Origin: Lepidodermella squamata
Taxonomy: Eukaryota > Animalia > Gastrotricha
NCBI GenBank assembly: GCA_047495785.1
Contig: JBLDXI010000048.1
Span: 496,001 to 560,000, forward strand
Reading direction: 5' to 3'
DNA: 64,000 bases
Positions 1-64,000 of this stretch are shown here, piece by piece. The notes beneath the pieces were generated by a model that was not told the DNA's origin, searched no databases, and worked only from the letters and a program-made list of their open reading frames with translations. The position numbers and the translations under genes are program-made. Each line of letters begins with the position of its first letter. Within the stretch, counting starts at the first letter, position 1.

Positions 1-3000
1 TACCTAATCAAATGGCTCGGCTGGTCTCACCTGCATAACACCTGGGAAACCGAAGACGGGTTGTTCGATCAAGGTGTGGCTGGGTTGAAGAAACTCGAAA
101 ATTACAAGAAGAAGCTGAAGGAACAAGCCAGAGCTAAGCGGAAAGGCGGTCGTGATGAGGAGGAGTGGTATAATGTTCAGGATGAAATGGAGTCGCAACT
201 TCTGAGTGAATACTGCCAACTCGAGAGGATTATTGCTGAAAATGAAGATTCAGGTGATTTGTTGTGTAAATGGAAGTGTCTACCCTACAGTGAGTGTACC
301 TGGGAAGACTCGGCGCTGATAAAAAAGCGATTCACCCCTCTCCTCGAGCAATATCGGCACCTTCATACTAATCGAAAGGTGACGCTATGGCCGACTCCGA
401 AGGGCGCGGGTCCAAAGGTCAAAGCGGCGAGGCAAGGTTCGAGACGTGATAAAATGATACTCCAAAATCAGCCGGATTACATCGGTAGAATGGAGGCCAA
501 CGCCGACGGACCTGCCTTGCAATTACGGTCTTATCAACTGGCAGGTATCAACTTTTTGCATCGATCCTGGGTCTCGTCTCGCTCAGTCGTTTTAGCCGAT
601 GAAATGGGGTTGGGTAAAACTGTTGAAATCGCGACTTTCCTCTCAGTTCTCTACCATGAGCATAATATTACCGGACCGTTCTTGGTTGTTATCCCGCTGT
701 CAACTGTCGTCGGCTGGCAACGAGAATTTGCGATATGGTGCCCTGAAATGTATACCGTGACGTATTTGGGCGACGCTCAATCGCGCCAAATGATTCGCGA
801 GTACGAATGGTGGCACCCTGATCGGCGGCATTTGAAGTTCAACGTGTTGATAACCACGTACGAAATCGTTTTACGCGACAAGTCTTTCCTCGGCTCCGTT
901 GACTGGGCCGCGCTGGTCGTCGATGAAGCGCATCGGTTGAAAAACGACGATTCACTGCTGTATCGGACGCTGCAGCCGCCGAACTTTCCGACTGAGTACC
1001 GAATTTTGGTCACTGGCACGCCTTTGCAGAATACGCTGAAAGAACTTTGGGCGTTGTTGCATTTTGCGAATCCGGAACACTTCGATGACTGGTCGGCCTT
1101 TGAAGAACGGTGTACGGCAGCGCAACGGGGCGGAGCGGTTCCGCTTCAGGGCCTTCATCAAGAACTTGTGCCTTTCATTCTTAGGTAAGAAATTGTATTT
1201 TTTTAAATCGAAAATTTATTTTTTTATCGATTTTCTCAAAATGCTCATTTTTCCTATTGAATTATTCGATAGAACTATAAAATATGTTTGAAATATAGCC
1301 AGCGATTGAAAATTCTTGAATTTTGATCAAATAATTGCGTTTAATCCAATAATTCTTAATTTTTTGTATTTTTTTAGACGAACGAAGCGTGTTGTTGAAA
1401 AAGAGCTGCCAGCGAAAATCGAACGAATTTTGCGAGTTCCAATGACGCAACGCCAGAAGCAGATTTACCAATGGCTTTTGGCGAGAAATTACGCCGAACT
1501 GACGCGATCCGCGACAGCCGGTGGGACATTCAGCGGCAGTCTCATCAACGTTGTTATGGAGCTGAAAAAGTGCTGCAACCACTGCGATCTCATTATCAAG
1601 CCTGACATCGACTACACGGGCCAACAGGACGTGTTGGACCCGAGTTTGGGCGAAAACGAAGCGTTAATCACCCCGAGACTTGCCGCATTGCTAAGGTAGC
1701 TAGTTTTCTATCTATCCATATTCGAATATTTTCATATTTAGAAAACTTCGAAATTATGTTTTGAATAAAAAGTTGAAGAAATAGCATTTAATCCGAAACC
1801 AGATGTCCTTTTTCTCCTCCTGAATTCTCAGTGTTTAATCATTTATTGTTTATAAAGTAAGATTTTTTTCAAAATTGGCTGAAGTCATTGTTATAACAGA
1901 AGGGCCGAATTTCTTTGAATTATTGCTCAATTACTCATTTTTGGTTTTAAAAGGCTTCATTTCATTTACGAAAGCGAGTGCAATGTTTTGTGCGAAGTGA
2001 AATTTTTCCTGTATCAATTTTTGCTAATCTGATTTTTTGTCCATAATTAACGATTTTTTTGCCAAAGGGGTCCAGTTTAGGGTTCCGGCATTGAGTTTCC
2101 ACACATTTTCAGGTCTGATTCGAGGCCTCTATTTTTTCATTATAAACCGAATTTTAGCACATTAGTACGCTATCAGCGGACATTTAGGAATCTTACTTCA
2201 GCCAGCATAGCCCATATCGATTTTTTTAATAGATGATTTTCTCGATATCTATTAGCAGTCATGCAAGCCAATATTGAAAATTCATCCCCATACCTGGTTG
2301 CCAAAATTAAAGCTCAAAGCGGGCTTGAAAGACTTCAATAATGAATAATGAGTCGCAAATGCCCGAAATCAGAAACATTTGATGATACAGCGTTTAAATT
2401 TTGAGCTTAAACCTCATTTTCAGTCTCGCAACTTTTTATATGGCTTTTTTCTTCACTTTATTGATGAATAATTATTGATGTGCATCGAAAATCGTTATGC
2501 AAATTCTTTCATAGCAAGCTGATGTTGCGCTAAAATTGATAGCAATTGCTGCTTCGGAGAAAATTAAACTAATTTTTCAATGATATTATTTCAGGAGGTC
2601 CGGTAAATTGATGCTTCTCGACAAGCTGCTGCACCGGTTGAAAGCCGGGGGCCACCGCGTGCTCATATTCTCGCAAATGGTGCGGATGCTCGACGTGCTC
2701 GGCGACTATCTCCGCTGGCGCCGCTTTCCGTTCCAGCGCCTCGACGGCCAAACAAGCGCTGTCGCGCGGCGGCAATCGCTCGACCACTTCAACGCACCCG
2801 GTTCGACTGATTTCGCATTCCTGCTATCAACCCGAGCCGGCGGTTTAGGCCTCAATCTCTGCACGGCTGATACCGTGGTAATCTACGACTCGGACTGGAA
2901 CCCGCAGAACGATCTGCAGGCCGCGGCCAGGGCGCATCGTATCGGCCAAAAGAACCAGGTCTCAGTCTACCGCTTGGTGACGCAATTTTCGGTCGAAGAG

Positions 3001-6000
3001 CACATTTTGGAGCAGTGCAAGAAGAAAATGGTTCTCGATCATTTGGTCATTCAGCGAATGGACGCGTCGGGTCGGACCGTACTGGCCGGGGGTGGGCGGG
3101 GCGCAACAGGCGGCGCGTCGGCTTTCACCCACGAAGAACTTACCGCATTGCTCAAATTCGGAGCTGCTGAGTTGTTCCAGAAATCGGGCTCTGATAACCC
3201 TGATGAAAAATCGAATGATAACAATAATAACGGTGGGCCGGGCGACAATCCGGAGGGGGCGGAGCTTGTTGTTAACGTCGATGAAATTCTTCAGTCGGCC
3301 GAGGCTGAGTCCGCGTCTCAGGTCAACAATCAGAACCCGTTGATACCAGCCCACGAAGAGTTTTTAGCTCAATTCCGAGTGATAACCCTGCGTGAGTTGA
3401 ATCAGGACGACGAATTGGGTGATTTGGAGGCGAAAAAACCGTCGCCGGGCGAGGCGAACCAGGGCCCGGATTGGGAGGAAATCATGCCCGAGCACATTCG
3501 GCGGCGCGTCCTCGACGAGTATGACAGTAAATTCGCGCAGGATGACGCTGATTTGCACGATGCGATGGATGCTCAGGATACTTACAAATCAACTCGGGTG
3601 AGACTCATTTTCCATGCAATTTTCACATGTTTTCAAGAAAAATTCCTAAATAAAAACTTCTTTGAAAGGCGACCCGTGTTAGTTTTGATGATCAAATTAT
3701 TCGATTTTTCCTCGCGTTGGAAATTTGGAAATAATACACTATTTTTTTGGCGCAATGCAAATTTTGCAGCTCATCAGTGTTGCGCAACAATAATTCGCCT
3801 AATGATCTCACAATAAGCCTCATGTCTGCCACATTTTCGAGGGCTTCATAATTTTTCCATCATTCATCACAATTTCTGTTGACAAGTCAGCTTAAGTTGT
3901 CAAGTTCATTTTCCAGAAGTAAGAAACGAGCAAATTCCCGACTCGCCATTTAATTTAATGTAGATTCGATTGGTAAAATTTAAAACGGTTTTTATACGAA
4001 ATTTCCGACTTTATATTTGAATAATCTTCAGGGTTAATGCGTTCAGAATATTTGCGATTTGCGAAACCGACAACATTTCGACCCAAATATAGGGGGCACA
4101 TGAAACAACCCCATAAGTGGGATACTGCTGGGTAGCCTATTGAAGGAAATGCTAGAGATGTTCTATTTGACATTGCTGGGTTTCAAGTTTAAGTTGGAAA
4201 TTTCGGAAGTCCCTATTTCTCGTGCAAGTTTAGTGGTTCACGACTGCTGCTCTGTGATCAATACTGAAACAGCTAGCAATTTCGTATAGCCTTTCTTACA
4301 TACTTTACAATGGTATCTCACTAATCACGATTTTCCATTGGATTTTTCGATTTTTTGTATGGAACAAGGTCGATTCAAATTCAGACAATATTGAACAAGT
4401 TGAGCCGCATGAGGAGCCAGTAGTTGGCTGGATGCGTAGAAGTTCTTTTCCAATCAAAGCCGTCGGAACTGTAGTACCCTGTGTTGCTTATAGACGTCAA
4501 ATATAATACCTCAAAATTCGACCGGAACATAAAAATGGCCAAAAAATAACCCACTGAAGTAGCTGAAGGGCGCAATCTTAAATTATTTATAAATTTCTTA
4601 GTTGTTTTCACGTTGCTCCTTAGCTGAAGAGGTTTCAACTTTAACACTCGAAATAAATACTCGTTTTCATAGTCTCTTAAACGTAACTAAGCGCCGGCCA
4701 TCTGCCATTAACCTATTCTTATGCCTAGTTAATGTGATGGCAGACCACGTTTATATTCAATTAATCAAGTACACGAAAACAAACAATAAAGCGACACATG
4801 AGTACTCAAGTTTAAGAGCGCTCTTTATAGCAGCACGAAAAATTACTCGCGCTAAATTTCATTAAATATGACTAAAAACACCACATTTTTGTTTTAAAAT
4901 TGGGGTAATTATTAAAATGGCGTGATATTTTTTACTTCGCTGTTTGAAATTTGGGTAAAGTACCTACTTTTGAAAAATTCCTTAATTAATTCTAAAATAA
5001 TAACCCGAGAGATGAAAATAAAATGAAAATAATAGTTCCATTTCTATATTTAGGATAAAAAAGCGAAAGATGCTGGAAGTGGTGCGTCATCTGAGCGAGG
5101 TGATTCCGACGAAGAGGAAGAAGAGGAGGAGGAAGCGGACGATGAGAGCGAGGAGGAGAGCCGAAAACGCGGTCGACATCGCGGCGCCGGCTCTCGCTTC
5201 ATGGGCTTCACCTCGGCCGAGTTGAAACGGCTTGTCCGGGCGCTACACCACTTTCCCGACCCGATGAACCGATTGGATGCGATATCGAGTGAAGCGCGCC
5301 TCGAGGATAAGTCGTCTCGGGCCATCGGCGAAGTTTGCGGGCAGATTCTGAGGAATTGCCAGGAGGCGATTGAGAAGGCGGAAACTGAACCGCAGGCTGA
5401 CCTGAACCAAGCAGTTGTTATCAAATCTCATAAACAACAGTGCCATGTAAGTTTTCGTTTCGTATTCGCTTTTCGCTTTTATAGATCAAGAGCTCTGCGT
5501 GAAATGATCCGCGCAATTTAACTTGATAAAGCCGCTTGCCTTCCCTTTTTAGGGAAAATTCTATTTGGTCCTATTCTAGTCCGAGGTGGCTAGTTTTTCG
5601 AATTTCAAATAGATAAGTCTGTTTGAAATTCATGAGCAAAATAAAACGAATAGCTAATGTTCTTTTTTTACTTGTGGATTTTATATAAAGATAAAACCAC
5701 GATTTTAAAGCTCCAATATTACGAAATTTGGAAATATATTTGGCTTGGATCCAAGGCGATTTGTTTCAGGGATGCAATTGATTTTTTTTTCGGAAATTTC
5801 AGTATTCTTGGTTTTTCGAAGAGCCTGGACATTTCATCATATTTGGAACACGCCAATCGGCATCCTATCCATCTGTAGGATTTATAGAATTTTTAGAAAT
5901 TGATTGATTTTGAATAACAGATCCTAAAATCCTAAAATAGCAAGCATTTTCTTGTAATTTAAAAATTTATTAATTTGTAGTATTCTGTGCTAAATCGATT

Positions 6001-8623
6001 TCATCTGGAATTCTCAGTTCAATTGAAGTAATTGAAAAACTAACTACTTATTTTTTCGAAGATTTTCGGGTTTTTTTCAATTTGAAATATTTTCGAAATT
6101 TGTATGAAATAATATTACAATGTCATTATGAAATATACCCAATTTGTGTTACCTCTTTTCATTTTTTCCATTTTATTTCATTCAGGTAAAAGTCGGACCA
6201 ATCAGTATTAACGCGACGAAATTGCTCAATTCACTCAAAGCACTGCAACCCCTCGCCAGCATCGACAAACTTCTCGCGAAAATCGATGATCGAACGTTCA
6301 AAGCACCTCGCTGGGCGGCGAAAGCCGTTCTGAAATCGATCGGAGAGGACCAAACCACCGCCGCCCCGGCCGCCCCTGAATGGACCCCTGCCGATGACAG
6401 GGCGTTACTCCGCGGTGTGGCTGATTACGGCCTCGGCGCGTGGGAACAACTCAGAATGGACGCAGATCTCGGCCTGAAGAGTAAAATCTTGCCACCCCAC
6501 GGCGGCCGGCCAAATGCCAGGGATTTACACACCCGGTTCGATTTTTTGATGAATAAAATCGCGGCGGTTAAGACAGCGACCGGTGGTGATAAACCGGCGG
6601 CGAAACCTCGTAAATCTGCGCAAAATCAACCGCCCGGCTCGAATCAGTCGAATAAACTGAAAAGTGCGGAGAATAAAGCCTCGAAATCGTCGACAAAGGC
6701 GAAACAGCCGAGGACTAGCTCTGTCAATGACCGCAAAAACACCGTGTCGCGGAAATCTAGTTCGAAGGTCGTGAATAAAAACGAGAATTCGAACAGTGGC
6801 GACACCGCGTCGGGCGGGTCGAGTGATGAAATCGACCCGGAGGTGTATGAAAAATGCCGCTCGTTGTTGAAGCCGATGAAAAAGGCGTTGTTGCGCATTC
6901 AGGAGGCGGAGAAGAAGCGCGAGGCGTCGCGGCCGAAGCCGAACCGCGAGGAGGGTGAAATTACGAACTCGGACGAGAGCCGGCCCAACTCGGTTGAATT
7001 ATCGGCGGAATTTTCTGACGATCTCGTACAGGTGAGATTTATCTGATTTTTTCTATGAGCCGAATTCAACTTTGGTGGTAGAAATTCCTAGATAGATGCT
7101 TGATAAAGTAGTATCTCTTCAAATATTGGCAATTATGTTCCCGAAATATCGCTGTGATTTAGTTTTAAGCGATCAGTTCGAAAACTTTTCGAAAAATTCT
7201 CAGCCTTAATTCGAAAAATGCCATAATTCCCAAATTTTGTGATTCCTACAACACAAATTCCGACCTGTAAATTTTATGGAATAATTTTCGCAGAAATTCA
7301 TTTCTTCACTTTTTTATTTTTCATTTCTCGGCAATTTTCAAAGCGGTTTCGAATCAAAAGTGAACAACGATTTTGTCTGAATTTTTCAAATTTCCTGTAG
7401 TAGCTGCATCTCAACTTGATTATATTTGACATTTGACCGTCATGTGCATGCTTTTATCCACCTAGATAGCAAAATTGAAAAATTGAATTTCGGCCATAAC
7501 TGGGTCAAATCGCGTTCATTGTTCATCGATATCTGCGGAATTTTTTTTAGAAATTCCTCAACTTTATTTTTTTATTCATTCTATTTTTATGAAAGGTGGG
7601 TAACTACATCGGCCAGTGCACGCGAACGTTGGAAGACGAAGGCGAGGAGGACATCCGGAAATGGAAGAAGGAGCTGTGGCGGTTCGTCGCCATTTTCTCA
7701 ACCACCTCAGCCGGCCGTCTGTACAAAATGTACAAATCGGCAAAAACGCGAAAACACACGCCGCAACCGAAAAGCGCGCCCAACCCGTCGCCTCACCTCG
7801 CCTCGCCTCGAGCCGCAGTCGGACCACCCCGGCGCGATTCGAAACTGGCGGTGGCGAACAAGGACCCGCTGGCCTCAACTACCTCAACAAGCGCCTCGCG
7901 GTCGAATTCGAACGTGGCGCCAACTGCGACTGTTAATGCCCCTCATCATGCGAATAACAGCGGGAACAATAACAGCAGCAACAACCACTCGTCTTCAACA
8001 TCGTCGCATAATCACCATCACCCACCGCAGCCTCAGCAACAACAGCAGCAGCATTCCTCCTCGGGCCATCACCATCATCATCACCATCCACCGGCTGGAA
8101 GTAGTAGTGGTGGTGGGTCATCTTTCCAAAGCCCACTTGCCCTCGAATCTGACAGCAGCAGTAAAGGGTAAATCAATGTTTTTTTAAAGCTGTTTATATG
8201 TGTTGAAGAAATTATTAACATTTAATTTCAGAAATTTTTGCATTTTATTGAGAATTTTCGTTTTATCCTTTCAGATGGAATCAGCGGCCGACTACAATAA
8301 CTCATCGGCCAGCCCCGGTTAGCTCATCAGGCCATTCCGGCTCGTCGACTCGCGAAGAAGGTCGCAGTCGAGAAGGCCGCGAGAGCCGATGGTCGTCCGT
8401 TGCGCCTTCCAACCACAGCAATAATTCAAACTCATCCATGACTCGCGTGTCGATGTTGGACAGCTCGGATCGGGGCGATTCGGCCGCGTCTTCGTGGGGC
8501 CGGTCGCAGCACTCGTCTAGCAGCTATGGCAATAGCAGCAAACCGGCGAGTAATTCTGGCCAAGCTCTTTCCACATCGTCCAGCCGCGACAACCGGCCGC
8601 GTGATCCAAGGTATGCATTTTAA
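1..8623 (+). CDS. CHD1: Chromodomain-helicase-DNA-binding protein CHD1/CHD2 (5' end outside the window). Exons <1-1184, 1378-1695, 2595-3597, 5054-5446, 6186-7031, 7596-8167, 8275-8623
   Basis: Second chromodomain ([15 protein letters not shown]); SNF2 ATPase ([21 protein letters not shown]); helicase C ([34 protein letters not shown]); SANT ([13 protein letters not shown]) and SLIDE ([22 protein letters not shown]); CHD1 helical C-terminal domain ([13 protein letters not shown]). All introns are GT-AG with consistent phase. Confidence 0.93.
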
Positions 8624-9700
8624 TTTTCGCTATTTTATTTAAACGAAATTTCGATTTTTATACGCAGAGTTCCTCAGCCCAGTTTATCTTCCTCAAAACT
8701 CCAGTACGACCGCTCTTCAAAAGGTCTTCGGTGATTTGGATATTATTGAATAAATAAACAATTATAATTAATCTTAACTTGAAACCCGTGTCTTTTATCA
8801 TCATCATTGGCTGAACGACTAAAATTAAACACAGCTTATAAATATAATGAAAGGTGAAACATAAGATTGGTAATAATGATAATAATAAAAGCGATAGATA
8901 AATACCATCTTCCTCGAAAATCAGTTGTGAAAACAGTGGCAATTTTATCCTGGTTTTTTCCTCCTTAGTAGTTTTTGTTTTGGGTTTTTCTTCGGCTGAT
9001 ATTTCGCAAATAAACGTGCTCATTTTGTATTGATAAAAATAGGCCACTCAACGCCCGATGGATTTTTGATTGTTACGTAACACGCGTTGAATAAAATCTT
9101 GGTTTTTTCTGTTATTTTTGCGGACGCCCAACTGCTGCCCGAATTTTTTTTGAGAAAAATGATCAATAATTTAATGTGCATATCTTTCTTTCCTTCTGTC
9201 CTTGTTCTGTTGTTCAGCTACTAACATCGAAAACTTGAAATCATTCGTTTCCTTCAAACTGCTCTTGTGCAGCTGTTTCACTCAACTTTGCGGCACACAT
9301 CGATGCGTCTATATTATTATAATTCTTCTGTATGAAACGTGATGATACAATACTACAATTCACTATACATATCGCGTTTAACTTGTTTTCATATTCATAT
9401 TTTGATGCGTCTATATTGAAATGATAATACGTATCTGATACATTTCACTGCGGTAAATATATCTAAATATCTTTGAACTACGTGCACCAAACGTAGGCTT
9501 TAGAAGAAGAGAACAAATTTGAATAAAAATTCGGAAATTCAAAAAAGCGGAGCGTTTTATTCGAGTAAAATAATATTATGCATCGACCACATTCACAACT
9601 AAGCTCAAAGCTAAAATTTGATCGACGTAAACATTATCAAGTTTTAGGTATAGAAACCCATTCAGGCAACGAGTGGCAAAATATGCTAAGTTTCGAGAAG

Positions 9701-9937
9701 TCATTTGTTCCGTGAATATTCCAGTTCTTTCGGCTTATCCTTGCTCCTCAGAGCATAGTTGTTCGAGCTTGTCTTGACGCTGGATATATATTTCTTGAAG
9801 TTTGCTTCATTTGCGTCAAACTGGCGTTCCATTTCGCGGAATGCCTCATCGTGACTTTGCGAAAAAATGGGGCTGCTGCCCATGTCAAACGATGCAAACG
9901 CCAGTCCGCGCTCCAGTGGTTGAATTTCAGTTGACAT
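9701..9937 (-). CDS. Small orphan ORF (78 aa from ATG), unknown function
   Basis: Protein-like composition, a TTTTGTTTAG acceptor-like site about 25 nt upstream of the ATG, and a downstream AATAAA on the - strand near 9556. No recognised domain. Confidence 0.35.
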   Translation of the reverse strand: MSTEIQPLERGLAFASFDMGSSPIFSQSHDEAFREMERQFDANEANFKKYISSVKTSSNNYALRSKDKPKELEYSRNK

Positions 9938-11705
9938 TTTCAATATTAATTATTAGTGTAATCTAAACAAAAGAGTTGTGCGCTCACTCAACCTGCTACC
10001 GGTTATTGCAACTTCGAAAAGAGTAAAAAAAAAACAAAGATAAGTGTGAGCAGAACGACAAACAGAAATAAACTAAACTTGCAAACAATAAAACATGGCT
10101 AAAACATACAATTTTCACATTTTAGAAGTAAGAAGTTTGAAAGCAGCTTGCATATATTGATACAACTAGACAACAGATAACATATCCATTGTGAAAAATG
10201 ATCATTTACAGTGGGCCCGACTTTTTGCATCATAAGGCATGACAATGGCTTGTGATAACTGATTGCCAAGCGCCGTGGACAAATAGCGTACTCCGCTGTT
10301 GCTTAAATTCTGGCCCGGTTCTCGAAAATTCCTCGATCAGCTGATTTACCTGGAGACGCGTCTTGCGCAACGCAGGTCTTCACATGTAATAGTAGGTTAA
10401 TATTCAAAAATCTTTAAACAATTATAAAATGTACGTATAATAAGTATCTCATAATAATTTAAAAAATGCCGCGCAAAAGCAAAGGAGCAAGTTCGGCGGG
10501 TGGCTTACTGCCTCCTTCGCGTAACGGCCTTCGTCTCCAGCGTCAGCGACTCCGAGCACTTCACAACGCTCACCCTTCGACAACGACAACAATTTTGGCC
10601 TTTTGCAGTATCCATTATATTTGATCTCGGCTCAATGAGATCAGGTCACGGAATAAAGGCATTGCTAGACTTGTCACTATTCTCGTCTCCTCTAGCCTCT
10701 AGCAACATCTTCGGGATAAAGATGTTGCAATATGCCATGGCAAGCGGTGGCTTATGAGGAATGTTCTTTATCAAAAATAGCAATGTGACAGCGCGATTAA
10801 TCGTTGAGAGATTATAAGCAAACTCAAATATATGGCATTGCGCCTAATTTCATGATTGGACACGAATTCCTTGCGTTTGGGCTTTTCGATGAGATGTTCG
10901 ATGGCACGACCAGTCAGATATTCAGCTACCTGGCAGATATCGTTTTCTGAACTGAAATAACATGTCCGTCTTACTATAGTTTCTCTGGGCTTACATCAAC
11001 GAAGCCGCTTTATTGCTACAAGGACCCAATCCGTTAAGACGTGAGAAAGCCCTCGACGTCACGCCATCCATCGACGATTTCAACCTAATTTTCACCAATA
11101 AGTATGTCTTCTTTCTTCATGCTTGACGCGAAGATTGCTGCGCTTTCAGCCTGTCTTCTGTGTTATCACTTATTACTCAGAAATCAGAATATTGCCTTCA
11201 GTCAGCATCTCAAATTCCGATAGCTATCCGCAACGCTTTTAGCGATGAAACCCTGGTTGGATTGGACGAGTTTTGAGTCATAGATTCATTGTTTTCAGAG
11301 CTAGCCTTCTGGGGAGGCGTCCCTTCATAGAATGGAATCTTTCCATGCGTTGAGGATCTATCAGCTCATGGACAGCGGAAATTGTTGACCGGAGGACAGG
11401 TTTTCGCAAGGCCTTGATTTTAAGATTCTTCGTAACATCCGTATTCTTATGAGCTTTGCCACTGACACGGGATTGATGATGATTACGAAACTTGCTAATT
11501 GCAATATCTAATTCAGGCCCAATCAGTAAGGGAGATGTAAAGGGTGGTTTCAGTGCAAAACTTAGTTGAAATGAATGTCTCTGACTGAAAGACAAGTAAT
11601 CTCATTAGTGAAATTTTCATCGCTTTAGCTTTGAGCGTACGGCTAATTGAAAGGTCTATGTGAGTTACAACGAAAATCAAGCCGTTCCTACTTTTTAAAT
11701 TTTAG

Positions 11706-13131
11706 ATGGCTTACAGTAACTTGAATGAGTCAACTAGCGAACTACAAGCGCTGACCAACGAAGACGAGAACGATGCAACTATCGTATCGAATGACAGCCG
11801 GCGTTCCCGTCAGTTCAAGGCGTACAACGAACGCTGGTACATTCTCGTTGTCTTCTCCATTATCAACATCGCTCAAACCGGTGTTTACAACACTTTCGGC
11901 CCTATTGCCTCCACATCGGTGCTTGCCTTCAATTTGACGCAAACAGACGTCGCCCTTCTTCCGAATTGGGCCAATATTGTTTACTTCATTTCAATCGGCC
12001 CGTTTGTCTACCTTATCCAAAACAAAGGTCTAAGACTTTCCGTGGTGCTAACCGCAGCTTTTGTCTGGGCTGGAACTGCAGTAAGACTGCTGCATTTCGG
12101 AGATAATTACCGCGTTTTCTTGCATCTCGGTCAATTCTTGAACAGCATTGCTGGACCGGTTACATTTTTCGCATGCACAGCTGTTAGTTCGGTGTGGTTT
12201 CCAGTTTCGGAGCGGACTTTGGCCACAAGTATCTCGATGCTAACAGCCAATATTGGATCTGGGCTTTCATTTGTGATGGGACCTCTTATTGTAAATTGGT
12301 ACGATTAAATCTCATGAATATTTCGCAAATTATTGAATTTTTTTCAAATTTAGGTTTGCTACTGATTTGAAAGATGCGGGTGCAGTTCGACAAGGCATTG
12401 TATCTCTGTTAACAATTCAGTTCCTCTTCGCCTCATTCATCGTCATCATGACAATTTTTTCATTCCGATCGAAACCACCCACGCCGCCGTCGTTCACCGC
12501 AACCGCCGAGCGAACGTCAATAAAACCCGCGTTAATTTCGGTACTAACAAACCGAGACGCGTGGTTTCTAGTCCTCGTCTACTCGATTTCATCCGGCATG
12601 TGGGGCGGCTGGTTGGCGATCTTGTCCTGGGTAATTCGGTCGAGAGTCGATGAAATCGAAGCCGGTTGGCTTGGGCTAGCTTCTCAATTATCAGGTGCAA
12701 TTGGCGGTATCTTAATCTCAGCATTCGCGTCGAAATTTCAGTCAAAATCAAAACTTTTCGTTATAATCACGTATTTAATGTGCTGCATTTTGGTAACGTG
12801 GAACGTTGTTACCTTCAACTACGCGACTAATTACTACTCGCGATACGGCCTCTGGTTTTGCGTGATTGTTATTTCCGCGTTTTTAAACGCCGGCCAGCCG
12901 CTAATTTGGGAGTCGTGCTGTGAATTGGCATTCCCCGCGCCCGAGTCTGTCGTATCCGCGGTTTTATCCACTGGGAATTCGTTCGTTTCAGCTGTTTTGT
13001 TGATAATTGCCATGGCCCCATCGCTCGGCACCGAATGGATGGACTGGACCTTGGTTGTCACGTTTTGGCTATGCGTACCGATGATTTTGTTATACCGGCC
13101 TGTTCAACGGAGATCTGCGTTAGATCTGTAG
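11706..13131 (+). CDS. SLC49A4: MFS transporter, SLC49 family (SLC49A4/DIRC2-like). Exons 11706-12298, 12354-13131
   Basis: YNERWYIL...YNTFGPI, SSVWFPVSERTLATSI and KPPTPPS motifs of the FLVCR/DIRC2 family; many hydrophobic helices; a 55-nt GT-AG intron restores the frame (GPLIVNW|FATD). Confidence 0.85.
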
Positions 13132-13841
13132 CTATATATAGATGCCACTGAAAAATCGTTCTTTCCTATTTGCACTTGATATTTATATAAAATTAACAAA
13201 AGAAACGCTTTCTGGGCTGTGAAAAATCGTGTGGAATTTTATAACATTAACATTTTGAATGAGGTCTGAGCGTTTGTATAAGAAATGTGTCATAATATAA
13301 CCATAATAACAGTGATGACTTCCGCCAATATTTTGTAATTATTTAATAACTGGAGAAGAATCCGTTGAATTTTATTAAAACACTGAAATTTTACGTTCTA
13401 ATTTTTTTACATCGGGTGAAATATGGCCAGGGTGATTTTGAAGAATCAAGAAAATATATTGTAAATTTGTGTTAGTTCTGAATTTTCCAGCAAACCAAAG
13501 TCCACACTTAACAATTTTAAGGAATAAGTAATAGGCATGCCTAAGAACAATGAATAGTTTAGAAATCCAGCACCGAAGGCGAGAGTCAGGGTTAAATACA
13601 GCCATATTAAAAATCTTCTGAATTAGCCGGAGTGAAATAATTGTTTAAAATTTATTTTCAAATATAGAGTGAATTTGCCAAATTTTCGCAAAATTTCGAT
13701 CTTGAATCTATAGTAGCCAAAAATATGGCTGAGTGTATTGCATTTTGGTGATTTGGACCCAATTTTCCTCTTGAATTTCACCTTTCAAATAATCGTGCAA
13801 TATTTTCCACTATTTTAGGCACTCATTATTGAATTTACGAA

Positions 13842-16344
13842 ATGACTCGCCATTCCAGAAATGCGACAGCCAATCCGTGTTACACTTATCACGAGCGTAG
13901 AAAAGACTCTAAAGAATCCGGCTACGGCTCGCAAACAAAGCGCCTGAGTAAGGACGCTGTTCGCCCGGCCGATTGCTGCGCAATGACCCTACAGCCAGCG
14001 AAAGAGCCCGTCGTCACGCCGGACGGCTTTCTCTACGACCGATCGGCTATCATCGAGTACATGTGCCACGAAAAGGAGCAGATTGCGTTGCGTTTGAAGC
14101 AGTGGAAACAGCGCAAGGAACAAATTGAAGAGGCGAAGAAGAAAAAGGAGGAAAATCAGAAGCGGCTGGACGCGGAGAAATTTGCGGCCGGCGAGCGGCA
14201 TGTTGTTTCAGCGTCGTCTCGAGCGAACTCTAAGGTCAAGGTCCAAGCGCCGCCCAACAGCAGTCAGAACAGCTTTTGGGTTCCAGGCAAGGCTAAAATT
14301 CCAGGTAAAATGTTTGGCTTTTTTTATTTTCATCGAATATTAACATTCATGGGCTTGCAAAATTTCGTAATTACTAATGCGCATTTTTAATTTAAAAATA
14401 AATTTTAATTTAATTTTTTTTGGCTTTCTATGGGAGACTGTTGATAAAATTTGTTATAAGTGGTGAGAAAATACTGCAGCTCAACTTTTAAAATTAAAAT
14501 TAAAACTTAGATGAAGGTATACTTGATTAAAAAAAAATTTAAAAATTTCTTGGAAAATTTGAAAAATTGAAAAATAGTTGCGCAACTCATCGGAAACGCT
14601 TTACAAGTTACCGCACTTATTTAAACTCGAAATTAGAAAACCAGGCCAACAATCATTCTGAAATGATACGCAGCCCGGCGGAATGCTTTGAAGGATCAAG
14701 TTTTTTGGTCGGCCAAAGTAGAAGTTGAGCTCTTGTACTGAGCAATGATGAACTTGATCGCTGCAATTTTTCGATCCAACTGTGGGTTAGGCCAGCCCAG
14801 ATTTTGCTAGTTCTGTCAGTTCGAGCTTACTCTTAACAGACGCGATTTCATCGACCAGAAGTCGGACTACATTCCGAAAGCTTACACCGCCAGCTTGCAG
14901 TTTAACCTTTGATGCCAGGATTCGGCCAACTTGTTTCTTCGCACGTCTCGCGGAAATATTGGACAAAGTCGGCGAGAACCGATTTTGAAATAGTTTAGGT
15001 TGAGCTCTAATGCTCAGCCGCAGCCTTGAAAATCCAAGGGTAGAAACGGTAGAGCCATAAATCTGCGTATCAGTGTTCGAAATCCTGAGATTCCGCGATA
15101 GCATGCAATGAGGCCGTGCTCGTGGATCCACTTGGTAATGGCCTGAGTAAAATGGAAATGACATCCGACGATTCTCAAATACTTCCCATCTCGACCGACT
15201 TCAGCGCCGCTATTAAACCCGTTTCAAAGTCACAAGTAGCTTTTTCGGCGAAAAGAGGCTCTTCAACCCCGATAAATTACTCAAATGCTATGCTAAGTTC
15301 AGAATGGTTCCTGGGGCAGGGCAGGTTGGGTTTACACTTTGAGTGAACCTATTTTATTTATTGTTTATTTGGCCTTTGTCCCCGAATAAACGCGACTTGG
15401 AGACCCTCAGCATTATGAGGCTTCAGGTGCCACCTCTCTTCTGTGCTTACAAATTTCGCTTGGCTGAATCTTCTCTCAGATTCTGATGACACAGCGGCAG
15501 TGAGAAAAAGCTGGCGTGCGATCTTGGTCGAGGTCGGGTACTTTGGGCTCAATGACTTCCAGTAGAATAGCGGGTGGTAATTGTATCCTTCTGGGAGTCT
15601 TCAGATCGATAAGCGGCTAATTCGAATTTGATTTGCCCTTCAGTGAGGCTGAGACGTAAACCACTATATTTCGGATTGGACTTATTCGCAAGAATCTGTT
15701 GCCCAGTTCTTGGAAACCTTGATACTGAAAATTTGAAAGAAACGTTCCGGATCAGAATAATTGGCCCGCTCTGAAATCTGAATTTCGAATCTAGAAATGT
15801 TAGATTTTAGGGATTTTAGAAATAAATTGAATAAAATCTGTATTTAAATGTGATTTTATTTATAACATATAATTGATTAATTCCAGGTGACTCTGCCGAA
15901 TCGTTGGCTGAGGACACAATGCCACCAAAGCCCGAAGAAGTCGTAAAATGCCCAATGTCACACAAACCGCTCAAACTCAAAGACCTGCTACCCGTTCACT
16001 TTAAACGAGCCCGCAAAGAAGAAAACGCAGCAGCTTCTACCTCGTCATTTCTCTCCCTTGAAAGTGGCGACTACGTTTGTGCTATAACCGGCGATGTGTT
16101 GACCAATTCGCAGCAATTAGCTGTTTTACGGCCGTCTGGGGCTGTTGTCCTGCAATCAGCGGCTGATAAAGTGTTAAAATTTGACGAGAAATCGGGCGAA
16201 GTCGTCATGGATCCGGTTGCGAATAAGCCGTTGGAGGGCATCATCTCGCTGAAACGTGGCGGTTCTGGCTTTGTGGCGGCGACTGGCGGCGATCTGACGC
16301 AGATCCAGGCCACCCTGAAATTGCCCGTTCTTTCAATTTCTTGA
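13842..16344 (+). CDS. NOSIP: Nitric oxide synthase-interacting protein (split RING/U-box-like). Exons 13842-14304, 15887-16344
   Basis: Diagnostic N-terminus MTRHSRNATANPCYTYHERRKD..GYGSQ..RLSKD, CCAMTLQP..PVVTPDGFLYD, SFWVP, CPMS.KPLKLKDL, LKRGGSGF. Phase-1 intron. AATAAA near 16394. Confidence 0.95.
14640..15640 (-). mobile_element. Degraded hAT transposon remnant in the NOSIP intron
   Basis: About 15358-15575 (-) reads YWKSLSPKYPTSTKIARQLFLTAAVSSESERRFSQA, matching the hAT C-terminal dimerisation domain. Frame is broken; outer limits approximate. Confidence 0.7.
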
Positions 16345-17265
16345 TCAACAATTCTCATTCGCTTTTGTTTCTTTTTGTATTTATTGAAAAATGAATAAAA
16401 AATGAAAAAATAATTGTTTGAGGATTTTTTAATTCAAACTTAGTTTTTTGCATTGTCTAGATTTTCTTTTGGATGCGTGAAATTTGATTTTAATTACTGA
16501 TGCAGCGAGTAGAGAAGCACTGGCGATGCTGATGGCCTCTGACAGTTGAAAATGTTATTGATGAAAGTGGGTCGAAATGACCAGGATTGGGTATAAGAAG
16601 ATGCGGACTTATAGATTTTAATCGAACGGTCAATGCCGATCGCGAAATCGAGAAAAACCTCGCTGTGTTATTGCAATGCTTTCTTCACGTGGCCCGTCAT
16701 TTATTTTCTGCTGTCTACTGTCCAATCGGAATTACCTTTGGGTTTCAAAGTTAGCGAAATCGAAGGCTATAGGCTGGTCGTCGTGGAGTAATTTGGGCTG
16801 TTGAATGGACTCGAAATGAATGCAAGTTATCGTTTCCAAGTTTGATTTAAAACTAAATAGCAAACCTGCTATCAATCGGCGCAGTGTGCTTCGTGATTCT
16901 TGATTAGCGCTGTACTTTTTGGAAAAAAATTGCCATTTTACACCATTTCTAGCGCAAATGTCTTCATTGCTGTTTTCACGTTAAGACGTCAATGAGGCAC
17001 CTGTTATAATAAGATGGTGTGTATGAAATTATCTTCGTATTCCCCTTCATAATTGAAGGCGATCGATGACGAAGTCATAAGATCGTTGGTCATGTTGGTT
17101 TTCGCCTACCCGTCTCGCCGTCTGACACGCTCCAACCGCCTGCACCTGGTTCAATAAAGACGAAAAACCCGGCGAGGAAGCGAGCAATTTGTCGAATGAA
17201 GCATTCTACACATTTTTCTTTACCACTTTTCTCTTGAATTTCATCATTCATTTCGCGAATTGAAC

Positions 17266-17592
17266 ATGTTCTGCAAAATCGTTGTTGCTGTTTTTCTGGC
17301 AAGCGTTCTCACCCCACAAGCGGTCGCTGAGTTCAAGCCAGCAATAAACGAGGAGTGTAAAGGCTACTATTCGGCACGCAAGGTATCGAACGTTCCGACC
17401 TGCGTAGCTCTTTGTGATCAAGACACGAAGTGCGCAGGCTACCGTTATGCCTTCAACTTTGGCAAAGGGCAACAAGATACTTGCTACATGTCAAACAAGG
17501 ATCAGTGCGCAACACTGGTTACGCCGAAGAAATACGGCGGCCAGACGCATTTGAAGGGAGCATCGTGGCTTACACAGATTCAAAAAGGTTGA
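17266..17592 (+). CDS. Small secreted Cys-rich protein with a PAN/apple-like domain (108 aa, single coding exon)
   Basis: Signal peptide MFCKIVVAVFLASVLTPQAVA; core C-x3-C-x5-C-x-G-Y...C-Y spacing typical of PAN modules; ATTAAA near 17683. Confidence 0.65.
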   Translation: MFCKIVVAVFLASVLTPQAVAEFKPAINEECKGYYSARKVSNVPTCVALCDQDTKCAGYRYAFNFGKGQQDTCYMSNKDQCATLVTPKKYGGQTHLKGASWLTQIQKG

Positions 17593-17770
17593 ATGCCAGT
17601 GGTTCGCCTCAAAGTCACAGCGCGGAGAAATGGCTGCGTGGAGAGTCGAGAGTGATGAGATGAGGATGCATACTTTTTTCTGATTAAATATCTATTTATT
17701 GAATGAAAGCTGCTGAGAATTTAATCAATAAACAAGAATAAGCGTTATGTAAGGTGGCAGAAATTGAACT

Positions 17771-17820
17771 GTGGAACCACTGAAAAACCACTGTGGAACC
17801 ACTGGAACCACTGAAAAACT
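17771..17820. repeat. Short tandem repeat of GGAACCACTG/AAAACCACTG units
   Basis: Four AACCACTG cores read directly in the sequence. Confidence 0.6.
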
Positions 17821-18160
17821 TAAGCGCCGAAGTTGATGCCGTAGAATACTGAAGTCAGTGGTTTCTTCTGTGGAGGAGCCAACGGTGCCTAGGCTGTGTT
17901 GTCTGTATTATCATCAGCTTCCGGAAAAGTTGAAGCTGTCTAGAATCAATTAATTTTCTTTGCTAGCTGATAATTTTTAGGAGTGCTACTTGCAGAAAGG
18001 TTATTTTAGGTTTCTTTATTTCGATGCCTCTCAGGAGCCATGGTTTTCTCTGAAATCACATCACCCTGGCATGAGGTGTAGCTTCCAACCCGAGCCCGAT
18101 GATATTTTGCATTCTATTTTATTTGAAGTAGATCTTAATTAGTTAGTTGTGATTATTTAT

Positions 18161-21100
18161 ATGGGAAAGCATGCAGCTACTGGGTGTGATGGGCAAAGCG
18201 ATGTTCCGGCCCCATTAGCTCCTGAAGAAATCGCCAGGCGCGTTGCCGAGGCAACAAAAGGATCCGCATTTGACAAGCGAAAAGCCGAGAAACAGGCGAA
18301 TATTGCGAACCGAGTTGCTGAAATGAAGCGGCGGCTTACGAGCACTTCGCCGCAAGAGCGAGAGCGGTTCCGGTTACTGGCCGAGAAAGCCGTGCAGGAT
18401 GCGGAGAAGTCGCGAAATCTCAGCCGAGTCATGGTTCACGTCGATATGGACGCATTCTACGCATCGGTTGAAATACGCGATCAGCCAGATTTGGCAGGTA
18501 AATTGATTGATAAAACATACAGTATTACAGAGTTGGGCAAATATTTATTATTTGCTATCTGGTGATTTTTCGGGTCATATTGCCACTATTTGGGGCATTG
18601 TCTTGTACTTATTACAGAGGTGCAATTTGTTCTTGGTGGTCATTATTAAGCTAATACCATATTATTGTTTCTGAACTCTAAAAATCGTGATCAAATTGGG
18701 CTATTTGTTTTCTCCGAGCCAGGCAGTTAGTTAATCCAATCCGGCAATCCGGAACCGTAAAGTCTTCAATTCGATCAGGTCTATAAGCTGATATGAGCAA
18801 CTTCCAAAGGCTTGCCATCTGGACTACCCACATTGTATGTGCAAAAGGGATTCCCCACTTGGTACATTTCCTTTAATGAGGCTTGGGCTTCGTCATTGTT
18901 TTGCAGCAACTCCAAAGCATTGAAAGTAACCAACTGGCTATGCAATAGCGCCGTTCCCTTCGCGATGTCAATCGCCAAAATAATTGAGGTCATGTACTTT
19001 TGATTGCATGGTATCGAAAATCTACTTCGAACTTGGGATATCTATAGTTATGATTAACTATTCTTGGCGTCGGCATCTCCTCGTGCGATTTGTGATTTTT
19101 CCATTGCGATAATATCATGCTGCAGGGTCCATCGCATCGGGTTCGGCGAAGGCGGAGAAATCCAATGCTTCATTGGGTTTTCTGAGCGCAGTTCCGATCA
19201 AGAATTTCTAAAATGAAAATAGTTGATGAAAAGGCTTCACCTAGAAGAATTAATCTTACCGCGAGTTTGGCATCCGTTCTTTGCCCTACTCTCGTAGCAA
19301 GCTGTATTCTTCAAACCATTTTGGGCAAAAAGGATAGGTTTGAATTACTCTTCGAGAAAAATCGAATTATTACATATCAAATACAATGGTTATTTCAGCT
19401 AACGATTTCGAGAAGTTTTCTAAGTATTTTTTCCGCTGAGCTTGTTCCCGCCCGTTGCTTGTTTCTTTGTTCGCATCCTCGGCGATCAATTTCTGTTTCG
19501 ACTGAGACGCGCTCTGTGTCGAAGACGGCGCACTTTAATCAGCCTTCCTCTTTCCTCCTTGACTTGAAAGGATGATGTTTGTCTCGTAAGCAGACCCTCC
19601 GAACCCGATCCGCGTACCGCACCTTGCTACTAGATGACCCAGAAGCTTTTTTCTTCTTTGTTTGTTGTCCGAAGTAGAGCCTCTTCTTTTTGCCCGCTTT
19701 CAGCAGAAGAATTCAGCAAAAGGCTTTGTAACGGAAACGTCCAAGAAATCATAGGTATGAAATGATATTTAAATCGAAGAATAGTCTTGCCCTAGGCTGT
19801 GGTCGTAAAGTTTGAGCACGTAGGCCTTCATTTTTGTAGAAGGGCCGCCTTCAGCGCCGGTGACTTTTTCGGTGGCATCGGTGGTCACGCTTCACATTGA
19901 CTCGCCATTGGCCATTTCGAAGTTGAATCGGAAGTTGCCAAGATCTTGGAAACTTCCGTGTCAGTTATCGCTTGTATTATACTTCGTGAACTGAAGTATA
20001 ATACAAAGAAGATGAAGACAATCCCCTGATAATTTAACATACTGTATCTGCTGCACCAAAACAAACCCGGATCTGGCACGCAACTGCCTTTCTTTTTTAT
20101 TCGGATATGCGTACCATCAATAATGCTAACAATTCCTGGAATCTTTGAAAAGCTTCCTGAGCCAGGTCGTCAGCCTCAGAGAAACTGTGTAGTGCAATAA
20201 GATGTTTCAAGTTTGAGACTACGGCTGATATCTTAACTCTAACTGCTTTGCAACCTGTTGTTCGATGAAGTCCAAGTTCATCACCTTGACAGCGCTGCGA
20301 AGGTGCTCAGGTCAAGTACAGTATATTATCGTTATAGTGATAGCCGTTTATAGTGAACTATCGCTGCAGTGAACGATTTTGCTGGCACGCGGCTCAAAGT
20401 GACCTATTTACCTTATAATAGCTATCGGTATTGTGAACGACGCATATAGTGAACAATCGTCATTGTAAACGCTTTTTGCGGCGCATGCGCCATATAAAAC
20501 ACGTGTTTAGCGAGCGATATAATGAACGAGACTAAATTTTGAAAAATAAATTCTTCAAAAACGATTTCAAAAATTTGATGAACCGTAAAAAGACATGAAA
20601 ATCGTTCTCAAGCTTCCAAAATGGGGGAATCTCGAGCGTAGTAAGGGTCTCAAGCGCAATTTCGCACGGTTCAAATGGGCTAGCAGTTGTCACGGTTCGA
20701 GGCCCACCCCTTGAAGAAGCTTCAAGGAGCGGGCCCCGAGCTGTTGGCGACTATCAGAACTGTTCAAACGACTATTACTGATTACTTTTCACTTAAGAAT
20801 CAGATTTTTCTATTATATATACGCCGCCGATGCATTTAGCAGTAATATTCGGAGTTTTGAAGCCATATAAGCGTTTTCTTTTTCAACTATCACTATAGTG
20901 GAATTTCGTTATAGTGAACAAACTTGATGGCACGACCAGCGTTCACTATATTGAAAATATACTGTAACCAACGTTAGCCAAATTAATTTGCTAAGAGAGT
21001 TGCTTCTACTGGGTTTTATTGGTTTTATGTAGATGAGGACGCAGCTGTTCTTCAAGTTCGACGATTGCACGTTTGGAAAATTTATAGCGAGCGAAAAATT

Positions 21101-24100
21101 CGTTTGGCGAATTCATCAGAGTGAACTCGAAAAACTCGGTTTCTTTTAGGAAAGCGATTCATTCGTAAATATCAAAATGAATCATGGGCTGAATACAAGA
21201 GCTGAGAAAGCTTCTTGTATTGTAGCATCTCAACGATTGATTTCTTTCTTGTAGAGCTAAATGAGAGCTAACTAAGCCAGCTTCGCCAACTATTTTGGCT
21301 GCTGTCTCCCATGCAGCTTTTTCTTTATTTTGCACATTTGCAACAGTTTAGTGCTACTGAATTTATTTAAACTAGTATTGATCGATCAAACAAACTGAAA
21401 TTATTTCCATTTCATAGATAAGCCTGTCGCGGTGGGCGGCAATTCAATGCTATCGACGACGAATTACATCGCTCGCAGTTACGGCTGTCGCAGTGCGATG
21501 CCGGGATTCGTCGCTAAGAAATTATGCCCGCACCTGGTCATCATTCGACCAGATTTCCGCAAATACTCGGCTGTTGCCAAACAAGTCCGTGAGGTTTTCG
21601 CCGAGTACTGCCCTGATTACGTAACAGGTGGGTTGGACGAGGCTTACCTTGATTTGACTGAATACCTAGAATCTCGGCTGACTGGCAAAACGAGTAATCA
21701 AATTGCTGATTTTAAAATTTCGGACGAACTATCGAGTCGTGTTGGCTGCAAATGCGACGAGGCGGAAATTGAGTCTTCCCAGCCGGTGGAGAAGGCGGAC
21801 TTCAAATACTGTCCGAAATGCAAGTTACTCAGGTAAGCCAAGTTACACAGTTGCCACCCGCAATCCTATCACTGATAGCGAAGTCAGCTGCAAGTAAAAT
21901 CTCAAGAAATTTACTTCGAAATTGAACCAAAATGTACTTCGATGCTCTAGTTCTTAAGCCAGACGTCAGTTCCAACTGTTGAATCCTGTAATTGACATAG
22001 GCCACGCTACGAGTAAAAGCCGCAGCGCGGCTATTTAGATTAGGGATAAGAGCGGCAAGGAAGCCGTTCCAATCCGCGACCCTAGGTGCCCTATATTCGG
22101 CACGCCTTTATTCGACCTTCACATATAGTCACCACACTCCCACTTCCGCTGCCCCATCGACATCAATTGATACCGATTATGTCCTGCAATTTAGCGACGG
22201 TATGAATGAATATACACCGGCTTCGTAAAGAGGCCGGCCAACATTTCCTCGGTGAATAACTTGCGTGGATTCTCGACCAATCGCATATCGAAAAAAGACT
22301 CATGCGGATAGAATCGTGTATCAACTGTCTAATAATATATCTAATTTGCTTCGTGCGCCTGCCCGCGCCCTGAAGGACCGAGTCTGATATCACGCAGGCC
22401 TGATTGTCACAAAACACGACAGCAGTCTTCGGCACGTTGCGGGATAGCTCGGCCAGGACCCCAGCGAGCCCATTCACTTTGAGAACAATATCGGATAAGG
22501 CAATGAGCGAAGAAAGAGCGAGAGCGGGTGCATTGTTTCGATCATGTTTTAGTCGATCACATGTTTCTCTACAGCACGGATATACAATGAGAATTGCAAA
22601 TTTGTCAGTCGCAAGAATCGAGATTATGATTTTTCAGGCTTTCAAATGTCATTTTCGTAGTTTTTCGCATGACAATTTCTATAGCTGTCAAGCGAATAAG
22701 AGGACTGCTTTTCTATCAGAAACATTACAGATCATACGTTGCTTTTGTTCAACCGCAAGAATGATGTTAAGGCACGTTTTTGATGACTAATGGCTCAAAT
22801 GATAAGATCGATGAGTAACAAACTAGCGATAGTAGCATTATTTTTATTCCACGCGGCTAAGGCGTCTATATCCTTTCGGGTTTTGTGGAAGGTGAAGGAA
22901 GGCAAAATTTAAGAAAAATCACCCCCTCAGTTAGCAATTTGCTTTTACCATAAAATTCATCATCCATCATCTCTATATTTAATGCCGTTAATTCTGTGGC
23001 GTGTCAGTCCACGTCTTCTACTATTATTTCAATCGAGGTTGACTTGGGTCGTCCTCGAGAGCGTCGGTTCTTTCGATTTCAGTAGCAACGACGTTAATTA
23101 CATCGTCCTTCACCTCCGCGATTATGCTATCACGAAACAGCGGCCAGTTGTGCTGATCTAGCAGGGTTTCAATGCAATTTTCTACAGCTTCGTCGATCGT
23201 ACCTCGAGCATCTTCTAGATGATACTCGATTTTATTCGCTATTCGATCCTCCGCCTATAAAATTGACTAAATTAATAACCTGCGTTTTTTTAATTTTTTC
23301 ACTCACCTCATCAACAATTCGGTCAACAATGGCCAATTGATCTTCGGTGAGCGGACTTGACGGTCGGCGAAAGCTGGTTTTCGGGGCTGTTAGCGTTTCA
23401 GGAAGACGCCTCTTCGGCAACTGATTTCCCTAATTTTAAAGAAGTAAATCATAAAATTTGTAAATATCCTTAGGTGGGCTTTCTTCGCAGCACCCGTAGT
23501 TGACTTAGAGCAGCGTTTTCACAATTCGATTTAAAATTCTACACGAAACATTGATCAGGTTTCTACGGCCATCCCATCGAACTGGATGAAAAAAACGAAG
23601 TTATATAATCATTGAATCTCAGCTATTTTCATGGTAGCTTTCACTTGAAGCTTTCACCAAGTTCCTTCTTGCTTCTTGCCTCTTTGCTTCTTCGGCCTAT
23701 AATAAGAAAAATTCCAAATATCAGACTAGAATGTGATGTTGAGAATTTGTGAAACGATAGCAGTTCGATAGTAGCTTCGCGAATGGTGGCGTCGATTGCG
23801 TTGGGAAGATCATCTAGGCAAGACCCCTTGAAGCGCGGGTCCAATAGGCTGGCGATTCGCACGAAATCGTCAGCCATTAGCTCCGAGAAGCTCCGAGTCC
23901 AGGGCCGTCAGGATCGCTTTCTTCGTTCCCGTGACACCGAAATGCGGTGCCGTTAAGTATGCTTCGCAGCACTTGGAATAGAGTCGGGTAGAGTCCTGGG
24001 GCGCCCGGAGGATTTTGCGAATGTAATTGAATCGAAATCCGTTTTGTATTGTGTCTTTCGCAGCCTTTCATTCTAGGACAACACATATCGTTTTTTTATG

Positions 24101-27100
24101 GCCGCGATCATCCAGATCGGAGCTCCGTCAAAGTGAAGTTGCGATCTCAATAAGCAGATTGAATAGCATCTCTTCATGCGGTCATCTCGGACCAATTCAG
24201 AAAGACAACGGAGAAAAATATTTCACCATGTTTCTGAGCGACAATTCAGAAATTTTTTATTAACTGAGCGACAAGAATTTTTATTAACTAAAATAACATC
24301 TTAAAGTGACCTTGCGTGACCATCGAATCTCCACTGCAGTGCATGACTTTCTCATGCAGGAAAAGGGCATGGCTTACGCCCTTTACACGCGATATGCAAC
24401 ACCTTGTAGGAGTGAGATCCTTCCATTGGAATTTCTCAGCCTTTCATCCCAGGACTGCAGATATCGTCTTTATCTGGGCGTGATCATCCAAAACTTGTCT
24501 TGCTGTTCATGGGCCTGAATCGATTCTCTCAGTTTCTTTGCCAGCTCCTTGTTCGTTACCTTCCCTTTGCACTTGGTCGATTTTTCCAAGGCATATGTAT
24601 CCGACGTTATATTGGCGAGAATTTCGGAATCTGTTTCGACAAATCCGCCTTATTTCGTGACAGGCTTTGCAGATGTGTAGAGTATAGAAATATGGAAGAA
24701 ACATGCAATTAGGCACGCTGTATATAAAAAGGACAGGTCTGACAAGTTCATTTTTTATTATTCGATCATAATCAACGTTGTAGCTGTGAAGAAGTTCATT
24801 ATCTGCTTCTTAAGGGGAAAGAATCGGAATGTCTTTTTACAACCATTAAAAAAATGTATCAGCGATGCTTAGATTTATCAACAATTCTTTGAACTTTGTT
24901 AAGGAAATTTCGATTTCTACGTTTCGATTTCTAACAGAAATCATCTTCAGGGAGATAAAGTTGAATGGTCTAGGCTTGAAATTATAATAAAAATCTTAAG
25001 GCGAATATTTTAAATTGATAAAACCCATTTTTCATGATAAATGAAAGCGTATAATCAAGTAGAAAAATTAGCCGAAATTATCTAAATCTTCAGTCTTCAT
25101 AATCAATTTTAAATATCCGCCTCAAGATTTTAATCATAATTTTAAGCCTAGAACATTTAACACTCCCTGAAGATGATTTCTGTTAGAAATCGAAACGTTG
25201 GTTACCACAAAAACTGTTAGCGCTAAATTTCCTTAACGGAGTTTGCACTAAAAACTTGTTATCAAGATTCTTTGAACCAATGAAAAAATCGATTTTGTGA
25301 ACAACTCTTTGTTCAAGTCGTGTATACCCACATTCCGAAAAATCGAAATGTTTCAAAATACGGACTGCACATTGTTATTGGTAGCTAGGTCTTTCGGAAG
25401 GAAAAAATAATTCTTGTAGACGGGGGAACCACGTGAATAGTGGTCGGCCAACGCGAACGATTAGCTGGCCAACAAGCTAAGTATAAACGAATGCCAGCGT
25501 GCTTAGACGCCGGATGGCTTGTTGAATGCTTTCATTTTGTGGCTAGTAACCCCATAGTTTGCACTGAGAAGCAATCATCCTGCAGATTGGCTTTGCATTA
25601 AGTGGAACAGACAACCGCGAATCGTGACTTGGTAAACCTCACAAATGGCCCTTCGCGATGCTTGCTCGAAAGCGGCGATTAGACTCTCAGGCCGTAGACC
25701 TGCGAAACGCGGGCGCAATTGTTGAACCAATACAGAATGGGTTTCGTTAAGCCTGTTCGGGAGAAGGCAATAAATGGCCGTAATGGCTTTCACTCGCCGC
25801 TCGCCATTTTGAAAGGTTTCAACGTAGATATGCATCGTGAATAGTTGGTGGAGTCCAGCTGGAGATCTATTTTTATAAATTATCAAATTTAGTGTTGCAA
25901 ATTATTATCGAATAATCAGAAATTTGAATGATTTTTTAAAATAATTGTTCATTGTAGATGTCAAGTTGGCAACGAAATAACGTTCGGAAACACGGCCTGG
26001 GCAGTTGTCGAAGAAATCCGCTTCAAAATCCTGCTCTCAACCCGGCTGACGAGTTCAGCCGGAATCGCGCCAAACACAATGATCGCTAAAATCGCCTCAG
26101 ATCTACGCAAACCAAACGGCCAGTTCATGATCCGCCCGGAACGGGACGAAATTCTGAACCTGATGAAAAATATGGCTGTCTCGAAAATCCCCGGCGTCGG
26201 CCCGGTGAGCCAGGGCGAATTGGCTGGTCTCGATATCAAAACGTGCGGCGATTTGCTGGAACGACTCGGCGATATTTTGCAGCTATTTTCCGACCTTCAC
26301 TTCTCATTCCTACTCCACGCGTGTCTCGGCATGGGTTCGACCCATTTGGAACACGGTGGGCCGAGAAAATCGCTAGGAACTGAGACCACCTTTGAAAAAA
26401 CGTGTGATATGGCTAAATTATTGCCAATTATCAAAGAATTATGCGAGGAAGTTGCGGAGTCGATTGAGGAGGAGCAATTGCTGGGTCGAACCCTAACGTT
26501 GAAAATTAAAACTGCAGATTTCAAAAATTTCACCCGCGCCGGATCTTGTCCGGGTAAAAATGCGTGTTTTCGGCCGGATTCAAAGGGCCAAGATATGTTT
26601 CAAGTCGCGAAGCAACTGTTGGAAAAAGAATTTGCGGATAATGGCGGAAAGTTATGGATCCGCCTTCTCGGTGTTCGATTATCGAATTTGAAGGAAATTT
26701 CAGAAATCGAAGAATCGAGTTCGATTTCGACGCTTTTAACGAAAAATAAACGCAAAAGTGATGAAGTTCAGGAAAATTCGAAAAAATCGAAAAAATTGAG
26801 TTCTGAACCTGAATGCGTTGAAGAAATTTCCCTGATTGACGACGTGATTTTCGACGAAAATTCTTCGTCGAATGTTGAAGAAAATTCCGAGTCTTACGTT
26901 TGCCCGATTTGCAATGCGAAATTGCCGAAAATTACGTTGGTAAAATTTAACCAGCACATCGACGAGTGCCTCAATCGATCTGCTATTCGATCTCTCAAAG
27001 AAGAAGATGAATTAATTCGAGGCGTTGAAAGTCAAGCTGGGCCATCGACTTCAAAAATTCAGCGCAAAATCTCGAACAGCAATAATCGAAAATCGAATTC

Positions 27101-27161
27101 GCCGCCTGGGAAGTCGAACAACGCTCAGAAAAGCATTTTAAATTTTCTCAAACGTCAATGA
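18161..27161 (+). CDS. POLK: DNA polymerase kappa (Y-family, DinB). Exons 18161-18497, 21418-21832, 25958-27161
   Basis: N-clasp (EATKGSAF), VHVDMDAFYASVE, STTNYIARSYG.RSAMPGF, LDEAYLD, SAGIAPN.MIAKIASD..KPNGQ, little finger (RLLGVRLS), one UBZ4 (CPIC...FNQHIDECL) and a C-terminal PIP box QKSILNFL. Splice phases consistent. Confidence 0.95.
20020..21130 (-). mobile_element. PIF/Harbinger transposase relic, interrupted by a MITE, in POLK intron 1
   Basis: Minus-strand peptides EFFARYKFSKRAIVELEEQL, GDELGLHRTT.CKAV (HTH-like), IPGIVSIIDGTHIRI (first catalytic D of DDE_Tnp_4) and LNYQGIV; frameshifted. Confidence 0.75.
20319..20964. mobile_element. Tc1/mariner(pogo)-type MITE with TA target duplication
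   Basis: TA|CAGTATATT...TATAGTGA and TCACTATA...AATATACTG|TA termini; repeated subterminal ATAGTGAAC-like motifs. Confidence 0.8.
21977..22480 (-). mobile_element. Ty1/copia retrotransposon 3' fragment (RNase H end, polypurine tract, putative 160-bp LTR at 21977-22136)
   Basis: VFCDNQACV...RRTKQIRYIIRQLI and, in a shifted frame, TEEMLAGLFTKP (copia RNase H); then GGAAGTGGGAG followed by TGTGG...TCAACA containing AATAAA. Confidence 0.7.
23641..24720 (-). mobile_element. Degraded hAT-like transposase remnant in POLK intron 2
   Basis: IASLLDPRFK motif near 23820-23860; surrounding frames are broken and the limits are approximate. Confidence 0.5.
24898..25237. repeat. Foldback/MITE-like long inverted repeat
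   Basis: Perfect 36-bp arms at 24919-24954 and 25163-25198, outer arms GTTAAGGAAATTT/AAATTTCCTTAAC, and further degenerate pairing inward. Confidence 0.85.
25575..25886 (-). mobile_element. MULE (Mutator-like) transposase fragment
   Basis: HQLFTMH...AIYCLLPNR...FEQASRRAI..VY..TIRGCLFHLMQS is the MULE core; the catalytic D of the DFE motif is lost. Confidence 0.75.
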
Positions 27162-27292
27162 CCAATTTTTGTTTGTCTCATTTTTTGCGTCGTGTTTTAT
27201 TGCTCATTTTTTCAAATATAAGTTGCTATGTGATTTTATTCGTACTAAATATCCAATTTTTGTCTCGATTTTATTAGGCATTTTCGATAAAA
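27162..27292 (+). promoter_or_regulatory. 131-nt T-rich POLK-RPAP1 spacer with an unpaired 3' splice acceptor (AG at 27276-27277); candidate SL trans-splice site
   Basis: TTTTGTCTCGATTTTATTAG lies 15 nt upstream of the RPAP1 ATG. No convincing donor in the spacer and little room for a promoter. Function is inferred. Confidence 0.5.
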
Positions 27293-30200
27293 ATGATAAA
27301 AAGGCCCTCGGCGAAAGATACCGAAGAAGATTTGTTGCGGTTCCAAGAAGAATATCTAGCGAGTATTGGCAAGAAACCTGACCAGTCGAAACGAGTCGTC
27401 AAGGGCGAACCGGCGGCTACTGTTTTCAAAAAAGCTAATGGTGAGATGCGATATTTTATGCGCGGTTAACAAGAGTCAGGCTGGTTAGAAAAATTATCTG
27501 ACCTTATCTTATTTGCTATGAAAAAGCTCGTTTTATTTCTGGCATTGACCTTTCTGAAAGGTTCTACTTCACCTCAATATTATTCCACTGGAATCCAACC
27601 AGGTTCGAGTTTAACTCAGTTGCTACTCTGAGCAAAAAATTCAATTATCCGCTAATTATCCCCTTCGAATACAACGCACAATTAGACAAAACGACCTTAT
27701 TTTCTAAGTTTCCACCTCATTTCGAAGACTATCTAAATATAATAAGAGTTTGATTAGTATCGGAGACGTAGATTTCAGGAGGCGTGTAATTGCGTGTAAC
27801 TGTCAACATCGCCCCAAAGTGTTAGTCGAAAAGTCGTGCAAGGCCGTCAGCCGTCCGCTCCTGGTACTTCTTTCCCTGTAAAAATGTGCAAGTACTTGGG
27901 AGACACACATTGAGTTGATCGAATTTCGCGTTAGAGAGAGTATGTGTGTGTATGTGTCGAGCTTTCAGATGTAGTGAGTCTGTTGTCTGCTCTAACTAGA
28001 GCAAACACGACGAATATCTAAAAAATTGCGATAAAATCACCAATTGATGAATAAATTCGCGGAAACGTTGGACTGCGTTTTTGGACGAATCAGTTGAAAT
28101 CAAACTGCTCCAAGTGAGGCAATGCGATTTGTTGTACTTCTCAATTCTCAATTAATTGTGATTTTCTGCCTCGCGTCAATGGGTAGTTCGGATGAAAACT
28201 CGGATTCCAACAGTCTGATAGGGTTGTTTTCACACATTAATTAAACTCTGAGTCGAGATGAAAGGTGAATACGATGTTGGGCGAAGCAGCTACGGGTTTT
28301 ATTTATGAAATTGGTTAATATTGGTACATATCGGCGCTTAGATTCCAAGGGATAGCGTCATACAGAGAAGACCAAAGCTAACAAATCGGGATTCGGGCTT
28401 CGAAAAAATCCTTAAAATTCGTATAGACCCGAGGAGTGCTAAAATCACAAATAATTGTTGTCTGTAGTTTTATTTTTTTGTGAAATTGTTAATGAGAAGC
28501 TAAAAGGCTGGAATAAGGCAAAATGAGGTGTTGGAGAGCTTTAACGGTTAACCTTGATTCGTACAAATCAGCTTGATGGAACTGTCAGTATTATGTCGCA
28601 AGGACATTCCACGGTCGAGGGAGGAGGTTCTTGACTGCTTTCACAAAATCATCGCGGCTGTTGAAAAACGCACCAATAAGTTGAGAAATAGCGTTTCTGG
28701 CGGTTTTAGTAGATGCTATGAGAGCGTTGAAAAATTCCAAATGACAGCCTGAACTTGCCAGATGGCCGGGATATATGCCGCTCAGCGACAGGCGCTTTCA
28801 ACTACACAATGGGTGCTATCGTAAACTTCAGAGGAAAAAATACGAGTTTCTGTATTTGAAATTTATTTCAAAATTTTCTCAATTTATTGTGATTTTCTTT
28901 CATTTTTATAGCTGCGAGCTCAAGCCGACCTGTTGATCAAGACAGCGATAAAGAGGAAGACGATGATAGCAGCGATCCAGCGTGGTTCCCTCTGTCAGCC
29001 GCCAGATCAGGAATAACTGCCGTGCTAGGCGAAATCGTCGAACGGCCATTCGACCCGTCCAAAGTTACATCGCTAAATTTTCAAGCGACAAGCGGCTTTT
29101 CAACGCTTGAAATATTTCAACTGAGTAAAACTGAAATGAACGCGAAACCGGTGCGAGGCATGAGTTTATTCGCAAGGCAGATGCTGGCGAAGAATAAACC
29201 AGCAGTCGAAGAGCCTAAAAATGACGAAAATATCTCAGAAATTGTTGAAGATAAAAAGGTGGAAGAATCTAAAATTTCGCCGAAATTACTGTCGGAAATC
29301 GATCGAGAAAATTGCGAAAAATTGGCCAAGATGAGCCGCGATGAAATCGAAGCTGATCGCGAGGAGTTATCGCAAGTTCTACCGAAAAATTTGGTTGAAT
29401 TCTTGAAAAATCGGAAAAAGCCAAATACAGCTGCGCCAACTGCTTCGGCGGATAATGAGCCGCAATTGAATGATAAAAATGGATCGAAATCAGCGGTGCC
29501 TGATGATTTGCCGGTGAAACCTGATCCGAAATGGGTGCATATGGATAATGTCGAGGCGGACAAGCTCGAGTGGACGAGAGATGTGCCGATAAATGGTAAA
29601 TTTTGGCCTATTTTTTTGGTAAATTCTCAGTGTGGCAAACAATTCAAAAAATTGCGAAGATATTTTGAATTTTCAAATTTTTTTAAATTGAAAACCAAAT
29701 CATTTTCTGCAATAAGCTCCCAGAATTTCATTGTTCCGATATGAACATTCTAAAACCCACAATTTTGTCGGTACCTTCTACCAGGTTTTTAATCGAAATC
29801 TAGATTTCTAAGAATTGGTCGATATAGCGAAGCATCGGAAAATGAAGAATGCAAGCTTGAACCTTAGTTCTAATTATGAAAATACAGTATGTGAGCAAAA
29901 TGTTCGGCTCACTCCTCAAATCAGGACTTTCTGATAATTTTTAGAATAATTATCTCCGGTTCAATATTCATCGATTATCGATCATCGAATCGGATATTGA
30001 TTTTTATTGGTAGAGGTGATTGATTCTAGGAATATCGATTGGACTAGGCCTCGAGAAATTTTTCGAGCAACTTTAGTGAAGGCATAATGAAACCAGGAAA
30101 ATTTAGTATTTTCGACCTCTTCTAGCGGACAAATCAAGGAACAATCGAATAATCCTCAAAATCGATAATCGATAAAATCGATGAAGCACTGTGCCAAAAA

Positions 30201-33200
30201 TTTTGCTCACATACTGAATTCATACCCATTGTTTTAATTATAATCGATGATTTTTTCTATTTTGATTTTAGCTTCGGCAAACAAGGAGTTGCAAGCCTTC
30301 GAAACGCGGTTCGATTTTGCGGGTGAAATCGCTCCAATTCCAGCCGCAATTCTAACCAACAACGACCCTGACGTGCCGCCTGTCGAACTGCCGCCCACCT
30401 CATCCGGCCTGTACCACCACGGCGAAGAGCCAGACCGGCCTGGTTACACGCTGTCCGAACTGTTGGAACTCGCGAGATCGACCAATGTCCAGCAACGAGT
30501 TTTAGCCCTGCGGACTTTGAGTGAAATTTGTAGAAAGGCGAGGAGAGGCCATTACGTAGCGGCAGGGCTTGATAAGCCAATAATTCCGTGTTTGCTAGAG
30601 GCAGGTCTGGGCTTTGTGATACGAGTCGCTCTGGACGATTCCAATTCAGAAAACAACGCCCTAGCAGCTCTAACTGCCCTTCACAGCTTTTTAATCGAAA
30701 AATCGGACGATTTGTTGCTGGAAAATTATTTTTCCAGTAATTCTCGGGCGAATTTCCCATATTTTGCCAGTCAAATAATTCCGAATCCGACAAGTGATGA
30801 ATCATTGAAAAAGTTGAATGACGGCGATTTGATGGCGAAAGACGTTATTTTAGCGCTGGTTTTTCGCACGAATTTGATCGCAAGGTTGAGGTATATTCTT
30901 TGCGATTGGCCGATTCCGTTGGGCCAGGAGGAAATTCGTGAAAAAATCCTGGAAATTCTGCTGAGAATCGCCCGCCATTCGCCGAGTTGCGCGGCTCAAA
31001 TTGCGAATAATCAACGAATTTTGGCGAAAATTTCGTCGCCGGATTTTGTGAAACTTGAGCCGAAAAGTCTGGAATTGTTAGCGACAATCGCTATTTCCTC
31101 GCCAAATGTGATTTCATCGAATTTTGAACTGAACAGAATTCATGGATTTTTGTCCGAATTGAGGCCGAATTCGAGTGGTTTTAATCTGGCAAGCGGTTAC
31201 ATTCGACTTTTAACCAGTTATTGCATTGGCAATGTTAAAGGAGCGAAAGATGCGATTTTAGCGCTGAGCCAGCATTTTGTCGAGCTGGAAACAGTTGTTT
31301 TATCGAGGTCTGAATCGATTCCACCGCCGGAGATTTACGCATTTTACTCATCAATTTTGCAACTTTTCTCATCGTTGAAAATTGACGATGAGTCGTTCGA
31401 TTTTGAAGGGCCGATTTTTGGCCTCCTCGAGCCGATTTTTGTCATTTTCCCAGCTAAATTTATCGATTGGCTGAAAAACCATTCAACCGAATCTTTGGTA
31501 AATTTCCTTTCGTCAGCCTACCATCTAGCTGGTTCGAAACCAAAAATCGCCGAAAAATTACCGATATCGGTAAAATTTATCGAATTAACAGATTTCGTGA
31601 TGAAAAAATCGATCGAGGAATCGGTTAGTCATTCCGATCGATCGATAATTTTGCGATCTTTCGAATTCAAAAATTCGAAAAATGAAAGCCCCAATTCTCT
31701 GCAATACTTGAATTTGCTCTCAGAAAATGTGCCATGTTCATATTGGGCACTGGCAGGGTCGATATTCGAGTTTTTAGCCTCGGCTCAAAATGATAGAGTG
31801 AAATCGATTTTAGTCGAAAATTTGACAAGTACTGATATCGTGAAGTATCTCAATTCAATCGCGTCGAAAAAATCGCCGGCTGGGTTTGCGACTTCCTACT
31901 TTCATTTGGTTTTGGAGGCGAAATTTTTCGTCAATTTCATCTCTGCTGTTACGAATTTTATGGAAAAAATCGACGAAAAATCTATTTTCGGAGCGTTAGT
32001 CAAAATCTTGCCGCTAGTTCCGAGTTTGTTCTCGAACTTGGTTTGGGACGTGATTTTCGACGGATTTTTGTTCAATCCGAAAATCATCGGCTCCGACTTG
32101 CATGGCTTCCAATCAGTTCGTAGCGTCTATCGCGATGCTTTGTCGGTTTTACTCCAAAATCCTGGTTCAACCTCGTTTTCCTGCCCGGCGCTGTGCAAAG
32201 ATTGGCTGTACTTCCCGTTAGCAGCCGCTGGCATCACGATCTCGCTACAACCGCCCAGCCCTGGTCAAGGCTCGGAAAATGAGCCCGATTTAACGATGCC
32301 GGCTGTTCGGCATCGCGTTGTAGTCGCCGTGTTGCGATTTGTGCGTTTCATGTTGCGAAAAAACGCGACGGTTTTATTTCAAGAATTGACGCCAATAACG
32401 CATTTTGTGCGGCTGGCGGCGTTGTACCTGAACGATGACGTGTTTGGCGGGGCGGCGGGCGAGTTGGAGGGCGTTCGTGGCATGTTGGCCGATTGTTTGA
32501 CGCTCGTCCTCAAAAGCAGTGCCAACGCGTTGAATTTCGCTGAAAAAGTGCCCGGCCTCGACTGCACGCTTGCTGATTTGTAAGTTGAACGAAGTTACTC
32601 GAGATTTTTTTATATAATTTTACTAGCATTTACTAGCACTAAGCACTAATCGTAGGATTTTGCAAAGAAATAGCGATCGATTTAAAGAAAAATTGTAGCT
32701 AATTTCTTATTTTAGACACCTTCTTTTTCGCTTCATTTGGCTCAATTCACAACACGGATTTATGACTATAAACTTTGTTTAATTGTTTTCATTCCGTAGT
32801 TACATCGCACTTCTGGAACAGTTCAAAGCGTCGTCTTATGGGGACTCCGTTTTCGGCAACATATTGCTGCTCTTTTCCGGCGCTGTGCAGCCAGTTGTCT
32901 TCCGCCGACTTCTCTGGGGCGACCACCGGGAAGTGCTCACATTTCTGCGGCACATCAAGCGTGACCAGCTGCTGTTCGATCTCGACAAATTGCTGCAGCC
33001 ATTCGAAAGCAACATCCATGTAGTTAAACAGCTCGCCGAGTTCACTTTCAGTGAATTGATGAACGCCCACTCGACCGTGACGGCCGACTCGGTTCTGTGG
33101 ATTGTCGCCATCAATCACCTGAATTCATTCCTATTCGACTCATCGGGCCACTCGTCCGGTCAGCTGCTACGGAAATCAATGTGGCAAGCGCTAGTTGAGC

Positions 33201-33400
33201 AGATCGATGACCAAAAATCCGGGAATTTAGCGGCGAAACGCGCGAAAATCGCCCAGCTTGTGTTTTACCGATATTCGATATCAAGTGATCACATTCAGTT
33301 GTATGAAACATTGCCCCAGAACCGTTTGGTGTTTTTGAAATCTCTCATCGGTGATGAGGCGAAATTTCAATCGTTTTTAATGACTCTTATGCAGAAATAA
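27293..33400 (+). CDS. RPAP1: RNA polymerase II-associated protein 1. Exons 27293-27440, 28912-29595, 30272-32579, 32800-33400
   Basis: Exon 1, missed by the ORF track, reads MIKRPSAKDTEEDLLRFQEEYL. RPAP1_N (EIDRENCEKLAKMS..EI), KLEWTRD, RFDFAG, RPAP1_C (GLYHHGEEPDRPGYTLSELLELARST..QQR), DWLYFPL, SYGDSVF. Phases consistent. Confidence 0.93.
29885..30216. mobile_element. Tc1/mariner-type MITE in RPAP1 intron 2
   Basis: Perfect 16-bp TIR CAGTATGTGAGCAAAA / TTTTGCTCACATACTG; TA on the left, AA on the right. Confidence 0.8.
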
Positions 33401-33620
33401 TATTCTCGATTGTTGAAAATAAAATGGATTTTTGTTTCTTCTTCTTTGAGCTTCGAGGGGTTGTTCGAGAAGATTCCACTCAAGTCACCTATTGCAGTGA
33501 GCCGAATGCCAGAATAACGAATATATTATGATTAGAGTTCGTATTTGCACATGTCGAGCCACTATGTAACATCACTGAGCTCCATTGCAAAATGGCCTCA
33601 GGTCGTGGGGCTCAACATTA

Positions 33621-33893
33621 CCGTCAACTGGGGTGGGGTGGCAAGGTAAAGACCTTATGAGAGGGGTACTGCTGGATAGCCTGGAGGAGAGGCAATCTGA
33701 AAATGGCTTACGATTTCCATTTTGATTAGGCGGCAGTCACCGAAGTTTTAATAAAAACATGGATTTTTCGAAACTTTCCCAAAACACATCCAGCCTAGCC
33801 TTTCCTTGGGCTATCCACTCTTTCCCCGTTCATGGGTCTTTTCTCACCTTACCATCTTCGATTTTTGATATGACATTGTCGCCCCAGTTGACG
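33621..33893. mobile_element. TA-flanked MITE with CCGTCAACTGGGG termini
   Basis: TA|CCGTCAACTGGGG ... CCCCAGTTGACG|TA with internal inverted similarity. Confidence 0.7.
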
Positions 33894-35552
33894 TAGTTTT
33901 TCGCCTAGTTTTTTCGGTGTAAAGAATAATGACAAGCTGACGATGAAACCACCATCTCAATAACAGTTTCTTAGTTCTTAGCTACTTTTCATGTCACGTG
34001 GGCACGCGGACTTTGATCCTGCGACGCCAAAGCATATAATGTTCCGTCTACTCATCACTAATTTCCAGGCCCATCCTAATTCCGAGGAATTGTACGCGAA
34101 ACACAAAGGCGAAATTTTGTATTTCGGCCACGAGCGCTGATGTCCAACGGCTACTTTCGAAAGTCATGGCGTCTTAATTTCAAAATCAAATTTAGAAAAT
34201 TCTCTATTTGGCTTTTCAATAAGCATCATATGTAAACATCATATTCGCGAAAAACGGGGAATTTCCTGCCATATTTCGACAGCATTTGTTGTATATTCGA
34301 GAAAACAGTTGGATGCATTTTCCAGGAAAATAAATTTTCAATCGGAACTGAAGGTCTCAAAAAACTGTTGAACTTTGAAGCATTGGGTAATCTTTCTGAT
34401 GCTACACGACATTCCAGGTCGAGCCTATACGGTAACAATCAAACCAACCACACGGTTGAATTTATTTGATTCGGATAGTAAGATGGTTTGAAGAATATTT
34501 ACCTATATATTCATATGATTTATCTCGACGTTCATATATGACGTTATCATATCAGCGCCAACTACTGTGGACGTAGTAATTTTCGCTTGGATTAATTTGC
34601 TCGGTGTTCGCGGTGCACAAAATTCAAATTTACCGCCGAAATCGATCGACCGTGAATTTAAAAATATCGCAAAAATTACTACGCTTACAGTAATCAGAGA
34701 AAAAATGATCCGCACGTTAAATTAATCCGAAATATTTGGGTACAAATTTTTCTTGCGACTCTGTTCGCCCTTATCGAATCTGAATTGAGCGTGCTGTTGC
34801 TACTTTTAACGGGGTTAATTTCACTTTGTAGAAAACCGGTTAACACGCTCTCGTGTTGCGTTGATTCTCGAGGTTTTTTTTGCGAAAAACATTCCCGAGA
34901 GCACGCGTTTGAATGCTCTTCTCTCATAGCTTCCGCGAAAATCCCGAATCACGTATTTCAAGGAAACGCAGGTGTTCATACGCTAAAATTGAGTCTTATT
35001 TTTATTTTTCTCTTAAATTACAACCCGTTCAGCCTAAACTCTTGGAAGCTTCGGCCAGAGATTTATTATTGTTTGATGGGTCTCAACTTTTAGCTTTAAT
35101 TCGACCAAAAGAAGAACCAAAATTTTCAACCATGTTTGATTTAATGGAGAATTAATTTCAATAGAATTTTTAAATGATTTTTAAAAATTCCGACAAAACT
35201 AAAAATTCTGCATGATTTTCTTGAAAAAGCCCTATTATCGCTTATAGGTATAACTCGGTATAGGTAACTCGGTGCTCCGTAACACCGAATTTTCGTTGGT
35301 AAACGCGCAGTTTATTTCATACATTATTTTTTTTTATAAAAAACTCAAATATCCAAAAATTGAATTAAATCCACGATTCCCTCTGTCGGTGACTGGCGGA
35401 TTTAGGTTCAACTTGTAAAGTGTGTAGAATCCAAAAGTTTATGTTATATTTCTCTTCGGGTTTAAAATAATCCATAATCGATCTTCACCGGACAATTTTG
35501 CCAGGCTTTTAATTTTAGTTTAATTTTAGATATTATAATTGAATTTAATAGT

Positions 35553-38500
35553 ATGGAACTTATTTTCGTCGTAATTCTATTGAATTTCGCTGGAGCAACC
35601 TTCAGCCAGCAGATGAATGAAGATAATAGTGATGTAAGTCTAAAATATAATGAATGAAGAAGTTAATGGAAAGCTGAATCTATCCGCTTTAGAAGAATAT
35701 ATCTTTGCAAACCTGATGCGAAAAATTACAATTATTTTAGAGATGGTGATTTTGGGAAACACGACGATGTCATGATTTTTCTCGAAATTTAATTTTATTC
35801 ATTACTATAAAGTGAGTTTTGTCAAAATTACCAGACGCTACGGCGCTTCGGTATAACTATGTGCAATTTTTCTAAAATTCTCATTTGCGGTTTGACGGTT
35901 TTATGGTCTGCTAATTAATTTAATTTATTTTTCTCCGCGCCCAGATACAGGCCCAGGTGAAAGCAGCTCAGGAGGCATCGAGACAAGCTACCTTCCAGTT
36001 TGATTCTGATATCAGAAGCCGTCTAGGATTACCATCGGTAATAATAAAATTTGAGTGATTTTTATTTCCCGCGGTAATTATAACAATAAACTCAATTAAT
36101 TAGGTTGCTATTGATGAATACTCGCCTGTTCTGCCGTTTCTCAAATCTGCTGCTGATGTGAAGCGTGTTCATCGCGAATGGCTTATGGAGGGAGATGGAA
36201 CACAGCAGCAGCTGGACGACGGAGCTGAAGTGAATCTACAAGCAGCGAATAACTTGGCATGGTCGCTGCCAATTAATTGGAATTTTAATTGGTTCTATCG
36301 TCCTAGTAAGTTATTAACAAAGTGAAAATTGCTCGTTCATATCGACTTGAAATGGCTCAAAATAATATAAATTTGACCCTTGCTTGGTTGAAAGAAGCGA
36401 TTCGGCCTTTGCCGTATTTGCCGTTGGAAATCATGATTTTTTCAACATTTCATCGAAATATCTGAATCCTGAGCTTTTCATGACCTTTCTGAAACGCCAG
36501 ATCGGGGGACATTTTATTTCTCCATGGCTAGCCATAGAGTATTCCCTTATTCTTCTATGGCTATAGCTATGGAATCCATGATGGAATCGTCTTTTATAAC
36601 TAACAACTATCAAATTTGACATTCGACATTCGAAAGAAAGAGACGATGTCGAGCGAAATCGACATTGACAACTTTGAATCGAGTGGGGTTCCACCGCGAA
36701 GTGAAAATGGCCGACTACGACTTACCTTTACCTTGACCGCTTTGAACTTTACCATCCAAAGCCTTGTCGTCTGACTTTTCTCTCATTTCTTTTACAGCCT
36801 CGAGCAAAATAAGAGTCGCGTTCGAAAGTGCGGTCAAACTCATGGAGGAGAAAACGTGCCTTCCTTTTATACAGCACAGTGTGGTGGATAAACAGAGGGA
36901 GTGGGCTTGGATGGACGTCTCTTCTGGGTGAGTATGAATAACTTACTCTGCGCCTCGTAATTAAAATAAATTGGTTACAAAAATATAGGGGAAGCGTTTA
37001 AAGTAGGACTTTGTCGATTTTGCCAAATTTCAACTAATAACTAGAACTTAACTAAATCACAATTACACAATAACCGTAATGAATTGGAATTCTTAGTATA
37101 GCTAGAAATGATCATCAAAGTGTCCCGATTTTTAAATGTGGAAATAGGTGTCTCAATCGATTGTTTGCAATAGTGTGTTGAACTATTAATCAAAACATTT
37201 TTGCAGGTTTTTCAAGCTGTATGGTCCAGGTGATTATTACGCTATGGCCATCTGGATTGTTGATGTAAGTGCCCATAGCGCGTTTTCATTTAATGTCTTT
37301 AGTTGTTATTTTTTCTAGGATGCGGAACTACTTCTCGGCAATGCCATTGATCTGGTAAAAGCTACAATAGATCGGGTCTTGATTTAAAGAATCGTCTTGC
37401 GTTCTCCGCATTGTCTATAATAAGTAGCTATACCGAAAGTCAGTGGTTTTTACAGAGGTTCACTGAGTTTACAGTCTGAACCCTGGCATATAACCCTGGG
37501 TCCACTGGGATACTGGTTTCTGGTTTCAATGTCACACAATCCTCATTTTTATCGTGATCCGTTATGAATTTTGTCATCAGCTTAAGTATTCATAATTTCG
37601 AATCCGAAACTGTTCGAGTTACCAGGCAAATTTACAGCAGTTGCATTTCTGGCTGGCACAATTTCAGCCTAACTGTTACGTCTGAATGTCTTTCAGATTT
37701 TCATGCATAATCGCTACAACCGTGACGACTACATAATTGTGCGACCAGAAAATACGTAAGCCACATATTTATATTGTACAACTTTCTGGAATACTTTTCT
37801 TCCGCCACAGCGACTACACTGGTAACATTGTACCAAAAGTACCTCAATCAACGTACGATCCTATGGGTGTCCCTTTTGACTTCGCCTCCGCTCTTATGGT
37901 TCATCCAAGCTTTCTCAGGAAAACTACGCGAGCTTTCACGATCGAACCCCGTGATCTGCGATTCATTGGCGCTATGAATTCACATAAACTGTCGTTCAAC
38001 GATTTCAAGGTTATCAACTTGAGATATGGATGCATCGGTAAGTATGAATTTGAAAGCTTGCAGTGACAACGATCAATGCGTCTCTAATTCACCGAAAAAG
38101 TTTACCTATATCGATGCTTGAAGAATTTATGACAATTTTTAAACCGAACACTCACTGTTAAGTAAATTACGAGGCCGTGGCAACCTACAGTTCGAATGGA
38201 AGGTTTGCATAAAAGAGAGGAAAGTTAGAAGTTAGATGTCTCAGGAAATCCTCAACGAAAAATATGAGTCGATCAAACCATTACTCGCGGGCTAAAAAAC
38301 GCTATTTTACTTGTAAGTAGATAATACAGAAAGTGATCCTAAAAACTTTAATAGAATCTTCCTGCGCCAACATCACCAGTCCTGGATGCCAGTTCGGAGG
38401 CTATCAAGACCCAAAGAACTGCTCGCAATGTCGCTGCCCACCAGGTTTCGGAGGCCCCCTGTGCGCCGACCTGCCGCCTTTTCCCATGGAAACCTGCGGA

Positions 38501-40504
38501 GGAGTGGTCAGAATGACAGCTTGTCAAAAGGCTTACATCGACTCCCCAAATTATCCTAATCCTTATGCTGCTGGCACTACATGCTCGTGGCGAGTTATCT
38601 CTGACACGGTTTGAATTACAACGATTATCATTGGAATTGCTCTCGAATTATTTGTTGAATAGCCGGGTCTTGTTTTCGCGTTTGATGGCAAGCCAGATTT
38701 AACAGTCGGCTCGTGTAAGTTGAACTTCAATGACCATTTTCAAGATCTTTTCACGCAAATGAACAAATGTAGATAAAATGGATCGCTACCATGATCTCGG
38801 TGAATTCTGCGCTGATTTCGTAGAATTTCGCGATGCCTCCGATGGAACACTGCCTTACTACCGCATCTGCTCCTACGGCGTCAGCAGCGGGCACATTTAC
38901 GAGACCAATGGAACAACAGGGGTGCTGCACTTCAAGTCGACAAGTTCCAACCCAGGCAAAGGCTTTCGTCTGTACGTCTACGCCAAGTGTCCAGGAGTTG
39001 ATGACAAGGAAGTAAGAATCACGCCATCCGGCTACGACTATGAAGGTACAAAGAGTACGGCTGATTCGGGGGCTACTTGCAAAACATGGCCGGCAGCTGG
39101 CGGAGTGTACGATGCTTTTGTGTATCCGAGGGGTAAACTCGCTGACTCCAGCAGTTATTGCCGCAACCCGACTTCTGAGCCGACGGGGCCTTACTGTTAC
39201 ACGAATGACTCTCGAACGGTGAAATCACCATGTAGCATCCCTCTTGCTCGTAGGCATGAAGTTGTCTGCATATTATCTCATTACAACACCTTGTATTTTC
39301 TGAAGCTGTCTTTTGTGATTCTCCGGTTTGCAACTCCAATCAGCAATGTACAGCTCCTCAAACCTGCGCTTGCAAATATGGCTGGACTGGAACTAATTGC
39401 GCTATTGGTAAATTCGTCCTTATTGGAAATTATTTTCAATTTTTTATTTCTGTCAAAGCGATTTGCGACAGCCCTGGATGTAATCAATATCAAGAATGTT
39501 TGGCTCCCAATACTTGCACCTGTAAAACAGGATGGAGTGGTTCAAACTGTTTGTCACGTGAGTCGAAATTTTTCATTCTTGCCCAGTCCAACGCCCGCTG
39601 AAACGTAAGCAACGTGAAGTCGCCAACCTCGGTTGGTAGCTTTGAGTTAAGAGTCTTCCCGGAATGGTTTAGATTCCGAATTTGTCCCAATTAATGGTGG
39701 GCTTTAATAAAACGTTGTATGAATTTGCTTGTCATTCACCTTCCCTAACAACCTTTTAATAGTCGATGAACCTTTTAATCGTTTTGAAGCTATATTCAAA
39801 CGTTGCATCAACCCGACTACGAGCGAATTGGGAGGATGCCGCTTAACCTGTCTGCCCGGCGAAACTGCCCTAAAGGGAGGGCCAGATCAAAGTTCTTGCA
39901 GCCAAGGTGTAAGTACCACCACACGTTTTTAAAAGATCTGCATTCATCAGAGTCCTATTGGGGCATAACTTTTGTTGAAAATTTAATTTCCTGACTAATT
40001 ACCTGACTAATTCACTTTTCGCAGTCGGCGAAGAAATGCACGGATGGCAAGACAATCGTTTGTGTTTCTGGCAGTATGGGATGTCCGGCCAATTTTAACT
40101 CAGTTGTAAGTCATGAGAAGTCGATGATAAAGCATTTGTTGAACGAATTTTCTTGATTTCAGAAGCCCATGTACAACTCCTACAAGTTTTTCGCCCGCAA
40201 TTTGCTCGCTTGCAATCATGTTGACGGATGGGTATGATTAAAACTTCCATTTTGACGGCATAGGCATGAAAACTGGTGTTGCTCTATCAGGTTTACGTTC
40301 GCTGCGCGAAAAATGATGCTAATGCTGGTTTGAATGATTTCATCGACTGTCGTCGCAAAACAGCGACATTAGGCTGCCGTGCGAATGAGGCGAGTTTAGA
40401 TATTTCGTTATAATTTGTAATGAATTTTGTCATGTCCCGTTGAGCAGAAAGAATTTCCGTTCACGACCTACACTTCTGTCGAAAGTTGCTACGCGAACTT
40501 GTAA
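35553..40504 (+). CDS. Secreted astacin-like (M12A) pseudo-metalloprotease with EGF, CUB, kringle, two EGF and a Cys-rich tail. 18 exons: 35553-35633, 35945-36037, 36104-36305, 36798-36927, 37207-37264, 37319-37354, 37697-37755, 37811-38037, 38355-38608, 38663-38714, 38773-39249, 39306-39407, 39459-39557, 39790-39908, 40025-40105, 40163-40231, 40291-40389, 40448-40504
   Basis: Signal peptide; prodomain LMEGD; MEEKTCLPF, RYNRDDYI, GVPFDFAS, LSFNDFKVINLRYGC; CQFGGYQDPKNCSQCRCPPGFGG; CUB (SPNYPNPY..C.W); kringle (YCRNPTSEPTGPYCYT); two EGF exons. The hand-spliced model is stop-free. Confidence 0.8.
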
Positions 40505-40880
40505 TTGGGATATATGGATCCATTCATCATCGAACTGTATCTAATTTATCTGAACCAAGTTTTGATTCATGATTTTGCGTTGGCTTCGCGCTTGCGAAAT
40601 ACGGTGAACAAATATATTTAACTGAATATCGCATTTTCCTGCTTCTTCTGCAGATATGTTTTTAGCCTGTTTAAATTAGCTAAAGGAATACGTCCCTCCA
40701 ATTAATTAATCAAAATAAATGCACGATATTCTAGGCGAATCTTACCGTGTTAAAGGATGCTTATAACTACATTTTAACAAATATCAGTGATAAATTAGTA
40801 CCCATCTTCTTCTGTCTCATTTCAGACATTACTTCAAGCTATTTATTGATAATATCTGATTTATTTATTGCCTTCATGTT

Positions 40881-41388
40881 TCATTGAGTCATAGCAAGGG
40901 ATTCTGAACTCGGAGTCATACTCATCAAGGCACGTTTCCGTTTAACCGCATCTGATGCGTGACAGATGTAATCTTCGACCCGGTCCAGGACGAGTTCTAG
41001 ATCTTCCGTTTGATGAGCTTTAATCGCCAGTTTCACGGCCTCAGCTGCAACTTGTTGACCAGCTTCATCCGAGCCAAATTTTTCAGCTAGCCGGTATTTC
41101 TCCACGACAATTTGAGCGATTTCCCAGAAAGAGAGAGTCGGATTTCTTACAGAGCTGTGATGATCATCAGCCGGGCATTCGCTGTCGTCCGAATCAATCA
41201 TTTCCAGCAGGTCAACCGTTGAACTTGCGTAAGACGCACTCGACCAACTCGATAGGCTTTCCAGATCGTCAAAATCTCTCGTTTCTTCTATAAAAAGTGT
41301 TAGATAAAGGATGCATTCTCAATTTGAAATATATGCGTTTACCTTGAATGTGAATCGACTCCATTTTATCGCAAATTTCTGATGCCAT
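40881..41388 (-). CDS. Orphan two-exon gene (about 150 aa). Exons 41388-41343, 41287-40881
   Basis: A 55-nt GT-AG intron joins MASEICDKMESIHIQ to EETRDFDDLESLSSW...MIDSDD in frame; AATAAA just after the stop. Confidence 0.65.
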
Positions 41389-42348
41389 ATTCGCAGATTT
41401 AATGTCTGAAAGATTATCTTGAGTAAAATTAACAACTTTTATTACTACGTGTCATTTATTCGTAAATGTTATATACTGGGCAGAGTCACGAGGATCTTTT
41501 GTTTAGTTGGAGAGAGGTTTTTGAGTGCAAAATCATTATTAGATGGTCATAAAAAATCGAACGTGATTGATAAACGGTTACTAATTCGGGTTACGCTAAT
41601 TGATTAGTAGTAGGGTGTTTTTGTCATGTGACGCGCTCAAAATTGTTAGAATAAATGACAGTCCGTGAACATTTCCCTGCGCTCCTCCATTGCAAATATG
41701 ATATCCTGGCTTCAGGGTAAAAATTATGAAAAAAATCTTGAATAATCGACCGAAATTTCAAGTGATTACTTGAAGTATCTGATAAGTAACTCATAGTTTA
41801 ATAAAGTAAAATACTTCGCATTTTATGAAATTAATAATTAGTGCAAAAATAAGAAAAATTCACCTACTTCCAGCACGGTATGGCGCTTAGCCAAAACGCT
41901 ATAAGCTATGCATGAGAAGATGTTTGAAGCAGCAAAACAGTGTTGATGCACATTCTCTTAATAAACTGTGTATTTTATGGGCAGGTGCTTTGCAATATGG
42001 AGGATAATGTCATAACGTCGCTGTTATGAGCAAGCCGCATGAAAAACCCTGTATGGATCAGGTTGGCCGGTAATCATAATTTTCAAGCACTCTGGGCTTG
42101 GTATTTTTCCGGTGTGAACATTTACACCCAAGTTTTTTGAAATTGTACTGGATCATTGGCGTTTCAAGGTCGTTAATATCTCACCAGACAATTCAATTTG
42201 ATTATTTATTAACTTAAACAGTAATCAAGAACAAAAGAAATCGGTCAATCTCAAAGAAAGGATCACAACTTGTAAGCAATACATTATCCATACATTGTAC
42301 GGAAAGTCGTAGTTGAAAGAAAGTCAACGAGTTGTTCTACAGCAGTGA

Positions 42349-45300
42349 TCACTGCTTCACACCGACGCAAAACGTGCGAATTTGCATCGGCCGCATTGTG
42401 ATTGAATCCCAATTACCATTGGCGTGTTGGTTCTCTGCAACAGCCCGCTTGATACCCATCGGATCAGCTTGCGATGGCCAGTTCAATCGGACCAAATCAG
42501 AGATTGGCATGTTAGCTCCGAGGGCGAGTTCGTTGATTGTGATCATATTAGGGTCGGAAACTCCTAATAAGCTTTGAACAAAAGCCAATAGATTGACTGT
42601 AGTATCCTGAGACCATTTAGCATCTTCGTTGATTTCGAACAGATGTTCAAGCCGCAGCATGGCAGTGCAGTTCTGGAAGTTCCGCTCCAAGGTCATCAGA
42701 TGAATGTTTGCCGGGAGAATCGGAGGATCAGCAATTTGAGAAACGGGTTTTCCCATTGAAACCTGGAAGAATGAAATTCAGCATTACCACATCGCAATTT
42801 CAAAAACTCACCATAGGGTGAAGGCCAGCTTCTGACCATTCTTCCAAGCTCGAGATGGGGGTGAAGGCCAGTGTTGGGCCATTCATAACTGCTTGGCTTA
42901 TCTTCCGATAGTTGACAGCAGCATTGGCCGGGGAGTTCAAAGTGATTCGAATGTGACCAGTGGCGACTAGGCCCTCTCCGTTTTCAGTCTCAAGAAGTGG
43001 CTCGCCAACTCCGAAGTTATCGTCGTAGGTCAAACGCCGATGGACCATGAGTTCAAGAGTTCCCTCTCTAAATCCACTAGCACCTTGAGCTCGGTCAGTA
43101 ATAGCTGTCAACTGAGCCATTGAGTCGCGTGTGCTGATTCTCGCAACGATTGGGTAGTAATTTTGGGAGACATTCTGAGTCGGCTGTAAGGTCCACGTTG
43201 GTCGGAAATCTTTCTTTCTCTCCAACATTTCACGACCATTCGCGTCGGTCAAGAATAGATCTTGATTTTTGATTGAAGATGAAAAGATCGACACAACTTC
43301 TCGGCCGACAGTTGTTTCGTCCCTAACGTTGCCAAGATTGGTCGGAATTTGACCGACAACCCATTGAACGTCGAGACTTGGCTCATTGGAATACAAACGA
43401 TAGATCGACTTGGCCCAGGAAGAATGCTTCTTGTGAAGTTCGACAACCTGATTGCCAACAATCGTAAAAGTTTCCCCGCCTTCGCTTTCATCGAACCAAT
43501 GGAGGTCGTTGGCATCTGGAGTGAATCGATAAGCGCCAGATGTTGGAGCAGGGGGTAGAACTGTTGTGTAGTAAGCCAAGGCATGGTTGAATTGGATCGA
43601 AACTTTATCATTCGAGTTCTGTAGGCCAGCAATATTACCCCTTTCGTCCAAAATCAACTGAAGGATGCCGTTATTAATTGATTGCTTTAACCCTGCAACC
43701 GGTTCCTTTGGCAAATGTTCAAGCGAAGAAGAGGGCTTGATGAAGAAGGTGCTAGCTCCAAGAGCAGGTAGGTTGCCCTTGAAAACCAACTCGTGAGTAG
43801 CAGTTGAGTTAATTCTGGTTGGAATTGATCCGATATCAGTGTCCAAGATCGGGATCAAGTCACTAATCAAAACGGCGCCATTCGAATCCATGACCTTCAT
43901 ACCCATTCCTTTCGGAACTTCAACCGGGATCCTGAGCCAATACATGTGATTCTCAGCCAATCGATTGTAAGCGATGACTGAGAAACCCTTATCCGACATC
44001 ATTTCACTGGCTGGGCAGTAAGTTTCGTTCAAAAGTGGGCAGAAAGTAAGTTGAGGCATTGCGCAGGTTGATTTTTCCTTGCAGAGAATCGATTGATAGG
44101 TCATTGCTGAGATATTATGAGCAATTGCGATTGATTTCGACGCCCGTAATCTAGCGTCATCAGTAACGTGCTGCTTCGAAGTGCCTGAAACAGCATCGTG
44201 ATGAGTTAGGATTCCAACAGTATCTTCGACATAGTCCATTCTCGGATCATCCGGGGTTTTAGGGCTGAAAGTCAGTAGTTGACGGACGGTGCCATAAGCA
44301 TTGTTCAACTCCCTAACAATCCCCTTCAAACTTGGCCGAGAGGTGAAGTAACCCGTCCAAAATGAGGCAGCCCCGTCAGCATATGGGAAAAAGTCGTCAG
44401 ATTTTCTAGCCAAAGGTTTTGGGGCCAGCTGATTAACAGCTCGGGTGTAGCAGGACGGAGATGAGTAAAATGCATAGAAATCATTAGACTGATTATTCAA
44501 GTTACGAATCAAGGCATCCATGTTCAAGAACCAAGTCGAGGCTGAGATGTAGTTGAAATCGCAACCCATTGTTACCATAATATTCGGAGTGGGGTAAACA
44601 TCTTGCTGTTGTTTAAGCCAGAACGAAAAGACGCCCAGTCTCTCGGGTACATTATAGTCCTCCAGATTAGGATCATCCATAATAGGGTCGTCATTTGAGA
44701 AAACGTCCCAGTTGAAACCACCAGGTGGGCAGTAAGTTGTACCAGGGAAAGCGCTGGTGAAGATGTTGAGGTTCAAATCTGGCGTCGATGGGCGCAGCTT
44801 CCAAACCAATTCAGTCGTTTTATTCCGTTCACGAAGTTGCCGGTCTTGATAGTCAAGACGAGCGAAGAACAGACCATTCATGCCGAACTCTGCTGATAGC
44901 GACGCCAATTCCCTCGAATGGCCGAAAGGGTCGATCTGCCAGGCGATTAATGGCGTGTAATAAGGGTCGATTTCCGTGCGAATGAAGTCGAAACCCAGGG
45001 TATGGGAGTCTACCAAAGCCCCGTAATCAGTCGTAGCCTCATCAGCCATAGCCCAGCCAGCGCAGACAATTTCGAGCTGGCCATTTCTCAAGACCTTTCT
45101 GAACAGATCTTTCATGGTATCAGTCTGGCGACGCCACCATCTCTTCAGAAATGCCATTTCAACCTGAACGTATTTTCGGCTGGGGTTCATCGACAGGGCT
45201 GTAATCGCTGAGTCGATCGTGTATTGAACTCCAGCGTTTTGAATGTCATTTCTCGCGCCGTAGAAGTACTGATCAACAGTTTTCAGCCAGCCAACATCGT

Positions 45301-45610
45301 CATGAGAATGAGGAATGATATGGACGTTTGTCTTCGTGGTCGAAAGAGGTGGGCAATGCTCGTCGTGCAATCCCTTATTATAGGGCGATGGGTCTTCCTT
45401 CGGCTTTTCGTCATGGTGGTGATGCTTATCGAGAATTGAGCTCATTTCGATATCGCTGGTCATCCAAAATGAAGTTGTGATTGCCCCGAGGAAAAATGAG
45501 GCGAGGATTAGAGCAGTAATCAAAAGACAGTGCCAGCATTTTTGCCGGTCTGGTTTCACCAGATGGCTGTGCTTGTGGTGGTAGGGCAACCACTCTTTTG
45601 CAGTGGTCAT
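42349..45610 (-). CDS. MAN2B1: GH38 alpha-mannosidase, lysosomal MAN2B1-like. Exons 45610-42812, 42762-42349
   Basis: HSHDDVGWLKTVDQY, WQIDPFGHS (nucleophile D), TMGCDF, WTGYFTSRP, HHDAVSGT, LELMVHRR, LRLEHLFE, MRPMQIRTF; single 49-nt intron. Confidence 0.92.
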
Positions 45611-46088
45611 TTCTAAATCTTCTATAAAATAAAAGGTATAACATGTGTATGCTTCTAACTTGTAGCCGGCGATCGATTGGAAGAAATCGATTCAACCGCA
45701 TATCCAATAAGCGCCCATAAATAAGCAATGGTGTTGAAATAAACAAGTGAGGCCAAAGTCTACTCTTACGGGAGGAGTGGCTCTATACTGAATGCTGGTG
45801 TGATAAGGCCCCATGTCAAGGTACCTAGGCGTCCAAGATAACAACCGAGCACCGGGCAGGGACCGGAAAAACACGAAAAGCGATAAATTGTCGCACCGCG
45901 AACAGATAGAAAGCGCGGTAAAAGTGGTTTGTATGATAAAAACTAATCTGGTGTGGAGCTATCTGAGGATGTATCCCTCTAGCCAAGGCGATAACAATGA
46001 AGCAAAAAATAAGTGGCGCGTGACTCTATTTAAATCGCGTGCATCATCTGTTTGAGTCGCATGATTTGTAAACACATATGGTGACCGA

Positions 46089-46218
46089 GGCGATATCTAG
46101 TTACTAAAAATAGCTGAGGTCAGGGCGATATCTAGTTACTAAAAATAGCTGAGGTCAGGGCGATATCTAGTTACTAAAAATAGCTGAGGTCAGGGTGATA
46201 TCTAGTTACTAAAAATAG
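46089..46218. repeat. 35-bp tandem repeat, about 3.7 copies
   Basis: Unit GGCGATATCTAGTTACTAAAAATAGCTGAGGTCAG at 46089, 46124, 46159 and a partial copy at 46194. Confidence 0.95.
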
Positions 46219-47578
46219 GTCATATTAAGAAGATGGTCATAACATTGAAAAAATGGTTTTACTGTAAAAAATCGCTCTGAGATATCGCCCTGGTGAGCTA
46301 ATAAGAAAATTCAACGAAAATAAAGGGCATAAATGTGAGGGGGACTATGGGTTCCCCGGATGGGCAGATAGAATTGGGTAAACACGATAAAGTAATTAAA
46401 AGTTGGACCTTAGATTTTCACGATAGGACCTAATTAATTAAACCGCAGGGTGATAACTTTTTTGGTTTTTAGACAGGATTCCCCGTAAAATGAGAAGATG
46501 ATAACTTTTTCATTTTCCAGTCAGGAATCGCATTTTTCTGTGGCTTTCACTTTGTCAAAATAATTGAAGATAACTTTTTCCATTTTAAGCCGGAAAACTC
46601 ATTCTTTGACTTGCTTTAGTTTATGTATGTATGTCTGATTTCACTCAATTTTTCAATCATTTCCATGGTCTCGGCAGGCTACTTTTATGAAATCAGGGCA
46701 CCCTTGATAGGCACACACCAGTCATGAGAATAGAGATTCCACAAGGCTATGCGAGCGGAGCGAGCATGCCCAACTTGACCTCTATAGTTCGTCTGGAAAC
46801 TGATTTTTGAAGAATGATACTAGGACACGTTGGCCATGCTCACTCCGTTCGCATTGGCATGGTGATTAAGGATTGTCAACGTGTATGTGTGTGTTTGTTT
46901 GCTTATCCAAAATCATCTATCAACGCGGTCTCTGAGGTGTGGTATCAGGTGTGCCTGCCCCATGTTAAGCAAACAATGGCTGGAATGGTTGCGGAAAAAT
47001 TAAGGTGGAATCGAAGACACTATTAGTGCGGCAATAAAGTAATAAAGTAATTTAATAATGTAATTACTTTTCTCATGGATTTAAGCACACGCTCATATTT
47101 AGAAAATGAGAGCATAGTTGAATCTAAACTAAGTGCCTTCTAAACTTCTTCCTTGATTTTTAAATTACACACAAATGATTTATCAGTGTGTTTGTTTTTT
47201 TGTTACTTGAACGCGTGCCAGAAATCGAATATCCACTGCGCAGTGGTGATTCATATTCTAAAATTAGACTGACCGAGGCGATAAAATATGTTAAAAACAG
47301 CGAGAAATAACGAAATATAAAGACTAGCAGCGCCATATGTGTTCGGCGTCTGCTTTGTTACGCCAGGCTTTCTTTACTACGGAAACAATGGACTTCACCA
47401 AGGATTTCACTGAGCTGTGGGCCACATAGGTTGCATAGAAAAGAAAGGACATGCATGTGTTTTTGGTTTGATGTATCAACGAAATTAAGCACAAAGTACA
47501 TTTAATTCTCACTTCAAGTTCTGCATGTCAAAATTCAAAACCTGAATGCAAAACTCCGAAATATTCGGTCTTTTTATT

Positions 47579-48858
47579 TCAAGGCACCAGAGTTCTGTAT
47601 TCTTGGAAAATCAAAATAAGCACGAACTGCACTGCCATCCAAATGGCAGATAATCTGATTGTCCGTTGAGATCCGCTCAACAAAGTGTTATTGAATCCAA
47701 AGCCCTGTTGCAACTGCGATCCTGAAAGAATCGTCGAGCTTTGCCCGTTAAACTGGCTCAGGTACTGGTTGCTGCCTGACAAGCCTGCAATCGACAAAAC
47801 CGACGTTAGAGAAGTCGACGTCGATGTTGTACACAGCGTTGCATTGTTATTGCAATTGTTCGTGCAACAACTGCACATTGTTATGCGGCCGCCTGCTTTC
47901 GGTTTCAGATCTATCGTCGCGTCTGTGCAAGTATATTCGTTGTTGACGTAGTCCAAGTAGTTCTGAACTGTGTTGAGGACTCCGTCGACAACTGGAATGC
48001 CGGTGCCGAATGCTGATGTTTTAGGACAGATCCAAAATGTTACACCGACTCCTGGCAAACCAGCTGCAACCAAAGTTTGAGCTTTTCCAGCAGTTATCTC
48101 CACTTTGATACGCTACAGATTGCGCGGGAAAAAGTTACATTTCAATTGAATTGACCAATAAATTAAAAGGGACCTTGTGATTTAAAGGGGGACTTGGGAG
48201 ATTCTTGGCAACACACGGGGGAGCGCGTCCTTGGTAACCAGCAAAGATTCCGTAGTAACGAAGGAAACTGATAACCTGCACGAAGTACCGAAAGGAATGG
48301 AGGGTATTGAACCCCCAAGGTCGCAGAGAAAAATTCAAAAACCACAGGGGGACCATTTGTCATAAAACTGGAGCCCGAAAATACTCCGTAGATCCAGAAT
48401 CCTGCTTCGCGTACTGCTGGTAACTAAGGACGCTTATAATATATTAGCTTGTCACAGCGATATGCTGAAGGGAAAGGATCCATTTGGTTGTCTCAGGCAC
48501 GAAGATTTACATGTCTTTTGCGATACAACTATATTAGTAACTTTCACGCTTGGATGGGGTGGGAAAAGTGAAACTGACTTTCGTGGTAACTACGGACGCT
48601 TCGGTTGCCAAGGACGGAGATATCTCGATTTTGGCATGAGAATTGGTGGACTTACCATGCAATATTGGCATTGTGAATCTTGCGATAACGTTACAGTATT
48701 CGTACCAAGGTCATACAAGGTTCCAGTATAACAATTAAGAACTAATTAATCAATAAATTATAAAGCTTTTTCCCAAACTGAAATGATGAAAGCTAACCTC
48801 CAGCTCCCGAAACCAGAGAAATAATTGCAGATGCAAAAAATGATTGAATTAATAGCAT
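47579..48858 (-). CDS. Ly6/uPAR (three-finger)-like GPI-anchored protein, paralog A. Exons 48858-48798, 48741-48656, 48112-47579
   Basis: Signal peptide; LNCYTG...CQYC; WICPK; CSCCTNNCN (CC-x-CN end motif); Ser/Thr stalk; hydrophobic C-terminus. Confidence 0.75.
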
Positions 48859-49170
48859 TTTTCACAGTTTTACATAGAATTTTAACGTTATATAACACAA
48901 AAGGTGGGCATATTATGCGGCAGTGCTAAATCCTTATGAAAAATGGGATTAACAGTTGCGCTGGCGTTTAAACCCCATCTCATGTACCTGCGTTATACTA
49001 TCAGCGACTTGGAAATAAGGAGAAGAATGAGAAGGTGTTTAAAAGATGTGGGTGGTTCTGTTAGAATGAATCCGAGGGTGGCCGAAACCGGAAATCGTCA
49101 TAGACGCATGGCACGCTGAAATTACTGAAATTAACATGAAAATAATCGAAATTCGATCTTAATTTTTTAT

Positions 49171-50235
49171 TCAAAATAAAAATTGACAAAATTTCAATAA
49201 TGCGATAACAGCTGGTATTGTTAATTTTTCGCGGAAAATCGAAACGGCCGACGAAGCCAAAATCGGATTTTTGATAGCTTGGACACCCTGACTGACCGCT
49301 TGACCGACTACCTGGCCAACAACGCCTGTTGCTGTGTTAACCAAGCCGTTGACAGCTGAGTCGACCAAGGATTCAGCTGATGTGATGACAATAGGGCACA
49401 TAAAGTTGTCATCGGTGTTGCATTTATCCGAACAGCAGGAACACACCGAAATTCGACCACCGATCTTTGAAAAAATAAAAAAAAATAAAATCTAAATGTT
49501 AGAAACAAAGTGCCTATTTTTACATAATCATGTGGTATTTTAACTATTTGTACATAATTTTTAAAATTGAAATTTGCTTTTTCACCAATTTCCGAGGTTT
49601 TCCTGGTTAGGGTTAGGGTTAGGGTTGGGGTTGGGGTTAGTTTTGAAAAAAGTTTAGTACAAATAGGGAGTTAAATTTTCAAAAAATTCGTGAAATTTCA
49701 AAACTATCCAAATTTTGATAAAATGTGTACCTTTGGTCTTAATTCTACGCTAGTGGTTACACAGCTCAGGAAGTCGTCCAGATACTTGAGCACAACCTCC
49801 AAAATGCCATTTGAAATCGGTGAAAATTGGCTGAGGGATAATGTTGAGCCAACTTTAGGGCACGACCATACAACAACGCCAACAGACGGTTTTATAAATG
49901 ACAAAAACGTGTTCGATATCGAAAAATTTCTAGGCGGCGTCACTTCGACCTTGACCTTCTGAAAAATCATGCTTTCAATTATTTTATTGGAAAAATTGGG
50001 GACAATCGATGATTTACCAAGCAATATTGACAATTTGACTCAGTTTGAAGCGGTAAAGGAATGCCGAAGCCTAAAACGTCTGGTCGCGTTCCAGTGTAAC
50101 AGGTGTAGCCTAGAAAAATGTTGGTTTATTGCCGAACTTATATATGAAGAATCGCCTATTTTTACCTGAAATCACGCTTGAAACATGGGAAGTAGCAATA
50201 AAACACAAAAATTGCGAAAATTCAAATATTTTCAT
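49171..50235 (-). CDS. Ly6/uPAR (three-finger)-like GPI-anchored protein, paralog B. Exons 50235-50166, 50109-50018, 49958-49731, 49464-49171
   Basis: YTCYTG...CQYCL|KVKVEVT...WSCPK...RPK|IGGRISVCSCCSDKCN; aligns colinearly with paralog A; hydrophobic C-terminus. Confidence 0.75.
49605..49640 (+). repeat. Interstitial telomere-like repeat (TTAGGG)3 plus TTGGGG variants
   Basis: GGTTAGGGTTAGGGTTAGGGTTGGGGTTGGGGTTAG read directly. Confidence 0.85.
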
Positions 50236-52463
50236 TTTTTAAATGAGTATTTTTTTGTTGCTCTACATTTCTTTGGTGTTTTTACGCGTAGAGATAATCT
50301 AGGTATTAACCGCCCCCACAGGTAGAAAAAAGCTGAAATGTCTCCAGCTGCACTGATTTTCCACGCGATTTGCTTGAAATCAGAACGCTGAAAAAATAGC
50401 TTTGAGAAAGCGAAAATAAACGGCGGTTAAATGAAGCTTTTCAAATTCTATTCTCAGCGCAATAATTTATTCTATAGATTTGCCCTCCCGAAGGCCGAGG
50501 GTGAAAATTGCAAAATCTTTCCGGCTGAAAACGGTTACAGATTCCATCTGATTCTCAGCTTCGGATGAACAGCTAAAAATTGAGCGAAACTGGGCGAAAA
50601 AATAGAAAATTCGCGCCTCGAATCTTTTCGACATGAAGGAATTTTGCACTTCTACGTTATTTTCAAACACCAATTTTGAAGCATGGTTTGAAGCATGATT
50701 CGAACTTTGGCTAACTTTCAGAAGTTTTTCAATTTTGTTGGGGTCAAGTTTGGGTCTTACCTGTGTATTTACAACAATTTTTTAATTATTTTCAATTTTA
50801 TAAAAACTTATTTACTGCCGCTTTTTGGAGTTGCTCTATTGGCTCCATTTCATCCTGTTGTTTGCCAAGGAGGCAGCTGAATTTTCACCGTTATAGCGTC
50901 CAGCTCTTCATATGTTCTGTCGACCAGCTATAATATAGAAAATTCATTGAACAATTTATTTCGCTAGGTTTTAGCTTTTGTGTCTTTTTAACGCCGGGAA
51001 AATGAGACAATTTTTTGTGTTTTAATGAATTTGGAATATTTTTTTTAGAAGAATTGACGAAGTTTTACTTGTCCCACTATTTGGGAGCTTAATTCACCGC
51101 TAAGCAAGGCGTTGACAGACTAATTAGTATTGCAAGTACCGAAGTGGTTTTTTCTGTTAATTCAGCGTTAAGTAGACGCGAGAATAATTTCAAATGACAG
51201 CTCTCGCCTTCAGTTCCTTGAATCTCCGCTCGCGATCAAGTCGTCCTGATACAATCGCTGTTAAAAAAAAATGACCTCAAACGTGTTCCTCTTTAAGCTT
51301 CTTAGTCTTAAAGTAGGTGGAGTCCTACAATTGCTAACTGAAAAAGCGCGGCCGAATTTTTCTATAAAGACGTAGATAAGTCTTGTTAGGCCGCACACTT
51401 GATACAGAATTTGTGTCTCTCTTAGTCTTTTGTCTTTGGGACGCAGATTGGGCCTCATTTTCTGAGTTCACCACCACTTCTGTTCGCCCGCCCATTGTTT
51501 TTACAATCAGACGGAATTGCGTAATAATCAATCACTCAAGCAGACTTGGCATCACAGTGACCTATCTCATTAGTGACAAGTTGGCGTGTTTCAGGTCGTC
51601 ATAAACTGAAAATCCACGTGGCACAAATTTAGGCACACGTTTTTTTTCCACGCATTTCCGATTTTTCAATCACATCTATTGAACACATTTCTCCGAAAAT
51701 TAGTGAAATGGCGGTGACGTCTTCCTACGCTTCTAAAACTGTCCCAAATTTTTCACCCAGCTCTAAGTGTCAAGCTTTTTATTATCTTAACGACAAGCAC
51801 ACATACACACCTCATTTCAACACAATTGCGCGATCAAATAAAAAATCCGCCTTAATTTAGCGCAATTTCTCAGTTACAAACAGCCGTTTTCACTTGACGA
51901 GCAAAATACGTTCAATAAAATCCGAGTGCGTTTTTGTACTGTATGCTTGTAGTATAAGCAATACAGTGTGCTTATCACGCGAATAACCAACGGCGACGTA
52001 CATTTTCTATTATTATGCGTCATTAATAAGAATGTGAGTACTAGGCAAGTTGCGCGGTGCAAAAGCCTTTCATTTTCATCGTGCGTTCGCTCGTCGTTTT
52101 TGCGTTATTTCTCTCCAGCCAGCCACACACACACACACATACAGCTCAAGCCACGGAGTGATAAACACGCTTTTTCACAATAAAACTCTGCTCTATTTTT
52201 GGGACCCTGAAGAGCTTTGTAAGAACTTGTAGTTATTATAAACTGGCCAAGTTTGAAATACTCATACCTCGGTTAATTTTTATCACGTAAAACGCGATTT
52301 AATTAGCTGTAGCTTATCCCAAACGTGGCATCGTCGTCTAAAATTTCAACAAAAATCGATGTCAAGAAGTTTGTAATCGTGTTATACGTAGGCTTTAATA
52401 TCATCTGCTGGTTCATTCATGTCACGCTGAGGTTTTCTCAAACGAAATTCTCGTTACAACAAC

Positions 52464-55400
52464 ATGGATTCTGACGATGGCGATTCTAACCAAGGCGGTG
52501 CTTTCGATACTTCGAGCAGCAGCGGTCGGAAAATGAGTAGCGGCGGCTCCGGCGAAAAAGCCGTTTGCTTGGTGTGCTGTCGCGAGTTTAAACTACCGCC
52601 GGTTGCAAAAATCGTCGGCGGCGAGTCGCTGATTACGCTAGAAACCGGAACTAGCGACGACTTGTCGGCTTCAGCGCGGCGAAATCGCGGCAAGAATGCT
52701 ATCTGCGGCGCTTGCAAGGTGTGTTTATTGTTCAAAGAATTTTTTAATATTTTTCTCAGTCTCTTGGTGGCATAAAAAGTACCTTCAGCATCTAGTTCAA
52801 TTCATAATTTTATTCAGTTTTTATTCGAATTTTATTCAGAAAAAGCAGCCAGTTTTTTAGGATTAGCATTTGAGATAGTTTTTCATTTCTCTCCTGGAAT
52901 TGGACAATTCTGAAGTTTTTTCTTCACACTTTCTTGTTTTTTTTCCAAGTTCAAAATTTCGCTAGAATCTCCCTCGGGTTTTGCGTCTTAAAGATGGCCA
53001 TTTAATAGGCGACCCATGTCCCTTTCTAGCCGTTGTTATTCAAATCATCGATCATCACGGGTATTTTTCTCGCCCGTTCCTTTTATTCGTCGCTATCGAT
53101 TTAATACGTTTGGGAAAAATTCTAGCTAAAAATAGCACGTTTGATTAATTAATGAGACATGCGATCAATATATGCGTCTGGTGCAAACGCCTTCAGACCT
53201 GCATCTAGAAGGCGAAATCTGAAGTTGAGATCAATATTTAATTAATCTTAATTGTTGAAGTGATGCTGGGAAAGGACGCTTGTTTCAATTCCGTGATTGA
53301 TGTCGCTCCAAAATTAGGAGAAATCGCCATTTCTCCCTTAACAATAAGTTTTAAGACGGATTTAATCCGGCTGACATAAATTCCGTGTTTCGTGTTGTTG
53401 AGAGAAAAAAAATGGGTCACAGCCCTAGCGGAACCAATTTTTACTGGAAGTGGACATTTTTTTGCTATTAAGTATGCAAACTTGCAATAATTTTTTTCAT
53501 AATATTTTCATTTTAGTTTTTTATTACAATTTTTGCGGTAATTTATTTTTTGTTTTTTTTTCAGAAATTTTACTCGCGTTCGAAGGCGTCGAATTCGAGC
53601 ATTTTCACGGAGAAATGTTCGTGCCCTGAGGTGCGGTTGCAGCCGAACCCGGCGACAGACCGCAACGCCGACGGCCGGGCTCGAAAACTGTCGACGAAAC
53701 ACATGTGCCGGGCGTGCCGGGCGCGTCGCTGCCACGCGGCGATGATCGACTCGAAGAGCCTCGATGACTCGGGCATTGACGTGTCGCAGCTAGGCGGCGG
53801 TGCTGGTGATAAAAACAGTGATAATAGCGGGGCGGCTGGTACTAGTTGTAATAACGCTGCGGCAAGTAGCCACAACAACACTTCGTCGCAATTGGGCCGC
53901 ATGTCGTTGAATTCGAATAATAATAATAACAATAATAACAATAACGATAATGAGTCGTCGAATGGCGAGGACGACGGCGGCGATTTGGCGCCGACGCCGG
54001 GCGTCCACGCGCCCAATGGCGAGCGCATCAACGTTCGCATGATTCCGTGCGAAATCTGCGGCGTTTCTAGTAAGTTTTTTTCTACAGTCGAAAATTCAAA
54101 ATTGAAAAATGAATTTTTGGATTTTTTTTTGGTTCTCTAAAATTTTTAGATATTTTCATTTTGCAGGCGAGAATTTTTTTTAGAAAATTTTTACTTCTAG
54201 AAAACATTTTATTTTACGTTCTCAGCCTGCCTACTCAGGGCGAATTTTTATTATTTTCAAATGAATGACTCCGATTTTAGTCATGTGACGCTAATATTAC
54301 TGCTTTCGAAAGAAATATTCTTAGTAATTAACGAATTTCCTATCGTATTCCACTCAAAAATCGCGTATCCAGACGATTTTACCGAATGAATTTTTAGGGA
54401 TAGCTGCAAAATTAAAGGAAATTTTTAATATTATCTGATTCGTTTTCTTTTTGTTTCGCCTTATTTCCTGCAATTATTCAAAAAAAATTGCATCTATTTT
54501 CGATCGAAATTGGGGTGTCTGTAACCTGAATAGGCTCTTCTTGTTGTCTTTCTTATTCATTGTTATCGATCATGCCTTGAGTAAATTTTTCACTCGGCTC
54601 TCTTCATTTCAACGCAATGTAAGATGGCTATCATGTTGAAGCTGTCCGCTCTCGGCGCGGACAACAAGTCATTAGTCGCGTTTGTAAACTTGCGCCATTG
54701 TTTGATAAGCTGCTCGTAATGCCGTGTTAAGCGATGATGCTTCAATAATTCATCCACAGGTACTCGGCTGCCGCATTATAATATAGTGTCGCGACAACAT
54801 TTGATAATGATGTAGACGGTTATTAGCGTTATTTAAAACAGCTGGAAGCTAGCAAATGGACCATGAAATTTCAGCCAAAATTGAAAACTTGAAATGCGAA
54901 ATTAAGAAAGATAAAAAGAAAAAGACCTAACAAACGCAGCATAAAATGGTAAAATTGTAAAAATAAATCCGAAAAAATTCCCGAATTCAGGCGGAATATA
55001 ATTGCGAAGCGGCAATGAAAATTCGAGACATTTTTGTTCGAAAGTTCTTTTCCAAAACTTTGAGTATATTGCATTCAATTATCTGAAAATTTCAAATACC
55101 CAGCTTGACGAATATCGTGATCAATTTCAAAATATTTTTGGTGCTAATCTTTGAGATTTAAACCCGTCAAAAAAATGTCCGGCTTATTCGTTGATTTTTC
55201 GGAAAAATTTCATCCGTGTCCTATCGAACTAGTATAACATCTATTTTCGAGGCAAAGTTTTGCCCACGCGTTACCTAAAGATCGAATTTCGGCTCGTTTT
55301 TATCTCGTAACCTGAAGCTTTTAGGACATTGGACATTTTCTCGATTTCTAATCTAAAGTACTCGAGTCTCGAGTATCAATTTAGCGAAATTGTTGGTACT

Positions 55401-58400
55401 TGAGTGCCTATTTTTAGGCTGTACTTGAACATACTTTAATAACTTATTTTTCATCCAAAATGTCCGCGTGAAAAAATTAGGGAAAATACCATTAATTTTT
55501 TTAATTTGAAAACTCGAATAAATTAAAAAATTTAAAATTCAATAAAAATTCTCCACTCTTTTTTGTAAATTTTTGAAAATTTAATTTTGTTTATTTTTCT
55601 CCAGGTAGTGGCTATCACTTCGGTGTGATATCTTGCGAAGGCTGTAAGGGCTTTTTCCGCCGGTCGATATCTAAAAAAACGCCGTACAAATGCAAGTTGT
55701 TAGCCGTGAAGCCGGACGCGAGTGTTACCGAGCGCACGACTCGCGAGCACCAGATGAAGTGCAAAAAGTGCCGCTACGACGCGTGCATCGCCGCCGGCAT
55801 GTCGTTGTCGGCCGTGCAGACGGGGCGGCATTCGATGCAGCGCAAAATCGAAACGTCGGCCTACGTGAAACGCCTCGCTGCCGAGAACAAACTGCTGACG
55901 TCGCCGATTCTACGCGGCTGTGCTAAATCATCGGTTATTCCAGGTAATTATTGGAAAAAATAGAAAAATCGCTGCCAGGACAAAATCGCCGTCCCTGATT
56001 TCTAATTTTGCAAAAAATCTTAACAATAGTTTTTTAATTGAAAATTTGAGCATCACCCAATTTTCTTCCGTGAAATGTAATTTGCGCATAACAGCAGCCG
56101 ACGTAATAGCTATTAATCCATATGGCGTCAAAATAGCGACGATTTATTAATATCATTATGAGTTAGCGACATAACAGCAAATATGCACAATAGCAAAGCA
56201 GCAAAACAGCGAGTCATAAATTTTATACAAAACAAAGCATAAATTAATTAGTCAACAATTCTAAGGGAATGTTCCGATTTTTGTCTTTTTTTCATTTCAA
56301 AGTGTAAAACAATTGTCACAAGGTGCGCTTCCAAAGATTTAAAATCATTAAGTGATTCAGTATCAAGCGACGAGCAAATTTTTTTGCAAAGCAAGATTGT
56401 GTTTCACTTTGGCTGGGTAGGACCGCTTATATTTCTCGCCAGCCGCGCGAGCCATAGGTCCTGTTCTTTTAAAAAGAAGGAGAGAAGCTCGTATGGCGAG
56501 GGGTGGGGTTTTTCTACGAAGTCCTAAAAAACTTTGTGCTCCACTTCGGCCTCGTTGTCCGTGAGGGGGCAGGCCAGCCAAAGCGCGGGAAAAGCAAGTC
56601 CATATAGCCGGATCGAAGCGCGGCCGATGGGTCAGCTCGCCGTGATGATAAACGCTGATGTACGTTTCCTGAAAGTACGTATATAGGCGGGTCAAACCGG
56701 CCGCCTCGTGTTCCGCCGCGATCTTCGCAATTTGCGCGTCGAGTGCGTAGAAGGAGCTCGCTACTCGGTCTAACGGCAAAAAGGCAAGCGCCGCCAGATA
56801 TTTTACACCACCTTTTAACAACGACATTGGATGAATACAAGCCTTGCAACCCGTAGGCAACAACACGGCGATAAATGGCCTAAAAATAATAATACATTTG
56901 ACAACAGGCTTTAATTTTAATTTTTTACACAACCTGACAAAGATGGAAACAGCACGCCAAAATCATCGCATTCGGCCACGTTGTTGCTATTGCTGCAATT
57001 GCGGCTGGCTCGAAGTCGAGCATAACTTGATCGAAGTACAAGTCAGGTACTAACAGGCGCAGATTGTGAAACAACTTGTCGCAGATCGGCCCGTCCTTAC
57101 AGGGGAGAAGGGCGTAAGCAACAGGGAACTGGGCGCCCTCAGTAACGGCGTGTAACGTGTATACCTGGCTGAAGAGAGTTGGAGAAATCCAGAATGTCCC
57201 ATCCCCGGACATGCGGCGACAGCCCTTAAACAGCTCAAGCTCTAAATTGCGAATTATGAACCTTAAAATGGTCTCATTTATTCGAAATGGACATGAACCA
57301 GGAACTCGGAAAAAGTTGCGAATTATCTGGATATGATGTACCGTAACGAGTGGTAACTTTGGACAAAACGTGTTTTTCGAACATTAAAAATCAGGCTTTG
57401 CTCCTAAATTTCTGAAATTTTTACCAAAGGTGGGGACGGTGATTCTTGAATTTACTGCAAATTCTAGAAATTTTGAGAATTTTACCTGACCTTTGGCTAA
57501 TTAATATGTGTTAATTAACAATTAGAGGGTAGTTTTGGACACTCATTTGCATATGCAGTTTCATTGCAATTTCATTGTGAATTATCTGTTTTTCATGGTT
57601 TTCATTTAATCTTGGGTCAGATATCGAAAAAAATTATGAACAGATGGCGCATCATCTGTTTCTCGGAAGTTCAATAAAAATACGTTTCTGCGCAGCAGCA
57701 TAACCCGTCCAAAAGTGTCCAAAATTACCCCAATTTTCACCTGTTTTTCAGGTAAATGTCCTGCTAAAACGCGTCGACGGATTGTCATTTTTTCTTCGAT
57801 TATAGGGAGAGTAAATATAGGAGAATGCTCATGCCAATTTTTATTGAAAACTGTTCGATTTTTAGAAAGATAGAAGGGGGGTTACTTATAAACGGCACCC
57901 AAAGTCTAACTGCTTGCAACTTTTTCTGAAATTCGATTTCAGCTCCAATCGTCTTGATTTTTATGTCAAACGAAAGCTGAAGAGACGGAGAATTTTATGT
58001 GAAAACCCCCATGATTTAAACGTTCAAGCCTGAAAAGCTGAACACCTGCAAAGCCGAAAGTGTCCAAAGTTACCGTGTCCACAATCAACACACGTTACGG
58101 TAATTTGGCTGAATTTTCCTATTTGGATTTGAAAAAATTGCTATTAAACGGCTGATATTGAATTTTTCAAAATAATTTTACCAAGCCTACTCTGTAAAAA
58201 AAAGTTGGCTATTTAGCACTTGGCATTTAGCACGGCCGGTTATTTAGAATAAAAATTAGAAAAATTTCGAATCGCTAAATACCGGAAAACTATTTAGAAT
58301 AATCGGGGGTTATTTATCACTAGTAACATGGGGCAAATTTGAGTTTGGGGTGTCCAAAAATAGATAACTAAGAAAACCCGCCATTTTATACTTTTTACTT

Positions 58401-61400
58401 AAAATTTGGTATTTATCGCCTGGAATTTAATTTCTTGGTAATTAGAAGCTTAAATTAAAATTTGTAGGCTAAATAGGAGGCTCCCAGGGTCCTAAATGCC
58501 CGAGTAAAAGTCGGTTATTTAGCGGCTAAATTGCGAACTTTTTTATAGTGTAATGATTTTGATAAATCTATTTTTGCGATTTTTGCGATTTTGTTATCGA
58601 TCAAAGTAATAATTCTCGGCTTAAAAAACGATCGTAACACATCGGTATCAGAAATAAACAACGATGGCGTGGCACTGTCGTAAATTAATTACAGCCGTGT
58701 CCCGATTTACGAAGGGCTTAAGCTTGACGGGGGTCAGCTTGAGCCATTATTTGATTATGACCATTTCCTGTGTTGCGGATGGTCATCGCACGAGGTGCCC
58801 GGGCAGAGAGTGAAGAAACACAATTTATCCCAGTGATTACATTTCTTCCCCATCAGTATTTCTTTCCGACTAATTTGCTGAAAACAAGTCAACGATGAAG
58901 CGGAAAATTAGTAGGTACCGTTTTTTCGAGTATGCAAGTGAGCATCCTAAATTAACCTAAATTAACTCTGATTAATGCAAAAATCAGGTAAAATTCGTAG
59001 AAATCGCCAACATTTTCAGATAAATCGGAAATACAAATTTCTGAATTTCTGATTAATTTAAAATTCTCAAATATTGTTTAGTCCCAAAATATCCGGTTTT
59101 TGTTTTGGTTTTGAAATAGAAAATGCTAATAATTTTCTCATTTTTCTAGGCCGGCGCAACATGGATGAAATGTCGATGAGTCAGGACGACGGAACGACGC
59201 CTGCGTTCAAGGAAGAAATGCGATCACCCGAAGGCGCGTCATCCAGCTACAACAGCAGCCACCAGCAGCAAAACCAGCAGAACCAACAGCATCACCAGCA
59301 ACAACTGCTTCACAGCGTGCCGCCGGAGACAGACGACGACGATTCGGTCGACGAAGACGCGCTGATCGACGTTGACGACGACGGCGAGGACGCGAGCCCG
59401 TCGACGTTGTCGCTGACGATATCGCAGCCGCCGTCTGTAGTCACCCTGGCGTCGCCGAGCGCCCTAGGCACGCCATTGTCAGGCCGCGGCGGGTTGACAT
59501 TCAACGGGTTGGACTCGCCGTCGAACAACAGCGCCGAGTTGTTGGCTGGGTTTGGGGGTAGTAGCAAACGGCTGAAAGCTGATTCTCTACAGCAAGAACT
59601 GGCGTCAACAATAACATCAGCGCCTGTTGATCAACAGGTTGCGCCGTGGCGGTCGTCGATGACAATGGGTGGTGGGGGTACGAGTAGTAGCAGTATTGGT
59701 ACGGCTACGATGACGTCGACGGCGAATTTCGGTGGGCAGTTGCAATTTACGACGGCGTTCAGTAACCACCTGCAGGCCGCTACGGCTTCTGGTAGCAACA
59801 ATCCGATGTCTCAGCCGGGTACGAGCCATCAGCTTCACAGCCAGCAGCAGCAGCAGCATCCGCTTCACCACATGCCATACCAAAATCCAGGTAATACAAT
59901 GCGTTTGCAATAGGTTTTTTCGAATCAAATTCCTAATATTTTTGAAAAATCTGTGAAATTTTGTTTAAATTTAGAGTAAGAGCTCTAGATTTTTTCGATT
60001 TTCGACTTTCTCGTCCTTCCTAGAATCTAAATTTTTTAATGTCTAACCGATAAATCTCTCTATTACGCGTATTTTGCGCTATCGGCGGTCTTTTTACGAT
60101 TTGTAGTTTGGCCTGCAGAACCGATATCGATTTCAAGTATCGGTTTTACAAATCAGTGATTTTTCCGATATCATCAGTCTAGAAAGCAACCAACGAAAGT
60201 TTTTCTACCTGACTGATAATACCAGGTATAGCTAGAATAGATAATCCGAGGGTTATCGGGTCATCAAAATCACTGAAGAAAAAGCCAAAATAGGAACAAA
60301 TCTGATCAAATGAGTGCTGAACCCTCGATTTTAGTGGTACAATCGCAAACTTTGTAGTATAAATTGAAAACATATTTTGGAATTGAGAAGAATTTTTTTA
60401 AATATTGGGCTCAAAATGTTCGAAATGTATTAATTGAAGATTTTCAAAGCTGCATTCATAGAAAGGCAACCCGCGTCCCTTTCGTCAGATTTCTCAGGGT
60501 TCAGATGTTCACCTTGAAAGAATCCTTTATTTCACACAATAATTTCTCTATGGCTTGAAACTGCTATAAATTTTAGCAGCATTTTGCTCAGAATTAGCCT
60601 CAGAATTAGAATTCTTGAGATTTTTTATTCGAATTTTTCTTCTTAATCTAATTTGCATTTTTTCTGAAATTTCTGAAATGTGAATATTATTATTTTTGGG
60701 CTATTTGTCTAAAATATATGTTTTTTTTTGTTTCAGGCATCCAAATGCCGCTCGCAATGCCTCCACCGTCGGCTCTGCAATTTCTACGCGTCGATTCTGT
60801 CCAATCAGTTGCACAGCGGCTGCTCGAATCGAACGCGTACCTGACGAGGATAACGGAAGTGCCCGAGTTGCACCTAACCTTCGACATGGACCCGCTCGAA
60901 GCGTGGACGTCTGTGATGCACCACCTGTTCGATTCTTTCGTCAACTCTGTATCCTCCTTTGTTCGGCTACTGCCCGGTTTCCGCGAACTTTGCCAAGCCG
61001 ATCGCGTTGTTTTATTTACTCAGGTAATTTTTTATTTTATTTTCTTATTTATCTGCAATTTTTCCGAATTTTGTTTTTTTTCAATGCTTCGTCAAGAATT
61101 TTTGAAGAAATATTGTTGCTCTCTTGCAGGCGTATTTCCCCATCTTGGTTGCGCAGTTGTCGCTGTCCTACGACATGACGTCACGCACGCCAAATTTCTT
61201 CTGTGAGTCGACGCCTGAAGCGCGTGAAATGCTCAAATTTCTGCTGTGTGGCCCCGGCGACATGCTCGAACGGCAAATGAACGACGCTGGGCTAACAATC
61301 TCAACGTGGAAGCCGAACACGGTAATAATAATTCGCATTTACACTTTTATTGCTTGCTGTTGCTCTCGCATCTTTTGACCTAGTGCGTTTTGAGGTCCTC

Positions 61401-61945
61401 GCATTCTCGCATCTTTTTTATTGCGCACATTATTATTTTAAGGCGGACTTTTTATTTATTGTTTCTTCGTTTTTCAGCTCGAATTTTCGCTGTTTTGCGG
61501 CCTGCTGTTTTTCGATCCGTCCGTGCCTGATCTGCAAGAGCCGGAGAAAGTGCGGCAAATCATGGAAGCGTACCGCATGGCGGACGAGACTTTCAACGCG
61601 CAGCGCAATTTAGGCTCATCATCATCGTCGTCCGATCCGTCTTCGTCGTCGTCGTCCAACTCATCGCAGCAATTAATGTCAGCGCCTCAACGCTTCTCAT
61701 CACTCGTTCGGTACATGAAGCCGATGTACCAATGGCTGGGCGTGGTTATGAAATCGATTGAAGCCGAAAGGCCGGATTTCGTCAACGTGCACCCGTTGTG
61801 GGCGGAAATGCACAAATATTTGACGCGGAAATTGCGCAATCACCCGAACATGTTCCGCGTCGAAGGCGAGCCGTTGATCGACGACAACAATTACCCTTCG
61901 TCGTCGGCGTCGAATTTTCACCCGCCATTGATCAACAACAGCTAA
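52464..61945 (+). CDS. Nuclear receptor with two DNA-binding domains (2DBD-NR-like). Exons 52464-52718, 53565-54069, 55605-55943, 59150-59890, 60737-61023, 61130-61321, 61478-61945
   Basis: DBD1: CLVC...CGACK|KFYSRS...CSC...CRACRARRC. DBD2: [28 protein letters not shown]...CKKCRYDACIAAGMS..AVQTGR. LBD signature FVRLLPGFRELCQADRVVLF, LEFSLFCGLLFFDP, AF-2-like HPLWAEM. Splice phases consistent. Confidence 0.88.
56400..57241 (-). mobile_element. MULE transposase relic containing a spliceosomal intron, inside nuclear receptor intron 3
   Basis: DGTF..SPTLFSQVYTLH..PVAYALLP.K..DFEPAAIAAI..CCFHLCQ|AIYRRV..GL; YFQETYI; PLTDNEAEVEH (RTNNxxE-like). Frameshifts downstream. Confidence 0.85.
57341..58100. 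mobile_element. TA-flanked MITE with CCGTAACG termini
   Basis: TA|CCGTAACG...CGTTACGG|TA; GGTAACTTTGGACA-like motif repeated near the left end and inverted (GTGTCCAAAATTACC, GTGTCCAAAGTTACC) internally and near the right end. Confidence 0.8.
58190..58550. mobile_element. TA-flanked non-autonomous element with CACTGTAAAAAA-type TIRs
   Basis: TA|CTCTGTAAAAAAAAGTTGGCTATTTAGC ... GCTAAATTGCGAACTTTTTTATAGTG|TA; repeated TATTTAG motifs. Confidence 0.65.
60043..60250 (+). repeat. Dispersed repeat, copy 1 (copy 2 at about 63472-63680)
   Basis: Shared CTAACCGATA..TATTACGCGTATTTTGCGCTAT..CCGATATCGATT..AAATCAGTGATTTTTCC. Confidence 0.8.
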
Positions 61946-63471
61946 TAGTAGAAGTGACTGATCTGGATGGAAAACACTCGGTTTACTTATTGTTGAAGAT
62001 GTATTTTTGGGCCGTCTCTCTTTTTTTGCTGATATATTTGTTAGAAATGATGAAAAAATAATCATTGTTTCCAATGTAAAATTCGTGGAAAAAATGTAAC
62101 GTTATGTTATTGATCAACTTCATTTATTGGAGACACGTGTATTGGAAATATACTATGTATCTATATATTTTTGTTTCGGCGCTTACGAAAAAAATAACAG
62201 AACAAAGAAATGAAGAAGAATATTGAGAAATTTTCCGCGTCTTTTTTCATCCAATTTTTTTTTTAATTTCTTAGAATTTTTTTTTGCATGCTGGTTTTTC
62301 ACGATGACTCATGCCACCAGATTATCATCCAATTAGGGAGCAAATTCAGGAGTGAAAATGGGTTCCCTCGTCCTTCTCGATTTTTTTGCCAGTATGTCAT
62401 TCAAAAATGAGAAAAACCCATTAAAATCTGGAGCTGCAGATTCGATAAGAGAATTTTTCGATTTATTTTCTCTATTTTTTCTTCTTATTTTTTTATGGCG
62501 GAAGATCAAAATATTATCTCGAGTATTTCACGGCGTTACACCAGCCCGATTTGGGTGTGAAATGCAATCAAGTATTTTTAGCTCCGCTTAGAACATGCTT
62601 TCTCAGTCACAACTAAGCGCTGCTATGTTATAGCCTGTGGCAATAAAACACACGCGGTGTGATTAGCATAATATAAAACAAAATAATAGAGCATACCTAT
62701 ATGCAAGCTTGCTACTATAATATTGAAAACGCCACGTGTCCAGTTAGCTGGGTTAACACTGCTATGACTCGAGCCTCATCAACGGCATTGCTCGTAGAAA
62801 AAAGCTCGAGCCAGATCAATTCTAGTTTCATGTTTACTTAATTGCTGCTAAAATCAGATCTCTTGCACACCGTGATTTTTTTATGGGAAAAGTTCGAATC
62901 GCATGTCTGGTTCGAATCGCGTGGCGGCTGGTATTCTTCCTTCGAACCTTGTTTACAAGACAAATTAAATATTCGATTTCAGACCTATTATCGATTGCCC
63001 AACTCATTTTTTGCATGTTTTAGCTATGTAGCGAATTATCTAAGGGAAATGCTTTCTTACGGGAAATTTCGGGACTTCAAACCCAATCGAAGCCAAACTT
63101 CACCATCAAGCCTAAAAATGAAATAGCTTTCGACTAAATCAGCTTTCGTGGCGGTTTCTGTTTCGTTGGCGAAAGCTCAAATCTGATCGTGGGGAACCTG
63201 AAATTGATGGTGGAAAGCCCATATTTGAGGGTAGAAAAATTTACACACAACTTCTAATGCGGCCGGTTCGAAGAGATCTGGACATCGTGGGGAGATAGTT
63301 TGGCATAATCCGATATTTCAGTTGTGAGCTTCAAGCAAACTCCAGCTACAAATATTTCGACAAAATAAGAGTGTGGCAACTAATTTTGAGACTCCAGCAC
63401 TAGATTTCCACTGAGCATGGATTTTTGAGTTTCATGTATTCGCTACTGTCTAAATTTTTTTGCTATCAAGC

Positions 63472-63680
63472 CTAACCGATAGATCTTCGTATTACGCGTA
63501 TTTTGCGCTATAAGCGGTCAGTTTACAAGTCATACTTCAGCCTGTAGAGCCGATATCGATTCATAGTATCGATTTTAAAAATCAGTGATTTTTCCCATGT
63601 CAGCCGTCTTGGAACCCAACATCGATAATTTTTCTACGTAGCTTAGGGCGCCAGGTAGCTTAAATAAAAAATCCTACGTT
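63472..63680 (+). repeat. Dispersed repeat, copy 2 (copy 1 at about 60043-60250)
   Basis: Same colinear motifs as copy 1, moderately diverged. Confidence 0.8.
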
Positions 63681-64000
63681 TAGAGAGGACATTATTATCG
63701 ATGAAAAACAAAAACGCCGAAATCGGTAAGAATCTTTTATGCTCAAGTTTCGAATAATTCAAAGACAATTTAGCACAAATAAATTAGCAATAAACTTTTA
63801 ACGGACAACTTTTGCAATCGAAGTAATGGTGAAAACGTTTTCAGCTTTCTAGATTTACAGTGTCCCAGAAGTTGTACAACTGGTTTTTAATTTAGCAACT
63901 TTTTGTAGGAAATTCAACTAATTGTTTTACATTGAACCTATCGAGAGAATATTCCATCTTTTATCCGCGATTTAACCGAAAAATCCCATTAACAAGTGAC

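What the first reader, a model, noticed from the sequence alone, without database searches (positions are those of the whole stretch)
27121..27440. Candidate animal operon: POLK and RPAP1 separated by 131 nt with an unpaired splice acceptor
Seen: the POLK stop ends at 27161, and a small RPAP1 first exon absent from the ORF track (MIKRPSAKDTEEDLLRFQEEYL) starts at 27293 on the same strand. The spacer is T-rich, has no AATAAA (only AATATA/ACTAAA variants), and ends in TTTTATTAG 15 nt before the ATG with no convincing donor. Established: about 100-nt intercistronic spacers resolved by spliced-leader trans-splicing occur in nematodes, tunicates and flatworms. Inference: a translesion polymerase and a Pol II assembly factor are co-transcribed. 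I do not recall this pairing being described.
Basis: partly seen in the sequence, partly recalled or inferred. Interest (0 to 1): 0.8.

Follow-up and report, generated by a model that had tools for sequence, protein, structure and literature searches.

The report
Probable POLK-RPAP1 trans-spliced operon junction
Two unrelated housekeeping genes, a DNA-damage-bypass polymerase and an RNA polymerase II assembly factor, lie 131 bases apart in a small invertebrate; they look like one operon cut apart by adding a shared leader RNA, but the RNA proof is missing.

Summary
POLK ends at 27161. A genuine RPAP1 first exon starts at 27293, and RNA contigs show it spliced to exon 2. The 131-nt spacer has no AATAAA and ends in a strong splice acceptor (AG at 27276-27277).

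Four new results favour the operon reading:
- The genome carries about 540 copies each of two spliced-leader-type RNA genes in its rDNA spacer.
- A diverged second copy of the locus (contig C31) differs from the spacer by 1 substitution in 129 bases. Third codon positions differ at 13% and flanking introns at 10%.
- In a distant relative (about 40-65% protein identity) the order MFS > NOSIP > POLK > RPAP1 is kept on one strand. Its spacers are 77, 62 and 88 nt. Each has an acceptor 22-23 nt before the ATG, and two have a canonical poly(A) signal.
- By a strict rule, such an acceptor lies 10-40 nt upstream of only 1.7% of non-coding positions.

Not shown: a leader on RPAP1 mRNA, or a transcript spanning both genes. 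The only RNA run probably has no coverage between 27217 and 27318.

My estimate is about 0.55 for a true SL-resolved operon. It would be a new member of a known kind. Earlier notes of this scan report many similar clusters elsewhere in this genome.

The parts
11706..13131 (+). MFS transporter gene (two exons), first gene of the conserved same-strand cluster
   Evidence: Pfam MFS_1. Orthologue in relative L073 at 702-2078, 52-61% identity.
13842..16344 (+). NOSIP gene. An acceptor CTATTTTAG ends 22-23 nt before its ATG.
   Evidence: Pfam zf-NOSIP. Sequence. Passes the strict acceptor rule in both species. 60-62% identity to the L073 gene.
18161..27161 (+). POLK gene: exons 18161-18497, about 21432-21832, and 25958-27161. 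The introns are long and TE-bearing (a MULE fragment lies on the minus strand at 25575-25886).
   Evidence: Pfam IMS, IMS_C, IMS_HHH. An RNA contig joins 21832 to 25958. tblastn with the L073 POLK. Top hits are named DNA polymerase kappa.
27159..27161 (+). POLK stop codon TGA
27162..27292 (+). 131-nt intercistronic spacer, T-rich and under purifying selection
   Evidence: 1 substitution in 129 aligned bases plus 2 indel events against the C31 copy. Third codon positions show 59/448 and introns 64/624 (Fisher p = 4e-6 and 9e-5).
27215..27220 (+). AATATA, the likeliest poly(A) signal variant for POLK. The C31 copy reads AATAAG at the same place. It could alternatively be read as a TATA-like ATATAAG.
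   Evidence: Sequence. An RNA contig covers the POLK 3' UTR at least to 27216. Inference only.
27230..27241 (+). GU/U-rich stretch GTGATTTTATTC: a possible downstream element of the POLK poly(A) site. Its first six bases are also the only donor-like GT in the spacer (GTGATT).
   Evidence: Sequence. Inference.
27243..27249 (+). Branch-point-like TACTAAA, 29 nt before the acceptor AG
   Evidence: Sequence. Identical in the C31 copy.
27255..27277 (+). Polypyrimidine tract and acceptor (..TTTTTGTCTCGATTTTATTAG). Proposed trans-splice site between 27277 and 27278.
   Evidence: Passes the strict acceptor rule, which is met upstream of only 1.7% of background positions. 100% identical in the C31 copy.
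27278..27292 (+). 15-nt genomic part of the RPAP1 5' UTR, if the acceptor is used
   Evidence: Sequence
27293..27440 (+). RPAP1 exon 1 (49 codons + 1 nt), donor GTGAGA at 27441
   Evidence: The RNA contig runs from 27440 into the first 13 nt of exon 2. N-terminal motif RP..TEEDLLRFQEE is conserved in homologues. The 9 differences from the C31 copy are all at third codon positions.
28912..29595 (+). RPAP1 exon 2 (RPAP1_N)
   Evidence: Pfam. RNA joint 29595|30272 with GT..AG.
30272..32579 (+). RPAP1 exon 3 (RPAP1_C)
   Evidence: Pfam. Donor GTAAGT at 32580.
32800..33400 (+). RPAP1 last exon (TPR_RPAP1), stop at 33398-33400, canonical AATAAA at 33417-33422
   Evidence: Pfam. Sequence.

Best explanation
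POLK and RPAP1 form the tight downstream junction of a conserved same-strand gene cluster (MFS > NOSIP > POLK > RPAP1). The junction most likely works as a spliced-leader-type operon.

Proposed mechanism. RNA polymerase II reads through from POLK into RPAP1. The POLK message is cleaved and polyadenylated a few tens of bases after its stop, with AATATA at 27215 as the signal variant and a GU/U-rich stretch at 27230-27241. The RPAP1 message gets its capped 5' end by trans-splicing of a roughly 30-nt leader onto the acceptor at 27277|27278, 15 nt before the ATG. The leader would come from SL-RNA genes in the rDNA spacer.

Shown: the gene identities, the exon structure, the 131-nt spacing, the acceptor, selection on the spacer, conserved linkage in a relative, and the presence of SL-RNA-type genes.

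Inferred: use of the acceptor for trans-splicing, the position of the poly(A) site, and co-transcription.
For: (1) Anatomy. The spacer is 131 nt with no canonical poly(A) signal. It contains TACTAAA, a pyrimidine tract and TTATTAG, ending 15 nt before an ATG that matches the N-terminal Met of RPAP1 homologues.

(2) The acceptor is not a chance feature. Only 1.7% of non-coding positions have one like it 10-40 nt upstream.

(3) Selection. The spacer differs from the C31 copy by 1 substitution in 129 bases. Third codon positions differ at 13% (p = 4e-6), flanking introns at 10% (p = 9e-5), and other intergenic flanks of the same region at 5-9%.

(4) Synteny. In a relative with 37-66% protein identity (L073/L079) the four genes keep order and strand. 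The spacers are 77, 62 and 88 nt, each with an acceptor AG 22-23 nt before the ATG. Canonical signals (AATAAA, ATTAAA) lie in the 62- and 88-nt spacers, 25-31 nt before the acceptor AG. No usable GT donor occurs in the 62- and 88-nt spacers, and only a poor one (GTTTCA) in the 77-nt spacer.

(5) SL machinery. The rDNA unit holds two SL-RNA-type genes. Each has a roughly 30-nt exon ending CTAAG or CTGAG, a GT donor, an Sm-like U-run and a 3' stem-loop. Each is present in about 540 copies.

(6) RNA. Both genes are expressed. The POLK 3' UTR is covered to at least 27216. Exon 1 of RPAP1 is spliced to exon 2.

(7) Leads, not tested here. Earlier notes of this scan report a leader seen on mRNAs at other clusters of this genome.
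Against: No read or contig shows a leader at 27278, and none bridges POLK and RPAP1. By depth arithmetic, the RNA run probably has no coverage from 27217 to 27318.

In this genome the other two junctions of the cluster are wide: 710 nt, and 1.8 kb with an inserted PAN-like gene. The cluster is therefore not one compact operon here, and internal promoters must exist or be tolerated.

NOSIP has the same kind of acceptor although it lies 710 nt from its neighbour. An acceptor thus speaks for trans-splicing, not by itself for co-transcription.

ATATAAG at 27216-27222 could be read as a TATA box 70 nt before the ATG.

POLK is not followed by RPAP1 in the two rotifer genomes checked.

That the SL-type genes really donate their exon to mRNAs was not verified by me.
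Confidence: 0.55

Rival explanations
1. The two genes are independent and merely packed tightly. RPAP1 has its own promoter overlapping the POLK 3' UTR or last exon, and its start site lies in 27217-27292. The acceptor is either unused or receives a leader after removal of a very short outron (monocistronic trans-splicing).
For: A TATA-like ATATAAG lies at 27216-27222, about 70 nt before the ATG. Strong conservation of the spacer fits a promoter as well as processing signals. NOSIP has the same acceptor architecture with 710 nt of upstream space. The other junctions of the cluster have expanded in this genome. RPAP1 is not linked to POLK in two rotifers.
Against: The TATA-like motif is the one place where the C31 copy differs (AAATAAG), while both versions stay one base away from AATAAA. 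In the relative the spacer is 88 nt, with ATTAAA 31 nt before the acceptor. The NOSIP>POLK spacer there is 62 nt, with AATAAA 25 nt before the acceptor. This leaves no room for a separate core promoter. Order and strand of four genes are kept at 37-66% protein identity.
Confidence: 0.28
2. The acceptor at 27277 is used in cis. One option is a 48-nt mini-intron in a 5' UTR (donor GTGATT at 27230). The other is a donor inside POLK, giving read-through or fusion transcripts rather than leader addition.
For: GTGATT at 27230 with TACTAAA and TTATTAG would make a formally complete 48-nt intron. Small introns of roughly 50-60 nt occur in this genome and in the relative.
Against: The donor is weak: it lacks G at +5 and is preceded by TAT. 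The homologous spacers in the relative contain no usable donor (29 nt or less to the AG). A transcript using this donor would still have to start inside the POLK 3' end. The RPAP1 ATG at 27293 matches the N-terminal Met of homologues, so no coding exon lies upstream.
Confidence: 0.1
3. The tandem arrangement and the acceptor-like motif are chance features of an AT-rich intergenic region and have no role.
For: T-rich spacers often contain TAG. No RNA evidence shows use of the site.
Against: The background rate of such an acceptor is 1.7%. The spacer is the most conserved non-coding stretch of the region. The linkage is conserved in a distant relative.
Confidence: 0.05

Closest known systems
Spliced-leader-resolved operons of chaetognaths and tunicates (Spadella/Paraspadella, Ciona, Oikopleura)
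   Same: Unrelated housekeeping genes lie on one strand. The poly(A) signal of the upstream gene is only tens of bases from the acceptor of the downstream gene. No operon-specific leader is needed. SL genes are said to be often located in rDNA clusters (PMC12460157; PMC2481426 reports 3 nt between the poly(A) site and the acceptor in Spadella). The relative's junctions (25-31 nt from signal to acceptor) look just like this.
   Different: The leaders of this genome (..TCGATTTTCGAATTCTAAG..ATTAAATTTTCTGAG) match none of the published chaetognath leaders read in PMC2481426 and no string in the paper library. Neither leader addition nor a polycistronic RNA is shown at this locus. In this genome the junction is 131 nt, and the rest of the cluster is spread out.
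Caenorhabditis elegans SL2-type operons
   Same: The intercistronic region is about 100 nt, between a 3'-end signal and a trans-splice acceptor, and it is U-rich. The genes are functionally unrelated housekeeping genes. Statements about C. elegans rest on established knowledge and PMC1657053.
   Different: There is no evidence for a specialised downstream leader. The nematode SL1/SL2 Rfam families did not match the rDNA unit that carries the two leader genes. Acceptors here are TAG-type rather than TTTCAG.
Rotifer SL trans-splicing (Pouchkina-Stantcheva and Tunnacliffe 2005, as cited in PMC3795323)
   Same: It concerns a small invertebrate with SL trans-splicing. Earlier notes of this scan suspect a rotifer-like or gastrotrich animal.
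   Different: The canonical 23-nt rotifer leader GGCTTATTACAACTTACCAAGAG is absent from this genome even with 3 mismatches. POLK is no closer to Adineta or Brachionus (33-34%) than to birds. POLK>RPAP1 linkage is absent in both rotifers. Operons had not been reported in rotifers as of PMC7986045.

Membership tests
SL trans-splicing-resolved animal operon | Two or more genes on the same strand with a very short intercistronic distance | tested here: met
   131 nt between the POLK stop and the RPAP1 ATG. 88 nt in the relative.
SL trans-splicing-resolved animal operon | The organism has SL RNA genes (leader exon, GT donor, Sm-type site, 3' stem-loop) | tested here: met
   Two such genes lie on the minus strand of the rDNA spacer of L006, each in about 540 copies. 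This holds at sequence level only. The fold z-scores are not significant, and the Sm-like site of the second gene varies between copies.
SL trans-splicing-resolved animal operon | The mRNA of the downstream gene carries the leader at an acceptor that has no cis donor | tested here: inconclusive
   The only reads call showed no contig between 27217 and 27318 and no leader. The one loose end, at 27319, is the SMART cDNA adapter.
SL trans-splicing-resolved animal operon | Co-transcription: a polycistronic precursor exists and the downstream gene has no own start site | not testable with these tools
   This needs raw stranded, long-read or 5'-end data.
SL trans-splicing-resolved animal operon | Linkage conserved between diverged species | tested here: met
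   MFS > NOSIP > POLK > RPAP1 is kept in L073/L079 at 37-66% protein identity. It is not kept in Adineta steineri or Brachionus calyciflorus.
DNA polymerase kappa (Y-family, POLK/DinB branch) | IMS catalytic core, little-finger IMS_C, HhH motif, C-terminal UBZ-type zinc finger and PIP-like tail | tested here: met
   Pfam IMS, IMS_C, IMS_HHH. All named top hits are DNA polymerase kappa. CPICNAKLP..HIDECL and the tail QKSILNFLKRQ are read from the ORF. Calling these a UBZ finger and a PIP-like tail is from my own knowledge.
RPAP1 (RNA polymerase II-associated protein 1) | RPAP1_N, RPAP1_C and TPR_RPAP1 domains in order, plus the conserved N-terminal RP..EEDLL.FQ motif | tested here: met
   Pfam. 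N-terminal alignment A2. Homologues found.

The most novel reading that the evidence does not exclude
MFS > NOSIP > POLK > RPAP1 is an ancient spliced-leader operon of an animal lineage in which operons have not been described. Earlier notes suggest a gastrotrich or a rotifer-like animal, and I found no paper on SL trans-splicing in gastrotrichs. The operon would be kept compact in a small-genome relative. In this larger genome it would be partly dissolved, with POLK>RPAP1 as the junction that is still co-transcribed. That would make the locus a natural before-and-after case of operon decay.
Probability: 0.4. Interest if true: 0.6.

Novelty: new member of a known kind. Interest (0 to 1): 0.4.

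Why it matters
If confirmed, this is a clean and cheaply testable example of an animal operon outside the classic model groups. It has an internal control: a second, 7-10% diverged copy of the locus in the same genome. It also has a compact-genome relative that keeps four genes in one run. Comparing the two species could show how operons loosen as genomes expand, since three tight junctions in the relative correspond to one here.

The particular pairing of a translesion polymerase with a Pol II assembly factor has no known functional logic and was not found in the literature. The interest lies in gene organisation, not in a new pathway.

On its own the locus adds little. Earlier notes of this scan already list many operon-like clusters in this genome.

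Tried and rejected
1. RNA evidence. The run search found only two holders, and the single reads call showed no leader and no bridging contig. The loose end TGCGTTGATACCACTGCTT at 27319 is the reverse complement of the SMART cDNA primer (my own knowledge of that primer). It is an artefact, not a leader. The end of the POLK 3' UTR contig at 27216 cannot be taken as the poly(A) site, because contigs of this run break about every 100-250 nt.

2. Known leaders. The canonical rotifer leader is absent from the genome. The chaetognath leaders do not match. Rfam found no SL family in the rDNA unit. No paper holds the two candidate leader strings.

3. Dispersed exact copies of the leaders outside rDNA. 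I had hoped these were retro-copied trans-spliced host mRNAs. They are joined to LINE-like 5' ends. They fix the exon borders of the leader but do not prove trans-splicing of host mRNAs.

4. Close relatives. The protein and contig tools hide this genome and its near kin, so no transcript of this species could be fetched. The metagenome scan gave one distant metatranscript only (L007). P0006/L078 has too little upstream sequence to test synteny. The full HMMER scan added no second relative species, because L079 and L080 carry the same protein as L073.

5. Taxon. It was not determined. POLK hits show no near named relative. Earlier notes disagree between rotifer and gastrotrich.

6. The fold of the SL-type genes is no better than that of shuffles.

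7. Spliced RPAP1 and POLK models were searched exon by exon only. The joined protein was not searched.
Full report
**Observation**

- The POLK reading frame ends with TGA at 27159-27161.
- The next ATG in a coding context is at 27293.
- The spacer 27162-27292 is 131 nt, T-rich, and lacks AATAAA and ATTAAA. It contains AATATA (27215-27220) and ACTAAA (27244-27249).
- It ends in TTTTATTAG (27269-27277), 15 nt before the ATG.

The upstream ORF has the little-finger and HhH domains of Y-family polymerases. Every named top hit is DNA polymerase kappa. With the exons at 18161-18497 and about 21432-21832 (IMS domain) it forms a complete three-exon POLK. An RNA contig joins 21832 to 25958.

The downstream exons carry RPAP1_N, RPAP1_C and TPR_RPAP1. 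The small exon 27293-27440 is genuine for three reasons:
- An RNA-type run has a contig that runs from 27440 straight into the first 13 bases of exon 2 at 28912.
- Its nine differences from a second genomic copy are all at third codon positions.
- Its peptide (MIKRPSAKDTEEDLLRFQEEYL...) aligns with the very N-terminus of RPAP1 from a close relative, two more distant contigs, and Drosophila.

The ATG at 27293 is therefore the start codon, and no coding exon lies upstream.

**The acceptor**

Upstream of the AG at 27276-27277 lie a pyrimidine tract and, 29 nt away, TACTAAA, a good branch-point match. I applied a strict rule: YAG, at least 11 of 15 pyrimidines, at least 8 T, and no AG in the 12 nt before. 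Only 1.7% of non-coding positions in this window have such an acceptor 10-40 nt upstream.

The ATG of RPAP1 has one at 15 nt. The ATG of NOSIP has one at 23 nt in both species. The spacer contains only one donor-like GT, GTGATT at 27230. It is weak, but it would make a formally complete 48-nt intron, so 'unpaired' is likely but not certain.

**Selection on the spacer**

The genome (121 Mb, 151 contigs) holds a second copy of the locus on contig C31. The copy is collinear with the window for at least 25 kb, at 80-97% identity. Both copies keep both genes intact and under purifying selection. POLK last-exon differences by codon position are 7, 5 and 50.

Differences between the two copies:

| Region | Differences | Comparison with spacer |
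|---|---|---|
| POLK-RPAP1 spacer | 1 substitution in 129, plus two small indels | - |
| Third codon positions | 59 of 448 | Fisher p = 4e-6 |
| Flanking introns | 64 of 624 | Fisher p = 9e-5 |
| Other intergenic flanks of the region | 5-9% | - |

The 76 nt before the ATG have no substitution at all. The spacer is thus functional sequence. This fits processing signals, but a promoter would also fit.

The only variable spot is the AATATA motif, which reads AATAAG in the other copy. Both versions are one base away from AATAAA. This favours a poly(A)-signal reading slightly over a TATA-box reading.

**Conserved linkage**

The best POLK hit (52% identity over the last exon) lies on an 8.6-kb metagenome contig, L073. 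The same species also appears in L079 and L080. On L073, all on one strand, lie:
- an MFS transporter;
- NOSIP (ATG at 2156);
- POLK (3124-5033);
- RPAP1 (ATG at 5122, peptide MIKRPSANETEEDLLRFQEEF...).

The window has the same four genes in the same order and orientation, at 37-66% protein identity.

Junctions in the two species:

| Junction | Relative: spacer | Relative: poly(A) signal | Window: spacer |
|---|---|---|---|
| MFS > NOSIP | 77 nt | none canonical | 710 nt |
| NOSIP > POLK | 62 nt | AATAAA, 25 nt before the acceptor AG | 1.8 kb, now containing a small PAN-like gene |
| POLK > RPAP1 | 88 nt | ATTAAA, 31 nt before the acceptor AG | 131 nt |

In the relative, each spacer has an acceptor AG 22-23 nt before the ATG. 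The 62- and 88-nt spacers contain no GT far enough upstream to serve as a donor; the 77-nt spacer has only a poor one (GTTTCA, directly after the stop). This is the layout of chaetognath, Ciona and Oikopleura operons, where the poly(A) site and the trans-splice site nearly touch (PMC2481426, PMC12460157).

In the window only the POLK>RPAP1 junction has stayed tight.

The linkage is not universal. In Adineta steineri, POLK is followed by a forkhead gene. In Brachionus calyciflorus it is followed by a phosphatase gene.

**Spliced-leader machinery**

The 8460-bp rDNA unit (L006) carries a 5S gene on the opposite strand. It also carries, on the minus strand of the spacer, two small genes with the anatomy of SL RNAs:
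- a leader of about 30 nt (..ATATCTGCGTATCGATTTTCGAATTCTAAG, and ..ATATCTGCGATTGAATATTAAATTTTCTGAG);
- directly followed by a GT donor (GTATGA, GTTAGT);
- then a U-rich Sm-like site and a 3' stem-loop.

Each leader occurs about 540 times in the genome. Copies outside rDNA are joined exactly at the exon's last base to LINE-like 5' ends, and they begin at about (A)ATATCTGCG. This fixes both borders of the leader exon. It does not prove that host mRNAs receive the leader.

The canonical rotifer leader is absent. Earlier notes of this scan state that a leader was seen on mRNAs at other clusters of this genome. I treat these as leads, because I could not repeat them.

**RNA evidence and its limits**

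One run (X1) behaves as RNA, covering exons only. It confirms the splice joints 21832|25958, 27440|28912 and 29595|30272, and it shows POLK 3' UTR coverage to at least 27216.

The depth figures are fully accounted for by three contigs: one ending at 27216, a short one from 27319, and one ending at 27440. Most likely nothing covers 27217-27318. The loose end at 27319 is a cDNA-adapter sequence.

The RNA therefore neither shows nor excludes a leader at 27278 or a bridging transcript.

**Verdict**

The most likely reading (about 0.55) is a spliced-leader-type operon junction. POLK would be polyadenylated some tens of bases after its stop, and RPAP1 would be capped by trans-splicing at 27278.

The main rival (about 0.28) is an RPAP1 promoter overlapping the POLK 3' end, with or without trans-splicing of a short outron. 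Cis-splicing into 27278 (about 0.1) and chance (about 0.05) are less likely.

The kind of system is known from nematodes, tunicates, flatworms and chaetognaths. This particular pairing was not found in the literature. The animal's phylum is undetermined. If it is a group without described operons, as some earlier notes suggest, the genome-wide phenomenon would be noteworthy. This single locus would still be only one of many candidates, valuable mainly for its conserved four-gene context and its in-genome second copy.

Noticed in passing
window 15138-40856 versus G000 contig C31:104000-129721 (loci L009-L012): A second, collinear copy of the whole region exists at 80-97% identity, with TE-sized indels in introns. 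Both copies keep POLK and RPAP1 intact. A DNA run (X2) holds both versions. It could be a diverged haplotype of an asexual lineage or a homeologous chromosome. Which one it is was not resolved.
   Followed up: partly
L006 (G000:C2:2905400-2914100), positions 4402-4520 and about 4690-5290: The 8460-bp rDNA unit carries a 5S gene on the opposite strand and two SL-RNA-type genes in the intergenic spacer. A repeated motif, ACCACATGCAC(G/A)TGGTCATTGGCGAC, occurs at 4551-4576 and 5078-5103 next to them.
   Followed up: partly
Loci L013-L072 (for example L018, L023, L050, L058): Exact copies of either leader outside rDNA are fused at the leader's last base to 5' ends of several LINE-like families (ORF starts such as MAQLNLETAEQFATL). 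The same families occur with either leader. Some rDNA copies of the second SL-type gene are interrupted shortly after the donor (L055, L064, L065, L071).
   Followed up: partly
window 17266-17592 (+): A small gene for a secreted PAN/apple-like protein (weak Pfam PAN_4/PAN_1) sits between NOSIP and POLK and is absent from the relative's cluster. Its CDS differs from the C31 copy at only 1 of 327 bases, while its flanks differ at about 5%.
   Followed up: no
window 25575-25886 (-): A MULE transposase fragment lies inside the 4.1-kb last intron of POLK. In the relative, the one intron between these exons is only about 30-50 nt.
   Followed up: no
window 19125-20289: A stretch inside a POLK intron is 97% identical between the two copies, well above the neighbouring intron sequence. 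It may be a young repeat or a gene-conversion tract.
   Followed up: no
window 29212/29342, 29546/30354, 30545/30640: The RNA run X1 shows opposite-strand joints inside RPAP1 exons and an adapter chimera at 27319. These are most likely artefacts of an amplified cDNA library.
   Followed up: no
window 18120-18160 and 13810-13841: POLK (TTTATTTGAAG, 32 nt before its ATG at 18161) and NOSIP (CTATTTTAG, 22-23 nt before its ATG) also have acceptor-like motifs just upstream of their start codons, despite long upstream spacers. This suggests that trans-splicing is not limited to tight junctions.
   Followed up: partly

Follow-up and report, generated by a model that had tools for sequence, protein, structure and literature searches.

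The window analyzed here, a stretch of 64,000 nucleotides from Lepidodermella squamata, carries a seven-exon gene on the + strand (52464-61945) that encodes 928 aa in a single open frame over all seven exons, as read from the ORF and its splice sites (Table 1). The encoded domains are, in order, an A/B region, a first DNA-binding domain (DBD1), a 105-aa linker, a second DNA-binding domain (DBD2) bearing a GRIP-box extension, a hinge rich in Q, and lastly the ligand-binding domain (LBD). The gene is expressed and encodes a real two-DBD nuclear receptor, a rare type of transcription factor. It had been proposed in an earlier note that exon 1 is spliced to exon 2 at 52718/53565, and a contig of run X1 contains this GT..AG junction, reported as 52716 to 53563 before correction for the tool's shift of +2. 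Exon 1 ends with TGC GGC GCT TGC AAG/gt and exon 2 begins with ag/AAA TTT TAC, and the spliced exons read, as claimed, as a first zinc-finger DBD with CGACKKFY followed by a second with CEGCKGFF. The junction is carried by one contig of 171 nt, of which 46 letters lie in exon 1, and another X1 contig spans 52403-52700 in exon 1. A contig of 2273 nt contains the GT..AG junction from 54069 to 55605 and has 255 letters on the shorter flank; at 55944 its loose end carries CCGGCGCAACATGGATG, the sequence with which exon 4 opens (59150). X1 depth is high over the exons and low over the introns.

Table 1. Features of the two-DBD receptor gene, in order along the window
Feature	Position	Strand	Description
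Exon 1	52464..52718	+	Start codon, 34-aa A/B region, DBD1 finger 1 to CGACK (C35, C38, C81, C84); from ORF and donor AAG/gtgtgt
DBD1 Cys2-Cys3 loop	52578..52703	+	42 residues (13 in canonical DBDs); insert of ~29 aa
Intron 1	52719..53564	+	846 nt, GT..AG, phase 0, directly 3' of the Lys following DBD1 Cys4; joint in X1 contig
Exon 2	53565..54069	+	Rest of DBD1 recognition helix (KFYSRSK), DBD1 finger 2, linker, first CxxC of DBD2
DBD1 finger 2 and helix 3	53616..53732	+	C103-x-C105-x27-C133-x2-C136-x4-C141 (KCSCP ... MCRACRARRC)
Inter-DBD linker	53733..54047	+	105 aa separating C141 from C247; Asn, Ser, Gly and Asp abundant; 10 consecutive Asn at 53916-53945
DBD2	54048..55801, split by intron 2	+	C247-x2-C250-x13-C264-x2-C267, then C283-x22-C306-x2-C309
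Intron 2	54070..55604	+	1535 nt, GT..AG, phase 1, within DBD2 finger 1 loop (CGVS/SSGYH)
Exon 3	55605..55943	+	Remaining DBD2 and C-terminal extension; GRIP-box-like QTGRHS at 55817-55834
Intron 3	55944..59149	+	3206 nt; 3' edge set by X1 loose end
Exon 4	59150..59890	+	247-aa hinge, rich in Gln/Ser/Asp; 5' junction from RNA, 3' end inferred from GT and open frame
Exons 5-7	60737-61023, 61130-61321, 61478-61945	+	LBD, stop TAA; boundaries predicted from GT..AG and single open frame
Ti signature	60958-61017	+	FVRLLPGFRELCQADRVVLF
AF-2-like motif	61796-61813	+	LWAEMH

The published norms for 2DBD-NRs are CEACKK followed by CEGCKG, with finger spacings of C-x2-C-x13-C-x2-C and C-x5-C-x9-C-x2-C that hold for most of their DBDs "with very little exception" and 17 to 22 residues between both DBDs (PMC10497141). 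These agree with the norms given in the earlier note (CEACKK/CEGCKG, a 13-residue loop, and a linker of about 20 aa). In the spliced sequence, finger 1 of the DBD1 studied here is C35-x2-C38-x42-C81-x2-C84, and its cysteines align to the four invariant ones of a canonical finger 1, whereas the loop between the second and third has 42 residues instead of 13. The following region (53616..53732) aligns with canonical finger 2 and has the layout C-x-C-x27-CxxC instead of C-x5-C-x9-CxxC, such that the spacing from the first to the third cysteine is about 18 residues above the canonical one. The P-box Glu is replaced by Gly, giving CGACKK in place of the CEACKK of 2DBD-NRA; the CEGCKG of DBD2 is canonical. 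The figures put forward previously for the P-box, the finger 1 loop, and finger 2 are thus exact. All eight zinc-ligand cysteines of DBD1 are kept, as are the recognition-helix residues that follow the P-box (C-x-A-C-K-K-F-Y-x-R) and those of helix 3 (C-R-x-C-R-x-R-R-C). The conserved SG-HYG of finger 1 is absent in the alignment to canonical DBDs and is replaced by other sequence. In canonical DBDs, this motif takes part in core packing and contacts the phosphate backbone.

The linker has the 105 aa and the poly-Asn run that had been noted, and only 14% of its residues are hydrophobic. By the measure of PMC10497141 it comprises about 100 residues, roughly five times the norm of 17 to 22. Finger 1 of DBD2 is canonical, and its finger 2 is atypical, with Cys6 missing and His302 present. 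DBD2 matches Pfam zf-C4 in exon 3 (5e-17), and the closest solved DBD is that of Rev-Erb alpha (NR1D1, PDB 1a6y; 3.2e-15), which shares the EGCKGFFRR helix and a GRIP-box extension in which AVRFGR corresponds to AVQTGR here. However, Rev-Erb alpha has a single canonical DBD with a finger 2 of C-x5-C-x9-C, whereas DBD2 has 22 residues in this interval and no Cys6. The sequence 3' of DBD2 reads GM-SLSAV-QTGRHS, in which SLSAV is a 5-residue pre-grip. The published 2DBD-NRA G-box is RxGRQ(P/S), likewise preceded by a 5-residue pre-grip (PMC10497141, PMC1810520); in QTGRHS the G-R core is retained, the first Arg is replaced by Gln, and Gln is replaced by His, with RTGRHS or KTGRHS in the relatives described below. 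In the LBD, FVRLLPGFRELCQADRVVLF matches the Ti consensus used here, (F,W,Y)(A,S,I)(K,R,E,G)xxxx(F,L)xx(L,V,I)xxx(D,S)(Q,K)xx(L,V)(L,I,F), except at two fixed positions (Val where A/S/I is expected, Arg where Q/K is), and LWAEMH agrees with the hydrophobic-x-Glu pattern of AF-2. Pfam Hormone_recep had no match on the exons of this gene searched separately; among its relatives, the domain is above the cutoff in P0024, weak in P0001, and on record for P0134. BLASTP with the LBD matched those of P0001 (7e-43) and P0010 (4e-32), along with canonical 2DBD-NR LBDs.

Two zf-C4 matches had been expected and were not obtained. With the exons searched separately, zf-C4 (PF00105) had no match on exon 1 or exon 2 at E values up to 10, because DBD1 is too diverged for this profile; in P0010, where DBD1 is contiguous from CEACKK onward, zf-C4 likewise finds DBD2 alone. 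An HMM of canonical first DBDs gave just 6.7 bits on the spliced N terminus. A profile built from the DBD1s of the window and four relatives aligned with canonical first DBDs with an hhalign probability of 98.1% (E of 9.7e-14).

The closest known counterparts of the gene are 2DBD-NRA (NR7A) receptors, such as 2DBD-NR alpha/gamma of Schistosoma mansoni and those of Lineus longissimus (XP_064621747; P0059) and Adineta vaga (UJR16012.1; P0015). Among 1.84 billion representatives, most of the proteins nearest to DBD2 have CEACKKFF and CEGCKGFF, separated by about 87 aa. In a tree of the region from DBD2 to the C terminus, the smallest well-supported set that includes the window has 50 rows (98% SH-aLRT): 31 A-like and 10 B-like 2DBD-NRs, five remodelled genes, and four unclear metagenome ORFs in which only one DBD is visible. 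Here the window's branch is sister to the canonical A type (CEACKK/CEGCKG), although the deeper forks are weak (83-88) because of the "quick" method. The DBD-only tree places the DBD1s of the clade within a 98% set alongside 46 canonical first DBDs, and monophyly of first DBDs is not rejected by the AU test (p of 0.38), with long branches as a caveat. The phase-0 intron after CxxCK is at the same position in the 2DBD-NRA genes of L. longissimus and A. vaga, as well as in three of the relatives (L005, L008, and L009). The intron that "hides" DBD1 is therefore no oddity of this gene; it is the ancestral 2DBD-NR intron.

Together, both trees and the shared intron position uphold the proposed 2DBD-NR identity. 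Judged by its sequence, the gene belongs by descent to the two-DBD nuclear receptors (NR7, A type), and its DBD1 is orthologous to the first DBD of 2DBD-NRs as opposed to an independent duplication. Like 2DBD-NRA, it has xACKK followed by EGCKG-FFRR, the intron after CxxCK, a 5-residue pre-grip with a G-box-like motif, and an LBD with a Ti-like signature and an AF-2-like motif, and both trees group it there. It differs in the two finger spacings and the Gly of DBD1, in the length of the linker, in a DBD2 without Cys6, and in a DBD1 that is invisible to Pfam. It is probably a member of a sister branch of 2DBD-NRA, not described before, with a remodelled first DBD.

The four relatives in this branch come from metagenomes: P0001/L005, P0134/L009, P0010/L001, and P0033/L008 (ENA samples ERZ23486764, ERZ23486787, ERZ27332993, and ERZ27333047). 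Their first DBD had previously gone unseen because they were called as prokaryote-style ORFs. Where the sequence is readable, they have CxxC, a long loop, C[EG]AC[KR]KF, KCxC, a second loop, and CRxCRxxRC. The finger 1 loop has 19 residues in L008 and 45 in L001 (42 in the window), the finger 2 loop has 9 to 25 (27 in the window), and the linkers have 25, 39, 50, and 58 by the same C-to-C measure, that of L001 being of canonical length. At the P-box, L005 has Gly like the window, whereas L001 (CEACKK) and L008 (CEACRK) have Glu; Cys6 of DBD2 is gone in L005 and L009, with a His nearby, and kept in L001 and L008. Loop sequences are poorly conserved among the relatives. Although identity in the DBD1 region is only about 30%, its cysteines and flanking basic residues are invariant wherever they can be read (L001 and L008, all eight cysteines; L005, six; L009, the final four), and finger 2 has Cys and Arg columns that do not vary across the window and all four relatives. 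Loss of the cysteines, which would have spoken against the original proposal, was not found in these relatives. The relatives' sequences indicate that remodelling of DBD1 is a feature of the clade, beyond this one gene.

Coding differences among the window, X1, and X2 in exons 1 to 3 were all synonymous (11/11, with synonymous sites making up about 23%), and the DBD1 module is therefore maintained. With the conserved cysteines of the relatives, this agrees with the idea that the ligands were kept while the geometry changed. Taken as a whole, the identity, homology, and maintenance of the two-DBD receptor are very probably correct.

The role of DBD1 is less firmly placed, and the new specificity or protein-interaction role suggested for it in the earlier note is conjectural. 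DBD2, with its P-box EGCKG and GRIP box, would anchor the protein on an AGGTCA-type half-site; this role is only assumed, since DBD2 itself has no Cys6. 2DBD-NRs homodimerize (PMC10497141, PMC1810520), and by analogy the protein would probably bind as an LBD-mediated homodimer. DBD1 would still fold as two zinc modules about its two helices and serve as another reading head held by a long, flexible tether, which would relax the spacing rule between both DNA sites. The first P-box position contributes to telling AGGTCA-type half-sites from AGAACA-type ones, and Umesono and Evans reportedly swapped P-boxes in 1989 (ref. 40 of PMC10497141). Because this position separates ER-type from GR-type receptors, the change from Glu to Gly is predicted to shift half-site preference and may do so without abolishing binding. 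The P-box of the steroid receptors GR, AR, PR, and MR (C-G-S-C-K-V) has, like the window, Gly at the first position, then a small residue and C-K. The likeness is confined to one P-box position, however; the remainder is of the 2DBD-NRA type (ACKK), and the gene is not phylogenetically linked to NR3C. That DBD1 still contacts DNA is our tentative preference, held at slightly less than even confidence.

It is possible, if doubtful, that DBD1 has instead given up DNA binding and become a zinc-stabilized module for protein interaction or regulation, through cofactor docking or intramolecular regulation of DBD2, with its loops as functional surfaces. The loss of SG-HYG, which contacts the backbone and packs the core, and of the base-reading Glu would fit such a role, and loops of differing length (19 to 45 and 9 to 27 residues) between fixed cysteines resemble a scaffold presenting variable loops. 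Purifying selection is compatible with it, as it is with any function. However, DBD1 is best conserved at the positions through which the recognition helix contacts DNA (Lys following Cys4, Arg in F-Y-x-R, and the basic positions within CRxCRxRRC), and Gly at this P-box position is established as tolerating DNA binding in steroid receptors. The loops are poorly conserved and predicted to be disordered. In AlphaFold models, for which the two exon halves of DBD1 were folded separately and zinc-free, block-mean pLDDT was 45 to 48 in the insert of exon 1 and 76 to 84 at the CxxC knuckle and CGACK. For exon 2, helices were predicted at residues 2-9 and 49-67 of the exon (about 72 to 88); in the nuclear-receptor DBD fold, the two helices are perpendicular and pack onto two Zn(Cys)4 sites. 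The linker had values of 40 to 53, and the inserts and linker together (40 to 56) are predicted to be disordered.

Decay of DBD1 into a relic, a former DBD that has neither fold nor function inside a long disordered N terminus, appears unlikely. It would account for the missing Pfam match, for the noncanonical spacings of a module of which about half is predicted to be disordered, and for the lack of a PDB match to the partial, half-domain AlphaFold model by Foldseek or VIA-align. Against it, the eight cysteines and basic flanks are invariant at about 30% identity, all eight variants in exons 1 and 2 are synonymous, these exons are joined in frame in the mRNA, and the DBD1 helices are modelled with moderate confidence.

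That exons 1 and 2 are normally absent, the main product starting downstream as a receptor with one DBD and the join of exons 1 and 2 being minor or artefactual, is very improbable: the join does rest on one 171-nt contig, no contig covers exons 1 to 3, and contigs inform on neither transcript starts nor levels, but this contig and that covering exons 2, 3, and 4 share 53658-53687 of exon 2 and have comparable depths (46 versus 36), and L005 and L008 have the same exon layout. A product without exon 2 would also have an incomplete DBD2, because the first CxxC of DBD2 lies in this exon.

The introns of the relatives are tiny (about 50 to 260 nt) compared to introns 1 to 3 of the window (0.8 to 3.2 kb). 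Intron 3 of the window contains a relic of a MULE transposase on the minus strand (56363-57212; Pfam MULE, 2.9e-07).

The nuclear receptor gene of the window is expressed and conserved and encodes two DNA-binding domains (DBDs), the first of which has a remodelled but maintained zinc module. The gene comprises seven exons on the forward strand (52464-61945) with GT..AG boundaries throughout, and splicing yields an open frame of 928 codons up to a TAA stop. Two public sequencing runs (X1 and X2) cover the stretch. Run X1 behaves as RNA, with high depth over exons, low or zero depth over introns, and contigs that skip introns at GT..AG. One 171-nt X1 contig runs from 52718 directly to 53565, as the earlier note had proposed for exons 1 and 2, while a 2273-nt X1 contig joins 54069 to 55605 and, past 55943, reads the start of exon 4 (59150). 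These two contigs overlap inside exon 2, and the first CxxC of DBD2 is encoded there; the assignment of exons 1 and 2 to another gene was rejected on these grounds. We infer junctions 4/5, 5/6, and 6/7 from the open frame and LBD homology; past exon 3, the longer contig continues for 1521 letters, a length that matches exons 4 to 6 together with 301 nt of exon 7.

Two adjacent ORFs in intron 3 form the remnant of a MULE-type DNA transposase (Pfam match of 2.9e-07 on 56928-57212), which probably contributes to the unusual length (3.2 kb) of this intron. About 330 nt ahead of the start codon, the putative promoter or 5' region holds a short (CA)n microsatellite. In the introns, run X2 displays two haplotypes, each at about half depth, that are distinguished by SNPs and small indels (52700-52760, 54920-55020, 55400-55440, and 55970-56030). 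The poly-Asn tract was skipped as a repeat in the read comparison; an X2 contig over exon 2 shows six gapped letters, and haplotypes or strains may therefore differ by two codons in the length of the tract.

Coordinates of the receptor gene, its neighboring features, and introns in related genes
Feature	Sequence	Position	Strand	Remark
Receptor exon 1	window	52464-52718	+	
Receptor exon 2	window	53565-54069	+	
Receptor exon 3	window	55605-55943	+	
Receptor exon 4	window	59150-59890	+	
Receptor exon 5	window	60737-61023	+	
Receptor exon 6	window	61130-61321	+	
Receptor exon 7	window	61478-61945	+	
Poly-Asn tract	window	53916-53945		AAT/AAC
DBD2 finger 2	window	55691-55786		
MULE relic	window	56363-57212	-	intron 3
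(CA)n microsatellite	window	52123-52140		
GH38 alpha-mannosidase	window	42803-45610	-	single ORF
In-frame 48-nt intron	L001	2661-2708		gtaagt...gttaag
DBD1 intron, Lineus longissimus	L091	3803-3832/5987-6016		
DBD1 intron, Adineta vaga	L090	1820-1846/1902		
DBD2 intron, Lineus longissimus	L091	about 6590/6965		

On the spliced model, finger 1 of DBD1 reads C35-x2-C38-x42-C81-x2-C84, with the P-box CGACKKFY divided between exons 1 and 2, and finger 2 reads C103-x-C105-x27-C133-x2-C136-x4-C141. The linker from C141 to C247 has 105 residues (20% Asn, including a run of ten, and 14% hydrophobic). All of the residue counts previously reported for the fingers and linker are correct. Alignment to canonical sequences places an insert of about 29 residues in finger 1 after C-x-x-C-x-x-x; the SG-HYG motif is replaced, and both hydrophobic residues before Cys3 are kept. 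For finger 2, the D-box may have contracted to a single residue (C-x-C) from the canonical five, with expansion between Cys6 and Cys7, an option supported by the C-x9-C that follows C-x-C-x-C in a metagenome relative (L009). It is also possible that the canonical Cys6 was lost and that a new Cys two residues ahead of Cys5 took its place. The canonical Cys6 position aligns to Gly122 (MAFFT) or Asp121 (hhalign), and four cysteines are available under both options.

AlphaFold was given the translation of each exon separately, with an alignment. For exon 1, block-mean pLDDT was 76-84 for the CxxC knuckle, modelled as two short strands, and for the CGACK terminus, and 45-48 for the insert. For exon 2, helices were predicted at KFYSRSKA and RACRARRCHAAMIDS... 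(block-mean pLDDT about 72-88), and values were 50-56 in the finger 2 loop and 40-53 in the linker. Neither Foldseek nor VIA-align found a meaningful PDB match for the exon 2 model, an outcome to be expected when the query is half a domain plus disordered sequence.

The earlier note had anticipated two zf-C4 hits, an expectation that would not hold: with the exons searched separately, Pfam matched exon 3 (5e-17) and neither exon 1 nor exon 2, and in the relative P0010, where DBD1 is contiguous from CEACKK on, it found DBD2 only. Homology of DBD1 to nuclear receptor DBDs nonetheless comes out clearly from four independent lines, namely, a database search, a tree from DBD2 to the C terminus, profile comparison with a DBD tree, and an intron. 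Among 1.84 billion representatives searched with exon 3, the best matches include dozens of proteins in which about 87 residues separate CEACKKFF from CEGCKGFF, which are classical two-DBD receptors (2DBD-NRs, or NR7) of acanthocephalans, bdelloid rotifers, a monogenean, a nemertean, and bivalves. A maximum-likelihood tree built on the sequence from DBD2 to the C terminus alone, and hence independent of DBD1, places the window within a 50-row set (98% SH-aLRT) consisting nearly entirely of 2DBD-NRs, with its branch sister to the canonical A group (support of 99%).

A profile of 47 canonical first DBDs aligned colinearly with the spliced N terminus (6.7 bits; single-sequence E of 5e-4). When DBD1 of the window was aligned with those of four relatives, hhalign matched it to the canonical first-DBD profile with a probability of 98.1% (E of 9.7e-14) and to second DBDs with an E of 1.4e-12. 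In a DBD-only tree, the five remodelled DBD1s group at 98% support with 46 canonical first DBDs in a set that contains no second DBD, but their branches are long, and this placement is therefore regarded as supporting evidence only.

The DBD1 intron is in phase 0, directly after the Lys that follows Cys4 (TGC AAG-gt...ag-AAA TTT), and the canonical 2DBD-NRA (NR7A) genes of L. longissimus and A. vaga carry a phase-0 intron at the same place, after C-E-A-C-K. This marker ties DBD1 of the window to the first DBD of the family, and the exon structure that hides it is ancestral for 2DBD-NRs. Lineus also has an equivalent intron in DBD2 after C-E-G-C-K, a pattern that fits the tandem duplication of one intron-containing DBD as the source of both domains. 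The clade, the profile match, and the common intron together bear out the identity as a two-DBD receptor, and by descent the gene is a member of NR7, closest to the A group. Its links to NR7A through the tree, P-box, and intron position led us to reject two alternatives, a fused gene model and a nematode-type supplementary receptor.

The closest proteins (P0001, P0134, P0010, and P0033) derive from ENA metagenome assemblies, with each one called as a single ORF of prokaryote style; the DNA of their contigs (L005, L009, L001, and L008, respectively) also encodes the hidden first DBD. L005 shares the Gly P-box and intron place of the window (LLCGACK-intron-KFYTRCK...KCTCP...MCWYCRYQRC). L008 reads CQVC-x19-CEACR-intron-KFYCRF...QCKCP-x11-CRFCRFQQC, and L001 reads CQ-intron-VC-x45-CEACKKFC...KCAC-x25-CRWCRFRRC. 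In L009, whose upstream exon is absent from the contig, KFHGRIK...CICTC-x9-CRKCRFDRC follows the boundary. The ORF P0010 reads through the 48-nt intron of L001, and once this intron is removed, DBD1 regains its C-Q-V-C knuckle; features of this kind are hidden when genes of small-intron animals are called in ORF style.

Loss of the DBD1 cysteines in orthologs had been named as evidence against the domain; wherever the relatives can be read (all eight cysteines in L001 and L008, six in L005, and the last four in L009), they are invariant or nearly so, as are K-F-aromatic-x-R in helix 1 and C-R-x-C-R-x-x-R-C in helix 3. The relatives have finger 1 loops of 19 and 45 residues (42 in the window), finger 2 loops of 9, 12, 21, and 25 (27), and linkers of 25, 39, 50, and 58 (105). 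Among those read, the gene of the window is extreme for the finger 2 loop and linker and near-extreme for the finger 1 loop. It is probable that the receptor has an orthologue in a distant relative. A word-index protein search with the DBD1 region of P0010 returned P0010 only, a JGI metagenome scan with the remodelled finger 2 alignment gave 599 pattern matches and 0 confirmed, and a JGI scan with exon 3 gave distant receptors only (≤50% identity) and no new orthologues.

DBD2 has a canonical finger 1 and EGCKGFFRR helix, and among solved structures the Rev-Erb alpha DBD is the nearest to it (3e-15). It is followed by a five-residue pre-grip, as also described for published 2DBD-NRAs, and a GRIP-box-like AVQTGRHS. 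Its finger 2 (C283-x22-C306-x2-C309) lacks Cys6, as do the two closest relatives, L005 and L009, whereas the more distant L001, L006, and L008 keep Cys6 and a D-box of 9-10 residues. His302 (EHQMKC) has counterparts 4-5 residues before Cys7 in L005 (LHQSKC) and L009 (EHSMKKC), and a Cys3-His zinc site in this finger is possible. In the LBD, the Ti signature is almost perfect and an AF-2-like LWAEMH is present; the domain is 35% identical to that of P0001, and Pfam found no match on its separate exons.

In the proposed mechanism, DBD2 and its GRIP box would anchor on an AGGTCA-like half-site, and the LBD may homodimerize by analogy with Schistosoma and Echinococcus 2DBD-NRs, for which homodimerization has been reported (PMC10497141, PMC1810520). 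DBD1 would fold into two zinc sites around two helices and appears to retain the helix positions through which canonical DBDs touch DNA (the Lys that follows Cys4, the FYSR Arg, and a basic helix 3). The Glu-to-Gly site is the P-box position that separates ER-type from GR-type receptors, and the substitution may shift half-site preference without abolishing binding. The 105-residue tether, predicted to be disordered, could release DBD1 from the tight spacing that the usual 17-22-residue linker has been suggested to impose (PMC10497141).

A DNA-reading role for DBD1 is a serious candidate that falls somewhat short of probable. A protein-interaction or regulatory module is a doubtful alternative. 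Doubtful to a greater degree is the joint reading of a structurally new version of the nuclear receptor DBD, with which one receptor would read two half-site types at variable spacing via the tether. It combines a rebuilt finger 2 zinc site in DBD1 (C-x-C for C-x5-C), a His that may stand in place of Cys6 in DBD2, tolerance of long disordered inserts by both DBD1 fingers, and a Gly P-box that would give DBD1 a half-site preference other than that of DBD2; such a recognition mode, if true, is undescribed for any nuclear receptor. A functionless relic is very improbable, since all 11 coding differences in exons 1 to 3 between the window and runs X1 and X2 (8 in exons 1 and 2) are synonymous when only about 23% of sites are, and the DBD1 module is therefore maintained and not decaying.

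The nuclear receptor DBD is among the most rigidly conserved protein modules of animals. In the window gene and its relatives, which represent an under-sampled animal lineage, eight cysteines and two helices are held by purifying selection, whereas change has been great in the loops, in the D-box region, at one base-reading residue, and in the tether between the DBDs; these receptors therefore constitute a natural experiment on the indispensable parts of a DBD. To our knowledge, no DNA target is known for any 2DBD-NR, and thus the receptor bears on the purpose of the enigmatic first DBD. Annotation wrongly treats remodelled receptors of this kind as one-DBD proteins, since an intron splits the first DBD and Pfam does not see it. 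The window gene newly contributes long introns and RNA-backed junctions 1/2, 2/3, and 3/4. It departs from NR7 family norms in its P-P module, finger spacings, and linker length: a 2023 survey describes canonical zinc-finger spacing, with very little exception, in both DBDs of most 2DBD-NRs and linkers of 17-22 residues, and none of its listed lineages resembles the branch of the window (PMC10497141). We found no description of this remodelled branch.

The window also contains a gene for a lysosomal-type alpha-mannosidase of 936 residues, whose identity to mollusc, brachiopod, nemertean, rotifer, arthropod, and fish proteins is about 40% in each case. A single match is closer (57%) and lies on a metagenome contig from one of the samples that also contain receptor relatives.
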